DNA of 64,000 nt from Marsupella aquatica (taxonomy: Eukaryota > Plantae > Marchantiophyta), in NCBI GenBank assembly GCA_973895155.1, contig OZ316894.1:18452805-18516804 (forward strand), given 5' to 3'. The position numbers and the translations under genes are program-made. Shown one piece after another: positions 1 through 64,000 of the stretch. The notes under the pieces were generated by a model. It searched no databases. It was not told the origin of the DNA and saw only the letters and a list, made by a program, of their open reading frames with translations. Every line of letters starts with the position of its first letter. Positions within the stretch are counted from its first letter, which is position 1.

Positions 1-1642
1 AAAAAGAAAGAGAAATATGATGACGGGTCAACTGTGAAAGATCGCAATGAACCCTGCCATATCAGGTAATCTAATCGAGAGATTTTAATTGATGTAAGCG
101 TGACTGCTCATTGTTGGCCGATAGGAGAGATTATGGGACTCTGGCATAATTGTTTGATACTAACATTGTAATATGCACCCAATCAATCTCCAGGGATTCT
201 TAAAGGATCTTAGTATTGAAATTCACAGATGGTCAGTGGGAGGTACTTGATGCGCAATAGTATTTTTATCTGATATGCACCGCACGAAAAGCTCTTCAAC
301 AAAATAATTTCTAAGGGCTGGTATCATACAATTTGCAACATCAGAGTTTTGAACACTGGGAAATGAAATCGCGATTCAAAGCTAAAACAATACTGTACAC
401 AATTAGGTGCATTTTGAGGTCGTCTATTGACCTGAAGGTTAATGCAGCTTGCTGAAAACACATGGTATGACATTCTTGTTTCCCACAGACAAGTATTTGA
501 GGTCGTTGCTGCAACCCTTGCTGTGAAAGATCTGGACAGCCTTGCCAGAACCTTCTACGAGAATACATGCAGGTTTGTGTATGAAATCCATTCGTTAGTA
601 GAGGCCGGCCCAACTTTTTGAGCTTTGAGTGAAATTGAGTAGCTGGTACTTTCCGGTTGAAGAAACAGTGATTGACAGTGTTTCTTGCTCTGCAGAGTTT
701 TTTTCCCTCATGATTTGGACACATTGGCAGATGCCATCCTAGCTGATAGAAAAACGTAACCCCCTTACAACGTTTGTACAACACAGTAGTTTCCGTATCA
801 TAAGAGTCTCTTGGCCCATCGAGAAGAGGTTGCATGTAAAACTCTATTGCATTTCAGCACACGCTCTCACAAGAGGAAATTTACGAGTAAAAAAGGCTGT
901 GGATACAGAATGAATAAAATTCTTGGATACGGACTGCTAAATCATAAGCGCATACACATCATAACTGGCCATCCAGAATTGCCAGTGTCCCAAGGACAGA
1001 AAGTAGAATAGAGGACCAAGTCTTCATGAGCTTCTACTTTTTCATACTCAAATCTGCTTAGTACATGATGTTAAATAAAGAGACGTGTCACAGCAATCAG
1101 GTGATCACTTCACATTGAGAAAATTTTCCCTGGTCGCTGAAGTAGATGTTCTAACGATATATACTTTGCCTACTCTTTTGGTTAGACTTGTAGTGCCTCA
1201 ACAAAAATTGCCGCAACAACCACAGCTTTTCCTCATTCCTGTAAGTCGAAAAAGGCGTCGGACTATTTTCTTCTACTCCAAGTACTACTATCCTACACTG
1301 AGACCAGGAAAGAAATTCCCCATTGGGGTTTCAACAATAATCATTATATACAAAATTGCCTCAACTAGACAGGAATCAATTTTTATAGGGTCTGATGAGA
1401 TTTCTTTCCTAGCGCATTTTTACGCCAGGTGTTCCCAAATCCAAGTAAAAATTTCCCTTTCAGAGCAACCCTCGAAACGACGAGATGGAAGGTGGGAATC
1501 GCATCCAGATGGACGATCGGTCGTCCGAAGTATTCGCTCTGCACAAGTCTTCTTGCACCAGGAAATAGAAGGAAGACGAGACGATAGAACGGAAATTCTT
1601 GGCACTGGTGGGCATAACAGTCGACACCAGGAAATCGTCACA

Positions 1643-4600
1643 TCAAATCAAATTGGGCTGGGGTTCACCAACAAGGCACCAGAAGCTCTCCAGATCCAGC
1701 CCCTCTATTTCATTAGGAGACAATCCATCAATATCCGTTGAGGCACATTTGGGTACCTGAACCTTGTTGGCCTCCCCACCAGCAGTGAAGTAAAAGCGCG
1801 CTCGTTTCTCACCCTCTTTTCTTCTCTTTATGCAACCGGAGTCACGAGGACTACCGCTGCCGGCACCATCGTCCTTGATAGCTCTTATTCTGGGCAACGA
1901 TTCTCGTTCACACTTCAGCGTGTCTACATATTGGAGCATCATCTCGAGAGTGTAGTCCTCGGGACGGTAGGACGAACCTCTTGCATTCCCTGACTCATAG
2001 TCGTACACGATATCGTAGTCCGGCGTTGCAGTCTCCCAGCTTTTACAGCTGCCCGGACCTGTCAAAAATGGCATTCCTTCGACAGCTCTTCTCTGCGAAT
2101 GCTGACAATGCTTGATGTATGTGCACTCCTCAATAATTGAGGCTTCTTCACTCCTCGAGTTATACTCGTCAAGCTCTGAAAGGTCTGTCCTGGTGTTGCT
2201 CCGTGCAAACACCGAGTCATCTGAGTCCAGGCCGTCAGACGGGAGAACACTCTGCCCCGCCAGTCGTCTTTGCTTTCCTTTCACGAGCATAGAGTGCTTA
2301 TCTTTGATCAAGTCAGAACAGCGGATGAAAATCCTTTTGGCCGGCTTCGTGGCAGAACCAGGAGGGTCGGGCATATCCCGGTGCCGTATCGAAGATGGTG
2401 TTTTCGATCTTACTTCTTGCTTGGCCCCTAGGCCTCTGAGTCCACCATCCACAACTACTGGACTTCGTTTATCAAGATGCACACCCTCTTGTACAAACTT
2501 TTCGTACTCTGCTTCAACTACGGTAATTTTCCGCTCCCCTTGATTGCTGTACGCTGGACCTCGCTCGTCCTTCAAAGCGCCAGACCCACCTTTGGAAGCC
2601 TCGTTTCTGAATGCAGATTCTGCGGGATAACCTTTGCGAATGGTAGGAGAAGCCTTTCTCATCGGAAGCCCACCGTTCAGATCTTTGCTGTGTATCTTAC
2701 TTGGGGTTGTCTTCGCCCCTGGATTCTCAATGATCGGCTTGGGATCGAAGCATGCATTCCCCGGATGATCTCTGGAATGCACCACTTTTACTGGTGTCCC
2801 GTAGCGACTCGGGACCGTCCGAGCGTTACCTCTTGATGGAGTAGTGGGCCGGTTAGGAACAGATCGACTGGGAGTAGCAGTGCGAGCCCTTCTCAACGAA
2901 GAACTCCAAGCATTGCTTGGCCTCGTGGAAATGGTTGAATCTTCTTCTTCCGCTGTCCTCCTCTTCCCCACATCAGCTTGCACGCCCCTTTGCAATCCAG
3001 CCTCGCAGATCCCTGGGATCTCACAGTTGCCCTCTACCACGTCTATATTTTCTCGAAGCCAGGCATGGACATCGTGTCGTTCTGATTTCTGCTTCAGGAA
3101 CCTCTCGTCCAGAGCTGGTGAAGGAGTATTCGTTGTCCCACACAGGTGAGCTGCTGAAATTGGATCGGTCCTCAGGGTCTTCACCCAATCTACCTTCCTT
3201 TCAAATTCTGGATAAAAATGTGGCTGCGGCGTGGTTGTTGAACCTGTGCACAGAGTTGAAGCAGGCTGGTTTTCCTTCTTCTTAACCTGCTGCCCAATTC
3301 CTTTGTCGTTCCATTCTTTCCTGTCTTCTTCTCCCAAATTCTTGTGGGAAAGGACTCTTGCTACTCTTCTACTGCTACCACTCTCCAACATGGCTCTACT
3401 TCTCACGTACTCCTCATAGGGTACTGTGGTCGCACCAATTCCTCTGGACTGGTCTTCCGAATCTGTAGGCCTAGTCACAGTGCGCTCCTTCCCCATGTGA
3501 TTCGGACTGCTACTTCTCTGCTGCCCATTTTGTTTACCTTTTGTAAGTAATCGAGAAGGGGTACCTAAACTTCGTCTCGGAGGGTTTGGTCTCCCCATGA
3601 ACGGGCTATCACTAAACCCCAAGAGTTTAGCTGCAGGCCTCTCATTCCTGTTAACAGACTTGTCACGCTTCACCTGCGTTCCGTCATTCGTGTACTGAAG
3701 GAATTTGGCTGCCACAACTCTCCCTTTGCGTCTCTTAGTGGTATCAGAACCACAGGGAGAAGGTGCATTCCGTGTGGGAGTCTGTGGGCAGCTGATACCA
3801 CCGCTCTTGGGTCTCTCTTGTCCAACACCACCACCCACCCGCCTCGTCTCTTGCTTGGCATGCAAAGCAGCTAGCCTCTCGCTCAATTGTAAGATCTCCA
3901 TCGATATCTCTTGCTCGATCTCGTGCTCTATGTCAGCTTCAAGATCTTCTTCGACCATCTGTATCTTTGGAGTGCAATTCCTTGGAGGGTCCACTTTTCC
4001 AGCCAAAACAGGCATGCCTCCTGTTCTTCTGGCGCTCCTGGGGCCATTGTCATAGGAGACACAAGTGCGTGGATTCGAACTCCTTCTCCCATCTGATTCA
4101 CAGTTGGAAGGTACCTCGGCGACATACTTGGGATAATTCCGAGAATTGGTACACGACGACGACCTGCCCCTTATTGGAACATGACGATTTGCATGACAGA
4201 GACTCGGTGGCGCCTTTGTCTTGAAGGACGGCGACGCAGCAAGAAGTCTCCTTGTCTTTGATTGGTCCATAGGCTTCTCATGGCCCTGACCGAAATTCCG
4301 AGAAGTGTTTGAAGACTCACCCGCTTCTGAGCCCATCGGGTTGTACCATTCACCGGCTGCGGATTCCAGCTCCAATTCGGTAACGTGGGGAAGTCTAGAA
4401 TTATGTTGTGGAGATTTCTCGATAACAGTAGCCGGGCTATTCCCGGCAACCGCACTGTTACCACTGATGGCCGGACCGTAAGGAAAATTCTCCTGGGAGG
4501 AAATTGCATTCGGATTGGCACCAACATTAGAAATCCCTGATGTCCATGCCTGTTGATCCTGCTTCTGATTTGCAGAACCAGGAAAGTCGCTCTCGACGTT

Positions 4601-4888
4601 TCTGGAGAGCCTCGCCGGAGAATTTCTATTGCTCCGCACGGAATCTTCAGATTTGTAACTCCTCAAGTCATCAGATTTGCAACTCCTCAAGTCATCGTTC
4701 GCTTCAAAGGCTGCATTGCACCACACCACCTGCCTTGCGTCCTCGTCTCTTCCAGATGGAAGGGTCCGTACTCTGCCATCTGCAATGCCAAAGTCAAAAT
4801 CCTCTGTTAGTCTATAACGAACCTCTCCAGCCAATTTCAAATTTTCATAGCACCGGCAAATACTCAGATTCGTTTGATTACTAGCACG
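1643..4888 (-). CDS. Large terminal exon (>1000 aa) of a disordered Ser/Arg/Pro-rich protein from a conserved uncharacterised land-plant family; 5' exon(s) lie upstream
   Basis: 3.2-kb stop-free frame bounded upstream by TAA at 4889-4891, with no ATG near its start, so it must be spliced. Short motifs I recall from this family: W.NAAF (QVVWCNAAFE), coiled coil DIEHEIEQEISMEILQLSERLAALHAKQ, RKGRVVAAKF, VPSRY and C-terminal LPRIR...SPRDSG..KR...FYF. Confidence 0.8.
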   Translation of the reverse strand, partial: RASNQTNLSICRCYENLKLAGEVRYRLTEDFDFGIADGRVRTLPSGRDEDARQVVWCNAAFEANDDLRSCKSDDLRSYKSEDSVRSNRNSPARLSRNVESDFPGSANQKQDQQAWTSGISNVGANPNAISSQENFPYGPAISGNSAVAGNSPATVIEKSPQHNSRLPHVTELELESAAGEWYNPMGSEAGESSNTSRNFGQGHEKPMDQSKTRRLLAASPSFKTKAPPSLCHANRHVPIRGRSSSCTNSRNYPKYVAEVPSNCESDGRRSSNPRTCVSYDNGPRSARRTGGMPVLAGKVDPPRNCTPKIQMVEEDLEADIEHEIEQEISMEILQLSERLAALHAKQETRRVGGGVGQERPKSGGISCPQTPTRNAPSPCGSDTTKRRKGRVVAAKFLQYTNDGTQVKRDKSVNRNERPAAKLLGFSDSPFMGRPNPPRRSLGTPSRLLTKGKQNGQQRSSSPNHMGKERTVTRPTDSEDQSRGIGATTVPYEEYVRSRAMLESGSSRRVARVLSHKNLGEEDRKEWNDKGIGQQVKKKENQPASTLCTGSTTTPQPHFYPEFERKVDWVKTLRTDPISAAHLCGTTNTPSPALDERFLKQKSERHDVHAWLRENIDVVEGNCEIPGICEAGLQRGVQADVGKRRTAEEEDSTISTRPSNAWSSSLRRARTATPSRSVPNRPTTPSRGNARTVPSRYGTPVKVVHSRDHPGNACFDPKPIIENPGAKTTPSKIHSKDLNGGLPMRKASPTIRKGYPAESAFRNEASKGGSGALKDERGPAYSNQGERKITVVEAEYEKFVQEGVHLDKRSPVVVDGGLRGLGAKQEVRSKTPSSIRHRDMPDPPGSATKPAKRIFIRCSDLIKDKHSMLVKGKQRRLAGQSVLPSDGLDSDDSVFARSNTRTDLSELDEYNSRSEEASIIEECTYIKHCQHSQRRAVEGMPFLTGPGSCKSWETATPDYDIVYDYESGNARGSSYRPEDYTLEMMLQYVDTLKCERESLPRIRAIKDDGAGSGSPRDSGCIKRRKEGEKRARFYFTAGGEANKVQVPKCASTDIDGLSPNEIEGLDLESFWCLVGEPQPNLI

Positions 4889-5840
4889 TTAATTTCCGGG
4901 GTTGCGCGGTGCATGTAAGTTGAACAGATATCCACTGTACCTAAGGAGGTTCATGTGCTCTCCAGGCCTCAACTCCACGCAATTTCTCTATCCACAGCGT
5001 TATTGAGCATTTCTCATTCTTTTCTGTCCCATTGGCCGTAAACGAAATCAGTGCTCACCCTGGGAGAGCTTCGTGAAGGGTGTCTGAGATTCTCATGCCC
5101 AAACGACGAATGGGGCATTATTGCTTGAACAATCGGGGCTTTTCTTCCCCCGTGAGAGCTCCTTATAGGGTGTCTCTGACTATAATGATCTGATAAAGAA
5201 CGGGCATATGCATTCCTGCAACAATTAAGGGGCTTTTCACATATTCTGGGCCAGAGGGAGCGCAAAAGAGATGACTGATGCCAGGAGTTTGAGGGGATGG
5301 TACAAAGAGACATCGCTCGGTTATTTGATTATCAGATTCCGGAAGGAAAGCTAATCTGCCAGTCGTAATTGCGTTACCCTACCATTTCATCCTGGATCCT
5401 TGGAAGAGATCCTTGTCATCTCAGGTTAGGGTAAAAGTTAGAGAAAGCTTTCTTTTGTCCGCATTGTGCTAACCAGTCCGAGAGGTGTCTTCGGTTACAG
5501 AGACAATGTCCTAAACGTTGTTCTGAACGAATGTCACTCACGAAATCCCTATTCCGGAATTGCCGGAACTCCTGGACTTCACCAATTTAAAACCCTACCG
5601 CAGGAAACATCATTCTATCTTTGCAAATCAACATGAAAATTGGACCGTCATATCTGAACATGATAATCGTAAACTATAAAAGCATGCTTGGCTATCGAAT
5701 TTTCTTGAGAGGTTCATTTCCAAAATGTCCATTATCCAATTTCCAATACAAACATCGCCTGACATTCAGAGCTTCGACGGTAGCACTTTGATGGTTAGGT
5801 TTATGGTGAGCGTCACGATATCACATGTCGTTGACTGACC

Positions 5841-6452
5841 GACGCTATGCACACATTCATTCTTTGCACAACGGGCGCAAACGGAGTTGGTAGAGGGTAA
5901 TTGGATACCTGAGGAAATTGTAGAAAACTGGCCTTGAGTCTGCTCAACCCCCTTAGGCAAGCCCGCAGCAGCTGGGGAGTGCTTCGCTGGGACGGGCGAT
6001 ATGGTCAACTGACGACTGCTAACCGAGACATTGAGGCTAATCGGAGCGAGCGCCGCAGCTTGACTATCTGGAAAGTCAGCATCCTTGCGAACAATTATTG
6101 CAGGGGAGAGCGAGGAGGCTTGGTTCACTTTGCATTCCAACCGTGACGGGGTTTGATCATTCTCCTGCTTGAAATGAACGCCCCTTCCATCCTTCTTCCT
6201 GGTCCTTGTTCTGCAAGGAGTTACATTCAAACCCTTTGGCGCTCCCTCGCTCTGATACTGTTGTTGCTGCTGTTGTCGCTCGGGCGTGTCAATCGAACCT
6301 CCTCTCCACTGTTGGGACGCCTCTTGAACCCATTGCTTGGTACTTCGGTAACCATGAAATTCTTTGTCATTCTTGAAGAGAGAAGACTGTTGGGATGGTG
6401 TCTCGACTGCTTTCGCCCTCCTTGCATACGTGACATATTCTTTCGATTCCAT
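5841..6452 (-). CDS. Probable first coding exon of the 1643-4888 gene (MESKEYV..., poly-Q)
   Basis: ATG-initiated ORF with similar low-complexity composition. Candidate donor G|GTCAGT near 5840. A second good donor (CAGG|GTGAGC) near 5058 suggests a further middle exon. Exact splicing is unresolved. Confidence 0.45.
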
Positions 6453-7122
6453 GTAAATGCTCCTACCAAGCTTCCAGTGCTCTTAATTTACACCATGTGC
6501 GGATCCCAACAGCTCCGAATCGCGCTGAATGTGCTGCTTTAAACAAAAGTTTTAACACCGCTCCAACACAGTTGGGTGAAGTCACTCAAAGGAAATTGTC
6601 GAAGGCCAAGATTCTTGTGCTCCACATCTAACGGAGACCTGGGAGATACCGGGAGTCTCCAGGAGGGCTCTGGAAGCTCCAATCCCGTCGCACTGCACCG
6701 TGGGGAACCCCCTGTGAAACTCTACACAATCGAAAGAAGCTTCAAGTGACAAATCGTCAGCCACGAGACTCTAGATATTTCTTCCGTGCGGCAAGACTTC
6801 GTTTACTTCTTTAAATTTCAAGCGAGGTTCTACGATCGACTCAGGGTGTTACATAGAACCAGTCTCCAGCGCTATGCGGTCCTCTGGTACAATGCAGGGG
6901 CCAATCGCCAGTAGAATAGTTGGTTTCGAATGGATGTATACAGTCGGGGCGCGAGAAAGTGTGGAGGCGGAGTAGTCTTCGGCAGAGCACACGCCACGGG
7001 CGGTCATGTGTTTACAACGTACCGTCATCATATCCCCTCGGAGAAAACATCGGAGACGAAAATACTACTACGCTGCCTCTTACGGTAGGTAGTTCAGATC
7101 CAACCAGTCAAACAATCGATCA

Positions 7123-7123
7123 A

Positions 7124-7151
<28 letters not shown>
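7123..7151. repeat. (CT)n microsatellite
   Basis: Direct read of the ctctct tract. Confidence 0.95.
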
Positions 7152-7154
<3 letters not shown>

Positions 7155-7567
7155 TGCTTAAACCTGGCACCCCGTCTGCCCGGCCACAAGGAGACGCACC
7201 GAAGGACGCAACCGAAAATTCAACTTCGCTCCGCCCAGCCTGCTCGATGATACCCCGGACGCCGGCTGACCGACAGACCAGAACCGTACCCCGCCTTTAA
7301 AATCTTAAGTTTACTCCTACTGACGAATCAATGTTCGAGTGCAAGTACGAACGCGTTTTGCCCTGAACCTCGCGTTTTGCCCTGAACTTTCTTCGCTAAC
7401 GCATAACTGTATGAATGTATGAATGCAACAATGACCGCGCCTTGCCCTGACTCCGCCCTCCGCCGTCCGAGCTGTACACAACGTCCGCGCAGTGTGCCAG
7501 AAGGAGAGCCTGATCGACCAAAGCACTGCTCCTTCCTCTTCCGCGAAGAACCGAAGGTAACAGGTAA

Positions 7568-7935
7568 TAGCAACAGCAGCAGGACAGGAATGCACAATCG
7601 TTGTTGCCAATCGAGCTCAATCAATACAGACCGGGAATGCAGCAGCAGCAGCAGGACAGGAATGCACAATCGTTGTTGCCAATCGAGCTCAATCAATACA
7701 AACCGGAATGCTGCAGCAGCAGCAGCAGCAGAAAAGCAAAACCGCAATAAATCGTTGTTGCCTATCTACACTCAACAGAAACTGGCGTCGGTATCATGCA
7801 GCAGCAGCAGCAGTGGGGAAGGAAATGCGCATTTGTTGTTGTTGCCCATCGTGCTCAACAATAGAAAACGGCATGTGCTTGGGAGTCCATGATTTTCTTC
7901 TCTTTCTCTTCTCTTCTCTTCTCTTCTCTTCTCTT
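7568..7935. repeat. ~70-bp tandem duplication with (CAG)n tracts and a (CTCTT)n tract, upstream of the first gene
   Basis: The unit cagcagcaggacaggaatgcacaatcgttgttgccaatcgagctcaatcaataca occurs twice. CAG runs at ~7640, ~7715 and ~7800. Confidence 0.9.
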
Positions 7936-10072
7936 GCAAGGAGCACCTAACATTCACGTGAGTAGTGAATTGAATGAGGAGGGAGCTCAGCTGAGCGCGC
8001 GCGCGAGAGTGTTGAGAAGTTGACAGAGATCGCAGACGATCGGACTGTCTAACGGTCGAAATCTACGTGAAGCATTCGTTGAGCTGATTTAGTTGTTGCT
8101 TCTTTCATTCAACGGGCGTCCGAACGCCATACAGTCGTCTCTCTATAAGTGCACACACCGTAAGTGCAAAACCTGGCCGATTCAAAGACATCATGTTCTT
8201 CCTTTTTCCCCTAACCATTTTACACATCTTGTGTATAGTAGGGGTTTCCCAAACCATTTTACACATTTTGTGTGTAGCAGGGGTCTCAATATTGCACTTT
8301 CTGTATATGGTACTAGCCCATGACCCGTTGGTAAAAAGCAAATAAATATGAAAAAAAATCTTACACAATAAAATTATCTTGGACAATATGATATTTTAGT
8401 TTATCTTTGCCTCCCATGCTTGTTTTTTGTCTGTACTCATTTCAATTTTATCTTTATTTAGAGTCACTGTTACTTTTGTTCATATTCATTTAAAATTTTG
8501 ACCTTATTAAACCTCATTATCAGTTTTGTTTGTATTGGGAGTTACTGTCTAGAACCTTCACTTTAGACCTAAGCCCTTAAGAGCTCACTTAAGAGTAGGC
8601 TTCAGTTGACGCTTTTATGGTACTATGAGATCTCAATATTTGCTGCTGCCTGTTGTGGTATGCTTACAGTCCGCGTGTAGTACTCCTGCAGTTCGTCCAT
8701 GGTAAGCCACCAGATGCACTTCTGTTTGTGAAGACAGAATTAGTTTTGTATTCAGACGTTCAGGGGCTTAGGGTTTAGGTTCTTTCGTGCCATGTCGTCC
8801 AACGTTGTCTATTTGTCAAATGCTGTCTGAACTTAGGGGGCTGCACGGATGGGAATGCTTCGTGGCTTACAAAGGCGCTTAGGAAGGCTATGGACATGGG
8901 TGTTGGATGTGAGCGTTGATTGTGTTTAGGGGTGAACTCAAGGTTTTGTGTGTGCAGGGTTGTCACTGTATTCAACTCACATTCATTGTTTGATCTGATC
9001 TGCTGTTTTCGAATTCAGATATCTGGGGCATAGCAAGGGCTTGAGAGGTTGAGTTTAATTTTGAACCCAACCAAGGTAGCTCTTGAGTATTCATCTTTGC
9101 AATGGCGGCACGAGCTGCAAGAGTTTATAAAGCTAAGGAAAACAAGCATTTCCTTCACTATGTCCATTCAAATGGTTCACACTTGCCATGGTCTTATGGT
9201 TCTTTCAAAACATTCCAAACACACATGTTTATCACGCACAACCTGACATTGCCCCTTGCACTATTGGAGCCGGGGGTTGCCTTGGTTGAGTTAAAAAATT
9301 GATATATGAGTTCTGTTAGATATTGCTCTAGTCTTGTGACTCATGAGCTAACCACAGTTAGTCTAACTCGGGTTAGGACTTAGCTAATGTTAGCGGTAGT
9401 GTTGTTCTGTATATAGCTAGGGCTGATGCCAGACCCTGGTGGAACTTAGGCTCATTGTTACGGAGCTAGTTGAGAGCTTGTGCTGTGGATGCTTGGTATG
9501 GCCGGTCGGCCTAGAGTGCAATAAAGCTCTTTTTATACTCGTATTATTGAATTTAAGGTGCTTTGCACCCCTTTAGGGCCTATTTTTGGCTCTTTTTTCC
9601 TCTTCTTCGCTTCCTCTTGTTTTACTTGGTGCCGGGACCTGCCGCCCTCCATTTCAACCGCTCCGACAGGGAGAATGTCCCCCTGTGAGACCTGTTGGAC
9701 TGTGCGGGAATATTCCCAAAAAAATAGAGAGATATTTTTTGGCCGTTCGACAAAGATTCCGTCCGCCAAACGGTAACTTTTTTGGTTCTTTTTCGGTGAG
9801 GACGTTGCCACTGGAGTTAGCAACGCGGCGCACCGATCACATCGCGATTCCGACGACGAGTTGTACTTGGTAGTTTGATTATTCTCCGAGGTGGTCAAAA
9901 CGGGGGAGTTTCCCAAGGTTTTACCCACCCCGACCAAAATTTGAATAACTTTTTCGTTGAATTTTGATTTTGATTTTGGCTTTCAATATTGGACTCCTAG
10001 CTTCATGGGCTACGTGGCGGTGTTGAGTTTTGAGTTTTATGAGAAGTTTCAAAAAAAGACGTGTTTTCGTGA

Positions 10073-13000
10073 TTGTTTCATATGAGTGACTCGGAGGATA
10101 CTGGAAGAATTGGCATCGATGGAGCTTCAGGATCGCGACGATTAGACGGTGAGTCTGAGGAGGAGCTGCTACCATTTGAGGAGGAACTAGTGACACCGGT
10201 ACGATCACCGGTGCGGCGTGCAGTGGAGGAAGCTGTGTTACTACCAGAGCTGTCCGTAGTTGGAAAGAAGAGGGAGATGGCTCGATTTGGAGGAGTGAAG
10301 TTTGAGGTGGAGAAGTACGATGGTCGTATTGATTATTTGTTGTGGGAGAAGCAAGTGAAGGGTGTTCTACGGGCCATGGGCTTAGCTCATCTGCTTTTAT
10401 CACCTGCTTATCAAACAATTTACACGACAAATACATATTTACTCCTACTAAAATTGTTTGTTATCGTATGACGGGAACGTGGAGGGACGCTATTAGGATT
10501 CTATTGCATGTAGGAGGAGTATGTTCATTTCCGCTCCCGGAAATGTAATTTTTGATCAAGTCTACCGACTAGTCGCTCTGCTTTTGATCAAGTCCCATGG
10601 ACTACACCACACACACACTCCTACTGGTCGTTGGTGGAGTGCTGTCACCACCCCTCCTACTCACATGGTTGACCAAACCGTGCAAGGATTCCTTAGACAC
10701 TTCTTGGGGAAAGAACATAATCTTGAACTAGAAAAGATAACGCCACACCAAAACTTGAGGAATCAAACCAAATCCATATCTTTTGGCAAAACGTCGTAAC
10801 ACATTGCAATGACAACCCGGCCTCCTGCCATCTGCCCAACTACTGCCTCACTGGGGCAAATGCTATACCTCTACCTCACTACTCTGGCTTGATTCCCTCT
10901 TCTGGCTATGAGCTAACTTCCCTAAATAAACACTAGACTGAGTCCCCCCCCCACTACTACGGGGCTCTTCCCCTAAATACTCAAAACAACACACCAAAGC
11001 ACCCCTCATGGGGTCACAAGGATGGCGGCTACCTTAGCGGCGCCGCTAAAACCTTCATGAAAGAAATCCCTAATCCTAAAGCATGCAGCACACACATGCT
11101 CTGAAAACCCTAATCTAACAATGGGACCGATGGTGCCTTCGACGGCGCTCCAACCTTGCTCCGTGAATTGCGAAAATGCAAGTGACCCCACAATTGCCAA
11201 AACTAGGTGCCACTCTGATTGCACCTCTGAACTCATCCCTAGGTAGCCCTGCTCCTCCTGATCATGAATCACAAAACCGCTCTCGAAACGGACGCCAAAC
11301 GACCAAGTTATGGCCGTTTCAGTATCACTTATTTACCAACTTCGTCGGGCCCTAACTTACTCATCCTGGCTCCGTTTGGGGAGCGCCGCCTCTTGTTGGA
11401 ATCAGCTCCGCGAGCTCCTTCCAACAAGCCCGTGAGTGCACCATTTTAAAAAGTTTCAAAATCCAGAGGTCGTACTACAGGTCCGTACGGCTACCCTAGT
11501 CCTCCTCCTCACTCACGGTGCCCTGACTTGAGCCCCGTGAGTTGGTCTCCTCATCAGTCCTCCTCCTCACTCACGGTGCCCTGACTTGAGCCCCGATCCT
11601 CCTATTCGCCACCACCGGTTCGTTGTAAAAGGAGGGGGTCCCTATAATTGTCGAAACTAAAATTTTCTCAGAATTCACTCTGAAAACATATCTGAGGAGC
11701 CCTCCTCTTCCTGATCACGGCTCCATAAATGGTGCACAAAACGGAAGTCAAACGGCCAAGATATGATCGTTTAAGTTTTTACGGAGCACCGTCTCCCTTT
11801 GTTTCATCCGTACAACACGTTTCCCCCGGCTTTGCAAAACATGTATCACGGTTTCCCCGTATGTGCTACTACCTCCTCCTTCCCTTGCTAAGCCGGGACC
11901 TCCTTCCGTACGGACGTCCGTACGGCCTCAAAACCCTCGTATTCTCAAAAAATATGATTTGTCATACTCCCCCGTCTTAGCTCCGTTTCGGCCGTGTGAC
12001 ACATCGTTGGATTCAGCTCGGCGAGCTCTTTCCAACAAGCCCGTAGACTCCTGATTTTGAGATGGTCAAAAATCTGATGTTTGTACAACCAGGGTCCGTA
12101 CACACGTTCAAAGCAAGCACAAGAGGGAAAGGGTTTAGGTATGGGTGGAAACCCCACAAGTGAGAATAGAGAAAGAAGGAAAGGAAGAAAGTGTGAGGGC
12201 CCCTTCTACGGATGTGTTCTTCTACAAAGTGCCCCTCTACGGAGTGGGGAAGGGAAAGAGAACAAAAACCATGTGAGGACCACACAAAAGGTGAAGGGGA
12301 ACACAAGTGTGAGAACCCCTTCCTTCTAAGGGCCCTCCCACCATCACTACTCCAAGATTGCCTAGTTTGTCATTTTACGGGCGTTGAGGTCCCTCGAGAT
12401 GTCACTGTTTGATATAGACCTAAAATCAACTCAAGAACCTCAGTTTCGCATGGGGCTCATTGAGGGCTTCAAAATGAATCCAAACATGACAATGTTTGTA
12501 ATAGTACTAGCGCAGCAACGTCTGTTTTAAGTTTCAACATTTTTTATATTTTGGTCATTCTTCCCGTTTTGCGCCTTATGTGGAGCCTCCGACCAGCCCC
12601 CACCCCTCCAAGATGCCCACACCTTGGCTCCAAGTCCTTGGGCTGCCTTGTGGCCTCCTTGTACCTCCTCAATGGTTCCCTTGTCATACATCACCGCCCG
12701 ACACCCCTCTCAACTCCTGCCTCCGGTTGTCGCATCCATTTATTAGGATTAACAAAAATAAAAAATTTGAAAATCCAAACATTTTTATTACACCTACTTG
12801 TGTTTCTACTTATATACGCAATTATAAGTCATCACTAAGTTACTACCGGGTTTGGGGCCCTGTCACAGCTTTCATCGCGAGAGTGGAGATAGGAGCAGGT
12901 GATTGCTGTCAACGCAGTGATGTTATATCTCAAGCGGCACATCATCAAGCAGCTGGATGATTATGCGGATTGCGCGTCACTATTCAAGGCTCTTAGAGAG

Positions 13001-16000
13001 AAGTACTATCGGGAAGATGCATCAGACCGGTTGTACAAGAAGTCTCTCTTGATGAGTCTCAGGCCCAAGGAAGGGAGCAAGATGCAGGATCACTTGGATG
13101 AGTTTGATAGTCTAGCGGTGGATCTATCAAACCTGGGTAAAGGAGTTGAAGATGAGGATAAGGCCTTGCTTTTGCCAAGCTCCTTACCGCCGTCATATCA
13201 GGGCTTGAAACAAGTGCTCTTGTATAGAGATCTGAAGTCCATTTCATATAATGAGGTGGTGAGCTCTTTACTGTCTGATGATGCTCAGAAGAAGCTGGGT
13301 CAATCACAGACAACATCTTCTTCTGGCACTGCACTGAACATGAACCGGGGAAGACAAACGCGGCGCACGAATGGACAGAACTGGATTAGATCTACATCAC
13401 GGGGGAGATCTAAATCCAGAGGGAAATCGCAAGAGAGGAAGCCTCTTGCATGTTGGAATTGTGGCAAGCCAGGCCACATGAAGAGGGATTGTCGAGTAAA
13501 GGTCCCTACTGCATCTGCTAACGCGGCATCAAGCTCGCATGAGGTAGATTTACTCGATGATGATGACATATTGTGATGCCGAGGTTATGCTCTCAACGTA
13601 GAGTCAAATCCAGGTAGTGATGACTGAATTTTAAATAGTGCATGTACTTTTCACATTTGCTCTAGGAAAGATTTTTTCAATTCTTACACGGTTTCCAACG
13701 GGTCAGTGTTAATGGGAAATGGAATCCCATGTCAAGTTGTTGGACTTGGATCTGTAAGATTTCAGATGTTTGATGATGCTGTAAGAACGTTAAAGAATGT
13801 GAGACATATTCCCAACATGATGAAAAATCTCATTTCACTTGGAGTTTTAGAGGCAAATGGCCATCAGTGGAGTTCTGCTAATGGTGTCCTTCAGGTTTCA
13901 ACTGGTACTAAAGTTGTATTAAAAGGAAAGAGACATAACAATCTATACGTTTTGGAGGGTAGTGTAGTCTGTGATGAAGCCAATGTAACCATATCTCATG
14001 AGGAGACGACCCGGCTGTGGCACTTCTGTTTGGGCCACATGAGTGAAAAAGGTTTGGTTATTTTTCAGAAGAAATGATTACTTTCTAATTTGCAATCTTG
14101 TAAGTTGGAATTTTGTGAGCACTGTGTGTTTGGGAAGCAGCACAGGAAACCCTTCGGAGTTGGAGCTCACACCAACAAGGAGGTACTTGAGTATGTACAT
14201 AGTGATGTGTGGGGTTCAGCCCCTACTCCCTCACATTCTGGACGATTATACTATGTCACGTTCATAGACGATTACTCAAGGTATGTGTGGATATACTTTT
14301 CACACAATAAGTCTGATATTTTTGCCACTTTTAAGGAGTGGAAAGCCCAAGCAGAGAATCAGACTGGTAATAAGATGAGATATCTTTGATCGGATAACGG
14401 TGGTGAATACAATTCCGTGAAATTTGGAACGTATTGTAAGGAGTAGGGGATTACTTGCCATCTCACAACAAGTTATACTCCTCAGCAGTGTTTTTGAGAG
14501 ACTCAACCGAACACTATTGGACCGCTCGAGGAGTATGTTGAGTCAATCATGCTTACCACATGAATTTTGGGTTGAAGCTGTCAACACTGCAGCTTATTTG
14601 GTAAATTTTTCTCCATCCAGTTCTATTGGATTCAAGACGCCATTTGAAATGAGGTATGGGCGTCCAGCAGATTACTCATATCTGAGGATTTTTGGATGTG
14701 ATGCTTATGTGCTTACACCTTCCCAGCTTTGATCCAAGTTGAAGTCCAAGTCAAAGAAGTGCATTTTTCTTGGCTATCAGAAAGGTGTGAAGGGTTATAG
14801 GTTATGAAATCCAGTCACCTGTAAGCTAATTGTCAATAGAGATGTGTCATTTAATGAATCCAGATCATCAAAGGAAGGGGAGAATTCTCAGGACTCCCAT
14901 ACTAACAAGGGGAAATCTCTTATCCCGGATCGGGTTGAGGGGGAGATTAGTCATGATGCAGTTCATGACAGGAGAGATGGAGAAGTTCCGGGCTTGGAGC
15001 TGGTTCCTGTGATGGAACAAGAGGAGCAGATTGTTGCTGGGGTACCTCAAATTCAACCAATAGCAGCAGCAGATCAGCCTGAGTCATCTACTAGAAGAAC
15101 TTCCAGTCGTTCTACTAGAGCTCCTACCAGGTATGGTCAATGGGCAGACTCATCTAAGCTAGATGATATTGACATTGCACCTAATGATGATGACATGACT
15201 TTGATCTTGGAAGAAGGAGAGCCTTCTTCGTACAATGAGGCTTGTACTTCAGAGCAGAAGCATGAGTGGAATGCAACAATGCAGAGGGAATTGCAATCTT
15301 TAAGTGACAACAAGACATGAGAGCTGATGGAGCTTCCAAGAGGTCAGCAAGTGGTGGACAGCAAGTGAATTTATAAGTTGAAGGACAATCCTTCAGAGGG
15401 TGGAGAAAAAATCTACAAGGCAAGGCTTGTTGCCAAGGGGTTCACTCAGGAGAAAGGAGTGGATTACAATGAGATCTTTTCACCGGTGGCTAAGTATTCT
15501 ACAATTCGGATCTTGTGTCAATTTGTTGTATTTTTTGGTGTGATGATGAATCAGATGGATGTTGTTACTACTTTTCTCTATGGCAACTTGGAAGAGATGA
15601 TCTTCATGAGACAGCCACTAGGCTTTATAAAGAAGGGCCAGAGAACTTAGTTTGCAGATTGCTCAAGTCCTTGTATGGATTGAAGCAATCTCCCAAACAG
15701 TGGAACAAGTGGTTTGATGATTTCATGCTTGCTCAAGGTTTTACAAAGATGGTGTATGATCCTTGTGTGTATACGAAATCAGTCAAGAATGATGTGTTTG
15801 GTTTCATCATTCTGATTATTTATGTGGATGACATGTTGATTGTGGCTAAAGATCAATTTGAGGTTGACAGTCTCAAGATGAAATTGAGTGCTGAACTTAG
15901 GATGAAAGATCTTGATAAGGCTAAGAGGATCTTAGGGATGGAGATTTTTAGGAACTCTGAGACTGGACAGTTTTGCTTGAGTCAAGGCCAGTATGCGAGG

Positions 16001-16235
16001 AAAGTACTTGCACGATTCAACATGAAGAACTGTAAGCCAATGAATATTCCTTTAGCTTCACATTTCAAATTATCATCGGTTTTCTCTCCTACGGATGATG
16101 TGAAGAAAGGTCTGATGACTAAGATTCCTTATGAGAAGACAATAGACAGTGTGATGTATTTGATAATTTATACTAGGCCTGACTTGGCCCTAACAATGGG
16201 CAAGGTTAACAGATTCATGTCAAATCCAGGGAAGG
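10073..16235 (+). mobile_element. Decayed Ty1/copia LTR retrotransposon (gag-PR-INT-RT), 3'-truncated before RNase H, gag interrupted by a solo LTR
   Basis: Gag KFEVEKYDGRIDYLLWEKQVKGVL (~10290); zinc knuckle CWNCGKPGHMKRDC (~13450); degenerate protease *ILNSACTFH (~13625); LWH..LGH and CEHCVFGKQHR; integrase HSDVWG, FIDDYSR, DNGGEY; RT YKARLVAKGFTQ, KSLYGLKQSP, YVDD (15821). Domain order is copia. Many stops and frameshifts. Homology ends at MSNPGK (~16235). Confidence 0.95.
10398..12867. mobile_element. Solo LTR (~2470 bp) inserted in the copia gag, with 5-bp TSD GCTTT
   Basis: GCTTT at 10393-10397 and 12868-12872 flanks a non-coding block with termini TATCAC...TGTCACA (TG..CA with one decayed base). 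Removing the block and one TSD restores the gag frame: GLAHLL|SSREWR*EQVIAVNAVMLYL. Internal ~39-bp duplication at ~11499/11557. Confidence 0.85.
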
Positions 16236-16537
16236 TACAACCATTCTCGAGAATCCCGCAACACCATCGACGTTTCTTATGTCTCTTATATCATAGATAT
16301 GAAGTACCAGTTCAATTCAAGGTCATCCAAAAGCACTATCGGGCTTTCATGTTCGATCACATTGAGATGTCGCCTTCCAGATTGCGTTGTGATGACCTTT
16401 GTAATCCTCGAATCCGGGACTTAGCTGTTGCCATTCTGATCTCAAACCATACTAAACTATTCCAGACAAGAGCCTTGTCATCCTCAACACAGGGTAACCA
16501 CTGCCTCATTCTGATCTCAAACCACCACTGAAGTGTT

Positions 16538-16770
16538 CACGGGTCAGCCAGAATGAGTACTTCTACATAATCTTCGGCTTCAAAATGGAGTTTTAAGATG
16601 ACAGATTTTTCTCCACGGGTCAGCCAAGAATGAGTACTTCTACATAATCTTCGGCTTCAAAATGGAGTTTTAAGATGACAGATTTTTCTCCACGGGTCAG
16701 CCAAGAATGAGTACTTCTACATAATCTTCGGCTTCAAAATGGAGTTTTAAGATGACAGATTTTTCTCCAC
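16538..16770. repeat. Three near-identical tandem copies of a 76-77 bp unit
   Basis: The unit cacgggtcagcca(a)gaatgagtacttctacataatcttcggcttcaaaatggagttttaagatgacagatttttctc starts at 16538, 16614 and 16691. Confidence 0.95.
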
Positions 16771-17425
16771 AGGAAGCATCATCATGCAAGGCGGGGTCAA
16801 ATTAGATTTTGTCCACATCAGTATGTGAGAACTGAACATTCTAGACATGCACAGTATAAGAGCATTTCCTACCCTGCTGGATAAAAGACATCTCGTTTCG
16901 TGAGTTATCTTCGCCAATTTTCTTCATCTTTATTATTGAGAAGTTTCGAATCCCACTCCGTGGAATACACTCCGGTGCCTATTTGCTCTGCTTCTCCTCA
17001 ATCCATGATCGCTTACAACTCTAAGAAGCCACTTCTTCTAATCCTAGGTTGCATTTTAATGGTAGTGAGACTCCTTTCCGTTGCTTACTACAATTCATTG
17101 AGAGTCACCTTCCCTAACCACTTTCATTGTAAGAAAACATTTCCTCTGCTTTTCATTGTATGCAAACATTCCTCTGCTGTGTACTCTTACACAGCAATGT
17201 TTCTCGTCCCTGCCAGTTTCCCATTATTCTGGATTTGTTCTCCGTCATAATCAAGTTTTACCTCCAGTGTCTCTTTGCTCCTTTTTGCCACAATTCTGTT
17301 CAGTACAAACTGCTGATAGGCATGATCTCTCCATTCTTGTCCTCCCAGTCCTGCAGTGCTGTAACCGAACACAATGTAACTGACTGGCAAGAATGGAAAG
17401 GGGTCCTTCGACTTTAAAGCAAAGC

Positions 17426-19739
17426 TCAATCGCTGTCGTGTCTTCTCCTACTATGCTTCTTGTCGGTGCTAAAACTCCTCTGCCGTTCATGATCTCTTCT
17501 TCCCTCTGTTTCCTTGTCTCTATTATGCCTTCCATTACCATCCCTGCTATCAAGTGACCTATAGTCTCTCCTAGGAGCCCTGACTGTTTCTTGCAACCTT
17601 CCTTGGCTGTCGTCTCTGTCGCTATCATACTTTACATTGCCATCATTGCTATGACGCGACCTATAGTCTCTCCTAGTAGTCCTGACTGATTGTTGCAGCT
17701 TCCCCTGGCTGCCTTCACTGTCGCCATCATGCCTTAAATTTCCACCCCTGCTATTTTGTGATCTATGGTCTCTTCTAGAGGTCCTAACTATTTCTTGCAG
17801 CCTCCCCTGGCTGCCTTCTCCATCACTATCATGCCTTACATTACTATTCCTGCTATTTTGTGATCTATGACCTATTCTAGAATCCCTGACTGTTTCTTTT
17901 AGCTTTTCTTGGCTGCCTTCATTTTCACTTTCACTATCATGCCTTACCCTATTATTCGTGCTGTAATACGACCTAGAGTCTCTCTTGCTCTGTGAATTTG
18001 AAAGGACAGATGTTCTTTTGTCTGCTTCTGGAAACATGCCTTGGCTGTCTTCACCATCACTGTCATGCCTTTTTTTACCATTCCTGCTGTGCTGTGAAAT
18101 ATAGTCCTGCCTAGAAATCCTGACTGTGTCTTGCAACCTTCCTTGACTCTCTTCACTGTCACTATCATGCCTTAACTTCGAACTCCTGGAATGATGCGAC
18201 CTATAGACTCCCTTAGGAGTCCTAATTGTTTCTTGCACATTTCTTTGAATGTCTTCACTGTCACTATCATGCCTCGCCTTACCATTCCTGCTCTGATGTG
18301 ACCGATAGTCTCTCCTAGAAGTCGCCCTGCTAGTTTCCTCCAAGCTGTCTCTGTCATGTCTTGCAGTGACAATGTCATTACGTCTTTCTGCCGACAAATA
18401 GTAGTTCCTAGACTGATCCTTGTGTCGAAAAGCTTTTCTCTCAGTATGATCTCTGCTAGTCTCCACTTCCTGACTGGCATACCTCACTTTCCTTGTACCA
18501 TCACTTCCGTCACCGTGGTAGCTGTCTGAGAGCTCCTCCTGCTCGCTTTCTCTAGCTTTGCTCGTTTTGCGCTTATGTTTATGCCGCTTCTCCTCTCGTC
18601 GTTTCTCTCGCTTTCTCTTCCTGGAGGAGATGCCTTCCTCTTCTGGACTGGAAGAACTCGTCTTATCCTCACCTTCGAGTCTCCTAGCTCCTAGACCATC
18701 CTTTGTGGCATCTCTGTTGCCCTCATCTCCGCTAGGTTCCTGGTTTTTCTGTTCATTGATGACTGGAGCGATTCTTTCAAAAGTAACGTTTCCAGATTTG
18801 TCAACCCCTGTTTGTCCACTTCCGAGTTGTCGAGGCGTTTCTTGCCCGGCGAAACCAAGTCCTTGAACCCTCTCTCCAGCTGCATAGGAAGGATCTGCCT
18901 CTACTCCATCCTTCACTTTCTGCAAGACTTCAGACATTTCCCGTGCGTCCAGTTGATTGCCCAGGCGTCGATTCTTCTTAGGAGCCAGGCCAAGCATTTC
19001 TTGCATGGCATCGTCCTCTTCTTCCTTCAATCTCTTGATTTCCTCAAGCGCAGCTGCTTCGTCAGAATGTCTATCCTTGGCGTACCAATGGAGGTCCTTT
19101 CCTGTTCATGTCAGATGCGTAAGTAAAACGATCTTTTGTCCAAAACTCGTAGGCAAAACTTTGCATCCGAAAGCCAAACAGGGAGAAAAACCCTAACAAA
19201 ATTAGTCAACACATTCACAAATCCAGCAGACAAAAGGGAGTAAAACCTAGTAGAATTGAGTGACGACGTCGATTCTATTGAGCCCTGAAGAAGCAGAAGG
19301 CAGATTCACACAAAGTACGTCTCAACTTTTCCAATTGCCGACGCTACGATCTCTTCAATCCTAGACGTACAAAGAAGTTGATTGCTCAGTTCAGCGATTC
19401 TTGAGGATTCCGTAGCGGATCGTTCTATGCGGTATTCAGAATTTAATCTGAACAGATCAGCCTGAGACTTGAGAAGCATCATGAAACATGAATCATCACA
19501 GAAGGTCTTTGCGATCCTAAACCAAGCGAATACTAGAAACCCTAATCAATCAGCTACACCACTGCTGGTAAGGACGAGTACCAGCGATCCAGTAAAGATT
19601 TCGCACCTTTCTGCCATCTCCCCACAGGAGCTTTGATACTGTGCCCGAGGTAGTTCTCCCTATGCTTGTCGCCCTTTATGTCCTCCCAATTGAACTGGTC
19701 ACGACCGCCTCGAACACCTCCTCGGGTTGGATGGTACAT
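17426..19739 (-). CDS. MMTAG2: Multiple myeloma tumor-associated protein 2 (C1orf35) homolog, 602 aa; exons 19739-19607 and 19101-17426
   Basis: N-terminus [45 protein letters not shown]|KDLHWYAK...[23 protein letters not shown] matches the family signature. The GT-AG phase-1 intron joins in frame (133+1676 nt). Confidence 0.92.
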
Positions 19740-20273
19740 CTTGTCGCTCCCTCTTTTCTTCCCTTTCGATAAACACCGCCTCCCTAACCTGGACCTTGCC
19801 TAGCCGTAGTTGACAGATTCACAACCGAGACTGCATATGATTATGCAACAAGCACAGAAGGCATCAGAACCACGAGATGATGAGTTCCGAAGGTCGGCGA
19901 ACAGAAGAGAACGAATCCCAACCAAAGCAGAACTTATTGCAAAGGAACCCACGGGAAACGCATCTACTGCACAAAGCGTCGATGCTTCTCGACAGCCATG
20001 TCGAAATTGCTTGCAGAGTATTTGCTTCAAACAAATTGCGTTGAGAAGCGAAGGCTGGGAAACGAAATAGCATGAGTCGCCGCTGCTCGCTCGCTTCACA
20101 AGCAAATGTGGGTCCGGTCTTTACAACGACGCCACTTTACTACACTACGTTAAGGACGATTACGTTCGCCCATAACCTAGATAAAAATAAAAATTATAAG
20201 AATTTCAACTCGGCGTGACAATTAGGTACTCTACCCCTTCCTTATGTTAGACCTTACTTATATTATTTTTCAA

Positions 20274-21300
20274 CTAGCTGAATACCCGTGTTTTGCACAA
20301 AAAAAATTGTGTTAGCCAAGATGTCGTTGAGAAAAGTAGATGTCGTGGAGAGAAAAGATGTTGTGTCGGCCAAGAGGTCATTGAGAGAAAAAAAATCAGT
20401 GAGAAAAAAAGATGTCGTGTTGGCCAAGAGATAGTTGAGAAAAAATATGACTTGTCGGCCAAGAAGTCGTTGAGAAAAAAAATGTCATGTCGACCAAGAT
20501 GTCGTCAAGAAAAAATTATCATGTCGGCCAAGATGTCATTCAGAAAAAAAGATGTGGTGCCGACAAAGACGTCATTGAGTGAAAAGATGTCGTGTCAGCC
20601 AAGACATCTTTGAGGGAAAATACCCGTGCATTGCACAAAAGACATCGTTAAGAAAAAAATGTCATGTCACCCAAGATGTTGTTATGTGAAAGATTCATGA
20701 AGTGAAAAAATGTGGTTTACAAAAAAGAAGTCATTTTGCCAAAGATGTCATTATGTGAAAGAAGTTGATAAGAAAAAGGGTCATTTTGCCAAAAATATCA
20801 TGAAGTAAAAGATGCTATAAGAGAAAAGGTGTCGTTTCACCCAAGTTGTCATTATGTGAAAGATGTTAGGAAGTAAAAAGTCAAGTAGAGAAGGAATGAG
20901 TTTTTTTCCTTTGTTTTGTTTTTTACCCAAAATGTCATTGCATTTGAATGATGACCCCTCTATACATTGGCGCAACGTTATATTATTGGTTTCAGGTTTA
21001 GGGTTTTAGAGTTTAGCAAAGATGACCATTCTGTCGGTATCCTTTCAATCCCTGTGCATTGCATAAAAGATGTTGTTTGGTTAAAGATGTTGTTGAGAAG
21101 TAGATTGTGGTGCAAAAGATATCGTTGAATAAAAAAATAAATTTGTTAAAATATATTATTGTACAAAAACTTTTGTTGAGTGAAAGATATCATTGTGCAA
21201 AATACTGGTTACGGCAGCCACAAAAGTTTCCTTTTGTTTTCTTCTTTTTTCTCCTTGTACAAAAAATTCTTGAATAAAAGATGTCATTGCACAAAACAAT
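20274..21300 (-). mobile_element. Non-autonomous Helitron-like element (3' end at 20274) filled with degenerate ~40-bp tandem repeats; 5' boundary uncertain
   Basis: The minus strand reads GTGCAAAACACGGG-TATTCAG-CTAG|T, a degenerate CCCGTGC..GCACGGG hairpin shortly before the CTAG terminus. Hairpin copies recur at ~20622 and ~21050. Internal repeats have the form gagaaaaaaagatgtcgtgtcggccaagatgtc. Confidence 0.6.
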
Positions 21301-22922
21301 GGCTATGACAATCACAAAAGTATAACAAAATGAGAGGTGTATTTTTTTACCCCTTTTAAACCTTTTTTCTCTTATGTTCCTTTTAAACCTCAACCTCCCC
21401 CTTTTCCCCATTTCACCATCACTCCACTCCACTCGCTTGTCGCCGCCCCTCCCCACCCATGCGCGACTGGAGCCCTTCAAGGGGCTGCCCTACATTGTGA
21501 GTGTGCCCCTCGCCCGACACCTTGCCATCAACGCCCGTGCCATGCGTTTCACTATGCTTTGGGCCTTATTACTTTTGTTTTTTGGCATTGAAAATGACAA
21601 TGCAAATGACTCTAAAATTCACCACAAATATTGGGAGAATAAGTTTTTATTGATCAAGTGACTAAAATATTATTAGCAATTAAACTCCTCTTACCACTAT
21701 TATACAAAATTATCTTAGACACAATATTGAATATGTACAATATTTACTTGCATGTGAGTATGTACAATACTTACATGCATGGATCATGAAGGGAGTATAC
21801 TCCTTGATTTTTGTGCATTGTGTTAATTAAAGTCTTTCATTTTTTGGGGTGTCTCGTGTGATTATTTAGCTTGTCTTGGACAATGGTGACATAACTTTTT
21901 GTGAGTCACACTAAACTCAATTCACACTTTGGCTTTATTACTTATCTTTGACCCTATTTTTTAAATTTTAGTGCCCTGAAAATTTGAATGACAACCACTG
22001 TAAAAATTGGCGCAACCTTATATTATAGTTTAGGATGCTATGTAAAACTGGGAAGCAATACATGTTGGTGTACCCCTTACTTATATTACTGTAGCCCTTA
22101 CTTATATTATCTTTCAATGCTATGTAAAATTAGATGTTTTGAATCCACACAATCATCCATATTGTTTGTGTATGGGAAACTAGTGTGAACAGTAATGTGA
22201 CTTCTCAACGCAAACAACTCCATCAATCACAAGTTATATAGTAGTTGGGCTTTGAAAAGGATCAACTAAAACCTAAACTCCTAGGGTTGGATAGTACTTT
22301 GAAAAGTCAGAATTTTTGTAATAAAGTAAATGAACTTGAAAGGCCACATATCAAGTCTTTGCTCAACCCTCTTGAAGGACCCATAACAAGTAAATTGGGA
22401 AAGAATGTGAATAGAACATGTGGAAGGTGGGGTGGAAGTGTTTGGTTATGATGCAGCTCTATGGTTATGATGCTATATGCATTTGGGTCATTAATTAATT
22501 TAAAGGCAAGATTTTAATTTTAATTTTTGAAAATATTAAAATATTTTAAATCCAATTTTGAGATTTATATAGAAGGGCAGAACATTTTTAAACAATTCAC
22601 TAACATTCAAAATTAATAGAGAAAAATAAATCCTATTTTGTTGTTAGAAAGTTTAAGGGTATCTAAGCCTTTCAAAGCCTTGCATGTAATGGGGGGCCCT
22701 CTATACAGAGCCACCTCTGACATTTTTAATTTCAATAATGAGAACAATTCTTTGTACACAAGAAAACACTTTGGTCAGTTGGACAGAGGATGCGCCTAGA
22801 ACCAATAGTTGAAAGTTCAATCTTCCAAGAGGTGTGGAAGGTATATGTGTTTGTGTGGATGGAGTGTAGTGGTGGGAGTATTAGTTATGTTCTCAACCCT
22901 TGGTTGGCCTGCTATGGGCCCT

Positions 22923-22923
<1 letters not shown>

Positions 22924-22955
<32 letters not shown>
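22924..22955. repeat. (CT)n microsatellite
   Basis: Direct read. Confidence 0.95.
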
Positions 22956-22959
<4 letters not shown>

Positions 22960-23132
22960 CCTCTTGGATCCCTTGGTAGTGTCCCTTTGTGATTATAGCT
23001 GGCCGGTTCTAAGACACACTTACTTTAACTTATTCACAGTAAAGTAAAATCTATGTAACTAGTTTATGAAACACAAGCTATCATATCTACTGAAACAATG
23101 ATTATACAAAGTAAAGTGAAAAAAACATATCA

Positions 23133-23280
23133 AGTGAATAGATAATGGTACTCTATGGGTGAAACACAAGTACAAGTCGGTGTACCTTGTTGTAGGTACA
23201 GTATTTAGTGAATAGATAATGGTACTCTATGGGTGAAACACAAGTACAAGTCAGTGTACCTTGTTGTAGGTACAGTATTT
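23133..23280. repeat. 74-bp tandem duplication
   Basis: The unit agtgaatagataatggtactctatggg...ggtacagtattt starts at 23133 and 23207, with one mismatch. Confidence 0.95.
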
Positions 23281-25113
23281 AGTGGTTGAAAACGAAGCAA
23301 ATTAATTTTGTACCTTTCTAAATTTTGCGGGGCTCTGTATTTAGGTGGGGATTCTCTGTTTAGGTGACACCTATTGACCTATAAACCATAATTATTGGAA
23401 TTCTTTTAAATAATAGACATATAAGCTACCGAGCATGTTGTCATAGTTTCCTGGTTGAGTTTGGAGAGTGTTTGAAGAGTTATATAGTATCAAGAAATTC
23501 TCATGAAAATGAGATTAAAAGAAGTTTAAGCTTGTCTACTTAAAACTAAGTACTTGAAAAAATTATAGGGGTTGAAAGCAATTATTAAAATCAGAAAAAT
23601 AGAAAGTAAAAGCATAGAATAGACCAAATTGACATAAAAATATATAACAAACAATTCTAATAAGACAAGGTAACCAAAGTGTGTCCCGCCATATAGCAGT
23701 ATCAAAAAAATCTTTGTGACTACCTTACATAGTTCCTATGCTCTGTTGGATGGTTCTGCTTTTGATTTTTCAAGGGGAAGAAAAAGGGGGTTGCTTTTGG
23801 AGTCAGGGATCCAAACACCCTATTGGCTGATCATTTCAAATAGTCCCACCAACATCATGGATCAGGGGCACGCACCTTTTTTGCATGAGGGCATGAAAGA
23901 TTTAAAAAACTCTTTAAAGCATCACTTCAAATGGTTCATAGAATCGCAAATTAGAGAAACCTTTGTCTCTGGCACCCAATGTTGCACATAAATTGATATC
24001 AACACGGCAGCTCAAATCTGCTGCTCCCGGTTTTTTTTTTCCTCCATAAAACCAAATGAATTTCAATCAAATAGCCAGCATACAGACACCACCCCAAATT
24101 CCCGGTTTTCTTTCAGGTAGCCTTTGTGAGAAATTTATGACTTCAATCCTGGTCAAAACCCCACTTTTGCGCTAGCTTACTCGAAAGGATATCTGGTTTG
24201 AGTCATGTTTCAAGACACTCCCACTGGTCTACAGGTCACCAAAAATTCTTGAAGACAGCCAACACATTTTGCATGGAGCAATTGTTGGTATCTTTGGTGC
24301 AGACATTGTGCTCGAAAATGGTTATTCAACAAATTTTTCATATGCTTAATTGCAATGTAACAAAGGATGGGACAACTCTTCCTTCTGTTCGGATTCCATG
24401 TTCTGCAGAGGCTTTAACTGAGTTTATTTTAGGCAAATTGCTGCACATTGCAATTATTAGCTTTCGCTAATCACACAATTAAGTGTGGAAATTGTCTAGT
24501 TATTGACACACAAGTCATACGAATTGAATGCAAATAAGCTATGTCCTGGCGGGGGGCTGGTTTCTTGCAAGTCACTCACTCCACTAAATGAGAACGCGAT
24601 CATAAGAGCCCATGTTAGGACTTCCTTATGGAAACGATAATTGTTTGCTGTATCATGGTATGTCCAAATCGGAAACTGTAAGGACAAGCCTGCTGTTCCC
24701 GATAAACTTCAGTCTTGACTAGACAACTTCAGTCAAAATCAGGCTGTTAATTCCAACAGAGCGGCTCTCAAAGCAACTGATTCCTCGAAAGAAAAGTTAG
24801 GCCGAGGAGAGTTTTGCATCAAGCTCAAAAGCCTTGAAGTGAGGTAAAGATCTCGATTAATTAAGCGGACGCGAACTTTTTTGGGATTTTACATGTCAGC
24901 AAATTACAAGTTTCTGGGTGACGAGTCTTCTAGGAAGACTCGACTGTACATGGAAACTAAATCAAAGTTTCTATTCACCTCCACCCGTCGGCTCTCAAGT
25001 ATACAAGACAGGGCGTATGCACAAGGCCAGGCCATACTTGACAGTGATGCATTGTCATTGCGTTGGATGGCTCCATTGTATGACAGAAATATGTATCTGC
25101 TCATTCCCATCCC

Positions 25114-26400
25114 TCACTTGCCTTTCCAAAACACGTCTGACGCACACTTGTATGCTTCCTTGCCCTCGCACTCCAGCTTGATGTCGTCAGACAAGAACTT
25201 CACCTCCTGCGCTCACGGATGGCCAAGTTCGGAGGCATCTAGTTAGACAAAGCGTTTCACATAGTCATGCTGTAATTAATCCTAAAAACATAGACAGATT
25301 TACGTCACCAGCACAAGCATTTATCAAAAAGCTCTCGCATGGCACACGTTTTCGTAGGAATCGACTTGTAGGCCGATAACATTCTGCCAGACAGTGTCTG
25401 TCTGAGGATACAACTTCTCTCCGGACAGTGTGCAGTCTCTAATTTGCTACATACACGCACAACTCCGTTTAGTCTCTGTCACGCTGTTGATGATGGCTCT
25501 AAAAGTGAAATCTGGGCCTTCAGACTGAGGGCTAAGATCCAGATCGACTGGATTGAATGCTGGACATCTGACGTATTCTAACACTTCACTAGGCAACACA
25601 TCGGACAACGAAAGTGGAACCGAGTATGTGGAATTATATGCATCCTAGTTGCTGACATGCAAACGCTGAGACTTTCCGAATTATAGGGTAAGTAAGGAGC
25701 TGCCAGCGTACCTGAGCCTTGGCCAAATCCTGGCATCCAGTGAAATTGTTGGGGAACCGGCATGTCCCGTTTTCTACAGTGTAAGCACGAGCAATGTTAG
25801 CTCCGCTGGTTGCGAGCCTCTTCCTGTCATTGAGCTCCTGCAGAGAGTGTACAAGAGCCATGATGTAATTCAGCCATTTGAGCATTGTAAGCATCCGCAT
25901 GAAGAGGGACACTCACTAGCAAAAGGAACATTACAAGCATTTCCACTTACATAACTTACTAACGTTCACCAGCCGGGGACATAGATCCACTAGACAATGA
26001 AGTGTCTGCTTGAGCCCATTCAGTAATTGTCATGAGTCCTATGATAGTACCACTTCCCTCAATGAACAGGCTAAGCGCATTGATCGAACAGAGGAACTAA
26101 CTCCACGATCTTAAGAGAAGTACTAACCTTGTTGGCAGCAGTCTTAGCCAAAAGGTCTTCAGTGAGCCCGGCCTTGGCATTGCCAGCACCAGCGAATAGA
26201 CCCAGAGCGAGCATGGCACCTGCCATCTTCACCACATCCCTCCTGCTGCTGGTCTCAGCGCTCGCCCTCACAGCAAGACTTCTCTGGGGGGCACTGTATG
26301 ACACTCGCACTCCATCGCAAGATGCCTTCAGATCCTTCACAGCCAAAGCTGCCGGGGATGCAATTACTGCAGCAGACCCAACAATCGACGAAGCGGCCAT
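25114..26400 (-). CDS. PSAN: Photosystem I reaction centre subunit N precursor, 163 aa; exons 26400-26128, 25837-25712, 25206-25114
   Basis: Transit peptide, twin-Arg Tat signal (SRRDV...AKA) and mature GLTEDLLAKTAANK|ELNDRKRLATSGANIARAYTVENGTCRFPNNFTGCQDLAKAQ|EVKFLSDDIKLECEGKEAYKCASDVFWKGK* with 4 Cys. Both introns are phase-0 GT-AG. Confidence 0.96.
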
Positions 26401-26680
26401 CTCTACAATATCTGTCGACAGAGCTGTGGTGAAGGCAAGAATTCCGAGGCTACACTCAACAATTTGCTCTGATTTCAACGCGAATAGGCAGAATGGAGAG
26501 CTCGCAATCACACCCACAAAGTATATCACAGCCTTGGACGATCCAATGTAGAGGGATTCCACTTCCCAGGCCGATAGACGAGACGATCAGTGAGATGGAG
26601 GCCGGCTAGTCTCGATCTATTCACAGGATCGAAATTATACAAAACGGCCCCGTGATTAGCGTGCCGCCTATGACCTAGGT

Positions 26681-26720
26681 ACACGTGGCGATCGCCTTTT
26701 GTCCCGGGAAAGTGGATAAC
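26681..26720. promoter_or_regulatory. G-box (ACACGTGGC) with adjacent GGATAA (I-box/GATA-like) motif upstream of PSAN
   Basis: CACGTG at 26682-26687, ~280 bp upstream of the ATG. This pairing is typical of light-regulated photosynthesis genes. Function is not demonstrable from sequence. Confidence 0.55.
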
Positions 26721-26778
26721 TCTGATGATGTGATTCGCTGTGACAGAGGTGTCGGACGGGCCGGCGAATCGCGCCACA

Positions 26779-27037
26779 GGAAGGCACGCGGCAATTGGGC
26801 CGTGCCGATTGCTTTGGGCTCTTGTTCCGACAGCTGGCCACTTGAGTCCTGTGGCACCGTTGGATTTCATTATCTGAATATATGGTCGACTCAGATTGGT
26901 TCCCGCGCCAGAGGAAGGCACGCAGCAATTGGGTGCTACTGATTGCTCTCGGCTCCTGTTCCGACAGTTGCATCCTCGAGTTCTTGTGTGGCCGTTGGAT
27001 TGCATTATCTCAGTTTATGGTCGGGTCAGATTCGTTC
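26779..27037. repeat. Diverged ~130-bp tandem duplication in the PSAN upstream region
   Basis: ggaaggcacgc.gcaattggg...gattgct...tgttccgacag...ccgttggatt.cattatct...tatggtcg..tcagatt occurs at ~26779 and ~26913. Confidence 0.8.
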
Positions 27038-28170
27038 TCTTAGAGGATTAGGACCGTGACTAAAGTAAGTCAAGAACGTCCATTATAATCCAATTGGTGC
27101 TGAGAGGGGTCCAATTGTCACCGGTCTTCTCCTCCAAAGGCTTTTATTTATTTTTAGTTTTTCCAGTATTTTGTGAGGCAGTTGGAAAGACCAGTGACTC
27201 AAGGGCCTATGTATGAGGGGAAATATGTGGGACCTATCTAATATTTTATTTATAAATACTCACAATTTTTGGGAAAGCTATCAGATCTTTCGTGATCTTA
27301 ATGAAAGCCAAGAGATCTCCAAAGATCCGATGAATCAAACTGTAGCTTTTGGCAAAGTTGATTTCTTTACTCCCTCCTACTTCCCATGGCTTGCACTACT
27401 AAACTCAGTAATTGCACATCAAAATATATAACATATATGGTGTACAACAGCACTACATACCATGATAAACCTCATTGTTTTCCTTACATCAGTGAGTGCG
27501 AGTGCACACCCTTTGATCACATTTTGATGTGTGATTACCAGGCAGAAACTAAACTCGGGGGTTTCATTTTCACAAAAATGGCATATCACGTGCGACGAAG
27601 GATAGGGTCGATTTATTGGTTCTAAAGGAAAACTTAAGAATTTTTGCAGAAGAACAATAGAGTATTTTAAATTCAATTTTGAGACTTATAAGAATATTAG
27701 TGTCATTTTAATCTAATTTTTGGAATATTCCAAGAATATTCCAACTTTATAAGGGTTAAAAAATTAAAAAAAATTCTTGCATTTTAGAGGGTCCAAGGCC
27801 TAAAAATGTCACAGGTGATGGGAAGGTCCCCATATAGTGAGACCCCCGAGAAACTAAACCCATTGGAATTAGGTGGCAGTACATGAATCAACTGGGGGCT
27901 CTCTACTCATCATATCATACCTAGTACCATGATAAATGTTTCACCCATCCAGTGGGCAAGAGTGGTACTTACCTATGTCTATCCCCACCCACCATGTAAG
28001 TAGAGTGGTACTTACCCGCCTAGTAAGTTGCTGGAGAAGTTGCTAGAGAAGCATGTTGTGGCCTGTGAGTGCTTGAAGTTGTGTACATGAAGTTGCATTG
28101 GATGTTGAATCACAAAAATGTCAAAAAGTTAAAAACACTGGAAAACTCAAACTGGGATGGAGAAACAACT

Positions 28171-28233
28171 ATTTTTGGCAGAACTCCGGGCAGAACCCTT
28201 TTTGGCAGAACCCCGGGCAGAACCCTTTTTGGC
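28171..28233. repeat. Short 27-bp tandem repeat (tttttggcagaacYccgggcagaaccc)
   Basis: About 2.3 copies, direct read. Confidence 0.85.
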
Positions 28234-31200
28234 CACCATCGCAGGTCATTTACTTTGTTACTTAGAAGGGCGGTAATGGGAGAACTTAATGTAAAATTCA
28301 GAAAGTACATAACATCATCATTACTGGTCAAGAGCATACTCTACACTTAACTCTCCCCTATGTGCACACTCTCGGGAAGACGGATCCCCTGTGCACTTAA
28401 CCAGATTTTGCATTCAAATTTGCACTTCTTGATAAGGGCGCCCTTCTTGATAATTCCCCTTCTTGTGGCTTGTGGGATTGTGAATTTGTGAGTTTGGTGT
28501 CCAACTCCATAAGTGCATTTTTTACTCTACTAACAAAAGGTATGCACTTACCTGTACACACAATCTAATGGATTGTGGGCTTACTGCTAAGTACAATCCT
28601 TCCATAGCAGACTATAAATGCACTTATCAAGGGTTTTGGAAATTGTTGTTTAGCACTTAGAAAATGTGCAAAATAAGTGCAATCTCGGTGTAACATAAAA
28701 GGGAAATATGGTAAGCCTTGCATTAAACCAAATTTTTGATTTGTGATGGGCTTTGCGTTTAGAGAGAGCCTACTGGTCCGGAGAATAGAGGAAGGGAGTC
28801 AGGGTGAAAACTCTTTCTCACACAATGAGGCATATATAATGAAAAGAATAAGTAACTATTTGCATTAACGAGTTTCTTTGAAGCAATAAAAGTATACAAG
28901 AAAAGCACAATTGGAATAAAAAGTACACAGGACAAGCACAATTGGAATAAATCAATGGAGGAAAGAAAGCTTTAGACTAAAATTTGGGAAATTGTGTTTC
29001 AGGAGAGGCTAACCAAGATTTTGCTCCTTTTCATAAATTTTCATTGAATGTGCAAAACATTTTCTTTTAGACTCCATTTTGAATGTGCAAAAACATTACT
29101 CATTACGAGCAGCCAATGAAAGTCAAATTATTGATTGCAGCTCTGAATTCCCAGGTGATTGAATGATCTGTCGGACATGCGATTAGATAAGGATCATTAA
29201 TAAGTCCTACACATACAGTAACATCCGCTGATTTGGTTCTAGTCAAGCTCGCCACCTGGTCACATCCTATTTTTCGTGGTTGTCTAGTCGAGGGGATCAT
29301 TCCATCTGTTGCACAGAGAGTGCTCGTAAGCACATGCCTTTTGCCTACTTTTTGATTCGCTATTATCCACATCTATCCTGGTGGTGACCGATAGCATCCA
29401 CCTTTTCTGCTCCTCAGTCACAGCAGGCATGCCCTGTAATTCTATTCTTGCCTGGATACCGTGTGCCATCAACATATCTTAACCCGCTCAAACTCTCTGT
29501 AAACTTTTAAGTCATCTGTTTGCTTGTAAGTTTGATCCTTCATTCAGTCTGGTTCAACCTCCCATCGCACTCGATCTTCTGCTCTACTCCCTCTCCACAA
29601 CCATCGTCCTTTGGGTCATCAGTTCGAGGTAGTTGTTTCCGTGTGCGCTGCTCTGGAACAATTATCTGTGCTACCTTACTCAAAATTGTACCCTCGTAAA
29701 ATTGCAATTTCAAGACAGTTAGTCGTAGAAGTAGGTAGTCCGAAGCTAGTGCCTCTTGACACACAGGCAGACTATTAGATCACTACTGATTACATTATTG
29801 CAGCTGTCAGTTAGTATCGTTTGAAGTTTACAGTATAATTTAATTGTCTCCAGGGGATCATGCTGTTAAGTGTAGGTCTCAAAAAGCCTAGAATGAGTCG
29901 ATTAAATATCAGAGCGCACAAACCAGCTAATTAAATAAGAACTGACTTGACAGGAAAATTAAACTTTTACTTTGGTAAAATATTGTAATGAAAGAAAGCT
30001 TCCACTTTAGTCAACCTCCTATTTTACTTTATTTTCTCGTTGGTTCAACAAAGAATTCTGAACATGAGTTCAAATCATATGTTTTATTCTGCAATATGCA
30101 GGTGTCACCCACTCGATAATGTCTCTGTTATAAAAAAATGATTTTCATAGTATACAGGAGCAATATAGCGTTCAGCGGTGGGCTTACCTTGAAGAAGCCT
30201 GTGAGTCCCCAAATTCCAGAATTATAGAATACTCCTAACCTCCGGCTAGCACATAGTAAGGCAAATGGTGCATAGTTGATTCACATATCATTGCCTTCTG
30301 CAGTTGCAAGGAAATACCTTCGCCGGCCAATGCATACATGGCGTTCATGCGATATGTCCAGCTTAGAAGCCATTTCAGCACCTTTATAGCTGACTCAGCA
30401 CTGTCTGTTTACTGGGCATGGAGAACTTTTAGAGACATTTTTGGATAGTCTCTGCCAGGTAAGGGCACGAAAGACCACTTAAATTTGGGGAGAGTATAGA
30501 TCCGAAATGAATCAGAAGAATCGATTTTAGCATGGAGCGCCTCGGATACTGGAGATAGGGGACTTCCAGACTCTTCAAGGTAAGGGCACGGTCGACTACT
30601 TATTTGTCAGTGCTACATCGTGGGTTTTTATCAGTCAACATATCTTATAATGAATGATCAGAGATTGTTTCAACTGTTCTCCTCATGCCTAGTGCACTTA
30701 AATGTCACTTTTCGGCTGTAAATAAAGCATCCTATTTTAAAGATTCTTTCCAGTGGCATTTATGGGCATTTTAGATTCGATCGACATTTGAAGTTTTGGA
30801 CTTCAAAATTTTTCTGTAGAAAACTCTTTCAGATCTTAAAAGAGGATTCATGTAAATAATTAAGTTCATTTCAAGCTACAGACCCAGTCAAAATTTTCCG
30901 AATTGAAATGAACAAATTATAACATTCCCTCCAATATTCTCGAGGAAATGCCTTCAGCCATTCTGAACAAAACTTCCACTTACCTGGTAAAGACAATTAC
31001 AGCACCTTAATTGGTCTAGGATGGTCGCCTCCTACTTGACGTCTGCAGCCCACTTGACCGTTCGCAGAGCGGATTGAGTAAGTGATAAGCTTACACTCTA
31101 CCTGCAGAAATTTTCAGAGCACAATATCATGGTAAACATTTGACCGCAACAATTCATGGGAACACCTGTGACCTCCACTAAAGTACACTAGAGAATATGA

Positions 31201-32546
31201 GCTACACACGGACTTGAATACCAACCACCGCAGGCATTTAACCTGCCTGGGTCCTTCTGGCAAAAATATATATTTCAGTTAGACCTCGGTCACAAGTTAT
31301 GTGTATCTATCGCCCGGCTAGAATCAAGCGTCTGTCTCAGTGACAGGGACCCGAACCAATGTGAGGACCAATTCAAAGAGTCACAATTCAAGACGAAGCA
31401 ATCGACGGCAAGTTTTGGAAGTGACTGTTAAAGACTTAAGTGAACGTAGCTGAAAGGTCGGCAAAGCAAATGATTGTGAGTACCTGCGATTTGAGATTCC
31501 CTTGAAACTGACCCAATGGGTTCGAAAGAAGTAGTAAGTGTCTCAGGGTAATCCTGTGTCATTGCTTCACTGCTCTTACATACTTTTTTTGCCTTGAAAA
31601 CCGAAAGCAGGCCCATCCAACAGAGGATAGACGTCCTGCTTTGGAGCATGCATTTCTATGTAGGGCAGCCACAAGGAGACAATACCCAAGGATCCGACAG
31701 GGACCCAGACCAGGAGGGAGAGAGGATTAAACCAGAACCCAAAGTGGACAACCAGGGTTGAGGAGATAATCAATGCTCTTACATACTTGAAGCTGGAAAT
31801 TTCTCATATCTACACATGCATGCACTTTTTCCAGACGTACAACTTGCGGTTGATTGACAGCGTAGATGAAAACCACATATATAGATAAACTTGTCTTAAA
31901 CTTCGGCTCGCGTGTAAAAGAGAAAAGATTGTTGATATATCCGAAGAGGAAATTTTGCGACAGTGATTTTCGGAAACTACTTTCTTGGTAGTATTCTCAA
32001 ATATCCAGCGAGCACACTAGTGGTGAACGACTTTAATAGAGATGTAATGCGACTATTTTCATGACCAATCAAGGAAACGGTTCAGTCAGAGTACTTATAT
32101 ATCTAGAGTTCAAGGTTACTGTATCGGTATGATAACTTAAAGGTGGGCCAACCGAAGTTACGTGAAGATCTACAAGGTATTGGAGCTGCCATAGCCACAG
32201 ATTATGTTAGGTACTGCTGCTGACCGTAGGTGTAAGGATGTCAGGCGACTAACCGCTCACTAGATCAAGCTTTGATTTAGAATAACTACTGAGATTGCAC
32301 ACCCCATCTATGACTGTACTAAGTACATCCATTCTACTTATTCAGATGTACTACTCAGGTCCTGCTGATCATGTTAGCATCCCCTTCGCATTACATTTTG
32401 AAACTGGTATATATTGTAGAAGTGAAGGAAGATGCACGAGCTTACCAGCACAAGGGGATATCTGTGACATAAAAACCGAATGGTTGACAGTATGTGAAAA
32501 AGGGATCCCGAGTACCTGTGTTTTGAAATGTATATATAGGCTGTAA

Positions 32547-32672
32547 CTATTCACGTGCTTCGTGTCCTCTTCTCAACGCCTCGCTCCACGCAGCACGTGA
32601 ATAGCTTGTTCTGCTAAACGCGTGCTACGATTCTTTTGAAGTTCGTGCTCGTACACGAACTTCAAAAGAATC
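32547..32672. other. Two adjacent strong stem-loops downstream of a TATATATA tract
   Basis: Hairpin 1: 32547-32564 pairs with 32587-32604 (18 bp, 1 mismatch). Hairpin 2: 32629-32647 pairs with 32654-32672 (19 bp perfect, 6-nt loop). Confidence 0.85.
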
Positions 32673-35097
32673 TTCCTCATGGCCGGGCGGACAGTAATCA
32701 ACGTACAACTTTGCGCTGATTTCAGAAAGAGCCAACCTAAGTGTTTCTGCTGCCACGGCATTCGATTGTTCGAGAAATATTAGCACTGGTGTCATTAAAA
32801 ATCACATCAACCACTTTTCAGCTATTATTATCACACTAATTAGGCGAACTCTATTGGACTAGTGTCATTCCAAAGCGTCTGGTTCTATCCCAGTTACCCA
32901 TACGCAGCAGATCAACTTTATGGACTTAGATTTAGCAGGTCCTCTAAGAACTCTCCTCGAATCTTGTCAATAAGATCTAGAGATTAGAGTAGCACAGTCA
33001 CCGAAAGATCAGCTGTTTTACAGTTAACAGACGACCAGAAATATCCTCGACCTGGCTGTTCATTGCACCCAAAACTATACCTGATATATTGCAGGCACTT
33101 CAGCTTGTGAACGAGTGTTAGGCAACGACCAATTAATATCGCTGAAGCCTAGATGCAAAGTTCACAGCTGCTAACTAATGATGATTACCCAGTTACAATC
33201 TCGAGGTGAACTCGGCCAATAAAGCTAGCTAGCAAATCTTTCCCTTAAGATTATCTGATGTGCACTGTACGTAGCCAGTCCAGGCTTCGCCTCACCGTGA
33301 TTGGTAAATATAGACTCCTAATATGTACGTACACTCCACAGAACAGTCTCAAACCAGTCCATAAACAGTTTCAAGTTCACTTGGTAAAAACCAGTCCATA
33401 AACGCACGAAAGCCTCGGAGGGACACGATATTTGCTCACAGATCTGACTCACAACGGCGTCAGATTAGGCAGCTTAAGACGACACAGTACACTGACATTT
33501 GACTGCAGATCGGACTACCAATGACAGCAGAAGATCATAGAATTTGCTCAACGTTAGTGAGTTCCAATACAAGTAACCTTACTACTACAGCCATTAATAA
33601 GGTGACACGTAAACCCACAAATGCCCACAAATCATATGCCTGAGGACGAATTATGGATCCATTGGCATACAGGCCCTAGTACAGGCGACCCTAAATTAGC
33701 ATCTGTAGGTTTTTGATGTGTCTCCGATGCCGTCGATGCTTTGATATTGTAGAGACTACGAACAATTGCCGCCAAGTTCTGACTAGCAGCTCGGTCCATA
33801 TATAGAGCTGTTTCTCACAACGTAATATTTAGAAAGGTCCTGCTGTAAGCTCTGACTAGCTGTATCCAGTGAGGTCAGTACAGCGTGTAGGTTCTGAACT
33901 ACAACCTTGGGTAGTCAAGATGTGAATTAGACGTACTTACAGCATTGATCGTTCTTCTCGCATTGAGCTAGATTGGAGAAACCGGCGAGAAGCTAGATTA
34001 CTTTTGACCTTTGGGGTCCGATCGATCCTGTAGCACCTTCGGCTGGCCGGCACTCGGCGCGTGTCGACCATATTTCACGGTTTTCTCAGCTGCAGAAACG
34101 GAGGAAATACTCACGTTTCTGCATCAAAACGCGGATATCTCTGTTGACAACCTACGACGTACCTCTGACCAAGATCTAACACGGTCACAGCCGATCTTAC
34201 ACACATTTGTTCGGCTGTGGCCGTTGAATCGTGGCGATTACCTGTTCACCATCAATAGGTCTCTGCACAAGTACCACCTGTAAATCGTTGCAGGACGGAC
34301 GATTGGTCACGTCAGTCGACACTGCTTAATACAGAGAAAAAGCAGCTAGTCCTCTGAAGCGGAACTAACTCTGGCCTATGCCATATGTATTTCCCAACAG
34401 AAGCGGCCTGTGGCAATCTCCAGCGAACTTATGTTAGCTAAAAGCTGCAGTTCGACGCACGTTCAAGTGAACGACCGTGCGTGATACAGGTGCTTGTGGG
34501 GTTGCCAGTACGGTGCAAAACACGAGCCTACACAGAGAATGTCCTGCATAGCCAAACAGTGCAGAGCCAACAGTGAAGTTACAGCGGCAGCGATCTGAAC
34601 TGAACCTCCAGAGTCCAGAGAGAGGCGACTACTCGTAACGAGCTCACCACGATTCCTCCAAGAACAAAGTTACAGCGGAAAATCAGGGAGTCTTTGTGTG
34701 AACACGAAGCAAACCCTCTTCACTCCACGGCATGGCAATGATGCGCTATGAACATTGTGGAACCGGTAGACGAGCATGCTTCTCACCTGAACAGCTGATG
34801 TGACTCGCAGTGAGCGAAGAGTGTCTATTAAATAGGATTGGTTGCCGTTACCAGGCCCACGGGGTCTAGCTAGAGAGGATGCGAAGAGTTTGCAATCCTT
34901 GTACATGATTGATAGTTTTGAGGCTAGAGAGATTACTAGATTAGCCTTTGGTCGGCGCTGGCGATTACTGTCTTCTCGTCCTTTTCCTGGCCCTAAAACC
35001 AACACCTGGCCCTAGAACAAAGAGCCTCGGCCCCTTTTTCTGGCCCTACAACTACCACCTGGCCCTAGACAGGATAGCCTCTCTTCTAGAAAGAATG

Positions 35098-35608
35098 GAG
35101 AATGTCACTGACTCCTCTCTAGTGTAACAATTAGAGGACTAAAATTAATTAGTGAATGTCCGACTCCTTCTCTAGTGTAACCCTTGAGGACTGAAATCTA
35201 ATAGTGAATGCCTGACTCCTCTCTAGTGTAAACCCAGTGGTTTTTTTTTGGGCTAATTTTTGCTGGATTCCACTTCTGAAAAAAGTTTTCCCACTTTTTT
35301 TGCAGAAAATTGCTAGTTTTTTTATAGCCCATTTGCCAGTTTCCCACGTAGTCACAAGCCCCAATAGCCAGAATCTAATGGCTCTCCTTAGATCTAAAGA
35401 TATCTAACTCTTCAAAAAGTAATTATTTTGGGTTCAGATAAATAATATTCCTAAAATCTTCTCTTTCACACACCTAGATTTGCCACTCTGGCTAATAAAG
35501 AAAAACCTTATTTAAGGATTACAGTGGTGTAACCCTTGAGGACTAAAACTTATAATTATAGTGAATGCCTGACTCCTTTCTACTGTAACCCTTGGGGACT
35601 AAACTTGG
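35098..35608. repeat. ~50-bp repeat (gtgaatgcctgactcctYtctagtgtaacccttgaggactaaa) in two clusters, 4-5 copies
   Basis: Copies at ~35098, 35152, 35203, a partial at ~35527, and 35561. Confidence 0.8.
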
Positions 35609-37315
35609 GATAAGCCATCGAACACTCTTCACAGAATGCCCCACATGCCCAAATGAAACACTTGAAAATAGGGTGATCCAAGAGTCCTACAGACCTCGAA
35701 AGCAATGGGCAAAAGAGATCCTTGGGAGAACTAGCAGCATATGTCATCTCCTTGAGCTGAGCTGCTCTGGTGGCAACATGGCCCTATCCATGGCCAGTAA
35801 CAGCAAAAGTGATATTTAAAGTACTAAATTCAAGAGAACTGAACTTTAGAGATTTAGCTTCTAGATTTGTTCTTTATAGAAGAGCCACCTGTCCAGGCCT
35901 GCTCAGAGTCGGGATTTTTCTATCAATTTTCAAGTTTTGATTTACTCTACGGCCTTCCTTAATGTTTTCATCCATGTAAAATTGGATGTAAACCCCCTTA
36001 TGACTTTCTACTTGATTTCTTATACTCGTTTTAAGTAACCCTTCTAATAAATTCAGAACTATTTCCTCTCCATTTTATTCCCAGTTTGAAATTGACATAA
36101 GAGGAGCACAGAAATCCCTCTCAATAAAAGATAGATTATCAGAGTTTGAAATTGTCACAAGTGGAACACACACCCCCCTCCCTCCCCCGAAATGAGATCA
36201 CACTAGCTATGCTAGCAGTGATCTGAATCCTCCAACTTTTGACTCCCAATGAGCATGCAAAGTAATGTGATACTCTGAAAGCTTCTGTGAGAATTGTAGG
36301 GCTTTACTTATTTTGCAGTTGTTGGGGGCTCTTGACATTTTTGGCTCTTTAGTCAGCTTGGATGTTTTCCCTAGTTTTTCTCCTCTGCTTTCTGTCTCCT
36401 GCCATGTGGATCTTGTCTCCCGCTTAGGAGCTTTTTGTTCTTTGGTAGTCCTATACAAAGATGTGTTTGATTGCCTGTTATTCCTCAGTTGTTGGCATTA
36501 ATGGTGGCTAGCCCAGATGCGCATGCATAAGTAGGGTTCCCCTTACTCACTTACCCATCCTCCCAGGCCAGTCCTTATTCGCAAGAGTACTGTAAATATC
36601 AGATCTGCTCTAAAAAAAAGTGAAATCACAACCTATGGCATTATTTAGACTGTAGGCCATGAACTGTAAACTTTGATGTGGGTTAGTAAATAACTAAGGG
36701 ACTACTTCCAGGATAAATAAAGCTAGTCTTTCACTTGATCATTTTTTAATACATCCAATTACAATGTCTTATCACCCCTGGGTGTACTTTGTTGTTTTAT
36801 TAGCTAATACAGATAGGAAAATACTCAATAACCAGATTACAAACTGCAAAGAATCAAAAGGCACCCACCTGAAAGACATGATTCCACAGGCAAATTAGTT
36901 TGAGGACCCCTTGGTTATGTAAGCTTGTTTTTATTGAACTATTTGGAGCCAGGAAAAGTTGCACATTGGAATAGAAGGATGAATTACAGGACAAAGGCTA
37001 AATGGAGGATTCTAAATGAAGCTAATTTAAAGGTATTCAGGACAATTTCATTAATTAAAGACAAATAATAGTACATTCATGGTAATGCCAAGGCTAATTC
37101 TCCGTACAAAGTGTTTCCCTTAGTACCTCTATGTCAGTATAGTAACATGTAACATTCCATATAGTTCAAGCAAAATATTATTTTGTCCATAGTAGTTGAA
37201 AGGTCTTAGACTCCTTTGGTTTCCTCTACCCATAGTATAACTTATGGTGTTTATTATCTTTGCTTGTTATTCCTCTATCCATAGTAGCCAGACTAAGTAA
37301 GTGTTTCTTAAGTAC

Positions 37316-37435
37316 GTTACCTTGGTGAATGTTATAGAAGTTGAAAAGTTTCTTCGTTTTCTTATGTTACCTTGGTGAATGTTATAGAAGTTGAAAAGTT
37401 TCGTTGTTTTCTTATGTTACCTTGGTAAATGTTAC
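37316..37435. repeat. ~50-bp tandem repeat, ~2.4 copies
   Basis: gttaccttggtgaatgttatagaagttgaaaagtttc...ttttcttat is repeated. Confidence 0.9.
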
Positions 37436-38394
37436 AGTAATGGAAGAGTTTCTTTCTACTTGTCATTATTTCAAAAATGTGTGTAAATTAAATAGAAAAT
37501 TGAGAAAGATTTCCTGGAAACACTGATATATCAATCACAACTCATATAAAGATTATTTTCTTTCACCCCAGCCTATCTTACCTGTTTCTTTGTTTACTTG
37601 AAATGTTATTTTTTAGTTTTTTATTGTTTTTACAATTACAATGTCAAACTATTTTTCTTTGCCCTGCCACAAACATGAATAGTCAAATTTGGTTCTTCTT
37701 GCACAACTAACAGTTTTTGTTTGTGACAAATCATACTAATGTGGTTGCACGTGCATCCAAAAAATTTGGGGAAGATGGCCAGAGTGACCAAGGGATGAGA
37801 GTACCATTAATAAAACAACCACATTAAGACAACCATGTTCAAAGGATCTAAAGTACCTATTGGCAAACTGAAGTGCCCAGTAGCTCCCAGATGAACTACA
37901 TAGGAGGGTATAGCAAAAGAATCTATGACTCCCTAAAGCTAATAGCATCACCCTTATCAAGACTAGTGAATGCCTTAGTGCCTGAGTCCTCTGAAGGCTA
38001 CCTACAGAAGTGCTACATACACTTCCATGATGACATATGCTCATTAAGCTAGAATAGTTGTAGCTCTAATTAAATTACTGTGCTGAGTGCTGAGGTCTTG
38101 TGAAGTGGGTCATACCGAATCTTTCTCAAATTCATCACAGGTGCATAATCATCACAGGTGTGCGGATCGGTTTCCTCTGCTCTCCTCGTACCCCCGAAAT
38201 TGGATCTCGTCGAAAGTCGGGAAATTCACCTTTCCTTGACTCACGCTGTCTCCTCTGCGCTCCTCTCCTCTTCTATCGACCTGAATCTCGTGGAAAGTTA
38301 GGAGCTTTGCCAATCCTGATTCGCGCTATCAGGCATACAGCACTAGGAGCAGGAGACGACCGGAAAACGGAAAAGAGGCAGGAACAAGCAAGCT

Positions 38395-40180
38395 ATGGAC
38401 GACAAGGGAGGCATCCAGTTATTGCTGGGAGCAGAGCAAGACGCCCAGCATATCGTTGGCGATGCACGCGCTGGTGAGTGAAAGCAGCTCTCGGCTGTCT
38501 CTTTATCGATGGGCTGATCGTGTGATCTGTTAGTCTTCGAATTGGTCCTAGCCCTAGTTCTCTGATTGGATTTGACCTCTGGAGTCTTGGTAGAAGCTTG
38601 GCGGTGGGCGTTCGTGTTTAGGGTTTAGATGTGGTGTGGGAGATACGCGTTTTAAGATTGCATAGGCATTTTTTGCTGTAGCGTCAGGCAGCTGCGAAGA
38701 TGTGCACATTTCTTTCGGGGGTACTCCCCTCATATCCCCGGCTCCCTTCTTCCTCTTTGCCCCTAAAGATTTGGTGTGATAGAGTGACATTGCGGTGTGG
38801 CCGACCATAGGTCCAGCTGATTGTTTCTCTCGTTGTTTGGTCTTGGAAGATGGTTTGCTCTGCTTCAGTTTTTGCCCTTCGAGTTTCAGTCGAGCCAGCT
38901 TTGCTCTAAATTTATCTCGTTGCACGGTTTCCTGCGGGGTTCTTGTGATGTAGATCAAATGAGAGGTTGGCTTCAAAATGTAGTTGCGATTCCTAAACAT
39001 CTGGGTTTTCAAATTCCCTTCTTCTCTGGATGGGAAGTGCGCATGGACTAATAGTAAGATCCTTTCTTGAGCTCTTGCACTAAGCTACTTGATTTTTCCA
39101 GCCAAGACCCAAAGATTGCGACAAGCTAAAGATGAAGCAGACCGGGAGATAGCAGCTTACCGCAGTCAGCGAAATGCCGACTTCCAGAAGAAGCAAGAAC
39201 TGGTAAGATTTAGCTTCTGTAAATCGACTCGAGGCCTTTCATCGAAATTTCAAAATGTGCTGATTAAGTTGTAGTCCACATAAAGATAAAGGGGCTAAAA
39301 AGCTGTAAGAATAATTCTTAGTTCTTCATTTGTCCGCTTCCTTTCTCGGAATTCGGACAGAAGGTGCCCAGGCAATCTAGTTTTTATAGGCAAGATTGGA
39401 GCTGTCCAGCTGAATTGTTTGACAACTTGCTTCCAATTAGACCATTGAAATTGCATTACGACGGGGTCTTGTGTTCCCATATTGTGCTTTCCATATCTAA
39501 TTGCGACGAGACTGTCAGAGATGGTCACGTTAGCGCACTACACTGCCATGGAGAGCTTGACAACTGAGCATTAAATTGGGGACACTATTAAACAGTGCAA
39601 TGTAACGCCATGCGATTCTATTAATAGTAGAATAATCACTTTCTTGCAAGGAGTCTGGAGGATATGCGATTGTTTGAGGTTGAGAGGTGTTGATATTCTT
39701 GTGCATACTCTTTCACTTGGGGCCGTTCTGTTTGTTGATCTGCAAGCTAAATGGCGTGCTTTTTCTTCTGTGCAGTCAAGTGGAAGCGTCGACTCAACAG
39801 TGAGGCGACTTGAAGAGGATACTGACAATAAGATCCAATCTCTCAAAGACGAGGCCAAGAAAGTCAGCAATAATGTAAGTATATTCGATCACATCGTATT
39901 GCCTAGGGCCCAGGTTTAGCACAGTTGCGGCTGTGTTTTGTGTGCTGGAGTATGGAGCCGTCGATAGAAGTTGAGAGAAACCATACACCTTTTTGGGATC
40001 GGATTGGTAGAGCTGCTGAAGTTAGTAAGCTTCACCGAGCACGATACTGAAGTTTTATGACGTTTCTTTCCGCTTGTTTTAGTAGAATTCGTAAATTCCC
40101 GCTTGACTTGTTTGAATTGTGACACCTTTTTGCAGGTTGCAAATTTTCTGCTGAACTACGTGACCACAGTGTCAATCTAA
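38395..40180 (+). CDS. VHA-G: Vacuolar H+-ATPase subunit G, 107 aa; exons 38395-38473, 39102-39202, 39776-39874, 40136-40180
   Basis: MDDKGGIQLLLGAEQDAQHIVGDARA|AKTQRLRQAKDEADREIAAYRSQRNADFQKKQEL|SSGSVDSTVRRLEEDTDNKIQSLKDEAKKVSNN|VANFLLNYVTTVSI*. GIQ.LL.AE and RL.QAK.EA..EI signatures present. All introns are GT-AG and in phase. Confidence 0.96.
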
Positions 40181-41342
40181 TCATTGTGGGTTGCTGAGGT
40201 TCAGTAATTTCGGTGTCCATGGGCTCACCTGAATGTATTTTCACGAGTAGCGTGCTTGCTGTGAATCTCTTACACTTTTCTCGAATACCTGTAAAGACTG
40301 CTTTATGGTGGAAGTGTTTCTAAGTATACAGGCTTTTTATCCCTTTCAGCAGAAGATACCAACCTTTTCTTTCATTCTTTAACGACCTCTCCAGTTGAAT
40401 AATTCTTGATAGTGGGGGGATGTATAGCTCGTACGTTAGTTCTCAATAGTCCTGGTATTCTTGTGCAGTTGGGCTGGTCAGATTTTGTGCTTGAGGTTGT
40501 CCTCTGACCGCTGAATGAATCTTCAAGTGGATTTTCAGTGAATCATATTCTCAAAGGGCCTACGGTGTCAGGTGTGAACCAGTGACGGAAGAACCTCTGA
40601 TGGAATATAATCTGATTTCGAATCATTTTTGCGACGAAGGCTTGCGAGTGGAATTTGCCATGAGTTCGATGATGGAATCTGATGGAGTTATGAGGAGCCT
40701 TTGAAAGCTAGGTATCTGTTTTGCACATTGCTGAAAATGAATTGTTGCAATGGTAGATAGCTCTGATTAATTGCGGTCAATTTTGGCGTCAATATCTTCC
40801 AGGAAGGAGTCTATCTCGTGCGCTGTTATCCTGAAACATGACCCTCTATAACTTGACTCAGTGGCCAATTCCGAGACATACTAAACGAGCCGGTTTCCAA
40901 AAAAAACACGGAAAGTGGAATTAATTGGGAAAGCGGGAGTGCGGCGAGAATTTTTAGCACGAACACAAGAATCATATGTGAGTGAAATCAATGATGTGTC
41001 TGACATCTTGCAACTTCGCCCTCACTAACTCAATTGTGCAGCAGACACATTCCTGGCAGACGAAGATGTGGCGAGCTACTATTTCCAATCTCCCTGCAAT
41101 TTTTGGGAAGACCTGATTCATAAAGGCTGTGAACTACACAGTTAATCAGTCTAGAACTACAGCCATAAACCAATCAACTCCGTTTGAGTATACATCCATC
41201 GCTGCAAAACCAATTTCAGTCACTCAAATTACTAGCAATACATCTTAATATGTGTACGTTCCGAAAGAACAACGACAAACAGGCTGAAAAATGTCTGATT
41301 GTTCGATTGATGAACAGGCTCAAATGTAGTCCATTGAGCTGG

Positions 41343-41395
41343 GTTTTGATCGGGTACGATGAGAACAGCAAAGCTCATCGCTGCTATTGTCCTGT
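41343..41395 (+). mobile_element. Tiny copia pol relic (post-integrase SH3-like motif)
   Basis: Translates VLIGYDENSKAHRCYCP, resembling the copia motif FxGY...SKAYRxY.P. No further homology is visible. Confidence 0.45.
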
Positions 41396-41947
41396 GGATA
41401 GCTGGATGCAGTCTAGACCGATGTGTTTATTATGTAGTCTTTGCGTTCTCTTATTTGGATCCGGATCTGCTTTTGTGGCTGCACAAGTCCCTGACCGCGT
41501 ACGAGTAGTGAAGTTTCTGGTCATACATTATTTTGTCCCAGCATCTTCTTGGGGCCAAATCAGCAATTCATATAATTTCCATAAAGCACTTCCGGCTTTC
41601 TTGCTCACTTTGGATTCGAAAAGCGCAGGGAAGCGAAATCTTTTAGATTTCTCCATTGTGAAGGAGAAGCTTCTAGTAATATTCATGATCTATTTGATGC
41701 TAGGATCTTTAAGGTTTCTCCTTTTTGGCCATTGTGAGGAATGTCAGCCTCTGTGAAGGAGAAGATGCTAGCAATATTCATGAACTATTTTGGTGAGAAA
41801 ATGCCTGAGCCAAATGTGTCAAGTCTAGGAATAAAAATTACAATACTTTGAATCAAAGTGCCCCTTGTTCCACTATTTTAGATCACCTCAAGAGAGGAGG
41901 TCTAAGCTTTTGACAAAAAGGCATGTACACTTCAGGGTAAAAACTGG

Positions 41948-42062
41948 CCTCATGACAGGGCCAGTGTCCAATGACTAGATTCCAAAATGGTTTTGCTTGC
42001 CTTTTTACCCTCATGACAGGGCCAGTGTCCAATGACTAGATTCCAAAATGGTTTTGCTTGCC
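41948..42062. repeat. 61-bp-period tandem duplication
   Basis: cctcatgacagggccagtgtccaatgactagattccaaaatggttttgcttgcc at 41948 and 42009. Confidence 0.95.
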
Positions 42063-44237
42063 CTCAATTCAATGTAAAGTGAAATGTGGTCTGTTCCCAC
42101 ATTTGAATGGCTAGTATTGCATTTCACACATAGGGAACAGGTAATATTGCATTTCACACATAGGGAACAAACCTGTTGTCAGTTCTTGTAAAGTGCCCCT
42201 TACATAAGTTGGACGAGTTCCATGCTCAGCACCTGGCTCACCCAGTGTATTTTTTAAGGATTAGTGGCGAATGTAAAGTGTGTGAAGGAGAAGATGCTCA
42301 AAAGATTCCAAGATTCCCTATTATTTTTCTGACTGTCAGATCTCCCTAGATTTAAAGCTGACCGTTAGATTCTGGTTAATGGGGCCTGGGATTAGGTGGA
42401 ACACTGGCTAGGCAGCAAAAAAGTAGCAAATTTTTAGCCAAAAGTGGCGAAAGATTTTTGGGGAGATGGAATCTAGTAAATTTTTGCCACTAAAGCAAAC
42501 ACTCACCTTAAACCACTCCTGGCTCAGGTGGTGAAGTGTAGTAAATTTAGATGGACTTAACCTAACTCTATTCAATGACAATGAATTTCGTGTGTCAGAT
42601 TTTATCCCCAATAGGATTTTTTGGGGGTTTTGTTTCTTAAAGTACGGAGGCTGGTGTCCACTTGGCAAAATTGGCCGGCCCAATGGGACAGGTTGCAAAT
42701 GGCCACTACGGCAAAAAGCAGAGAGAGACGAAAGCATTATTTTGCAAATAGACACTTGACAGGACATATAGTATGAGCCATCTATTACGAGTTTTTTATA
42801 AGACTGTCGGTGAAAAGTGGTGGACATCATTGGAATCGCGATACGTCATACGTGTGGACGATCATTCTCAAAAAAAAATTTCTCCTTTTTGGCATTTATG
42901 GCGAATATCGCCTTCTGTGATGAGAAGGTGCTAGGAACCTTTTTGATCTACTTTTGCTAGTTAGATAATCGGGACAAATCCCCCTAGATTTAAGGATGAC
43001 CATCAGATTTTAAATAATCGAGTCCATGATTATATCTTTACTGTCATTTAGTGTCACTGAACAATTAGTGAATCAGTGAATTAATGTCACAGACACTAAT
43101 TAGGGGGAGCCTTTGGATTTTCATACAAGGAACACTATAGTCATGCAAGTGACACTACAACATATTAGTGTCTCCATCACTAAAAACAATCACCCACCCC
43201 AAATATAACCCACAACTAATTTGAGTGTGTGAGACTAAATACTTAAAGAGTGTAATGAAGGAATTGGCTAATGAGAAATAGAAAACCTAGCTTATTTTCG
43301 CCAAGATTGGCTAAGATTGTTGACCTTCCCTTATGGGCTATTCGCCTCACTTGCTCCGGAGTACTCATTTCAAAGGTGATTATCTCATTTTTATTTTTAT
43401 TTAGAAGAGTCTATTCTTTGTTTTTATATCTGGTTGAATGTAGACAGAACGTCCTTTAACTTTTTCTTTAGTTTTAAATGATTCCAATTTTTGTAATGTG
43501 GTCCAGGTTCCAGGCTCCCTAAGGCTAGTAACTCAAATTCAATTTGTGAGCCCCACCCCCTGTCAATGCAAAAAACAATTGAATATGTACAGTGCCTCGT
43601 CGTTAGGTTACAATTTAACAATGATCCCTACCTGATAATACCATTTGTGCATATCAGTACATTATGGGCCTCATCCTTTTCCTTATTATGTTCAGTGGTC
43701 ATACCCAATCATTGCAGGTTACATTTTCTTCATTTATTTATGAGGTTGCTTAAAGTTTCTTAGCTGCTTAAAGTTGCTTAAAGATACTGATTTATCAATT
43801 AGGTTGCTTAAAGTTGGAGCAACCTTGTCAAGCTTTAAGGAAATGATGAATCTAAGGGCGGTTGAGACACATGGAAATGAAAAGGCCCTAGTAGTATACT
43901 TTTAAAGCACTGCTGGTAAACTTCCCTGATTTTTCCTTTGATTTCCCTCTTTATTTGGTTTCTTGTCTTGGGTATCTTGTCTGCCTCTAGTATGGCCCCA
44001 TCTATTCTTTGCAGACGTGATTTGTTTTAGAACAATTGGTCCGTAGCCATAATCCATTCGAAACGGAACAAACAAAGCACAATTTTAAAGGGATACGGAA
44101 ACAGGTCCAAATAGGACAATCGCCAAACACTAAAATAGAGGCAGATGCAACCCTGAAACTAAGGAAGAGGAACATGTTTGATGAACTGTCTAGCCTACCA
44201 TATAATCACAAACAGAAGCTACTTTTAAGGGCTACTG

Positions 44238-44757
44238 TCTAGAGTGAAACCTCGTCTAGAGTGAAACCTCTAGACTGTAACTCAAATAAGGACAAAATGT
44301 ATAATGACTTTGAATAAACAAATCTAAAAGCCCGTCCAAAAGGTGCACACACAAAAATAGGTATGCAAAGATAACGGAAAAGAGTACATAGATTTTTTTT
44401 TCATTTCAATTTCTTTTTGTTTTCAATTCTATTTACGTTCAAGGAACCTCTAGTCAGGCTAGTATATAAAGCGCAAAGGGAAGCTAGAGTTGAAGTCTAG
44501 ACTTCTAGAGTGAAGACTCTAGACCGTGACTCAAGGGAGTGATGATGGCCTAGGCATGATGATTTTTCATCATTTTATAACCTTCAAAGAATGGGAATAG
44601 AAAAAAAGTTTTGTTTACATTTTTATTGTCCTCTCTTCAATTACTCTCCTCTATTCACGTTCAAAGAACGGGTAGTGGGGCTAGTATTTATAAAGAGCCA
44701 ATTACAAGCTAGAGTTGGGGCCTAGGTTTCTAGAGTGAAGCCTCTAGACGTAACTCC
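44238..44757. repeat. Degenerate ~225-265-bp repeat anchored by tctagagtgaaRcctctagac
   Basis: Anchor at ~44256, ~44504 and ~44729. Shared flanks ctatt.acgttcaa.gaac and ggctagtat...aagctagagttg. Confidence 0.65.
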
Positions 44758-46500
44758 ATGGCTCACATGTGGATGAAAAAACTCATGGCTATGATGTGGG
44801 TCAAATTAATGATAATAATACGAGCCTTGTGCATCCTATCCTTGAACATGTTTCATTTTTTGTCTTGTAATTCATTTTGTTAATTAACAATATAAGTATA
44901 CATGAATGTCCAGGACATTATGTGCCCAGGACAGTGAGAGCTGAAGCTCCAGGCTCTCGTGGCTCATAAAATCCTGGTCAAGACCCAAATACATTTAAAA
45001 GCGTTTGTTTAATTTTAGTCAAAATAGATAATACTTAGTGTGAACCCAGGGGTTTTCTATGAAGCCCCTTGGATTTTCCAAAGTTTAGGGTTGGACTCAC
45101 TCAGAACATTAAACAAAATGCTAGGGTAATGCTCTTAATCTACAGACTGAAATGTGACCTGTAGACAAGCTCCTAACTGTCCGCAACCAGTTTCCATTAG
45201 TTTACATGATGGCAAGTCGGTACTCATATGCAAACTATTGCTTCACAAAAGTGAAGCGTACTTTTCCAAAGTCATAAGTCATTGCTCATTCCCAAACTAC
45301 TCAGGGCGTGCTTCACAATAATTGAGAGTTGGTTCATAATATTTGACCATATTTGCACTCATTGGCAATGAAGTAAATGATCTATTATATTACTTTGTCA
45401 GGTAATAGATTGGACATGAGGAACCTGGCTAGGAAATTTTGAGTTTAAACATACTGATCCAAACATTGTCAAAATTAACACACAAGTCTGTCAAAATTAG
45501 CATTTGGCAGTTTATTGAGGAATCTAGAAAACCCTCATGGAAAATAACCCCCACTGGAGGCTTCCCTATATTATAAGTATGCATTCTTCTTCATCAGTGT
45601 CCTGGAAGTTACAAAGAGAAAGTTTACAAGGGGCTCTAAGGTATGATATCAGTGTACTTAAACATCTTGACGTGAGTTTCTCTCTGTAATTGTAAGGGCA
45701 TTCTTTGAGAAGAATAGATAGCGAAGATTATGATCATTTCATTGTGAGAATTCTTATTTTAATTATTAAAATTAGTAAAAATAAAAATATCTTGGCCCTT
45801 TAATTAAATTAGGTATTGATGCTCCCATGGATGTTAGACAGAAGCCACCCTGGAATCTGATGGACTCATTTGGAATATTCCCTGTGATGTTAAGGTCATG
45901 TGACAATAACAATCCCCAAAAACTCAAGTTAAACCTCTCTTTTGCCAGCCAGGGCATCATGGTCCCAAACAGGAATATAAAAACTTGTCCATTGTGAGAA
46001 GTGTAACTTCCAAGCCTGGTATATTATTACTTGTCTTTTAGTGCATCACTCTTTCGGCCTCCAAAATGTGCAACCAAAAAAAAACGGTATATCACCGTGC
46101 AAATCTTAGGTATGGCACCTAGAGAAAGGTCACTGCTATTGGCTAGCTCGTCATGCCCTCGTCCAGCTATTGTAGCATTCCACTATGCCCAAGATATTGT
46201 CCCTTCGTCAATTTGCCAAGGCCACTGCTGGCTTTTTATTGCTGACTCAAATGTGCATTTCAAGGCAGAAATTTTAAAAATGATCGCATCTTCTTCTTAT
46301 TTTATTACCATCGTCTTATCGAGCATGATGATTGCATCACCTCATTGCCCGTCACGGTTGATACTCTATGCCATTTGGTTCCCCCTTCTCGTGATTCCTG
46401 GCCCCATTTTGATCCTTCGTTTTTTAATAAAGTTTACTCGGCCACTCTCCAAGGTTATTTTGTCTTGTAGCCTAACTAAACACATAGACTATGTTTTATT

Positions 46501-47860
46501 ATGAGGTACATTAAAAAGTACATTGGGGGACTGTGGAGGGCTTGGATACGCCTCAGGGCTTTTTTATCCTTTGTCTGCGGGCTGAGGGGGTTCCCTGGAC
46601 GGTGGTCAGTTGTGGACTCGCTTGGTTGTGTGAGAGGCTTTCACTCTCTTCCCAATGGGAGCATCTTGGAGGTTGCCAATCTGTGTGGCAGATTGGGTGT
46701 TCGAGCCATGAGGGACCTCTGGGATGCGGAGAGGAATTGCTGGCGAGATCTTTCTGGACGTCTCTTGGTGATCAGGGGCCTCGACGCTTCTGCTCTGGCC
46801 CGGGGATCAGAGTTTCTTGCCCTGATTTCCAGGACGCAACACTGCTGCTCAGATATGGACCTTTGTGCTGATTAGTGGCGCTGGGAAGACAAACCGGAGC
46901 CTCTGAAGGCCTCTAAATTGGAGAATTACAGATCATACCAGTTCCTTAGACCATCAGTGCTGGATATTGATGCCACTCAGTCGTTGCTGGGGGTGGACTG
47001 TGGAAGAGTGGTCGTGCGGATGGACTCAACTGAGGGAATCTGATTTATCAATGCGAGGAAATTAAAACCTTCATCTGGAGGGTGATTGCTCAGGGTCTGT
47101 TTACTGGGGAATTAATGAGCTCTTAAGATTGGCCAAGACATTTGGGACTGCAAGCTTTGTGTGGGAGTGATTGAATCTATCCCTCATCTCTTCTGGGAGT
47201 GCATCCATGTTGGCAGAGGATGGACACTTGCTCAGCAGTGTTTCCAAGGTTCATTGTTCTGTTTGAATACCGGGCTATGTGGACTCCTAGAGGCGGCAGC
47301 AGGCAGGGAAGTGATACAATCTCTCACGTGGTTCCTCATCTTTCAGGTTCTCTATTCCCTTTGGGTTGGGAGAAATGAACACATGTTTGGTGTAGGAGCA
47401 GGAAACTGGACATGATTTCAATGCTGCCGGAGGTGGCAGATCACATCCGTGATGTTTGTGACAGTCTTAAGGCTGGTAGGCGCCTCACCCGGCTCCTTGG
47501 TGCCCTCGAGAACATAAAGGCTGAACGATTAGAGTATGTGGATTAGCAAGGGTAATCCCTGATGTGTTGTGAGCCTGAAGGCTGTGTTGTTGCTGTGAGC
47601 CCTTTGGGCTCTCTTTTGAGATTGCGGTGGAGGGGGAAGAATGAATATGCGTCCCCTCTGGTGCTTGACTTACCTGTATTAGGCTGTTCTGACTTGGGTG
47701 GCCTTTTGGGTCTGGCTCCAGGCTTGATCGGATTTTATGTCTGTTTGTGTGAGGCTTGCTTTCCCCTACTCTATGCTTCAATCTGGCCTGCCTGGCTCTC
47801 CCTCATCCATGGGGTTTTTGCGGAATTATATATAAATTTCTTAAAAACATTCAGAAAAAA
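46501..47860 (+). mobile_element. 5'-truncated, decayed L1-like LINE (ORF2 3' end with zf-RVT)
   Basis: KTFIWRVIAQGLFT...CKLCVGVIESIPHLFWEC...W...LYSLWVGRNEHMF is the typical C-terminal zinc knuckle of plant LINE ORF2. Stops and frameshifts throughout, with an A-rich end near 47860. Confidence 0.8.
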
Positions 47861-48400
47861 GTGATATTAATAACCATTGAATATGTCTAATGTGTAAAAG
47901 CATGAAGAAAGCTTATGGCAAGTCATTAGTAATACAACATTTGGTAAATATAAATGAATAGGGTAATGACACTTTCAATTGTAGAGGCTGAGCTTATGGA
48001 GCACAATTGCGTCCACGTACTCTTAATTGGAATCAAAAGATACAAAGTAAGATGAATTAGTGAACTCTTTACTCCCATGGCCACACTTGACAGAGGATAT
48101 GAACTAGCCGGGTCCAAAGATACCCCACAAACACAGGTGGGTTGGCCCAAGAAGCAAGGGTGAAGAAGTCCCTAGTGAAGGTGCAAGTGTATGGTAAAGA
48201 GAAGGAGCTCATATAGAAGGGTGACCATATATAAAGGACTGGTGGATAGCCAAAGCTCCAGATCCAGTCTGGGATCCAGCCCCCACACTAGAAAGAAGAC
48301 AACTTAAGCCCGAACCAAGTCCAAACTAAGGTGAATCAAAGAGCATGCTAGAAAGGGGCACAACCACAATTTCTGCCTGACTAACATAATATTAGAATGA

Positions 48401-48940
48401 CACTAGTACATTTTGAGGCATTTTACCGATTGTATTTCCATTGGACGCCTTCAAGAAATCCGATGCGGAAATCTCACCTGTCCGATACCAAAAGAATCGC
48501 ATTTTCCGATATACTTTGTATCGGAAAACGACAATCGGAAACCAATCGGAACTACCGATACCAAAACATTTGGGAGTTCCATCCTCTAAACTGTCGGGAA
48601 ACACTATGTCCGATGCCCGTTTAATCGGATGTGTGTTCCACGCATTTTCTGTTAATGGAGGCGTCCGATTCTAGACCGATATTTTGGACATGGAAATGCC
48701 CGATTGTTTTAACATCGGAAATGTCCGATTTTGTTTGGAACGGAAATTGCGATTATAGTAGAATCGGACTTTGCGATACGTTTGGGATGGAAAAGTACAA
48801 TGATTGTGGCATTGGATATGGATCGGTATCTACCGGAAACTATTTGGCGAGCTTGATTGGGCCTATTTTAAATGGGGGGCTAATTGGGGGTTTAATTGGG
48901 GTGCAATTTAATTCTTTAACTGAGTTTTTATCTAGGGTTT
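48401..48940 (+). mobile_element. CACTA-like DNA transposon end with dense subterminal ATCGGA/TCCGAT repeats
   Basis: Begins CACTAGTACA at 48401, followed by >10 copies of (t/a)ccgat or atcgg(a) in both orientations within 450 bp. No partner TIR was found in the window. Confidence 0.55.
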
Positions 48941-49506
48941 AGAGAGGTCATTTAGTCAAGAGAGACTATCAATTTTGATTGCACATTATGTACCTTGAAA
49001 CCCGGGCATGACACGGTGTAACTATATCTTATATACAAAAATGAAATATCCAGGGCAAAAGTACAAAAAATGGAGAACATCTCCATGCATAGTGCCAGCT
49101 ATGCTAAAGGCTGGGCATATCAAATGTACATAATGCCCTCCAACTATCCACCTTGCTAGCCTAGTACTAGATCTATATATGTCTACCTAGTCCACTATCC
49201 ATACAAGCTATGTCGCGTCTTCCTCTTCTTCACACGGGAATGACTAGGCTGCTCTGCTCTATGAGTCTCTACTGCTGACACACTAGGTAGCACATTGTGA
49301 TGCCTAGCCAGGAATCACTAGGCCAATTAAGTGGGAAAACGGAGGTGTACCCTATAAACACATTAGTATAGTAACAAAAACAAGGAAATAAACAATTAAG
49401 GGTGACTATGGAACCCGGGCCGAGGCCGGAGGTAAGGACGTCGGGAGAGAGAACACAATTAGGGTTAGGGCGCGCTAAGCGTCGGTAGCTAGGGGTAACC
49501 AATGGG

Positions 49507-51103
49507 ATGAAAGACCAGAGGAGGAGAGGGGTAAGGACCGCTCGCGAGGAATGGTGGCTCAATTGCAAGCACGAACTGGGCAGACGACTATGGAAGGCCA
49601 ACTACTGTCAGCTGCTTAGGCAAGCACTCTGGGCGGGAGCAGATACCAACCATCGAGTCAAGGAGGGTATGAGCAACGTCAATCAAGCGACACATTTTTG
49701 GGGATGCCTGTTTGAACAGGCAACTGAGTACATTAGGACTTACGAGGACGAAGAATCAGAGAGAGCAGCTCGAGAACGGCAGGAGCTCGCTCGACTATGG
49801 GAGCTGCAAAAGTCTGCCTTCTTAGGAGGAGAACTCATCAAGGCCGAGTTCTTGTGGACTCCTACTACCAATCAGCTCGATGACCTTCTGTTTTGCGAAG
49901 ACAGAATCGTCGGCATTTGGGAAGCCATCAACCGCTGCAACGACGCGCACTGGGAGTTGAAGGGTAGCACGGAGGGGTGGACAAAGGCAACTGTGCTAGG
50001 AGAAACATCCACGGCAGCCGAGATGAAGAGGAAAGGAAACAATAATGAAGAGGCCACCCCGACAAAAAGAACGAGGTCGGCGGCACCAAGGAAGCCAGCA
50101 GAGCAGCTGAACAGGAGGCAGGGAGAAGCCGAAGAGGAGGAGGTTGATCCCATCAATGCCATTCCAACAAAGGATGACACCTGGAAAGGCTGGGCGGTGA
50201 CCCTACCAGAGGAAGTGCAATTACATTTTGCACGGGAGGAGGATGCATGCTTTACGGCCATGCAGACCAAGAAGTACTAGGGCTTCATGGCCGGATCCGG
50301 CTTGGAAGCCTTTGTAAGATTACCATGGCTGAAGCCGGAGGTGCCGGACTCAGACTTATTAGAATTCGTGGGATCATGGGAACCCGAGACCAATTCCACG
50401 AGGGTGTATGGGAAGGATTTCTATCTCACTCCCCGGGTGATTGCCGAGGTGTTTGGCTTGCCGATGGGTAATAAGACCAAGGTTGATACCAGGAAGACCT
50501 TACTTGACAAGGAGTTCTGGTCGTTCCTAGGACCATCAACGAAGAATGGCTTCTTCTGGAACACCTGCACCAACCCGCACATCGGAGAGATGATCGATTT
50601 CTTGCGGGTGACCATGCACTGTAACTTGCCGAGGGCAGAGATCGGCAAGGCTCAGGTCTACCTGGCAGAAAGGCCAGACCCAAGCCGGGATTACAACGAG
50701 TACCTCCTCAACCAACTGAAGAAGATCTTGAAGGAGGAACAGCAGGTGATCGGCGTGGGAAGCATGTCCCGGCTTGGCTATCACATGCCGCTGTTGTGCC
50801 GGTATGCCAGAAGTCAAATCTTTGCCCCAGTACTTCCCCTATCGGCAAGGGCACCGGAGGAGGTTTCGGAGCAGAGGCCGGCAACAGAAGAGCCCAACCA
50901 GCCTGCTAGTCCTACGATCGAGCAGGTGTTTCGGCCAAGGAAAGAAGACTTGCCGATGCAGCAATCAGGCATGTAGAATCTGCTGAAATTGCTAGAGAAG
51001 GAGAGAACGGCACCGGCAACGGCACCGGTACAGGACACTGCCCAGAGGCCGGCCTAAGCCGACTCAGGAGGGAAAACCCCTTTACCGGAGCCAAGGAGAG
51101 AAG
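49507..51103 (+). pseudogene. Retroelement accessory ORF (plant mobile domain / Athila-ORF1-like), interrupted by stops
   Basis: ORFs 49507-50280 and 50287-50976 share a frame across one TAG. The motif GLEAFVRLPW...LLEFVGSW...RVYGKDFYLTPRVIAEVFGLP resembles plant transposon accessory proteins. Confidence 0.55.
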
Positions 51104-52756
51104 TGTCACACCATTCTAGGTAGTGTTAGAGTGTATCGTACTATCTAGATTTGTATGTTTGGTATGTGTGCTATATGAGCCGATAAGGTTCCGTCAGGTT
51201 TGTGTGAGAGGGTACTTCTCACTTGTGAGGCATTGAAAGGTCATCTTTCAATGTTGAGCCTTGGAGAGAGAGGAGCTTGAGTGTGGCTATGGTGGCTGTG
51301 AGCTCCGCTTGTGTAACGTGGATTCCTTGAGTAGTGCAAGGTGTGTTAGCTTGACATACGTGTGTGATCGGATCGGTACGGGATCGATGGGGTATTGTTG
51401 ACCGGGATCGTTGTGCCGATTGTATTGAGATTACATTGAAAGATCACATTCGAAATCTGTTGTACAGACTGTGCGGACAGAAGTTCGATTGATTGAGTTG
51501 TCGATGGTTCGTGGTAGCTCGGATCGTGTGTTGTTATCGAACAGATCGTTGGTATCTTGACCTGTATCATTGTTGTCCGATCGGCCTGTTTCCCGATCGA
51601 TGTACAGATCTGTGATTGGTGACAGGTTTTGAGTTGGAGGTCGATTGATGATTTGTGGAGGAAAGCGAATGTTGAGTAGATGTTGGACAGTGGAAGTCGA
51701 TCCGTGAGGCTTCAGATCCGATTGCCGGCTACTATGAGGCTTCAGATCTGATTGTCGGCTACTGTGGGGCTTCAGATCTGATTGCCGGCTATTGTTGGAC
51801 GATGTTGGCAAGGCGCAGGTGAAGCGACGGCTCTTTTCCTGAAGGAACGGAGCTGCCAATGCCCCGTGCGGCGGTATCATCGTTTCAATGAAAGAAACGA
51901 GGGTCAAAGGTGTTGAATCAAGCTGCTGCCAATTCTATGGAAGGGCTGTGTTTTTCATGAAGGAAATCGACAGTTTTCGGGAGCTTTTCGTGAAGGAAGT
52001 AGTCATTTTTGGGGTCAGGTGTGAGGCGCACGAGGTCACCCATCCTGAAAGTGCTCGCGCGAGGCGACGCGTGAGGTCACCCATCCCGAAAGTGCTCCCA
52101 ACCGCGAGCGCGAAGTCACCCATCGCAAGCGCAGGCAGGTGTGAGGTCGAGATCACCCATCCCGGGGCTATTCCAGGCCGTGAGCGCAAGGGGAGACACG
52201 AGGTCGAGCGCAAGGAGGTCACCCATCCCGGGGCTATTCCCAGCCGCGAGCGCTTAATTGGCAAGTTCTCATCCCACCTTGTGTACACACAAGTTTTCAC
52301 AACTTGTTGTTTAGATTCAAGTGCCAGAGGACTTTATACACTTTCCGGTTTGCTTAGAGCCTTGTTTCGGGCCAAATCAGAGGCTCTTTAGAGGTTTTTG
52401 ATAATTCTGAGTTCATCTAAATACACAGATTGAACCAATTGTGCATGGTTTCTCATCTATAACATTGGGACATCATGAAGCCTATTATGAAGGCCTTTCA
52501 TTGAACATTATGAATATTTGTTTGATCAATGTGTGATCACTCTTGGTGTGGAGAGTTAGTGTTTGACTATTCTTGTTGATTGGATCCTCTCCACACTTGT
52601 TTCCTGTTTATGCGCCATGTTGGTTCGGTGTGAGCGCTTGATTCCATAGGAGTGATCTGGGTTTGCAACTGGACATTCTAGTGTGCTGTGTATTTCTCTC
52701 CTGGTGATGTTGGAGTGATGCCCAACACACCATGGTGAGTGCTTGTGGTGCTGACA
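51104..52756 (+). repeat. Putative 5' LTR (~1650 bp) of the methyltransferase-carrying gypsy element
   Basis: Perfect terminal inverted repeat TGTCA (51104) ... TGACA (52756), ending ~45 bp before the gag frame. Internal 30-bp tandem repeats (~51705-51790) and gaggtcacccatcc repeats (~52030-52235). There is no second LTR in the window to confirm it. Confidence 0.6.
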
Positions 52757-55641
52757 GGGATAGATTGCCCTTAGGGTTAGCACATAGATTAGATTAGGGT
52801 TGGTCACCACGGATTCTTTTGGTGCTGCTGGATTACCCGATGGACGACGGACCGGTTTCACTCGGAGTGGGGCACAGTTTCGGCCAGCGGTATTGGTAGC
52901 AGTCAGCAGTGCAGCTTCAGACAGTGATTCCGACGAGGACTCAGTGATCAGTTCTCCTCGTCATCAGGTGGTTGCACCTTTGTTGTGGGATATGGACGAG
53001 ATGTACGGGGCTACAAAGGGCCCACGACGATACTCTGGTGCAGTTGGCACAATTGATCTGGATGACTTCATCCAGGAGTTTGATACGTGGTGCGATATGC
53101 AGACATTGCGTAACGCCACGTTGTTTACCCCTTTCATGGCATGGAAGGGATTATTTTAGCATTTGGAGGGGCCACCCATGGATGACTACCATGAGTTTTG
53201 GAAGGCTCATTTGGTTGAGATTGAGGCATGGAGGCAGCATTGGTCACCTAATTACGTGTCCATCACCTATGGCACTAGTGCGGCTGCCCAACCCATTGCC
53301 ACAGCTACTGCCTCTTCTAGCAACACTAGCCAGAGTGGCACACCATCCACTAGCAGCACTCCAGCAGCATCCACCGCTACTCCTGCCGGTGTGATTGTGA
53401 CAGGAACTGGAGTTGCGCCAGCATTTAACCCTCTGTGGAATTCTTTGAGGTACTGAAGCAAAACTATCAGAGTGTAAGAACTGATAAGTTGAAGGGTCTC
53501 CAGGAGTTCCAGTGCAAGACTGGAGAGAGTCTACGTGAGGCATACACTCGTATGCGCAGATTGATCACTGTCACCAAGGGAGTGACAGAGGCTCAAGCAG
53601 TCCAATTTTGGTATGCAATTTTGGACAGAGAATTGCGACGCAGAGTGAGAGATGTCACTCTGCTTAGGGATGCAGATCCCACATTAGCAGTTGTTTTCAC
53701 CCTTTTTGAGCGCATTGAGCTCAATATGGTGAATGAGAAGGTGGTGACTTCTGGATTTGCCAAGGAAGCACCAAAGGCTGCATCTACATCCACACCACAG
53801 CCTACTACACGGAAGAGCCAGAGGGAGAAGCCTACTGCACGAGAGTCTACCAGCCAGAGACCTGTGCCCTCTTATGCTGGACAGCTGCCAGGATATTGGA
53901 CCTATGGTGGGGATCATGCACAGAGATATTTCCCAGATCATAGAGGATCAGGGGGAGCATCAGCACCTGATCAGCGATAGTGTGATCATTGTGGGGCTCC
54001 TGGACACACCAAGGATAGGTGTTTCTCACTCCACCCTGAGTTACGGAGGGGAGGATCCCGTACACATGATCAGGGAAGAGGAGGAGGAGGTAGAGGTGGT
54101 GGACGTGGTCGTGGCATGCCACATGCAAGGAGACAGGGAGGTGACGTTGCCCCTGCTTAACCATAGATCCAAAGGATGCTAAGATTGCTCAATTGGAGCA
54201 ACAGCTAGCTGCCATGGCTAGTTCCCAGATGAGACCTACTTTTGGTGATGGGGCATCTACATCCTATGGACCTTCCACATCCCATGGTCCTTCCACATCT
54301 TATGGAGTTGATGGAGATCTTGCCACAATGGGATTCATGTGTGGCACTGCACATATTGATGCATCAGCAGCTTTGACACGTGGGGCAGCCAAAGCTCTTG
54401 AGCCCCGAGGAGCAGTAGTGGAGCTAGATCCACAAAGGGGGGATGCACGTCGGCAGACAAAGCTTCCTCAGTCTTTTACATTGTCAGAGACAGTTCAGAC
54501 TGCCTCTATGAACCCGGTTCGGACAAACCCTAGCGTGGGTAAGTTGGCAGAATCCGGTAGTGATATAGTAGGGATGACAAGTACCCTGCTGGGGGTGGCT
54601 ACTACCATAGTACGCACCCCATTATTTTCAGCGACAGACATGTTGAACTTGGGAGTTGGTCCTGCAGAAGTATTCAGATTGGCAGCTACACTCTGTGAGG
54701 ACACTCCAGTTGTTGCTTCCCATGTAGAAGCAACTTGCAGTGTTGAAGCAGTGAAGACCATACCACCTACTACTACTAGTGAGACATGGCATGCAGCAGC
54801 AGCGAGGTTGGTGGATTTACCAGCACGCCCTGCATTTGAGAGGACTAGGTTTAAACCTAGTGTTGTGTCATTGGATAATCGGAGTGGTATCTTCCGATTA
54901 GTTGGGCCTTCTGGAGTAGTATACCAGCCAGAGAGAGTGTTACTGGATACTGGTGCTCAGCCCTTGATGTTGGGGAAGTCTGCCATACGTGGATTGGGAT
55001 TGCGTCTAGAGGATTTGGAGGATTGTCCCTTTCCCATTCAGACTTCATTGGGGGGACCTACACCTACACAGCATATCACCAGGAGACCACTTGATTTGAG
55101 GATTCAGGAAGGTCATACCACAGATAGCTCACAGATATAGGTGCGAGCTATTCTGACTAAGGCAGAGTCATATGATGTGTTGGTGGGATGTACAGTGCTC
55201 TACCCCATGGGATTTATTCTTGATTTTTGGGAGGAATCAGTGTCATATAGACCTGATTGGCAATCAGGAGATGCTCGATTGAGCAAATTGCTAGTGAGAT
55301 TTAGTGGACCTGTGGGAGGCCCTAAATCCACACCATTGTCTTTGGCAGCATTCAGTGGTGTAATTGCTGGACCTGATGATTTGATTGAGGGTAATGCGCA
55401 TGCAGCCGATGTTCCACCATTGGAGGAGTCTCATGAGGAGCACATCATTTGAGGATTACCTGTTGGCAGTGTTGTGCCACCAGTGTGGGGCACTGCACAA
55501 GCCTTGCCACAGGCAACAGCATGATTGGTACATGATGCATGGCGTCATGCTTTTACACCACAGTCAGGAGTAGAGCAGTCTCTTGCAGATGGACCTGTGA
55601 CTCTTTCACCATTGGATACCACTCTTATTGCTTGGCAATAT

Positions 55642-56600
55642 CCACCGGAGGGTATTTGTTTGTTGGATCTTTTTGGTGGGATTAGCATTGGATTGGCTAC
55701 TGTTCTTCAGGCAGGAATTCCTGTGCGTCATTATTTGTATGTGGAGACAAATGAGACAGCACGGAGGGTCTCATTGCGACATGTGGCTATATTGGTGGAT
55801 AGATATCCACAGTTGCTGCTAGTGGATGCTGTTTGTGGTTATCAACATGCACTACCTGCTGATATTTCATTGCTGGGGGCGGATCATCTGCATCGTGTTG
55901 GCCCCATTGATTTGGTGATTGTTGGTTGGCCATGTCAGGGCTAATCTAGAGCTGGCATTGGGCATGGACTTCATGATCCACGCTCTGCATTGTTTTGGGA
56001 GATGTTACGGGTGCTGCGTCATCTCCAGCTACATCAGACACAGTCTCCAGCATATATTTTGGAGAATGTGCCATTGTTAGGTGATGATCGTAGTTGGATT
56101 GTTGCCAGTGTTCACCAGGTGAGGTCTTGGATTGGACCTGTTGTGTTATTGGATGTTGCACGTGTGGGTTCTCGTGCACATCGTCCACGCTTGTGGTGGA
56201 CTAATTTGATCCCATGTGAGGTGCTGAAGCGCGCATTTGACAGCATTCCACGCTCACCAGCCTTAGTGGTGGATGATATTTTGGATCGAGGGTGTCGAGC
56301 ACAGGGTGTGACCCAACCTGATAGACCTCTATTGGAAATGGTCAATGCAGTTGGGCGCCCACGTTGTGCATTACCCACTCTTGTAAGCCACTCTACTTCA
56401 TATGCATTCAGAGTAGGTGGCCCTGGACTTGTGTGGGACACAGCTCTCCAGCAGTTAGTGGAGCCTACTGCTGATGAGAGAGAGCGTGCTATGGGATTTT
56501 GGACTGGCACCACTGCAGTTGCCTCTGTGTCAGAGGGTTTGCGGCGCCAGGTTCTTGGTCAAGCAATGGACCTGAATTTTTTGACTTGGATTATCAACTT
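55642..56600 (+). pseudogene. DNA (cytosine-5) methyltransferase domain, DNMT3-like, embedded in gypsy Pol (one internal stop at 55942-55944)
   Basis: Motif I LLDLFGGISIG; II YVE; IV IDLVIVGWPCQG*SRAG..GL.DPRSALF; VI YILENV; VIII SRAHRPRLWWTNL; TRD LPTL; IX ERERAMGF; X RRQVLGQAMD. Same frame as upstream protease and downstream RT. Confidence 0.93.
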
Positions 56601-59600
56601 GGGAGTAGCTGAACAGTTGCGGATGCGCTCTGCTGGAATTACTGATTGTCCCTTGGTGAGCTTGCGGTCCACTGAGACAGTATTGACCACAGCTGGGGGC
56701 GAGCAGACAGTCCATGGACCTATGGCAGGATTGGCCAAGGCTGGACAGATTATTGAGCAGGAAGGGACTGCTCAATCTACTGCTAAATAGCAATCATCGG
56801 CTATCTCTTCTACCCTACAAAGAGATATTAGGGATTTGGTGGAGAGTGGGGAACCACAGCTTGGCCCTAAGTTAACAGGGGAGGAGAGACATCGCATGCA
56901 TCGATTCCTGAAGAGTTATTGGAATTGTTTTGCATTCAGCATGAAGGATTTGGGGACACTGAAGGGCCCTGGTATTCAGATTGAATTGGCTAGTGATGCG
57001 CCAATCTTTCGTAGACCATACCGTTATAGTGACATGGAGAGAGCTCTGATTCAAAGCAGAACTCAAGATTTGTTGGAGGTTGGATTGGTGGAGATTTCAT
57101 ATGGGGAGTATGCATCTGCCACAATGATGCCAGCCAAGAAGGATGTGCATGGCAATTACATAGATAGGCGCATGTGTGGTGATTACAGACCTATTAATCG
57201 CCAGACAAAATCTGATCGATATGCCATGCCCACACCTGAGGAGATCTTTGATGCTGTGGGGCATGCAAAGGTTTTCAGTTCATTGGATCTGAGGGCAGGG
57301 TACCATCAGCTTCCAATTAGGCATGCTGACAGGTCCAAGACAACATTCTGGGGGATTGATTCTTATGGCAAAGATCGTTTGTATCAGTGGTTATTCTTAC
57401 CATTTGGGTTGAAGAATGCACCAGCTGAGTTCCAGAGAGTCGTGGATCGAATCCTTGCAGGTTTGGATTTTGTCAGATGTTATGTTGATGATATTTTGGT
57501 CTATTCTTCTACTGTGGAAGAACATCAGCAGCACTTGCAGATTGTGTTGGAGAGATTGAGAGCACATGGGTTGAAGCTCCATCCTGGCAAGTGTAAGTTC
57601 TTCCAAGACCAGATTGAGTATTTGGGCCACACTATATACCCAGGGGGATTGGGTGTACAGCAGACTAAAGTGGAGGCCATTACACAGATTCCTTGTCCTA
57701 CTGATGTGAGTAGAGTTCGTGCATTCTTGGGATTGGCGAGCTACTACAGGAGGTATGTTAAAGGATTTAGCCAGCTTGCTAAACCTTTGACCATACTCAC
57801 TAAGTTGGATCAAGAATGGATTTGGGGTAATGACCAGGAGCATGCCTTTCAGGAGTTGAAGCAAAGGTTGGCATCATCCCCTATTTTGAGAAGACCCATT
57901 TCAGGCAGACCATTTCAGCTACATACTGATTGGAGTGGAGTAGGACTTGGAGCAGTGCTGACTCCGAAGGATGATGAGGGGAATGAGTTTGTTGTGGCTT
58001 ATGCCAGTAGATCAAACAATTCAGCAGAGGCTAAGTATAGCTCTTATGAGGGAGAGTGTTTGGCAGCAGTGTGGGCTGTTGCACACTTTTGTTGCTACTT
58101 GTTTGGTAACCCCTTCACCTTGATCACTGATCATCAGCCTCTTAAGTGGTTAATGGAGTCTGACAAGCTTACAGGGAAGCTTGCACGATGGGCATTGTTG
58201 TTACAGGAGTATGATTTCCAGGTGGTGCATAGGCCTGGAAAAGTGAACTTGGATGCAGATGGATTAAGCCGCAATCCATGTACCAGTCAGCAAGATGAGA
58301 CTGGAGCCAGATGGCATGACGAGTCAGATAAGGAGATGGTGCCAAGATGGCATGCATCTGCCTTTCTTTGTTGGGTGCCAGTATATAGTGGATCTGTGGA
58401 CTCTACCTCATTGGATGGAGTGGATGATGAGTCTTCAGATGTGGATGTTAGTGAGGTAACTACTGGACAGCAAGATATTCACGATGATGTGAGAGTGTTG
58501 GAATATCTGCGCAGTGGTTCTATTGTTGGCAGTGTTGATGTCAAGGAATGTGACAGGGTTCTACAGAGAGCCAAGAGGTTTCGATGGGAGGGAAACCATC
58601 TTTTGAGAGTACTGCATGATGGTAGGGTGTTGGTGGTACCAAAACCATCACAACGAGTACATTTGGTGCGACATGCACACGAGGAGTTGGGTCACTTTGG
58701 TGTGAAGCACACTTATAGCTTGCTGTAGACACAGTATTGGTGGTGTGGTATGGACTCATGTCCAGCAGTTGATAGCTAAGTGTGTGGTATGCGATAGAGT
58801 GAGAGCATCATTTAATGCTCCCACTCCCCAGTTGCACCCGTTACCGATTATGGGTTTGGGATATCGTTGGAGTTTGGATTTTGCTGGTCCATTACCTCTT
58901 ACCCAACGCCATAATCGGTATGTTTTGGTCATGGTGGAGCATTTCTCCAAGTGGATTGAGCTAGTGGCGTTGCCAAATAAAGCCAATGGAGGAGTAGCTG
59001 CTACATTTTTGGATCGCGTACTCAGTCATTTTGGAGCACCAGTTGAGGTGTTGACTGATCAGGGAACTAAGTTCCTTGGAGAGTTTGAGAGTTTGTGTGA
59101 ACAAGCTTTGATTGATAATCGTACTACCTCTCGTGATCATCCTGAGGCAGATGGATTAGCTGAGAGAGTTGTGCAAACTGTGAAGAGAGGATTGTGTAAG
59201 TATGGCTTGCAGGTTGGTCATCTGGGAGATTGGGATCTCCAGCTACCTTGGTTAGCTATGGGCTACCGTTTCAGTCGGCAAGCATCACTTGCATCCTTCT
59301 CACCTTACTTTTTGCTCTATGGTAGAGAGCCAGATTTTCCAGCAGCTATTCGTCGTGATGCTGCACCAGTTGTGAACTTGGATGATCCTGATGTTTGGGT
59401 CAAGGTGTGTTCAGAGAGAGCACGGGTATTTCAGAGAGTGATGCCCATGGCTTTGACAACCTTGCCATTGCCCAACATCGTGATACTTTGAGGTATGCCA
59501 CTATTCGTGGAGGAGGTTACCGTGCAAGCATTCGACCGATTTTATCCTGGTGATTATGTTTATTTGCAACAGACAGCACCCGCAACACTTGATGTGACCG

Positions 59601-59821
59601 CAGGCCGGACAATCTTACGTGTGCATGAAGTGTTGCCTTTTGGTGTCCTGATGTTGGAGGGACGCGATGGTATGGTTTGGAAGGATCATGTAACATGATG
59701 TCGGACCTATCGAGAAGGGTGACCACCCTTCTCGTTTTTCATGATCAATTTTTTTTCTAAGGCATGTAAAACCCGATACAAATTGTGCATTCCAGAAAAA
59801 TAGTCATCCATGATTAGGAGG

Positions 59822-62800
59822 AATGCAAAGATCGATACGGGTATCGACCTTTGCATTTGTAAATTCTTTGGTTATCAGAAATTTACAGAAATGGTAAAAC
59901 TGTGCATAACCGCGCAGTAGGCTCTAACTATGGTTAAGTTTAACTAGGGTTAAGCTAGAAATTAACCATAGCTACCTCCAAAAGTATAAATATGACTGCC
60001 CGCTCATGGAAAAAAGTTTCATTTTTCAAGTCCTCTTTCACAATCAAGCTCTCACCCAACCCAAAGAAAACCTCCTCTCCATACAGATGCGCATTCTGGT
60101 CTTAAGAATAAGCTTTCCACTTTCCAAAGCAAACTGTGATACTCGTATCGTAATCAGCTTTGTAGAAAGCAACTTGCGATACTTGTATCGTAAGTTGCAT
60201 TCAAACCTAAGTTTCAAACCCTCAACAATACAGGTATCGCTTGGTGCATTGAGCCAACTCAATTAGTCTCATGGTGCAGGAGTGAAAATACTTCAATCAT
60301 GGTTTAGATTCTGTCTCTTGAAGATTGTAAAGCCGTTTGCTGCTCATCTCGCAGTTCTTCATATTATGTTGGGGCCCTTATTTTCTCTTGGGTAGCTGTT
60401 GGTCGGATCCGAAAGCCAATAGCGATACTTGTATCACTCTTTGGATTGAGTAGTGTAGATTTAGGACGGACTGCGCTGCAAAGATCATTGGACTGGGTCA
60501 CTCGTGACCTCTAAGGTGGACCTGACAAAACCCCACCTAAACAAACACAAATACTCTGTTCCATTCGCTTACAAGCAAAAATGTGCCCAGCAAAAGTTGG
60601 GCTCGACAATCTTTTGAGTGCCCAAAGAGTGATGGCCTCGTGTCTATATCCTCTCCCATACAATGTTTCCCATTTTTTCTTGTCTTTGTGAGAGCTCGTG
60701 TGAGAGATTTTGGAAAGGAGCATTGTTTGGCTAGAGAGGAGACTGAGGAGGTGGTGTGGCCTGGCTGATTCAAAAAGAAATAGTTTTACCCTGTAGGCAG
60801 CACCAGAACAAGTTCTAGAGGCGGCGCAAATGAAGACAGTGCAAACCATGGTTTGTACTGTGAAAAGGATTTGGTCTGTTTCTTGAGTCATTTCCCTTAG
60901 TTGGTTTTGCACAAATAGTTTTTGAGGCATTCCGTGTGGCTTGTGAAAGACATATGAGATAGTCGTATTGCTTCGAGTAGGAGTCTTTGTGTTTTGTCAT
61001 CTAAAGAGGAATCGGCGGATGGATTGGAAAGTGTTGGCCCAATCCGAAAGCAAATTGTGGTGCTTGTATCTCTCTTGGGATTGAGTCATGTTGTTCTCAG
61101 AATTAAGCTGAATTCAGTAATCCCAGTTAAAACATCAGAAATTAACTAGAGACTCCATTAGAGCCTGCAATCTTGTATCTGTAGCCCGATCGTGGATTCA
61201 TGGATCCTCTTGGGGGTTTGTAAGGTGTTGGCTTGTTAAGAAAGCAAAGCTTGTTCTCTCGTTCTTCTCTCTCTGCTCAATGGCAACATTCCCAAAGAGC
61301 GGAGGAAGACTTGCAAGTATGAAGGACTTAGAATTCATCGTTGTCGATTTGGCCATTCCCACAATAACAATCATGACATAGTACTTGCTCAAATTGATGC
61401 AGCCAAAGGGCGACGAAGGAGAGGACAGTGAGTTGATCGTAGTCACCACCGGCAGAGAAGGAGTTGCAGCTTGTCATGTCTGTCAATCTATCTTTCCTTT
61501 TGTTCCAATTGTTTTGTAAGTTGCTCTTTTGCATCGCTGCGGGCATTGGCGATTCTTTTGCGATTTTGAGTTTTGAGAAGCAGATTAAGTGATCAAACTG
61601 ATAGTTTACATTGATTGCCAGTATCGTCGGCCTTTCTTCATTTTTTGAGCTTCTTGAGCTTCAGATTTGACTCACCGGCACTACATGTCATTGTGCAGAT
61701 GGACAACGATAGCCTTGACCCTTGCTGGATTAGAACCGCATGAGAATCAATAGCAGCTCCCAACAGACGCCCCTGCTCAAGGTTCCTGGACCCAGTAGAA
61801 AGCAACTTGGATGCCGTATTCAGAAGAAAGCAAAGCGCGATACTTGTATCGCTCGTGGGATTGATCAAGCAATGTAGATCTCAAATTTGATCTGCCAAAG
61901 GAAAACAATGGAAGGAAGTGCAAGGACAGGGTCTGCTGAGACCGAGAACCTCATGACAACTTTGTGTAATGTGATTTGGACGACAGAAGATATTTGTGAT
62001 GAACAAAAGTTTGTGAGGAGACCTTGGTACTTTCGGGATACTCGAATGATGTCCAAGGAAGCAGCTGACTGGGAGACACCCGTTCTTTGGGTTCAAGTGA
62101 AGAAAACATAGAAGATTACACTCTCCTTTGGTCCAGTAATTTGGGTTGCCGCATGTGACTTTAAGAAGGGTCATGGGAAGGAAAAATCTGTCGCTATTGG
62201 ATTGAGCTTCCTCACAATGTGTGGAAGCAAGGGTTTTGTGGCCCTTGTCGTGGACATGGATTTGTATGATCTCTCAACATTAGACAAATTTCCCAAAGAC
62301 CCTATTGTGAAGGAAGTCGCGAGTACAATTGAGATGGAGATCTTCAAGCCTGAGTGGGTTGCTAATGTTGTGGATGATTCGAGTCCTTTGATGTTGCCGT
62401 TTGTCCAAAAAGAGTATAAGAGACTCGTGGGTGAAGAGTTTAAACCCACACGAAGGATCAAAGTAAGGAAGCCAACCATTAGCGGGAGTGGCGCATCTTC
62501 AGTTGCAAAAGGAGTTGATTGTGCTAGTGGGAGCGGGGGACATGGGAAAGGGAATTCCCAAGTAGAAGCTACCATGAGAGTGATTCTAGGTGAAGCACCT
62601 CAATCTGTAGAGGCAAGCCCAAGCGCTACTGCAAGTGTTGGTCGTGGTCGAGGTCGTGGAAGGGGAGTTGTGGATGAATTGGTACCTGTCAAGGCAGAGG
62701 TTCCATCGCCATCAACTTCACTTGCAAAGAAGAAGAGGACTGGTTGGATTGGAGGCACAGGAGTAGCTCTAGCTGCAGATTCAAGTGGTGCAATAAGCAC

Positions 62801-62934
62801 TCCAGCTGTGTCAATGCATCAATCCAAAGAACGATTACCCCTTACCTCAGGTCCAACCTCAGCTGTCGTTAGCATTCCCCTGGTAAGTTTATTTGTCTAG
62901 AAAAAATGAATGTTGGGAGCGATACTTGTATCAC
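59822..62934. repeat. Dispersed palindromic motif (G)CGATAC-NN-GTATCG(C), at least 7 copies
   Basis: Copies at 59832-47, 60138-49, 60176-91, 60226-40, 60421-38, 61837-52 and 62919-34; degenerate copies at ~61060 and ~61170. Confidence 0.85.
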
Positions 62935-64000
62935 GCATTGCATTGAAATAATGAAAATGGTTTGCATTTTGAATTCTTCTTAAAATTCATTGCAAGCCAT
63001 GTTATTTTTCAGGGAGATGAGGAAGAAGAGACGTCGTTGGCTTCATTTGAGACAGATGCCATCAAGGCTGAACTTGCAAAGCTCATGCTTGAACGTAGAG
63101 TCCAGAGGACCAGTGTGCTTCTGCATGTCAATAATCTCATTTTTGAAGATGAGGGTGAGAATTCAACTTTAGTTAGACCTGTAGATCGGCTACATGTAGA
63201 GAACATCAAAATGTTGCTCATGAAAAACCCTTCCAACTTCATGGCTCCATTTGTTGTTGTAGTTGATCCAACAGATTGTCCCACAATTCATGAGTGGGAC
63301 ATTACTAAATCTAGGGTATGGAAGTATCGAGTGATTGGCGGTAATCATGGAGCTCGTGCAAAGGCTGAACTTTTCAAAATGTATGGAAAGCAAGTGTACG
63401 GTGAGATTGAGGCATGGGTTTACTCTGGTCTAACGAGACATGAGATCAGGATGTTGGCTTTCCAGCATAACTACGACCAGGAGTACCGTAAAACCATGAC
63501 ATCGATTGACAAAGTTCGTGCCTGTCACAATATTTTCATGGAAATGAATGTGGGGTCAACTAAAGAGGTGCGAGAAGCTTGTTGTAAGGAATGTATGCTT
63601 GATTACACTCCAGGTGTTCGTGACTCAATGGCCAAACATGACCCTACATTTCAGATTGCCTTTCGATCTGGGGAGATTTGGGAGCTCCAAGATAAAATTT
63701 TCTCTATGTGGCAAAAGTTTGAGATCCTTGGTCAAACAAAGCCAATCGTGGCCAAGTAGCTGTCAGCAACATCAAAAGGTAAATCAAAAGCTAAACCTAA
63801 ACCGCTGAGTGCAAGTGAAATCAAAATGAACAAGCTCTCTGGGCATTTCAATTTGAGGGTCTTCAGAGCTCTCCAGGGGCTTTCCAATCAGGAGCATGTG
63901 AAGCGACTCCTAAACAGAGTAATTGGAAAGAAAATCACTCTAGAACAAATGTTCAAAGAAGGTGAGACACTTAAGAAGTTGGCAAAGGTAAAGAAATTGT
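61908..64000 (+). pseudogene. Intron-containing gene for a ParB/Sulfiredoxin-fold protein, probably transposon-borne; two in-frame TAG stops; runs off the window
   Basis: One frame from ATG 61908 (TAG at 62109) to donor CTG|GTAAGT at 62883. Acceptor TTTCAG|GGA at 63012 (phase 0, in frame). Motifs LVRPVDRLHVENIK, YRVIGGNHGARA, AWVYSGL..EIRMLAFQHN. After TAG at 63757 the frame stays open to 64000 (FRALQGL...LLNRV). Confidence 0.7.

Follow-up and report, generated by a model that had tools for sequence, protein, structure and literature searches.

The closest described counterpart of the element reported here is KnitGypsy-Dnmt3 of Klebsormidium nitens, which combines gypsy domains with DIRS-like repeats in the order A-coding-B-A-B (de Mendoza et al. 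2018, PMC5890265). According to the accessible text of the same study, SymbioDIRS-Dnmt3 enzymes methylate CG de novo in yeast, and KnitGypsy-Dnmt3 gave no methylation there, a result that its authors regard as inconclusive. That no role has been settled for retrotransposon-borne DNMTs since 2018 is due in part to their hosts, which were dinoflagellates and a single alga, and to the silence of the algal enzyme in yeast. "Streptophytes (Gypsy-DNMT3)" appears as a group name in a 2026 preprint. EpiLTRs likewise carry C5-methyltransferases, but these are described as DNMT4-related and accompanied by a DAM domain and a chromodomain (bioRxiv 10.64898/2026.05.21.726589), whereas the family described here has a DNMT3-like enzyme and a PHD finger. 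The SymbioDIRS-Dnmt3 elements share the retrotransposon-borne C5-methyltransferase (PMC5890265), but DIRS elements use a tyrosine recombinase and the present family a DDE integrase plus PHD finger.

A further comparison concerns how the polymerase is reached by the ribosome. TMV read-through requires the context CAR-YYA and occurs at 6 to 10% in stably transformed plants, and the same source lists rice gypsy elements as read-through candidates (PMC2754532). MuLV reads through a UAG between gag and pol (PMC5009743). Ogre/Tat elements keep the protease (PR) with Gag in ORF1 and reverse transcriptase (RT), RNase H (RH), and integrase (IN) in ORF2, and in Ogre a stretch of about 274 bp that undergoes splicing lies between the two (PMC6317226).

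The window (the whole 64,000-nt stretch of DNA that was analyzed; all coordinates are positions in it, on the plus strand) contains a dead, 3'-truncated copy of an abundant Ty3/gypsy-type retrotransposon carrying a DNMT3-like methyltransferase. The frame from 54145 encodes protease, C5-methyltransferase, and RT-RNase H in that order, and the protease-to-integrase frame is interrupted by stops at 55138, 55450, 55522, 55942, 56788, and 58726. The features are as follows.

52998 to 54180, plus strand: gag region, start of the ancestral ORF1 (tblastn with the natural ORF1 proteins P0003/P0045)
54928 to 55260, plus strand: aspartic protease with LLDTGA (PF13650 and tblastn with P0087)
55645 to 56620, plus strand: DNMT3-like C5 cytosine methyltransferase domain (PF00145, PDB profile, Foldseek)
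56788 to 56796, plus strand: ORF1/ORF2 boundary, a conserved UAG in frame with CAA-TCA behind it (pattern UAG-CAR-YYA), likely a programmed read-through site
57169 to 58212, plus strand: Ty3/gypsy-type reverse transcriptase and RNase H (open frame)
58645 to 59691, plus strand: integrase with H2C2 zinc finger and rve core (profile match, tblastn, stops)

The coding region had initially been annotated as starting at 54193. It begins about 1.2 kb earlier, with gag present by 52998 in the same ancestral ORF as the protease and the DNMT. The gag region is 55 to 70% identical to P0003/P0045 and spread over three frames, with stops at 53157 and 53978 and frame breaks near 53.43 kb and at 54.1 to 54.18 kb; similarity to the family sets in at about 52300 to 52550 (cover by bins), which leaves the 5' end of the copy imprecise. 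The protease is interrupted by the stop at 55138, and its PF13650 match is weak (17.9 bits, below the cut-off of 24.3). RVT_1 and RT_RNaseH score 115.5 and 117.8 bits, respectively, and among solved structures Ty3 Pol comes closest to the family profile. The integrase, placed by the initial annotation in the shared frame, carries the stop at 58726 plus frame breaks, and its core lies in another frame past a break near 58.75 kb. Similarity to relatives stops abruptly at about 59690, within the integrase C terminus, so that the PHD finger and terminal repeats of the relatives are missing; blastn matches end at 59661 to 59692 in 16 of the 17 loci listed, mostly at 59691. All 30 bins of the element were covered by contigs in each of four runs, in which depth by bins does not equal copy number, and one contig of one run skips the DNMT region. 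The copy is inactive and yet retains the catalytic Cys, as had been noted at the outset.

The C5-methyltransferase motifs previously reported between the aspartic protease and the RT are all in place and in one frame: LLDLFGG at 55660 to 55680, PC at 55930 to 55935 with its Cys intact, ENV at 56062 to 56070, HRPRLWW at 56179 to 56199, ERAMGF, and LGQAMDL (GQAMDL from 56557). Motifs I to X thus run in unpermuted order with the catalytic Cys kept, in contrast to DRM enzymes, in which the motif order is permuted. The same distinction for DRM is drawn in the accessible part of PMC5890265. The PF00145 search that the initial annotation had proposed gave a match well above cut-off (39.9 versus 22 bits, E 4.4e-10; read-through translation with X at the internal stop). 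At 55942, another letter makes up 98.7 to 100% of the depth in all four runs, and the stop at this position is therefore private to the window copy. A family profile built from ten domains scored 86 bits against DNMT3A and 78 against DNMT3B in the PDB, followed by DRM-type enzymes (44 to 52), HhaI (36), and DNMT2 (about 30). Likewise, an AlphaFold model of the domain (mean pLDDT, 80.5; pTM, 0.80) had DNMT3A as its best Foldseek match (E 1.4e-18). Judged by these profile and fold scores, the domain is DNMT3-like. Among 89 full-length natural domains, the motif IV Cys is present in 86 and RxR in all 89, and the pattern for the motif VI Glu was matched in just 78. The DNMT itself lacks a targeting domain.

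The position of the domain is not the result of a chance insertion, in agreement with the initial annotation. Among longer proteins there were 39 matches, with Marchantia polymorpha, Calypogeia fissa, two Sphagnum species, and Closterium as named sources, and the DNMT occupies the same position in the Marchantia, Calypogeia, Sphagnum, and Closterium proteins; gypsy-type elements with a built-in DNMT, as had been suggested, do occur in land plants. A profile search raised the number to 81 protein matches and added Monoraphidium; the K. nitens protein was absent among both the 39 and the 81. Locus scans with P0001 alone gave no match, and the related loci came from alignment-based scans. Both PR and RT are visible in 38 of 80 related loci, and the DNMT lies between them in all 38, a count biased by the retrieval of the loci with DNMT or PR patterns. 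Within this biased set, relatives with a near-identical RT lacking the domain, which the initial annotation had named as a counterindication, were not found.

Comparison of the sequences indicates that the DNMT domain is under purifying selection between lineages, contrary to the neutral evolution that had been considered at the outset. For the DNMT, dN/dS between lineages is mostly 0.08 to 0.28 (pairs with finite dS) and 0.12 for the sole unsaturated pair, L026/L030, most other between-lineage dS values being saturated; for the RT it is 0.04 to 0.10 (13 of 25 DNMT and 5 of 6 RT sequences were compared). The values of 0.39 to 0.88 among moss-type copies are as expected after insertion, since these copies are dead.

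The domain has been inherited together with the RT. Trees of the DNMT (50 rows, quick IQ-TREE) and of the RT (32 rows, FastTree, no outgroup) are congruent, both placing the window with liverwort and moss-type sequences (support of 100 and 99), and elements with a UAG-type stop of ORF1 after the DNMT form one clade (96 in the DNMT tree and 99 in the RT tree). The DNMT tree is effectively unrooted because its sole outgroup, from seven viral loci, is short and long-branched; in 30 viral loci the match was confined to short methyltransferase stretches (E 6e-14 or weaker). The order RT-RH-DNMT-IN-PHD fits 35 of 120 DNMT-bearing proteins, including that of Monoraphidium, and these are monophyletic in both trees. 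P0087 and P0093 are examples of more distantly related proteins in which DNMT and RT are continuous in one ORF.

The ORFs at 54193, 55141, 55525, 55990, and 56836 had been read as one frame separated only by point stops, the remains of a single PR-MTase-RT-RH-INT polyprotein. They do share a frame, but the stop at 56788 to 56790 is, on comparison of related sequences, conserved across the family and not a product of decay. Hence ORF1 consists of Gag-PR-DNMT, with the DNMT as its last domain and a conserved UAG-CAR at its end, and a single polyprotein is not supported. The closest proteins, P0001 and P0040, show 84% identity in the domain, and their last residue coincides with that of the window frame; these two proteins, not reads, are the basis for taking the stop as common to further copies in the same genome. 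Five Marchantia ORF1 proteins of 1278 to 1281 aa end 97 residues past motif X, ahead of the RT, the Marchantia junction being known from protein ends alone. In L026, an ORF1 of 1369 aa (PR, DNMT) is followed by a single stop and an ORF2 of 1047 aa (RT, RH, IN, PHD). The first Met of ORF2 is residue 117 in both L026 and L110, beyond the start of the RT.

A scan of the junction covered 81 sequences, i.e., 80 loci and the window, of which 43 could be scored; 37 had no recognizable motif X and one ended too early. TAG or TAA plus CAR-YY was present in 41 of the 43, whereas CAR followed just 4 of 70 decay stops inside DNMT domains, which served as a control. One moss-type family with redundant contigs accounts for 34 of the 41 matches, 8 of them out of register through indels; its junctions read CAA-CCC-ATG in 33 of 34, departing from CAR-YYA at base 6, and have TAA in 10. 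Strict CAR-YYA occurs in the window, L031, and L110 (TAG-CAA-TCA), in L026 and L030 (TAG-CAG-TTA), in L017 (TAG-CAA-CCA), and in a ruined second element in L041 that is only about 30% identical in the DNMT and yet has TAG-CAA-TCA. The match in L079 is doubtful, and the site is missing in L006 and L007, which represent a single sequence with a disrupted linker. Six different linker lengths (123, 142, 156, 165, 180, and 183 codons) all preserve the frame, with synonymous sites near saturation between lineages. For the 100 nt downstream of the stop, folding yielded z values of -0.9 to -3.1 over six sequences and no consistent structure.

The junction thus resembles that of TMV, with an in-frame UAG-CAR-YYA ahead of the polymerase, a motif to which the window sequence TAG-CAA-TCA conforms (PMC2754532), and the gag-pol UAG of MuLV (PMC5009743). 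The predicted leaky stop differs from both in its position behind Gag-PR-DNMT, by which a chromatin enzyme would become part of the more abundant product. The distribution of protease and polymerase over two ORFs is shared with Ogre/Tat, although the available description of Ogre mentions no DNMT (PMC6317226). By analogy with TMV, we consider it likely that the stop is read through at roughly 6 to 10% of passages.

The ends of the element could be examined in eight moss-type loci with both ends in view. A-coding-B-A-B is found in four (L021, L027, L041, and L044), A-coding-B in three, and a rearranged form in one; the termini are TG...CA, and an exact 4-bp target site duplication (TSD) is present in six of the eight. 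Ordinary paired LTRs were not seen in these relatives. The internal B-A junction is CA-nn-TG, with a changed G in one copy, and resembles the junction of LTR circles. An assignment to DIRS/Ngaro is ruled out by the rve integrase, by the lack of any recombinase family in ORF1 and ORF2 of L026 and L110, and by the exact 4-bp TSD. Troyka, which has CG...CG termini and a 3-bp TSD and is confined to animals (PMC12440569), is ruled out by the TG...CA ends and 4-bp TSD of the relatives. The chromoviruses (Tcn1/Chlamyvir and others), defined by a chromodomain at the C terminus of the integrase, do not match in this feature, since all three complete ORF2s (L026, L031, and L110) carry a PHD finger and no chromodomain.

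As far as its accessible description goes, KnitGypsy-Dnmt3 shares with the present family the gypsy PR-RT-RH-INT set, a DDE integrase, an unpermuted DNMT3-related domain under purifying selection, and the A-coding-B-A-B layout, found here in four of eight moss-type relatives (the window copy lacks its 3' end). Because the repeat layout is as described for KnitGypsy-Dnmt3, the family is of a known kind; it works like KnitGypsy-Dnmt3 and is probably related to it. The differences are that KnitGypsy-Dnmt3 resides in an alga and the present family in land plants and that its DNMT is placed in the Pol ORF with no stop mentioned, whereas here the DNMT closes ORF1 ahead of UAG-CAR. The 4-bp TSD, TG...CA ends, A-coding-B form, and PHD finger found here have no counterpart in the available description of KnitGypsy-Dnmt3.

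How might this layout function? Most ribosomes would stop after Gag-PR-DNMT, and a minority would continue into RT-RH-IN-PHD. Since the DNMT lies ahead of the putative leaky stop, the methyltransferase would accumulate to levels similar to those of Gag, in large excess over the RT. The protease would release it, and the enzyme, packaged in the particle, would methylate the cDNA de novo before integration, probably at CG, so that new insertions would arrive pre-marked, as a form of self-restraint or camouflage. There is hardly any doubt that the domain is genuine and akin to DNMT3, that it is under selection between lineages and has been inherited with the RT, or that the stop and its context are conserved. 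We lean slightly toward processing, packaging, and de novo methylation of the cDNA, probably at CG; the explanation as a whole, a Gag-PR-DNMT ORF1 with a leaky UAG supplying abundant packaged enzyme that methylates the element's cDNA, likewise seems to us a little more probable than its negation. We are more tentative, and rather inclined to doubt, that this is an old split-repeat DDE-integrase lineage of bryophytes and their relatives in which a leaky stop loads a DNMT3-like enzyme at capsid stoichiometry to place 5mC on cDNA before integration. It is possible, at a similar level short of even, that this self-methylation through a leaky stop holds and that the position of the DNMT within Pol has shifted in the chlorophyte-type sister clade (RT-RH-DNMT-IN-PHD). 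CpG depletion of the element (0.33) is near that of a neighboring copia remnant (0.41) and therefore gives no pointer to self-methylation. The protease likewise lies ahead of the stop, and selection on the layout might therefore concern PR.

A conserved and active enzyme might instead have a target other than packaged cDNA, acting after integration, on host chromatin at the insertion site by way of the integrase PHD finger, or serving mainly as a nucleic acid-binding module of Gag. Production at the level of Gag would be more than a single cDNA per particle calls for, the integrase of relatives terminates in a PHD finger, no CpG signature specific to the element was found, and de Mendoza et al. 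do not commit themselves on the role in the accessible text (PMC5890265). Set against this, the DNMT itself carries no targeting domain, and each of the three layouts has it embedded in the retroelement polyprotein, which favors delivery in the particle; a purely binding role is at odds with the kept catalytic residues. Jointly, we consider these versions rather unlikely, at somewhat better than one chance in four.

Less likely still is that the conserved stop is bypassed by splicing or re-initiation, with no read-through involved. Ogre elements do splice a comparable junction (PMC6317226), and the DNMT is joined to the RT in four bryophyte gene models (P0006, P0009, P0013, and P0030), but these join at four different points, and splicing would not need a single in-frame stop with CAR-YY at six linker lengths. 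Re-initiation could use the ATG three codons past the stop in the moss-type family, an option that L026 and L110, with no Met before ORF2 residue 117, do not offer. The capture of a host or foreign methyltransferase as a single event followed by neutral decay would agree with the broken window copy and with the dN/dS values of the dead moss-type copies among themselves; it is refuted by the homologs with the same DNMT position in four genera, the low dN/dS between lineages, the 38 of 38 loci, and the congruent trees, and we give it next to no weight.

No report of DNMT3-bearing gypsy elements in land plants, or of read-through in them, was found in a literature search of titles and abstract starts, with most subscription papers and Repbase outside its scope; the accessible portions of PMC5784723, PMC9477723, PMC9033089, PMC10952607, PMC3350952, PMC11244446, PMC12344493, 10.1101/2023.01.30.526367, and 10.1101/363937 do not mention them either. 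The present analysis adds the probable read-through layout, the termini with their TSD, and the RT-RH-DNMT-IN-PHD sister clade to a gypsy-DNMT3 kind that was already known. Should the proposed mechanism hold, de novo methylation of land-plant transposons would be initiated by the elements themselves and would not depend on RdDM or DNMT3 of the host. From the conserved, probably leaky stop a high ratio of methyltransferase to RT is expected, and the stop also accounts for the splitting or mis-splicing of these elements in annotation; conceivably, the split repeats would also escape LTR-pair finders. In Marchantia polymorpha the family is represented by several Gag-PR-DNMT ORFs that are free of interruptions, among them Mp4g09160 and Mp5g06330, and that annotation lists as hypothetical or CCHC proteins; transposable elements are de-repressed in the met mutant of Marchantia. 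Activity, read-through, and cDNA methylation are therefore testable in this species, for which CRISPR mutants of the methylation machinery are described (10.1101/363937).

A land plant of bryophyte grade as host, more probably than a fern or lycophyte, is suggested by the tree placement together with two genes that the window holds apart from the element, a PsaN-like gene (weak Pfam match) and an MMtag-domain gene that had two matches only, in Marchantia and Ceratodon.

The retrotransposon copy breaks off just where TGTAACA, an LTR-like start, sets in, and the stretch from this edge onward (59689-64000) is probably a later insertion. Within it lie eight copies of a 39-nt repeat (59821-62946) and two ORFs, listed here with other features of the window.

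1646-4888, minus strand: 1081-aa ORF, no Pfam match
12893-16528, plus strand: copia remnant
17429-19739, minus strand: MMtag-domain gene
26074-26586, minus strand: PsaN-like gene
49489-50976, upstream of the element: a pair of ORFs, 263 and 231 aa long, that share a frame and have a single TAG between them, neither with a Pfam match
51705-51794 and 52027-52253, downstream of this ORF pair: short tandem repeats
62112-62900: ORF
62947-63759: ORF, no Pfam match; in the Atlas it resembles clusters of DUF3723 and ParB-N, recognition falling below threshold

Among the related loci, a family element with both ORFs open (L110:1-9285) spans an entire contig of a GTDB cyanobacterial assembly, the ends of which overlap by 127 bp; its presence there probably reflects eukaryotic contamination, collapsed to a circle. 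Locus L041 holds a second DNMT-RT-RH-IN element (1268-6084, minus strand) that is much more decayed, with a DNMT about 30% identical, and still carries TAG-CAA-TCA at the junction.

Five Gag-PR-DNMT ORF1 proteins (P0003, P0051, P0052, P0058, and P0059) are annotated in Marchantia as hypothetical or CCHC proteins, and two of the five are located on the V chromosome. In a sister clade (P0033, P0037, P0107-P0137, and P0139), of which Monoraphidium is the sole named member, the same DNMT is placed between RNase H and integrase, giving the domain order RT-RH-DNMT-IN-PHD; three proteins of this clade have a precomputed PF01585 match.

Follow-up and report, generated by a model that had tools for sequence, protein, structure and literature searches.

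Bipartite palindromic sites clustered around a predicted ParB-HTH gene in a likely Sola1-type DNA transposon of Marsupella aquatica

By one account, VANDAL elements are the sole group of transposons for which self-binding and self-modification have been demonstrated (bioRxiv 10.1101/2025.02.11.637652). In these elements the accessory protein VANC is associated with family-specific short motifs, which are located within introns, between genes and in non-coding parts at the termini and which multiply by tandem duplication (PMC5735166). Self-binding and self-modification have also been proposed for algal transposons with ParB-like genes. The accessory protein of Sola1-1_Ec32 from the brown alga Ectocarpus, for which the authors made such a proposal, has 1104 aa and combines a ParB-like domain with an N4C/N6A DNA methyltransferase; the element generates a 4-bp target duplication (PMC12477816). 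Likewise, PAG2/PAG3 of Bostrychia's Plavaka elements, a ParB accessory gene with inverted repeats, have been proposed to bind the transposon that carries them and to modify it (bioRxiv 10.1101/2025.02.11.637652). Already in print, then, are the ParB-methylase fusion in Sola1 and the idea of self-modification (PMC12477816), as well as the idea of a ParB gene acting with inverted repeats (bioRxiv 10.1101/2025.02.11.637652). The passages on ParB self-marking in these algal papers define no site for a ParB-methylase fusion, and no paper on a land-plant version or its site was found in the literature collection that we searched.

Here we describe a 64,000-base stretch of DNA (the window) in which a ParB-like gene is accompanied by palindromic sites. 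The locus would represent a land-plant variant of a kind of system that has been proposed before, with a mode of action that we infer to be VANC-like. As judged from its description, Sola1-1_Ec32 resembles the present element in the fusion of the ParB-like domain to a methyltransferase, which in our case is seen in relatives of the window gene. Its accessory gene is encoded by the strand opposite to the transposase, the arrangement in the relatives studied here being convergent, and its host is a brown alga rather than a land plant; the main text of that report contains no palindrome or binding motif, whereas the site is defined here (PMC12477816). The termini are AACCG in Sola1-1_Ec32, AACAT at 59692 in the window and AACAC in sister families, so that AAC is common to all, but this likeness of three shared bases is weak (PMC12477816). 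PAG2/PAG3 of Plavaka have a PF01555 methylase in the same cassette, as do the relatives studied here. However, they consist of a ParB-2OG oxygenase and a separate methylase-SET gene in an EnSpm/Plavaka element, whereas we find a single ParB-HTH-methylase gene in a likely Sola1-type element, and their repeats are in tandem beside the gene, whereas ours are dispersed bipartite sites in the leader, the introns and the 3' gap (bioRxiv 10.1101/2025.02.11.637652).

The likeness to VANDAL elements concerns the accessory protein, the position of the family-specific motifs and their tandem duplication. In contrast, VANC motifs are 8-9 nt long and non-palindromic as compared to the palindromic 38-bp sites described below, VANC is neither a ParB nor a methylase protein, and its function has been shown, while that of the present protein is deduced (PMC5735166). 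Bacterial ParB, Noc and KorB share with the window gene an N-domain plus HTH fold, predicted in our case, and a clustered 16-bp inverted core near the gene. They differ in that the present protein has no GERRxRA motif, no ParA seen nearby, a 38-bp bipartite site, introns, an extra N-terminal domain and, in relatives, a C-terminal methylase (PMC10786196). Lastly, DN4MT1 of Marchantia is, like the methylase considered here, a bacterial-type beta-class amino-methyltransferase of a non-seed plant, but it has a TSPPY motif, writes 4mC and is a host sperm gene, whereas the present D-x-P-Y enzyme belongs to a transposon; the passages describing DN4MT1 make no mention of ParB (bioRxiv 10.1101/2021.02.12.428880).

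Palindromic sites in the window and in related loci

A window-wide scan for the pattern GCGATACNNGTATCGC with up to 2 mismatches returned 7 matches in the 64,000 bases, every one of them at 59832-62934, as compared to a mean of 0.04 and a maximum of 1 in 100 shuffles. This agrees with the first-pass annotation, which had noted an inverted repeat occurring at least seven times in 3.1 kb, except that an eighth, more decayed copy at 61046-61083 had been overlooked. The unit size of 14-16 bp given there has to be revised. Only one of the seven matches, at 61837, is a perfect 16-bp match, and half-site alignment revealed that the full unit is a 38-bp bipartite palindrome with an inner GCGATAC-NN-GTATCGC and an outer AAW, of which 8 copies are present at 59821-62945. 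Each arm thus contains two conserved blocks, an inner GCGATAC and an outer SAAWGC, arranged around a free 2-nt centre. The two A residues at positions -17/-16 are conserved in 15 and 16 of the 16 half-sites, respectively, and the C at -13 in 15 of them. The shared context GAAAGCAA...TGGATTGA that had been noted around several copies is indeed conserved, yet it corresponds to the second, outer block of both arms and belongs to the site itself. With a weight matrix derived from the 8 sites, these scored 25.6-47.2 and the best other position of the window 5.4, a gap that exists partly by construction; no 38-bp site was detected with this matrix outside the element, in the remaining 59.7 kb of the window. 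The cluster of eight sites is a real feature that is not due to chance.

The sites, to which no strand is assigned, are distributed as follows. Site 1 (59821-59858) is located upstream of a TATA-like box. Sites 2 (60125-60162) and 5 (60411-60448) were identified by both the pattern and the weight matrix, and site 3 (60165-60202) additionally by the inverted-repeat search. In site 4 (60214-60251) the left arm is decayed, while site 6 (61046-61083) has a decayed core in a context that duplicates that of site 5 (80% over 60 nt). Site 7 (61826-61863) contains the perfect 16-bp core, which ends at 61852, 55 bp before the ATG at 61908, and the core of site 8 (62908-62945), a perfect palindrome in sibling copies, starts at 62919 within the 130-nt GT-AG intron at 62883-63012. 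None of the copies falls in a coding exon. The placements of the ATG-proximal and the intronic copy are as previously annotated, and the same is true for the extension of two copies, sites 1 and 3, into long palindromes (59822-59857 with 17-nt arms and 94% identity, and 60165-60202 with 18-nt arms and 89% identity). Only 2 of the 8 sites folded into hairpins clearly better than shuffled sequences (z-scores of -7.0 and -6.1). Furthermore, pairing between the arms in the variable zone of the window sites was 0.58 versus 0.50 for permuted arms (p-value of 0.09), and the sites of the related locus L001 showed a slight excess of arm pairing (p-value of 0.014). The fixed blocks, a variable zone whose pairing barely exceeds that of permuted arms, and the unremarkable folding of 6 of the 8 sites favour a protein site in duplex DNA over a folded strand.

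Five related loci (L001-L005), whose proteins are 51-57% identical to that of the window gene, were inspected for comparable sites. Four of the five have the same architecture with family-specific cores. In L001, L002 and L005 the cores read CGAGAC/CGATAC-NN-GTCTCG/GTATCG and the full site GAAT-N5-AGCGAKAC-NN-GTMTCGCT-N5-ATTC. The core of L003 is CCGAT-CYRRAC-ATCG, and its full site, GAATA-N6-CCGATCYRRACATCG, is half-asymmetric with one outer arm. All families have CGA-N8-TCG in common, with AA at -17/-16. Application of a family-neutral rule to the element part of the window plus the four loci (L004 being left out) identified 39 sites as compared to 0.07-0.13 in shuffles. All 39 were non-coding, in spite of a coding share of 46-77% in each locus; the rule fails to recover 2 of the 8 window sites and yields 3 chance matches in the other 59.7 kb. 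All 20 sites found in L003 with its own pattern are likewise non-coding, and L004, which spans 1.1 kb and is mostly coding, contains no sites. The p-value of 4e-18 for exon avoidance overstates the case, because tandemly duplicated sites are not independent and amino-acid constraint may partly explain the exclusion from exons. The HTH region of L003 was not clearly more divergent, and three types of site are too few to address co-evolution of protein and site.

The view that the palindromes form a binding-site array for an element-encoded protein is thus supported inasmuch as the sites are part of the element and accompany the gene; what this view had missed is the methylase fusion and the likely Sola1-type host. 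The strictly non-coding placement of the sites also fits the proposed analogy with VANC (PMC5735166). Random distribution or an unrelated MITE, the two alternatives raised with the original observation, both fail, since 0.04 matches are expected by chance and the motif changes with the gene family.

The host transposon and its genes

Upstream of the sites, a Ty3 retroelement (RT, RNase H, integrase) breaks off at 59691, and element contigs start exactly at 59692 in the sequencing runs X1, X2, X3 and X4. In contigs of the sequencing runs, other Ty3 copies continue differently at this junction, and two further flanks were found to be joined to the same left end, in X1 and X3. The contig start at 59692 and the differing flanks identify the sequence that follows as the left part of an interspersed DNA transposon. 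Its left terminus (59692-59710, plus strand) begins with AACATG and lies in the integrase C-terminal region of the Ty3 element. Next to it is a subterminal hairpin with 11-bp arms (59711-59734, no strand assigned), which is common to sister families and has a motif different from that of the 38-bp sites. A likely promoter, as judged from its sequence, is located at 59960-59992 on the plus strand, where AATTAACCAT is followed by TATAAATA (59985-59992); the same pair is present at L001:2-35. In both the window and L001 the TATA-like box and the same upstream decamer are followed by the densest run of sites. The window covers only the left part of the element, the right end of which lies past 64000, and no transposase pieces were found in the window. 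In sibling contigs of three runs the in-frame stop at 62109 is missing and the core of site 8 is perfect, which implies that the family is young and that the window copy has decayed. A contig depth of 217 versus 35 in X1 suggests about 6 copies, although depth is no copy number.

Two further observations concern the left end. The subterminal hairpin stretch 59703-59738 has a contig depth 4-6 times that of the body of the element and is also joined to other termini (AACACAGTGAT), which indicates that several sister families share this end. In addition, an imperfect inverted repeat at 59925-59974 (16-nt arms, 88%) is positioned just before the TATA-like box, and its right arm holds the decamer in common with L001.

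The ParB-like gene, once spliced, extends from 61908 to past 64000 and contains two in-frame stops, one per exon. Exon 1 (61908-62882, plus strand) encodes an N-terminal domain of about 180 aa and a low-complexity linker, and includes the stop at 62109. The phase 0 intron is found at the same position in L001, L003 and L005. Exon 2 (63013-64000, plus strand), which has a stop at 63757 and runs past the window, encodes a predicted ParB/Srx-fold N-domain, an HTH and a helical DNA-binding domain. In the N-terminal domain of exon 1 (61908-62450) the residues W24, W40, FGPV, W150 and LP..Q..Y are invariant in 4 of 4 sequences, and this domain may serve to read chromatin or to dimerise. Neither exon of the window protein matched a Pfam family. 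Close relatives of exon 2 number 22 and wider ones 148; viral contigs yielded neither a protein relative nor a motif match. A search for longer homologues yielded nothing among 2,804 candidates, and a profile comparison of A3 with A2 showed no kinship.

An AF2 model of exon 2, based on a 135-row alignment, had a pLDDT of 86.5. Nucleotide-bound Noc and ParB structures were its top matches in Foldseek (E 1e-6). Structural comparison gave a Z of 10.5 and an rmsd of 3.9 over 130 aligned residues for PadC, and a Z of 9.4 and an rmsd of 6.1 over 193 residues for KorB, the latter extending over both domains (model residues 33-326); the KorB DNA-binding domain alone gave a Z of 5.3. At the sequence level, no ParB domain was detected in the window protein by Pfam and PDB searches, and HTH_ParB matched 5 of the 135 relatives (best E 3e-4), the window protein not being among them. 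The window protein is therefore predicted, from the structural model, to be a DNA-binding protein with a ParB-fold N-domain and an HTH. Arg55 (75/84), GGNH, His152-Asn153 and, within the latter pair, Asn153 (117/121) are conserved in the relatives. GERRxRA is the CTP-pocket motif of ParB (PMC10786196). Its position reads GNHGARA here, in a register set by motif position and not by a residue-level structural map; the position of the second arginine, 113, is Arg in 2 of 113 relatives, and position 112 is His in 103 of 113. This difference in the motif argues against a true ParB/parS CTP clamp, and by its sequence the protein is not a ParABS member. The suggestion of a ParB/parS-like module can therefore be retained for the predicted N-domain and HTH, but not for the clamp. 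Neither the window part of the element nor the related loci, in both of which the element is incomplete, showed a ParA-like gene.

In L001, L002 and L003 (3/3) the next exon downstream encodes a PF01555 methylase (E 4e-8 to 2e-7), and PF01555 was present in 9 of 42 proteins scanned. The intron at which exon 2 ends in these three loci also ends it in close relatives, which suggests that the window copy likely had a methylase exon as well, past 64000. The order of the motifs in L001-L003, DVPY/DIPY followed by DLCCGTG, is that of the beta class, and both the SAM-binding motif I and QKP have been retained. A pattern search found motif IV in 11 of 37 long relatives, always with Asp first (11/11) and as DPPY in 3 of them, but not in the other 26. 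In the nearest relatives the motif is DVPY/DIPY, where the second position is not Pro, in contrast to the canonical [DNSH]PP[YFW]. Such a non-canonical motif and the 26 of 37 relatives in which none was found imply that many families may have an inactive methylase. By the rule that an Asp at the start of motif IV points to adenine rather than to the N4 of cytosine, the target would be adenine (PMC4738411), and the methylase of the relatives therefore likely writes 6mA.

L002 and L003 further contain the C-terminus of a DUF7869-family protein (full-length relatives with E about 1e-49), the gene of which is convergent to the methylase. Its motifs DGMDQ, LDNxxRENKN and GHTHDQID resemble what we take to be a Sola-type DDE/D core. 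The predicted fold was poor (pLDDT 35 with 13 sequences) and comparison with the PDB gave no useful match; no relative was detected in prokaryote genomes and our literature searches returned nothing on DUF7869. Taken together, the AAC terminus, the convergent DUF7869 gene and the layout of Ectocarpus Sola1-1_Ec32 make a Sola1-type DNA transposon the likely, though not proven, host element. The DUF7869 proteins P0196-P0208 (relatives of L002:2994-3539) end in a beta-rich domain with PFWLAKV...KI.W, the best-predicted part of the poor model, which is presumably Tudor/BAH-like.

Other types of element were considered and rejected. For a Starship-like element, the sole pointer is a feature match of 0.96 to DUF3723, which we assume to be a Starship accessory gene. 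A Helitron is contradicted by the linked gene, DUF7869, and by an element end that does not fit CTRR, the Helitron end. In a Replitron (HUH) one would expect a Rep HUQ and GYxxK transposase in an element of 2-4 kb (PMC10288648), whereas DUF7869 is the gene linked here and relatives contain two genes over at least 5 kb.

Proposed role of the sites

We consider it probable (roughly 0.6) that the palindromes are cognate docking sites of the element's own predicted ParB-HTH-methylase, which would mark the element to keep it expressed. A two-fold symmetric ParB-HTH dimer would read the inner CGAK/GATAC block by its HTH, and its contact with the outer AAW block would fall roughly one turn of the helix farther from the centre. 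Once docked at the promoter, 5' leader, introns and 3' gap, the dimer would carry the methylase domain to the element, where the mark, probably N6-methyladenine, or occupancy of the CG-containing core may counter silencing by host CG methylation. This effect would be limited to the element's own family, as with VANC for VANDAL, with site and protein drifting together between families, and the decayed window copy would be served in trans. CTP-driven sliding in the bacterial form is unlikely to be involved. The more specific idea that transposons of non-seed land plants write their own methyladenine 'self' tag at a family-private 38-bp site by means of a CTP-independent ParB domain, and thereby block CG silencing, is tentative, and we regard it as possible but somewhat unlikely. 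Other transposon-borne adenine methylases produced no 6mA in E. coli in the experiments described (bioRxiv 2026.05.21.726589), which, like the non-canonical motif IV, counts against the marking step.

The main rival, for which the odds are low but appreciable, is that the same protein, its methylase being dead or dispensable, serves as a repressor or scaffold, so that the sites are an operator array limiting the element's own transcription in a KorB-like manner. This would suit the clustering of sites directly downstream of the TATA-like box and ahead of the ATG, seen in the window, L001 and L003, the presence of KorB, a repressor, among the best fold matches, and the non-canonical motif IV. 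However, introns and the 3' gap are also filled with sites, which is beyond the need of an operator, and motif I and QKP are retained in L001-L003. It is less probable still that the transposase binds the sites to help pair the ends, as with CACTA subterminal repeats. The sites are within a transposon, with 130 bp between its left end and the first of them, but they extend over 3.2 kb or more, including accessory-gene introns in the middle of the element. Moreover, the end has its own, different hairpin shared among sister families, and the natural reader of a two-fold site is the ParB-HTH protein.

A genuine parS/ParB system, in which a CTP-dependent sliding clamp tethers or partitions the excised element, appears very improbable. 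The nucleotide-bound structures heading the Foldseek list, the conserved Arg55 and Asn153 and a core of 16 bp, as in parS, would be in keeping with it, but GNHGARA with its rare Arg at 113 and frequent His at 112, the absence of a visible ParA-like gene and a methylase in place of the C-terminal ParB dimer domain are not. Least probable of all are nested remains of small MITEs, or hairpins that work in single-stranded form as DNA or RNA, with no relation to the gene: two copies are strong hairpins and matches to site 1 in run X5 place the motif in other abundant repeats as well, but most sites fold unremarkably, shared flanks or duplications are lacking, the L003 sites are half-asymmetric, and the motif is absent from the rest of the window and follows the gene family.

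If the docking-site reading is correct, it would provide a second, independent anti-silencing design and possibly a tool for targeted epigenome marking. 6mA is thought to have been lost from major multicellular lineages (bioRxiv 2026.05.21.726589); a methyladenine self-tag, if true, would give multicellular plants a real 6mA source and supply a reader-writer pair that can be programmed, and each family would have its own 'self' mark, similar to restriction-modification. As the present site has been delimited to the base, varies with the family and avoids exons, binding and methylation become directly testable.

Neighbouring elements and further observations

In run X5, which derives from a different, related organism, at least 14 short contigs match site 1 alone (59818-59857) between A+T-rich flanks. 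Judging from these contigs, the motif may be part of an abundant related element in that organism. By features, the nearest Atlas clusters to 63013-63756 are mollusc and sponge proteins and fungal DUF3723 (0.96). This is a hint that DUF3723 is a ParB-like relative; no literature linking DUF3723 with ParB was found.

Just upstream of the Ty3 element, two in-frame ORFs at 49489-50976 (495 aa with one stop) matched no Pfam family and probably belong to a further mobile element. At 12893-16531 the ORF list revealed a decayed Copia-like retroelement (gag with a zinc knuckle, RT pieces). The genes nearby, the introns and the protein matches would suit a non-seed land plant. The Ty3 retroelement itself, at 52788-59691, contains a C5 cytosine methyltransferase domain (55525-56787) between the protease and the RT (PF00145, E 4e-10, read through one stop). 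Retrotransposons bearing a DNMT are already known (bioRxiv 2026.05.21.726589). In the window, a methylase-carrying retrotransposon thus hosts a DNA transposon whose relatives carry a methylase.
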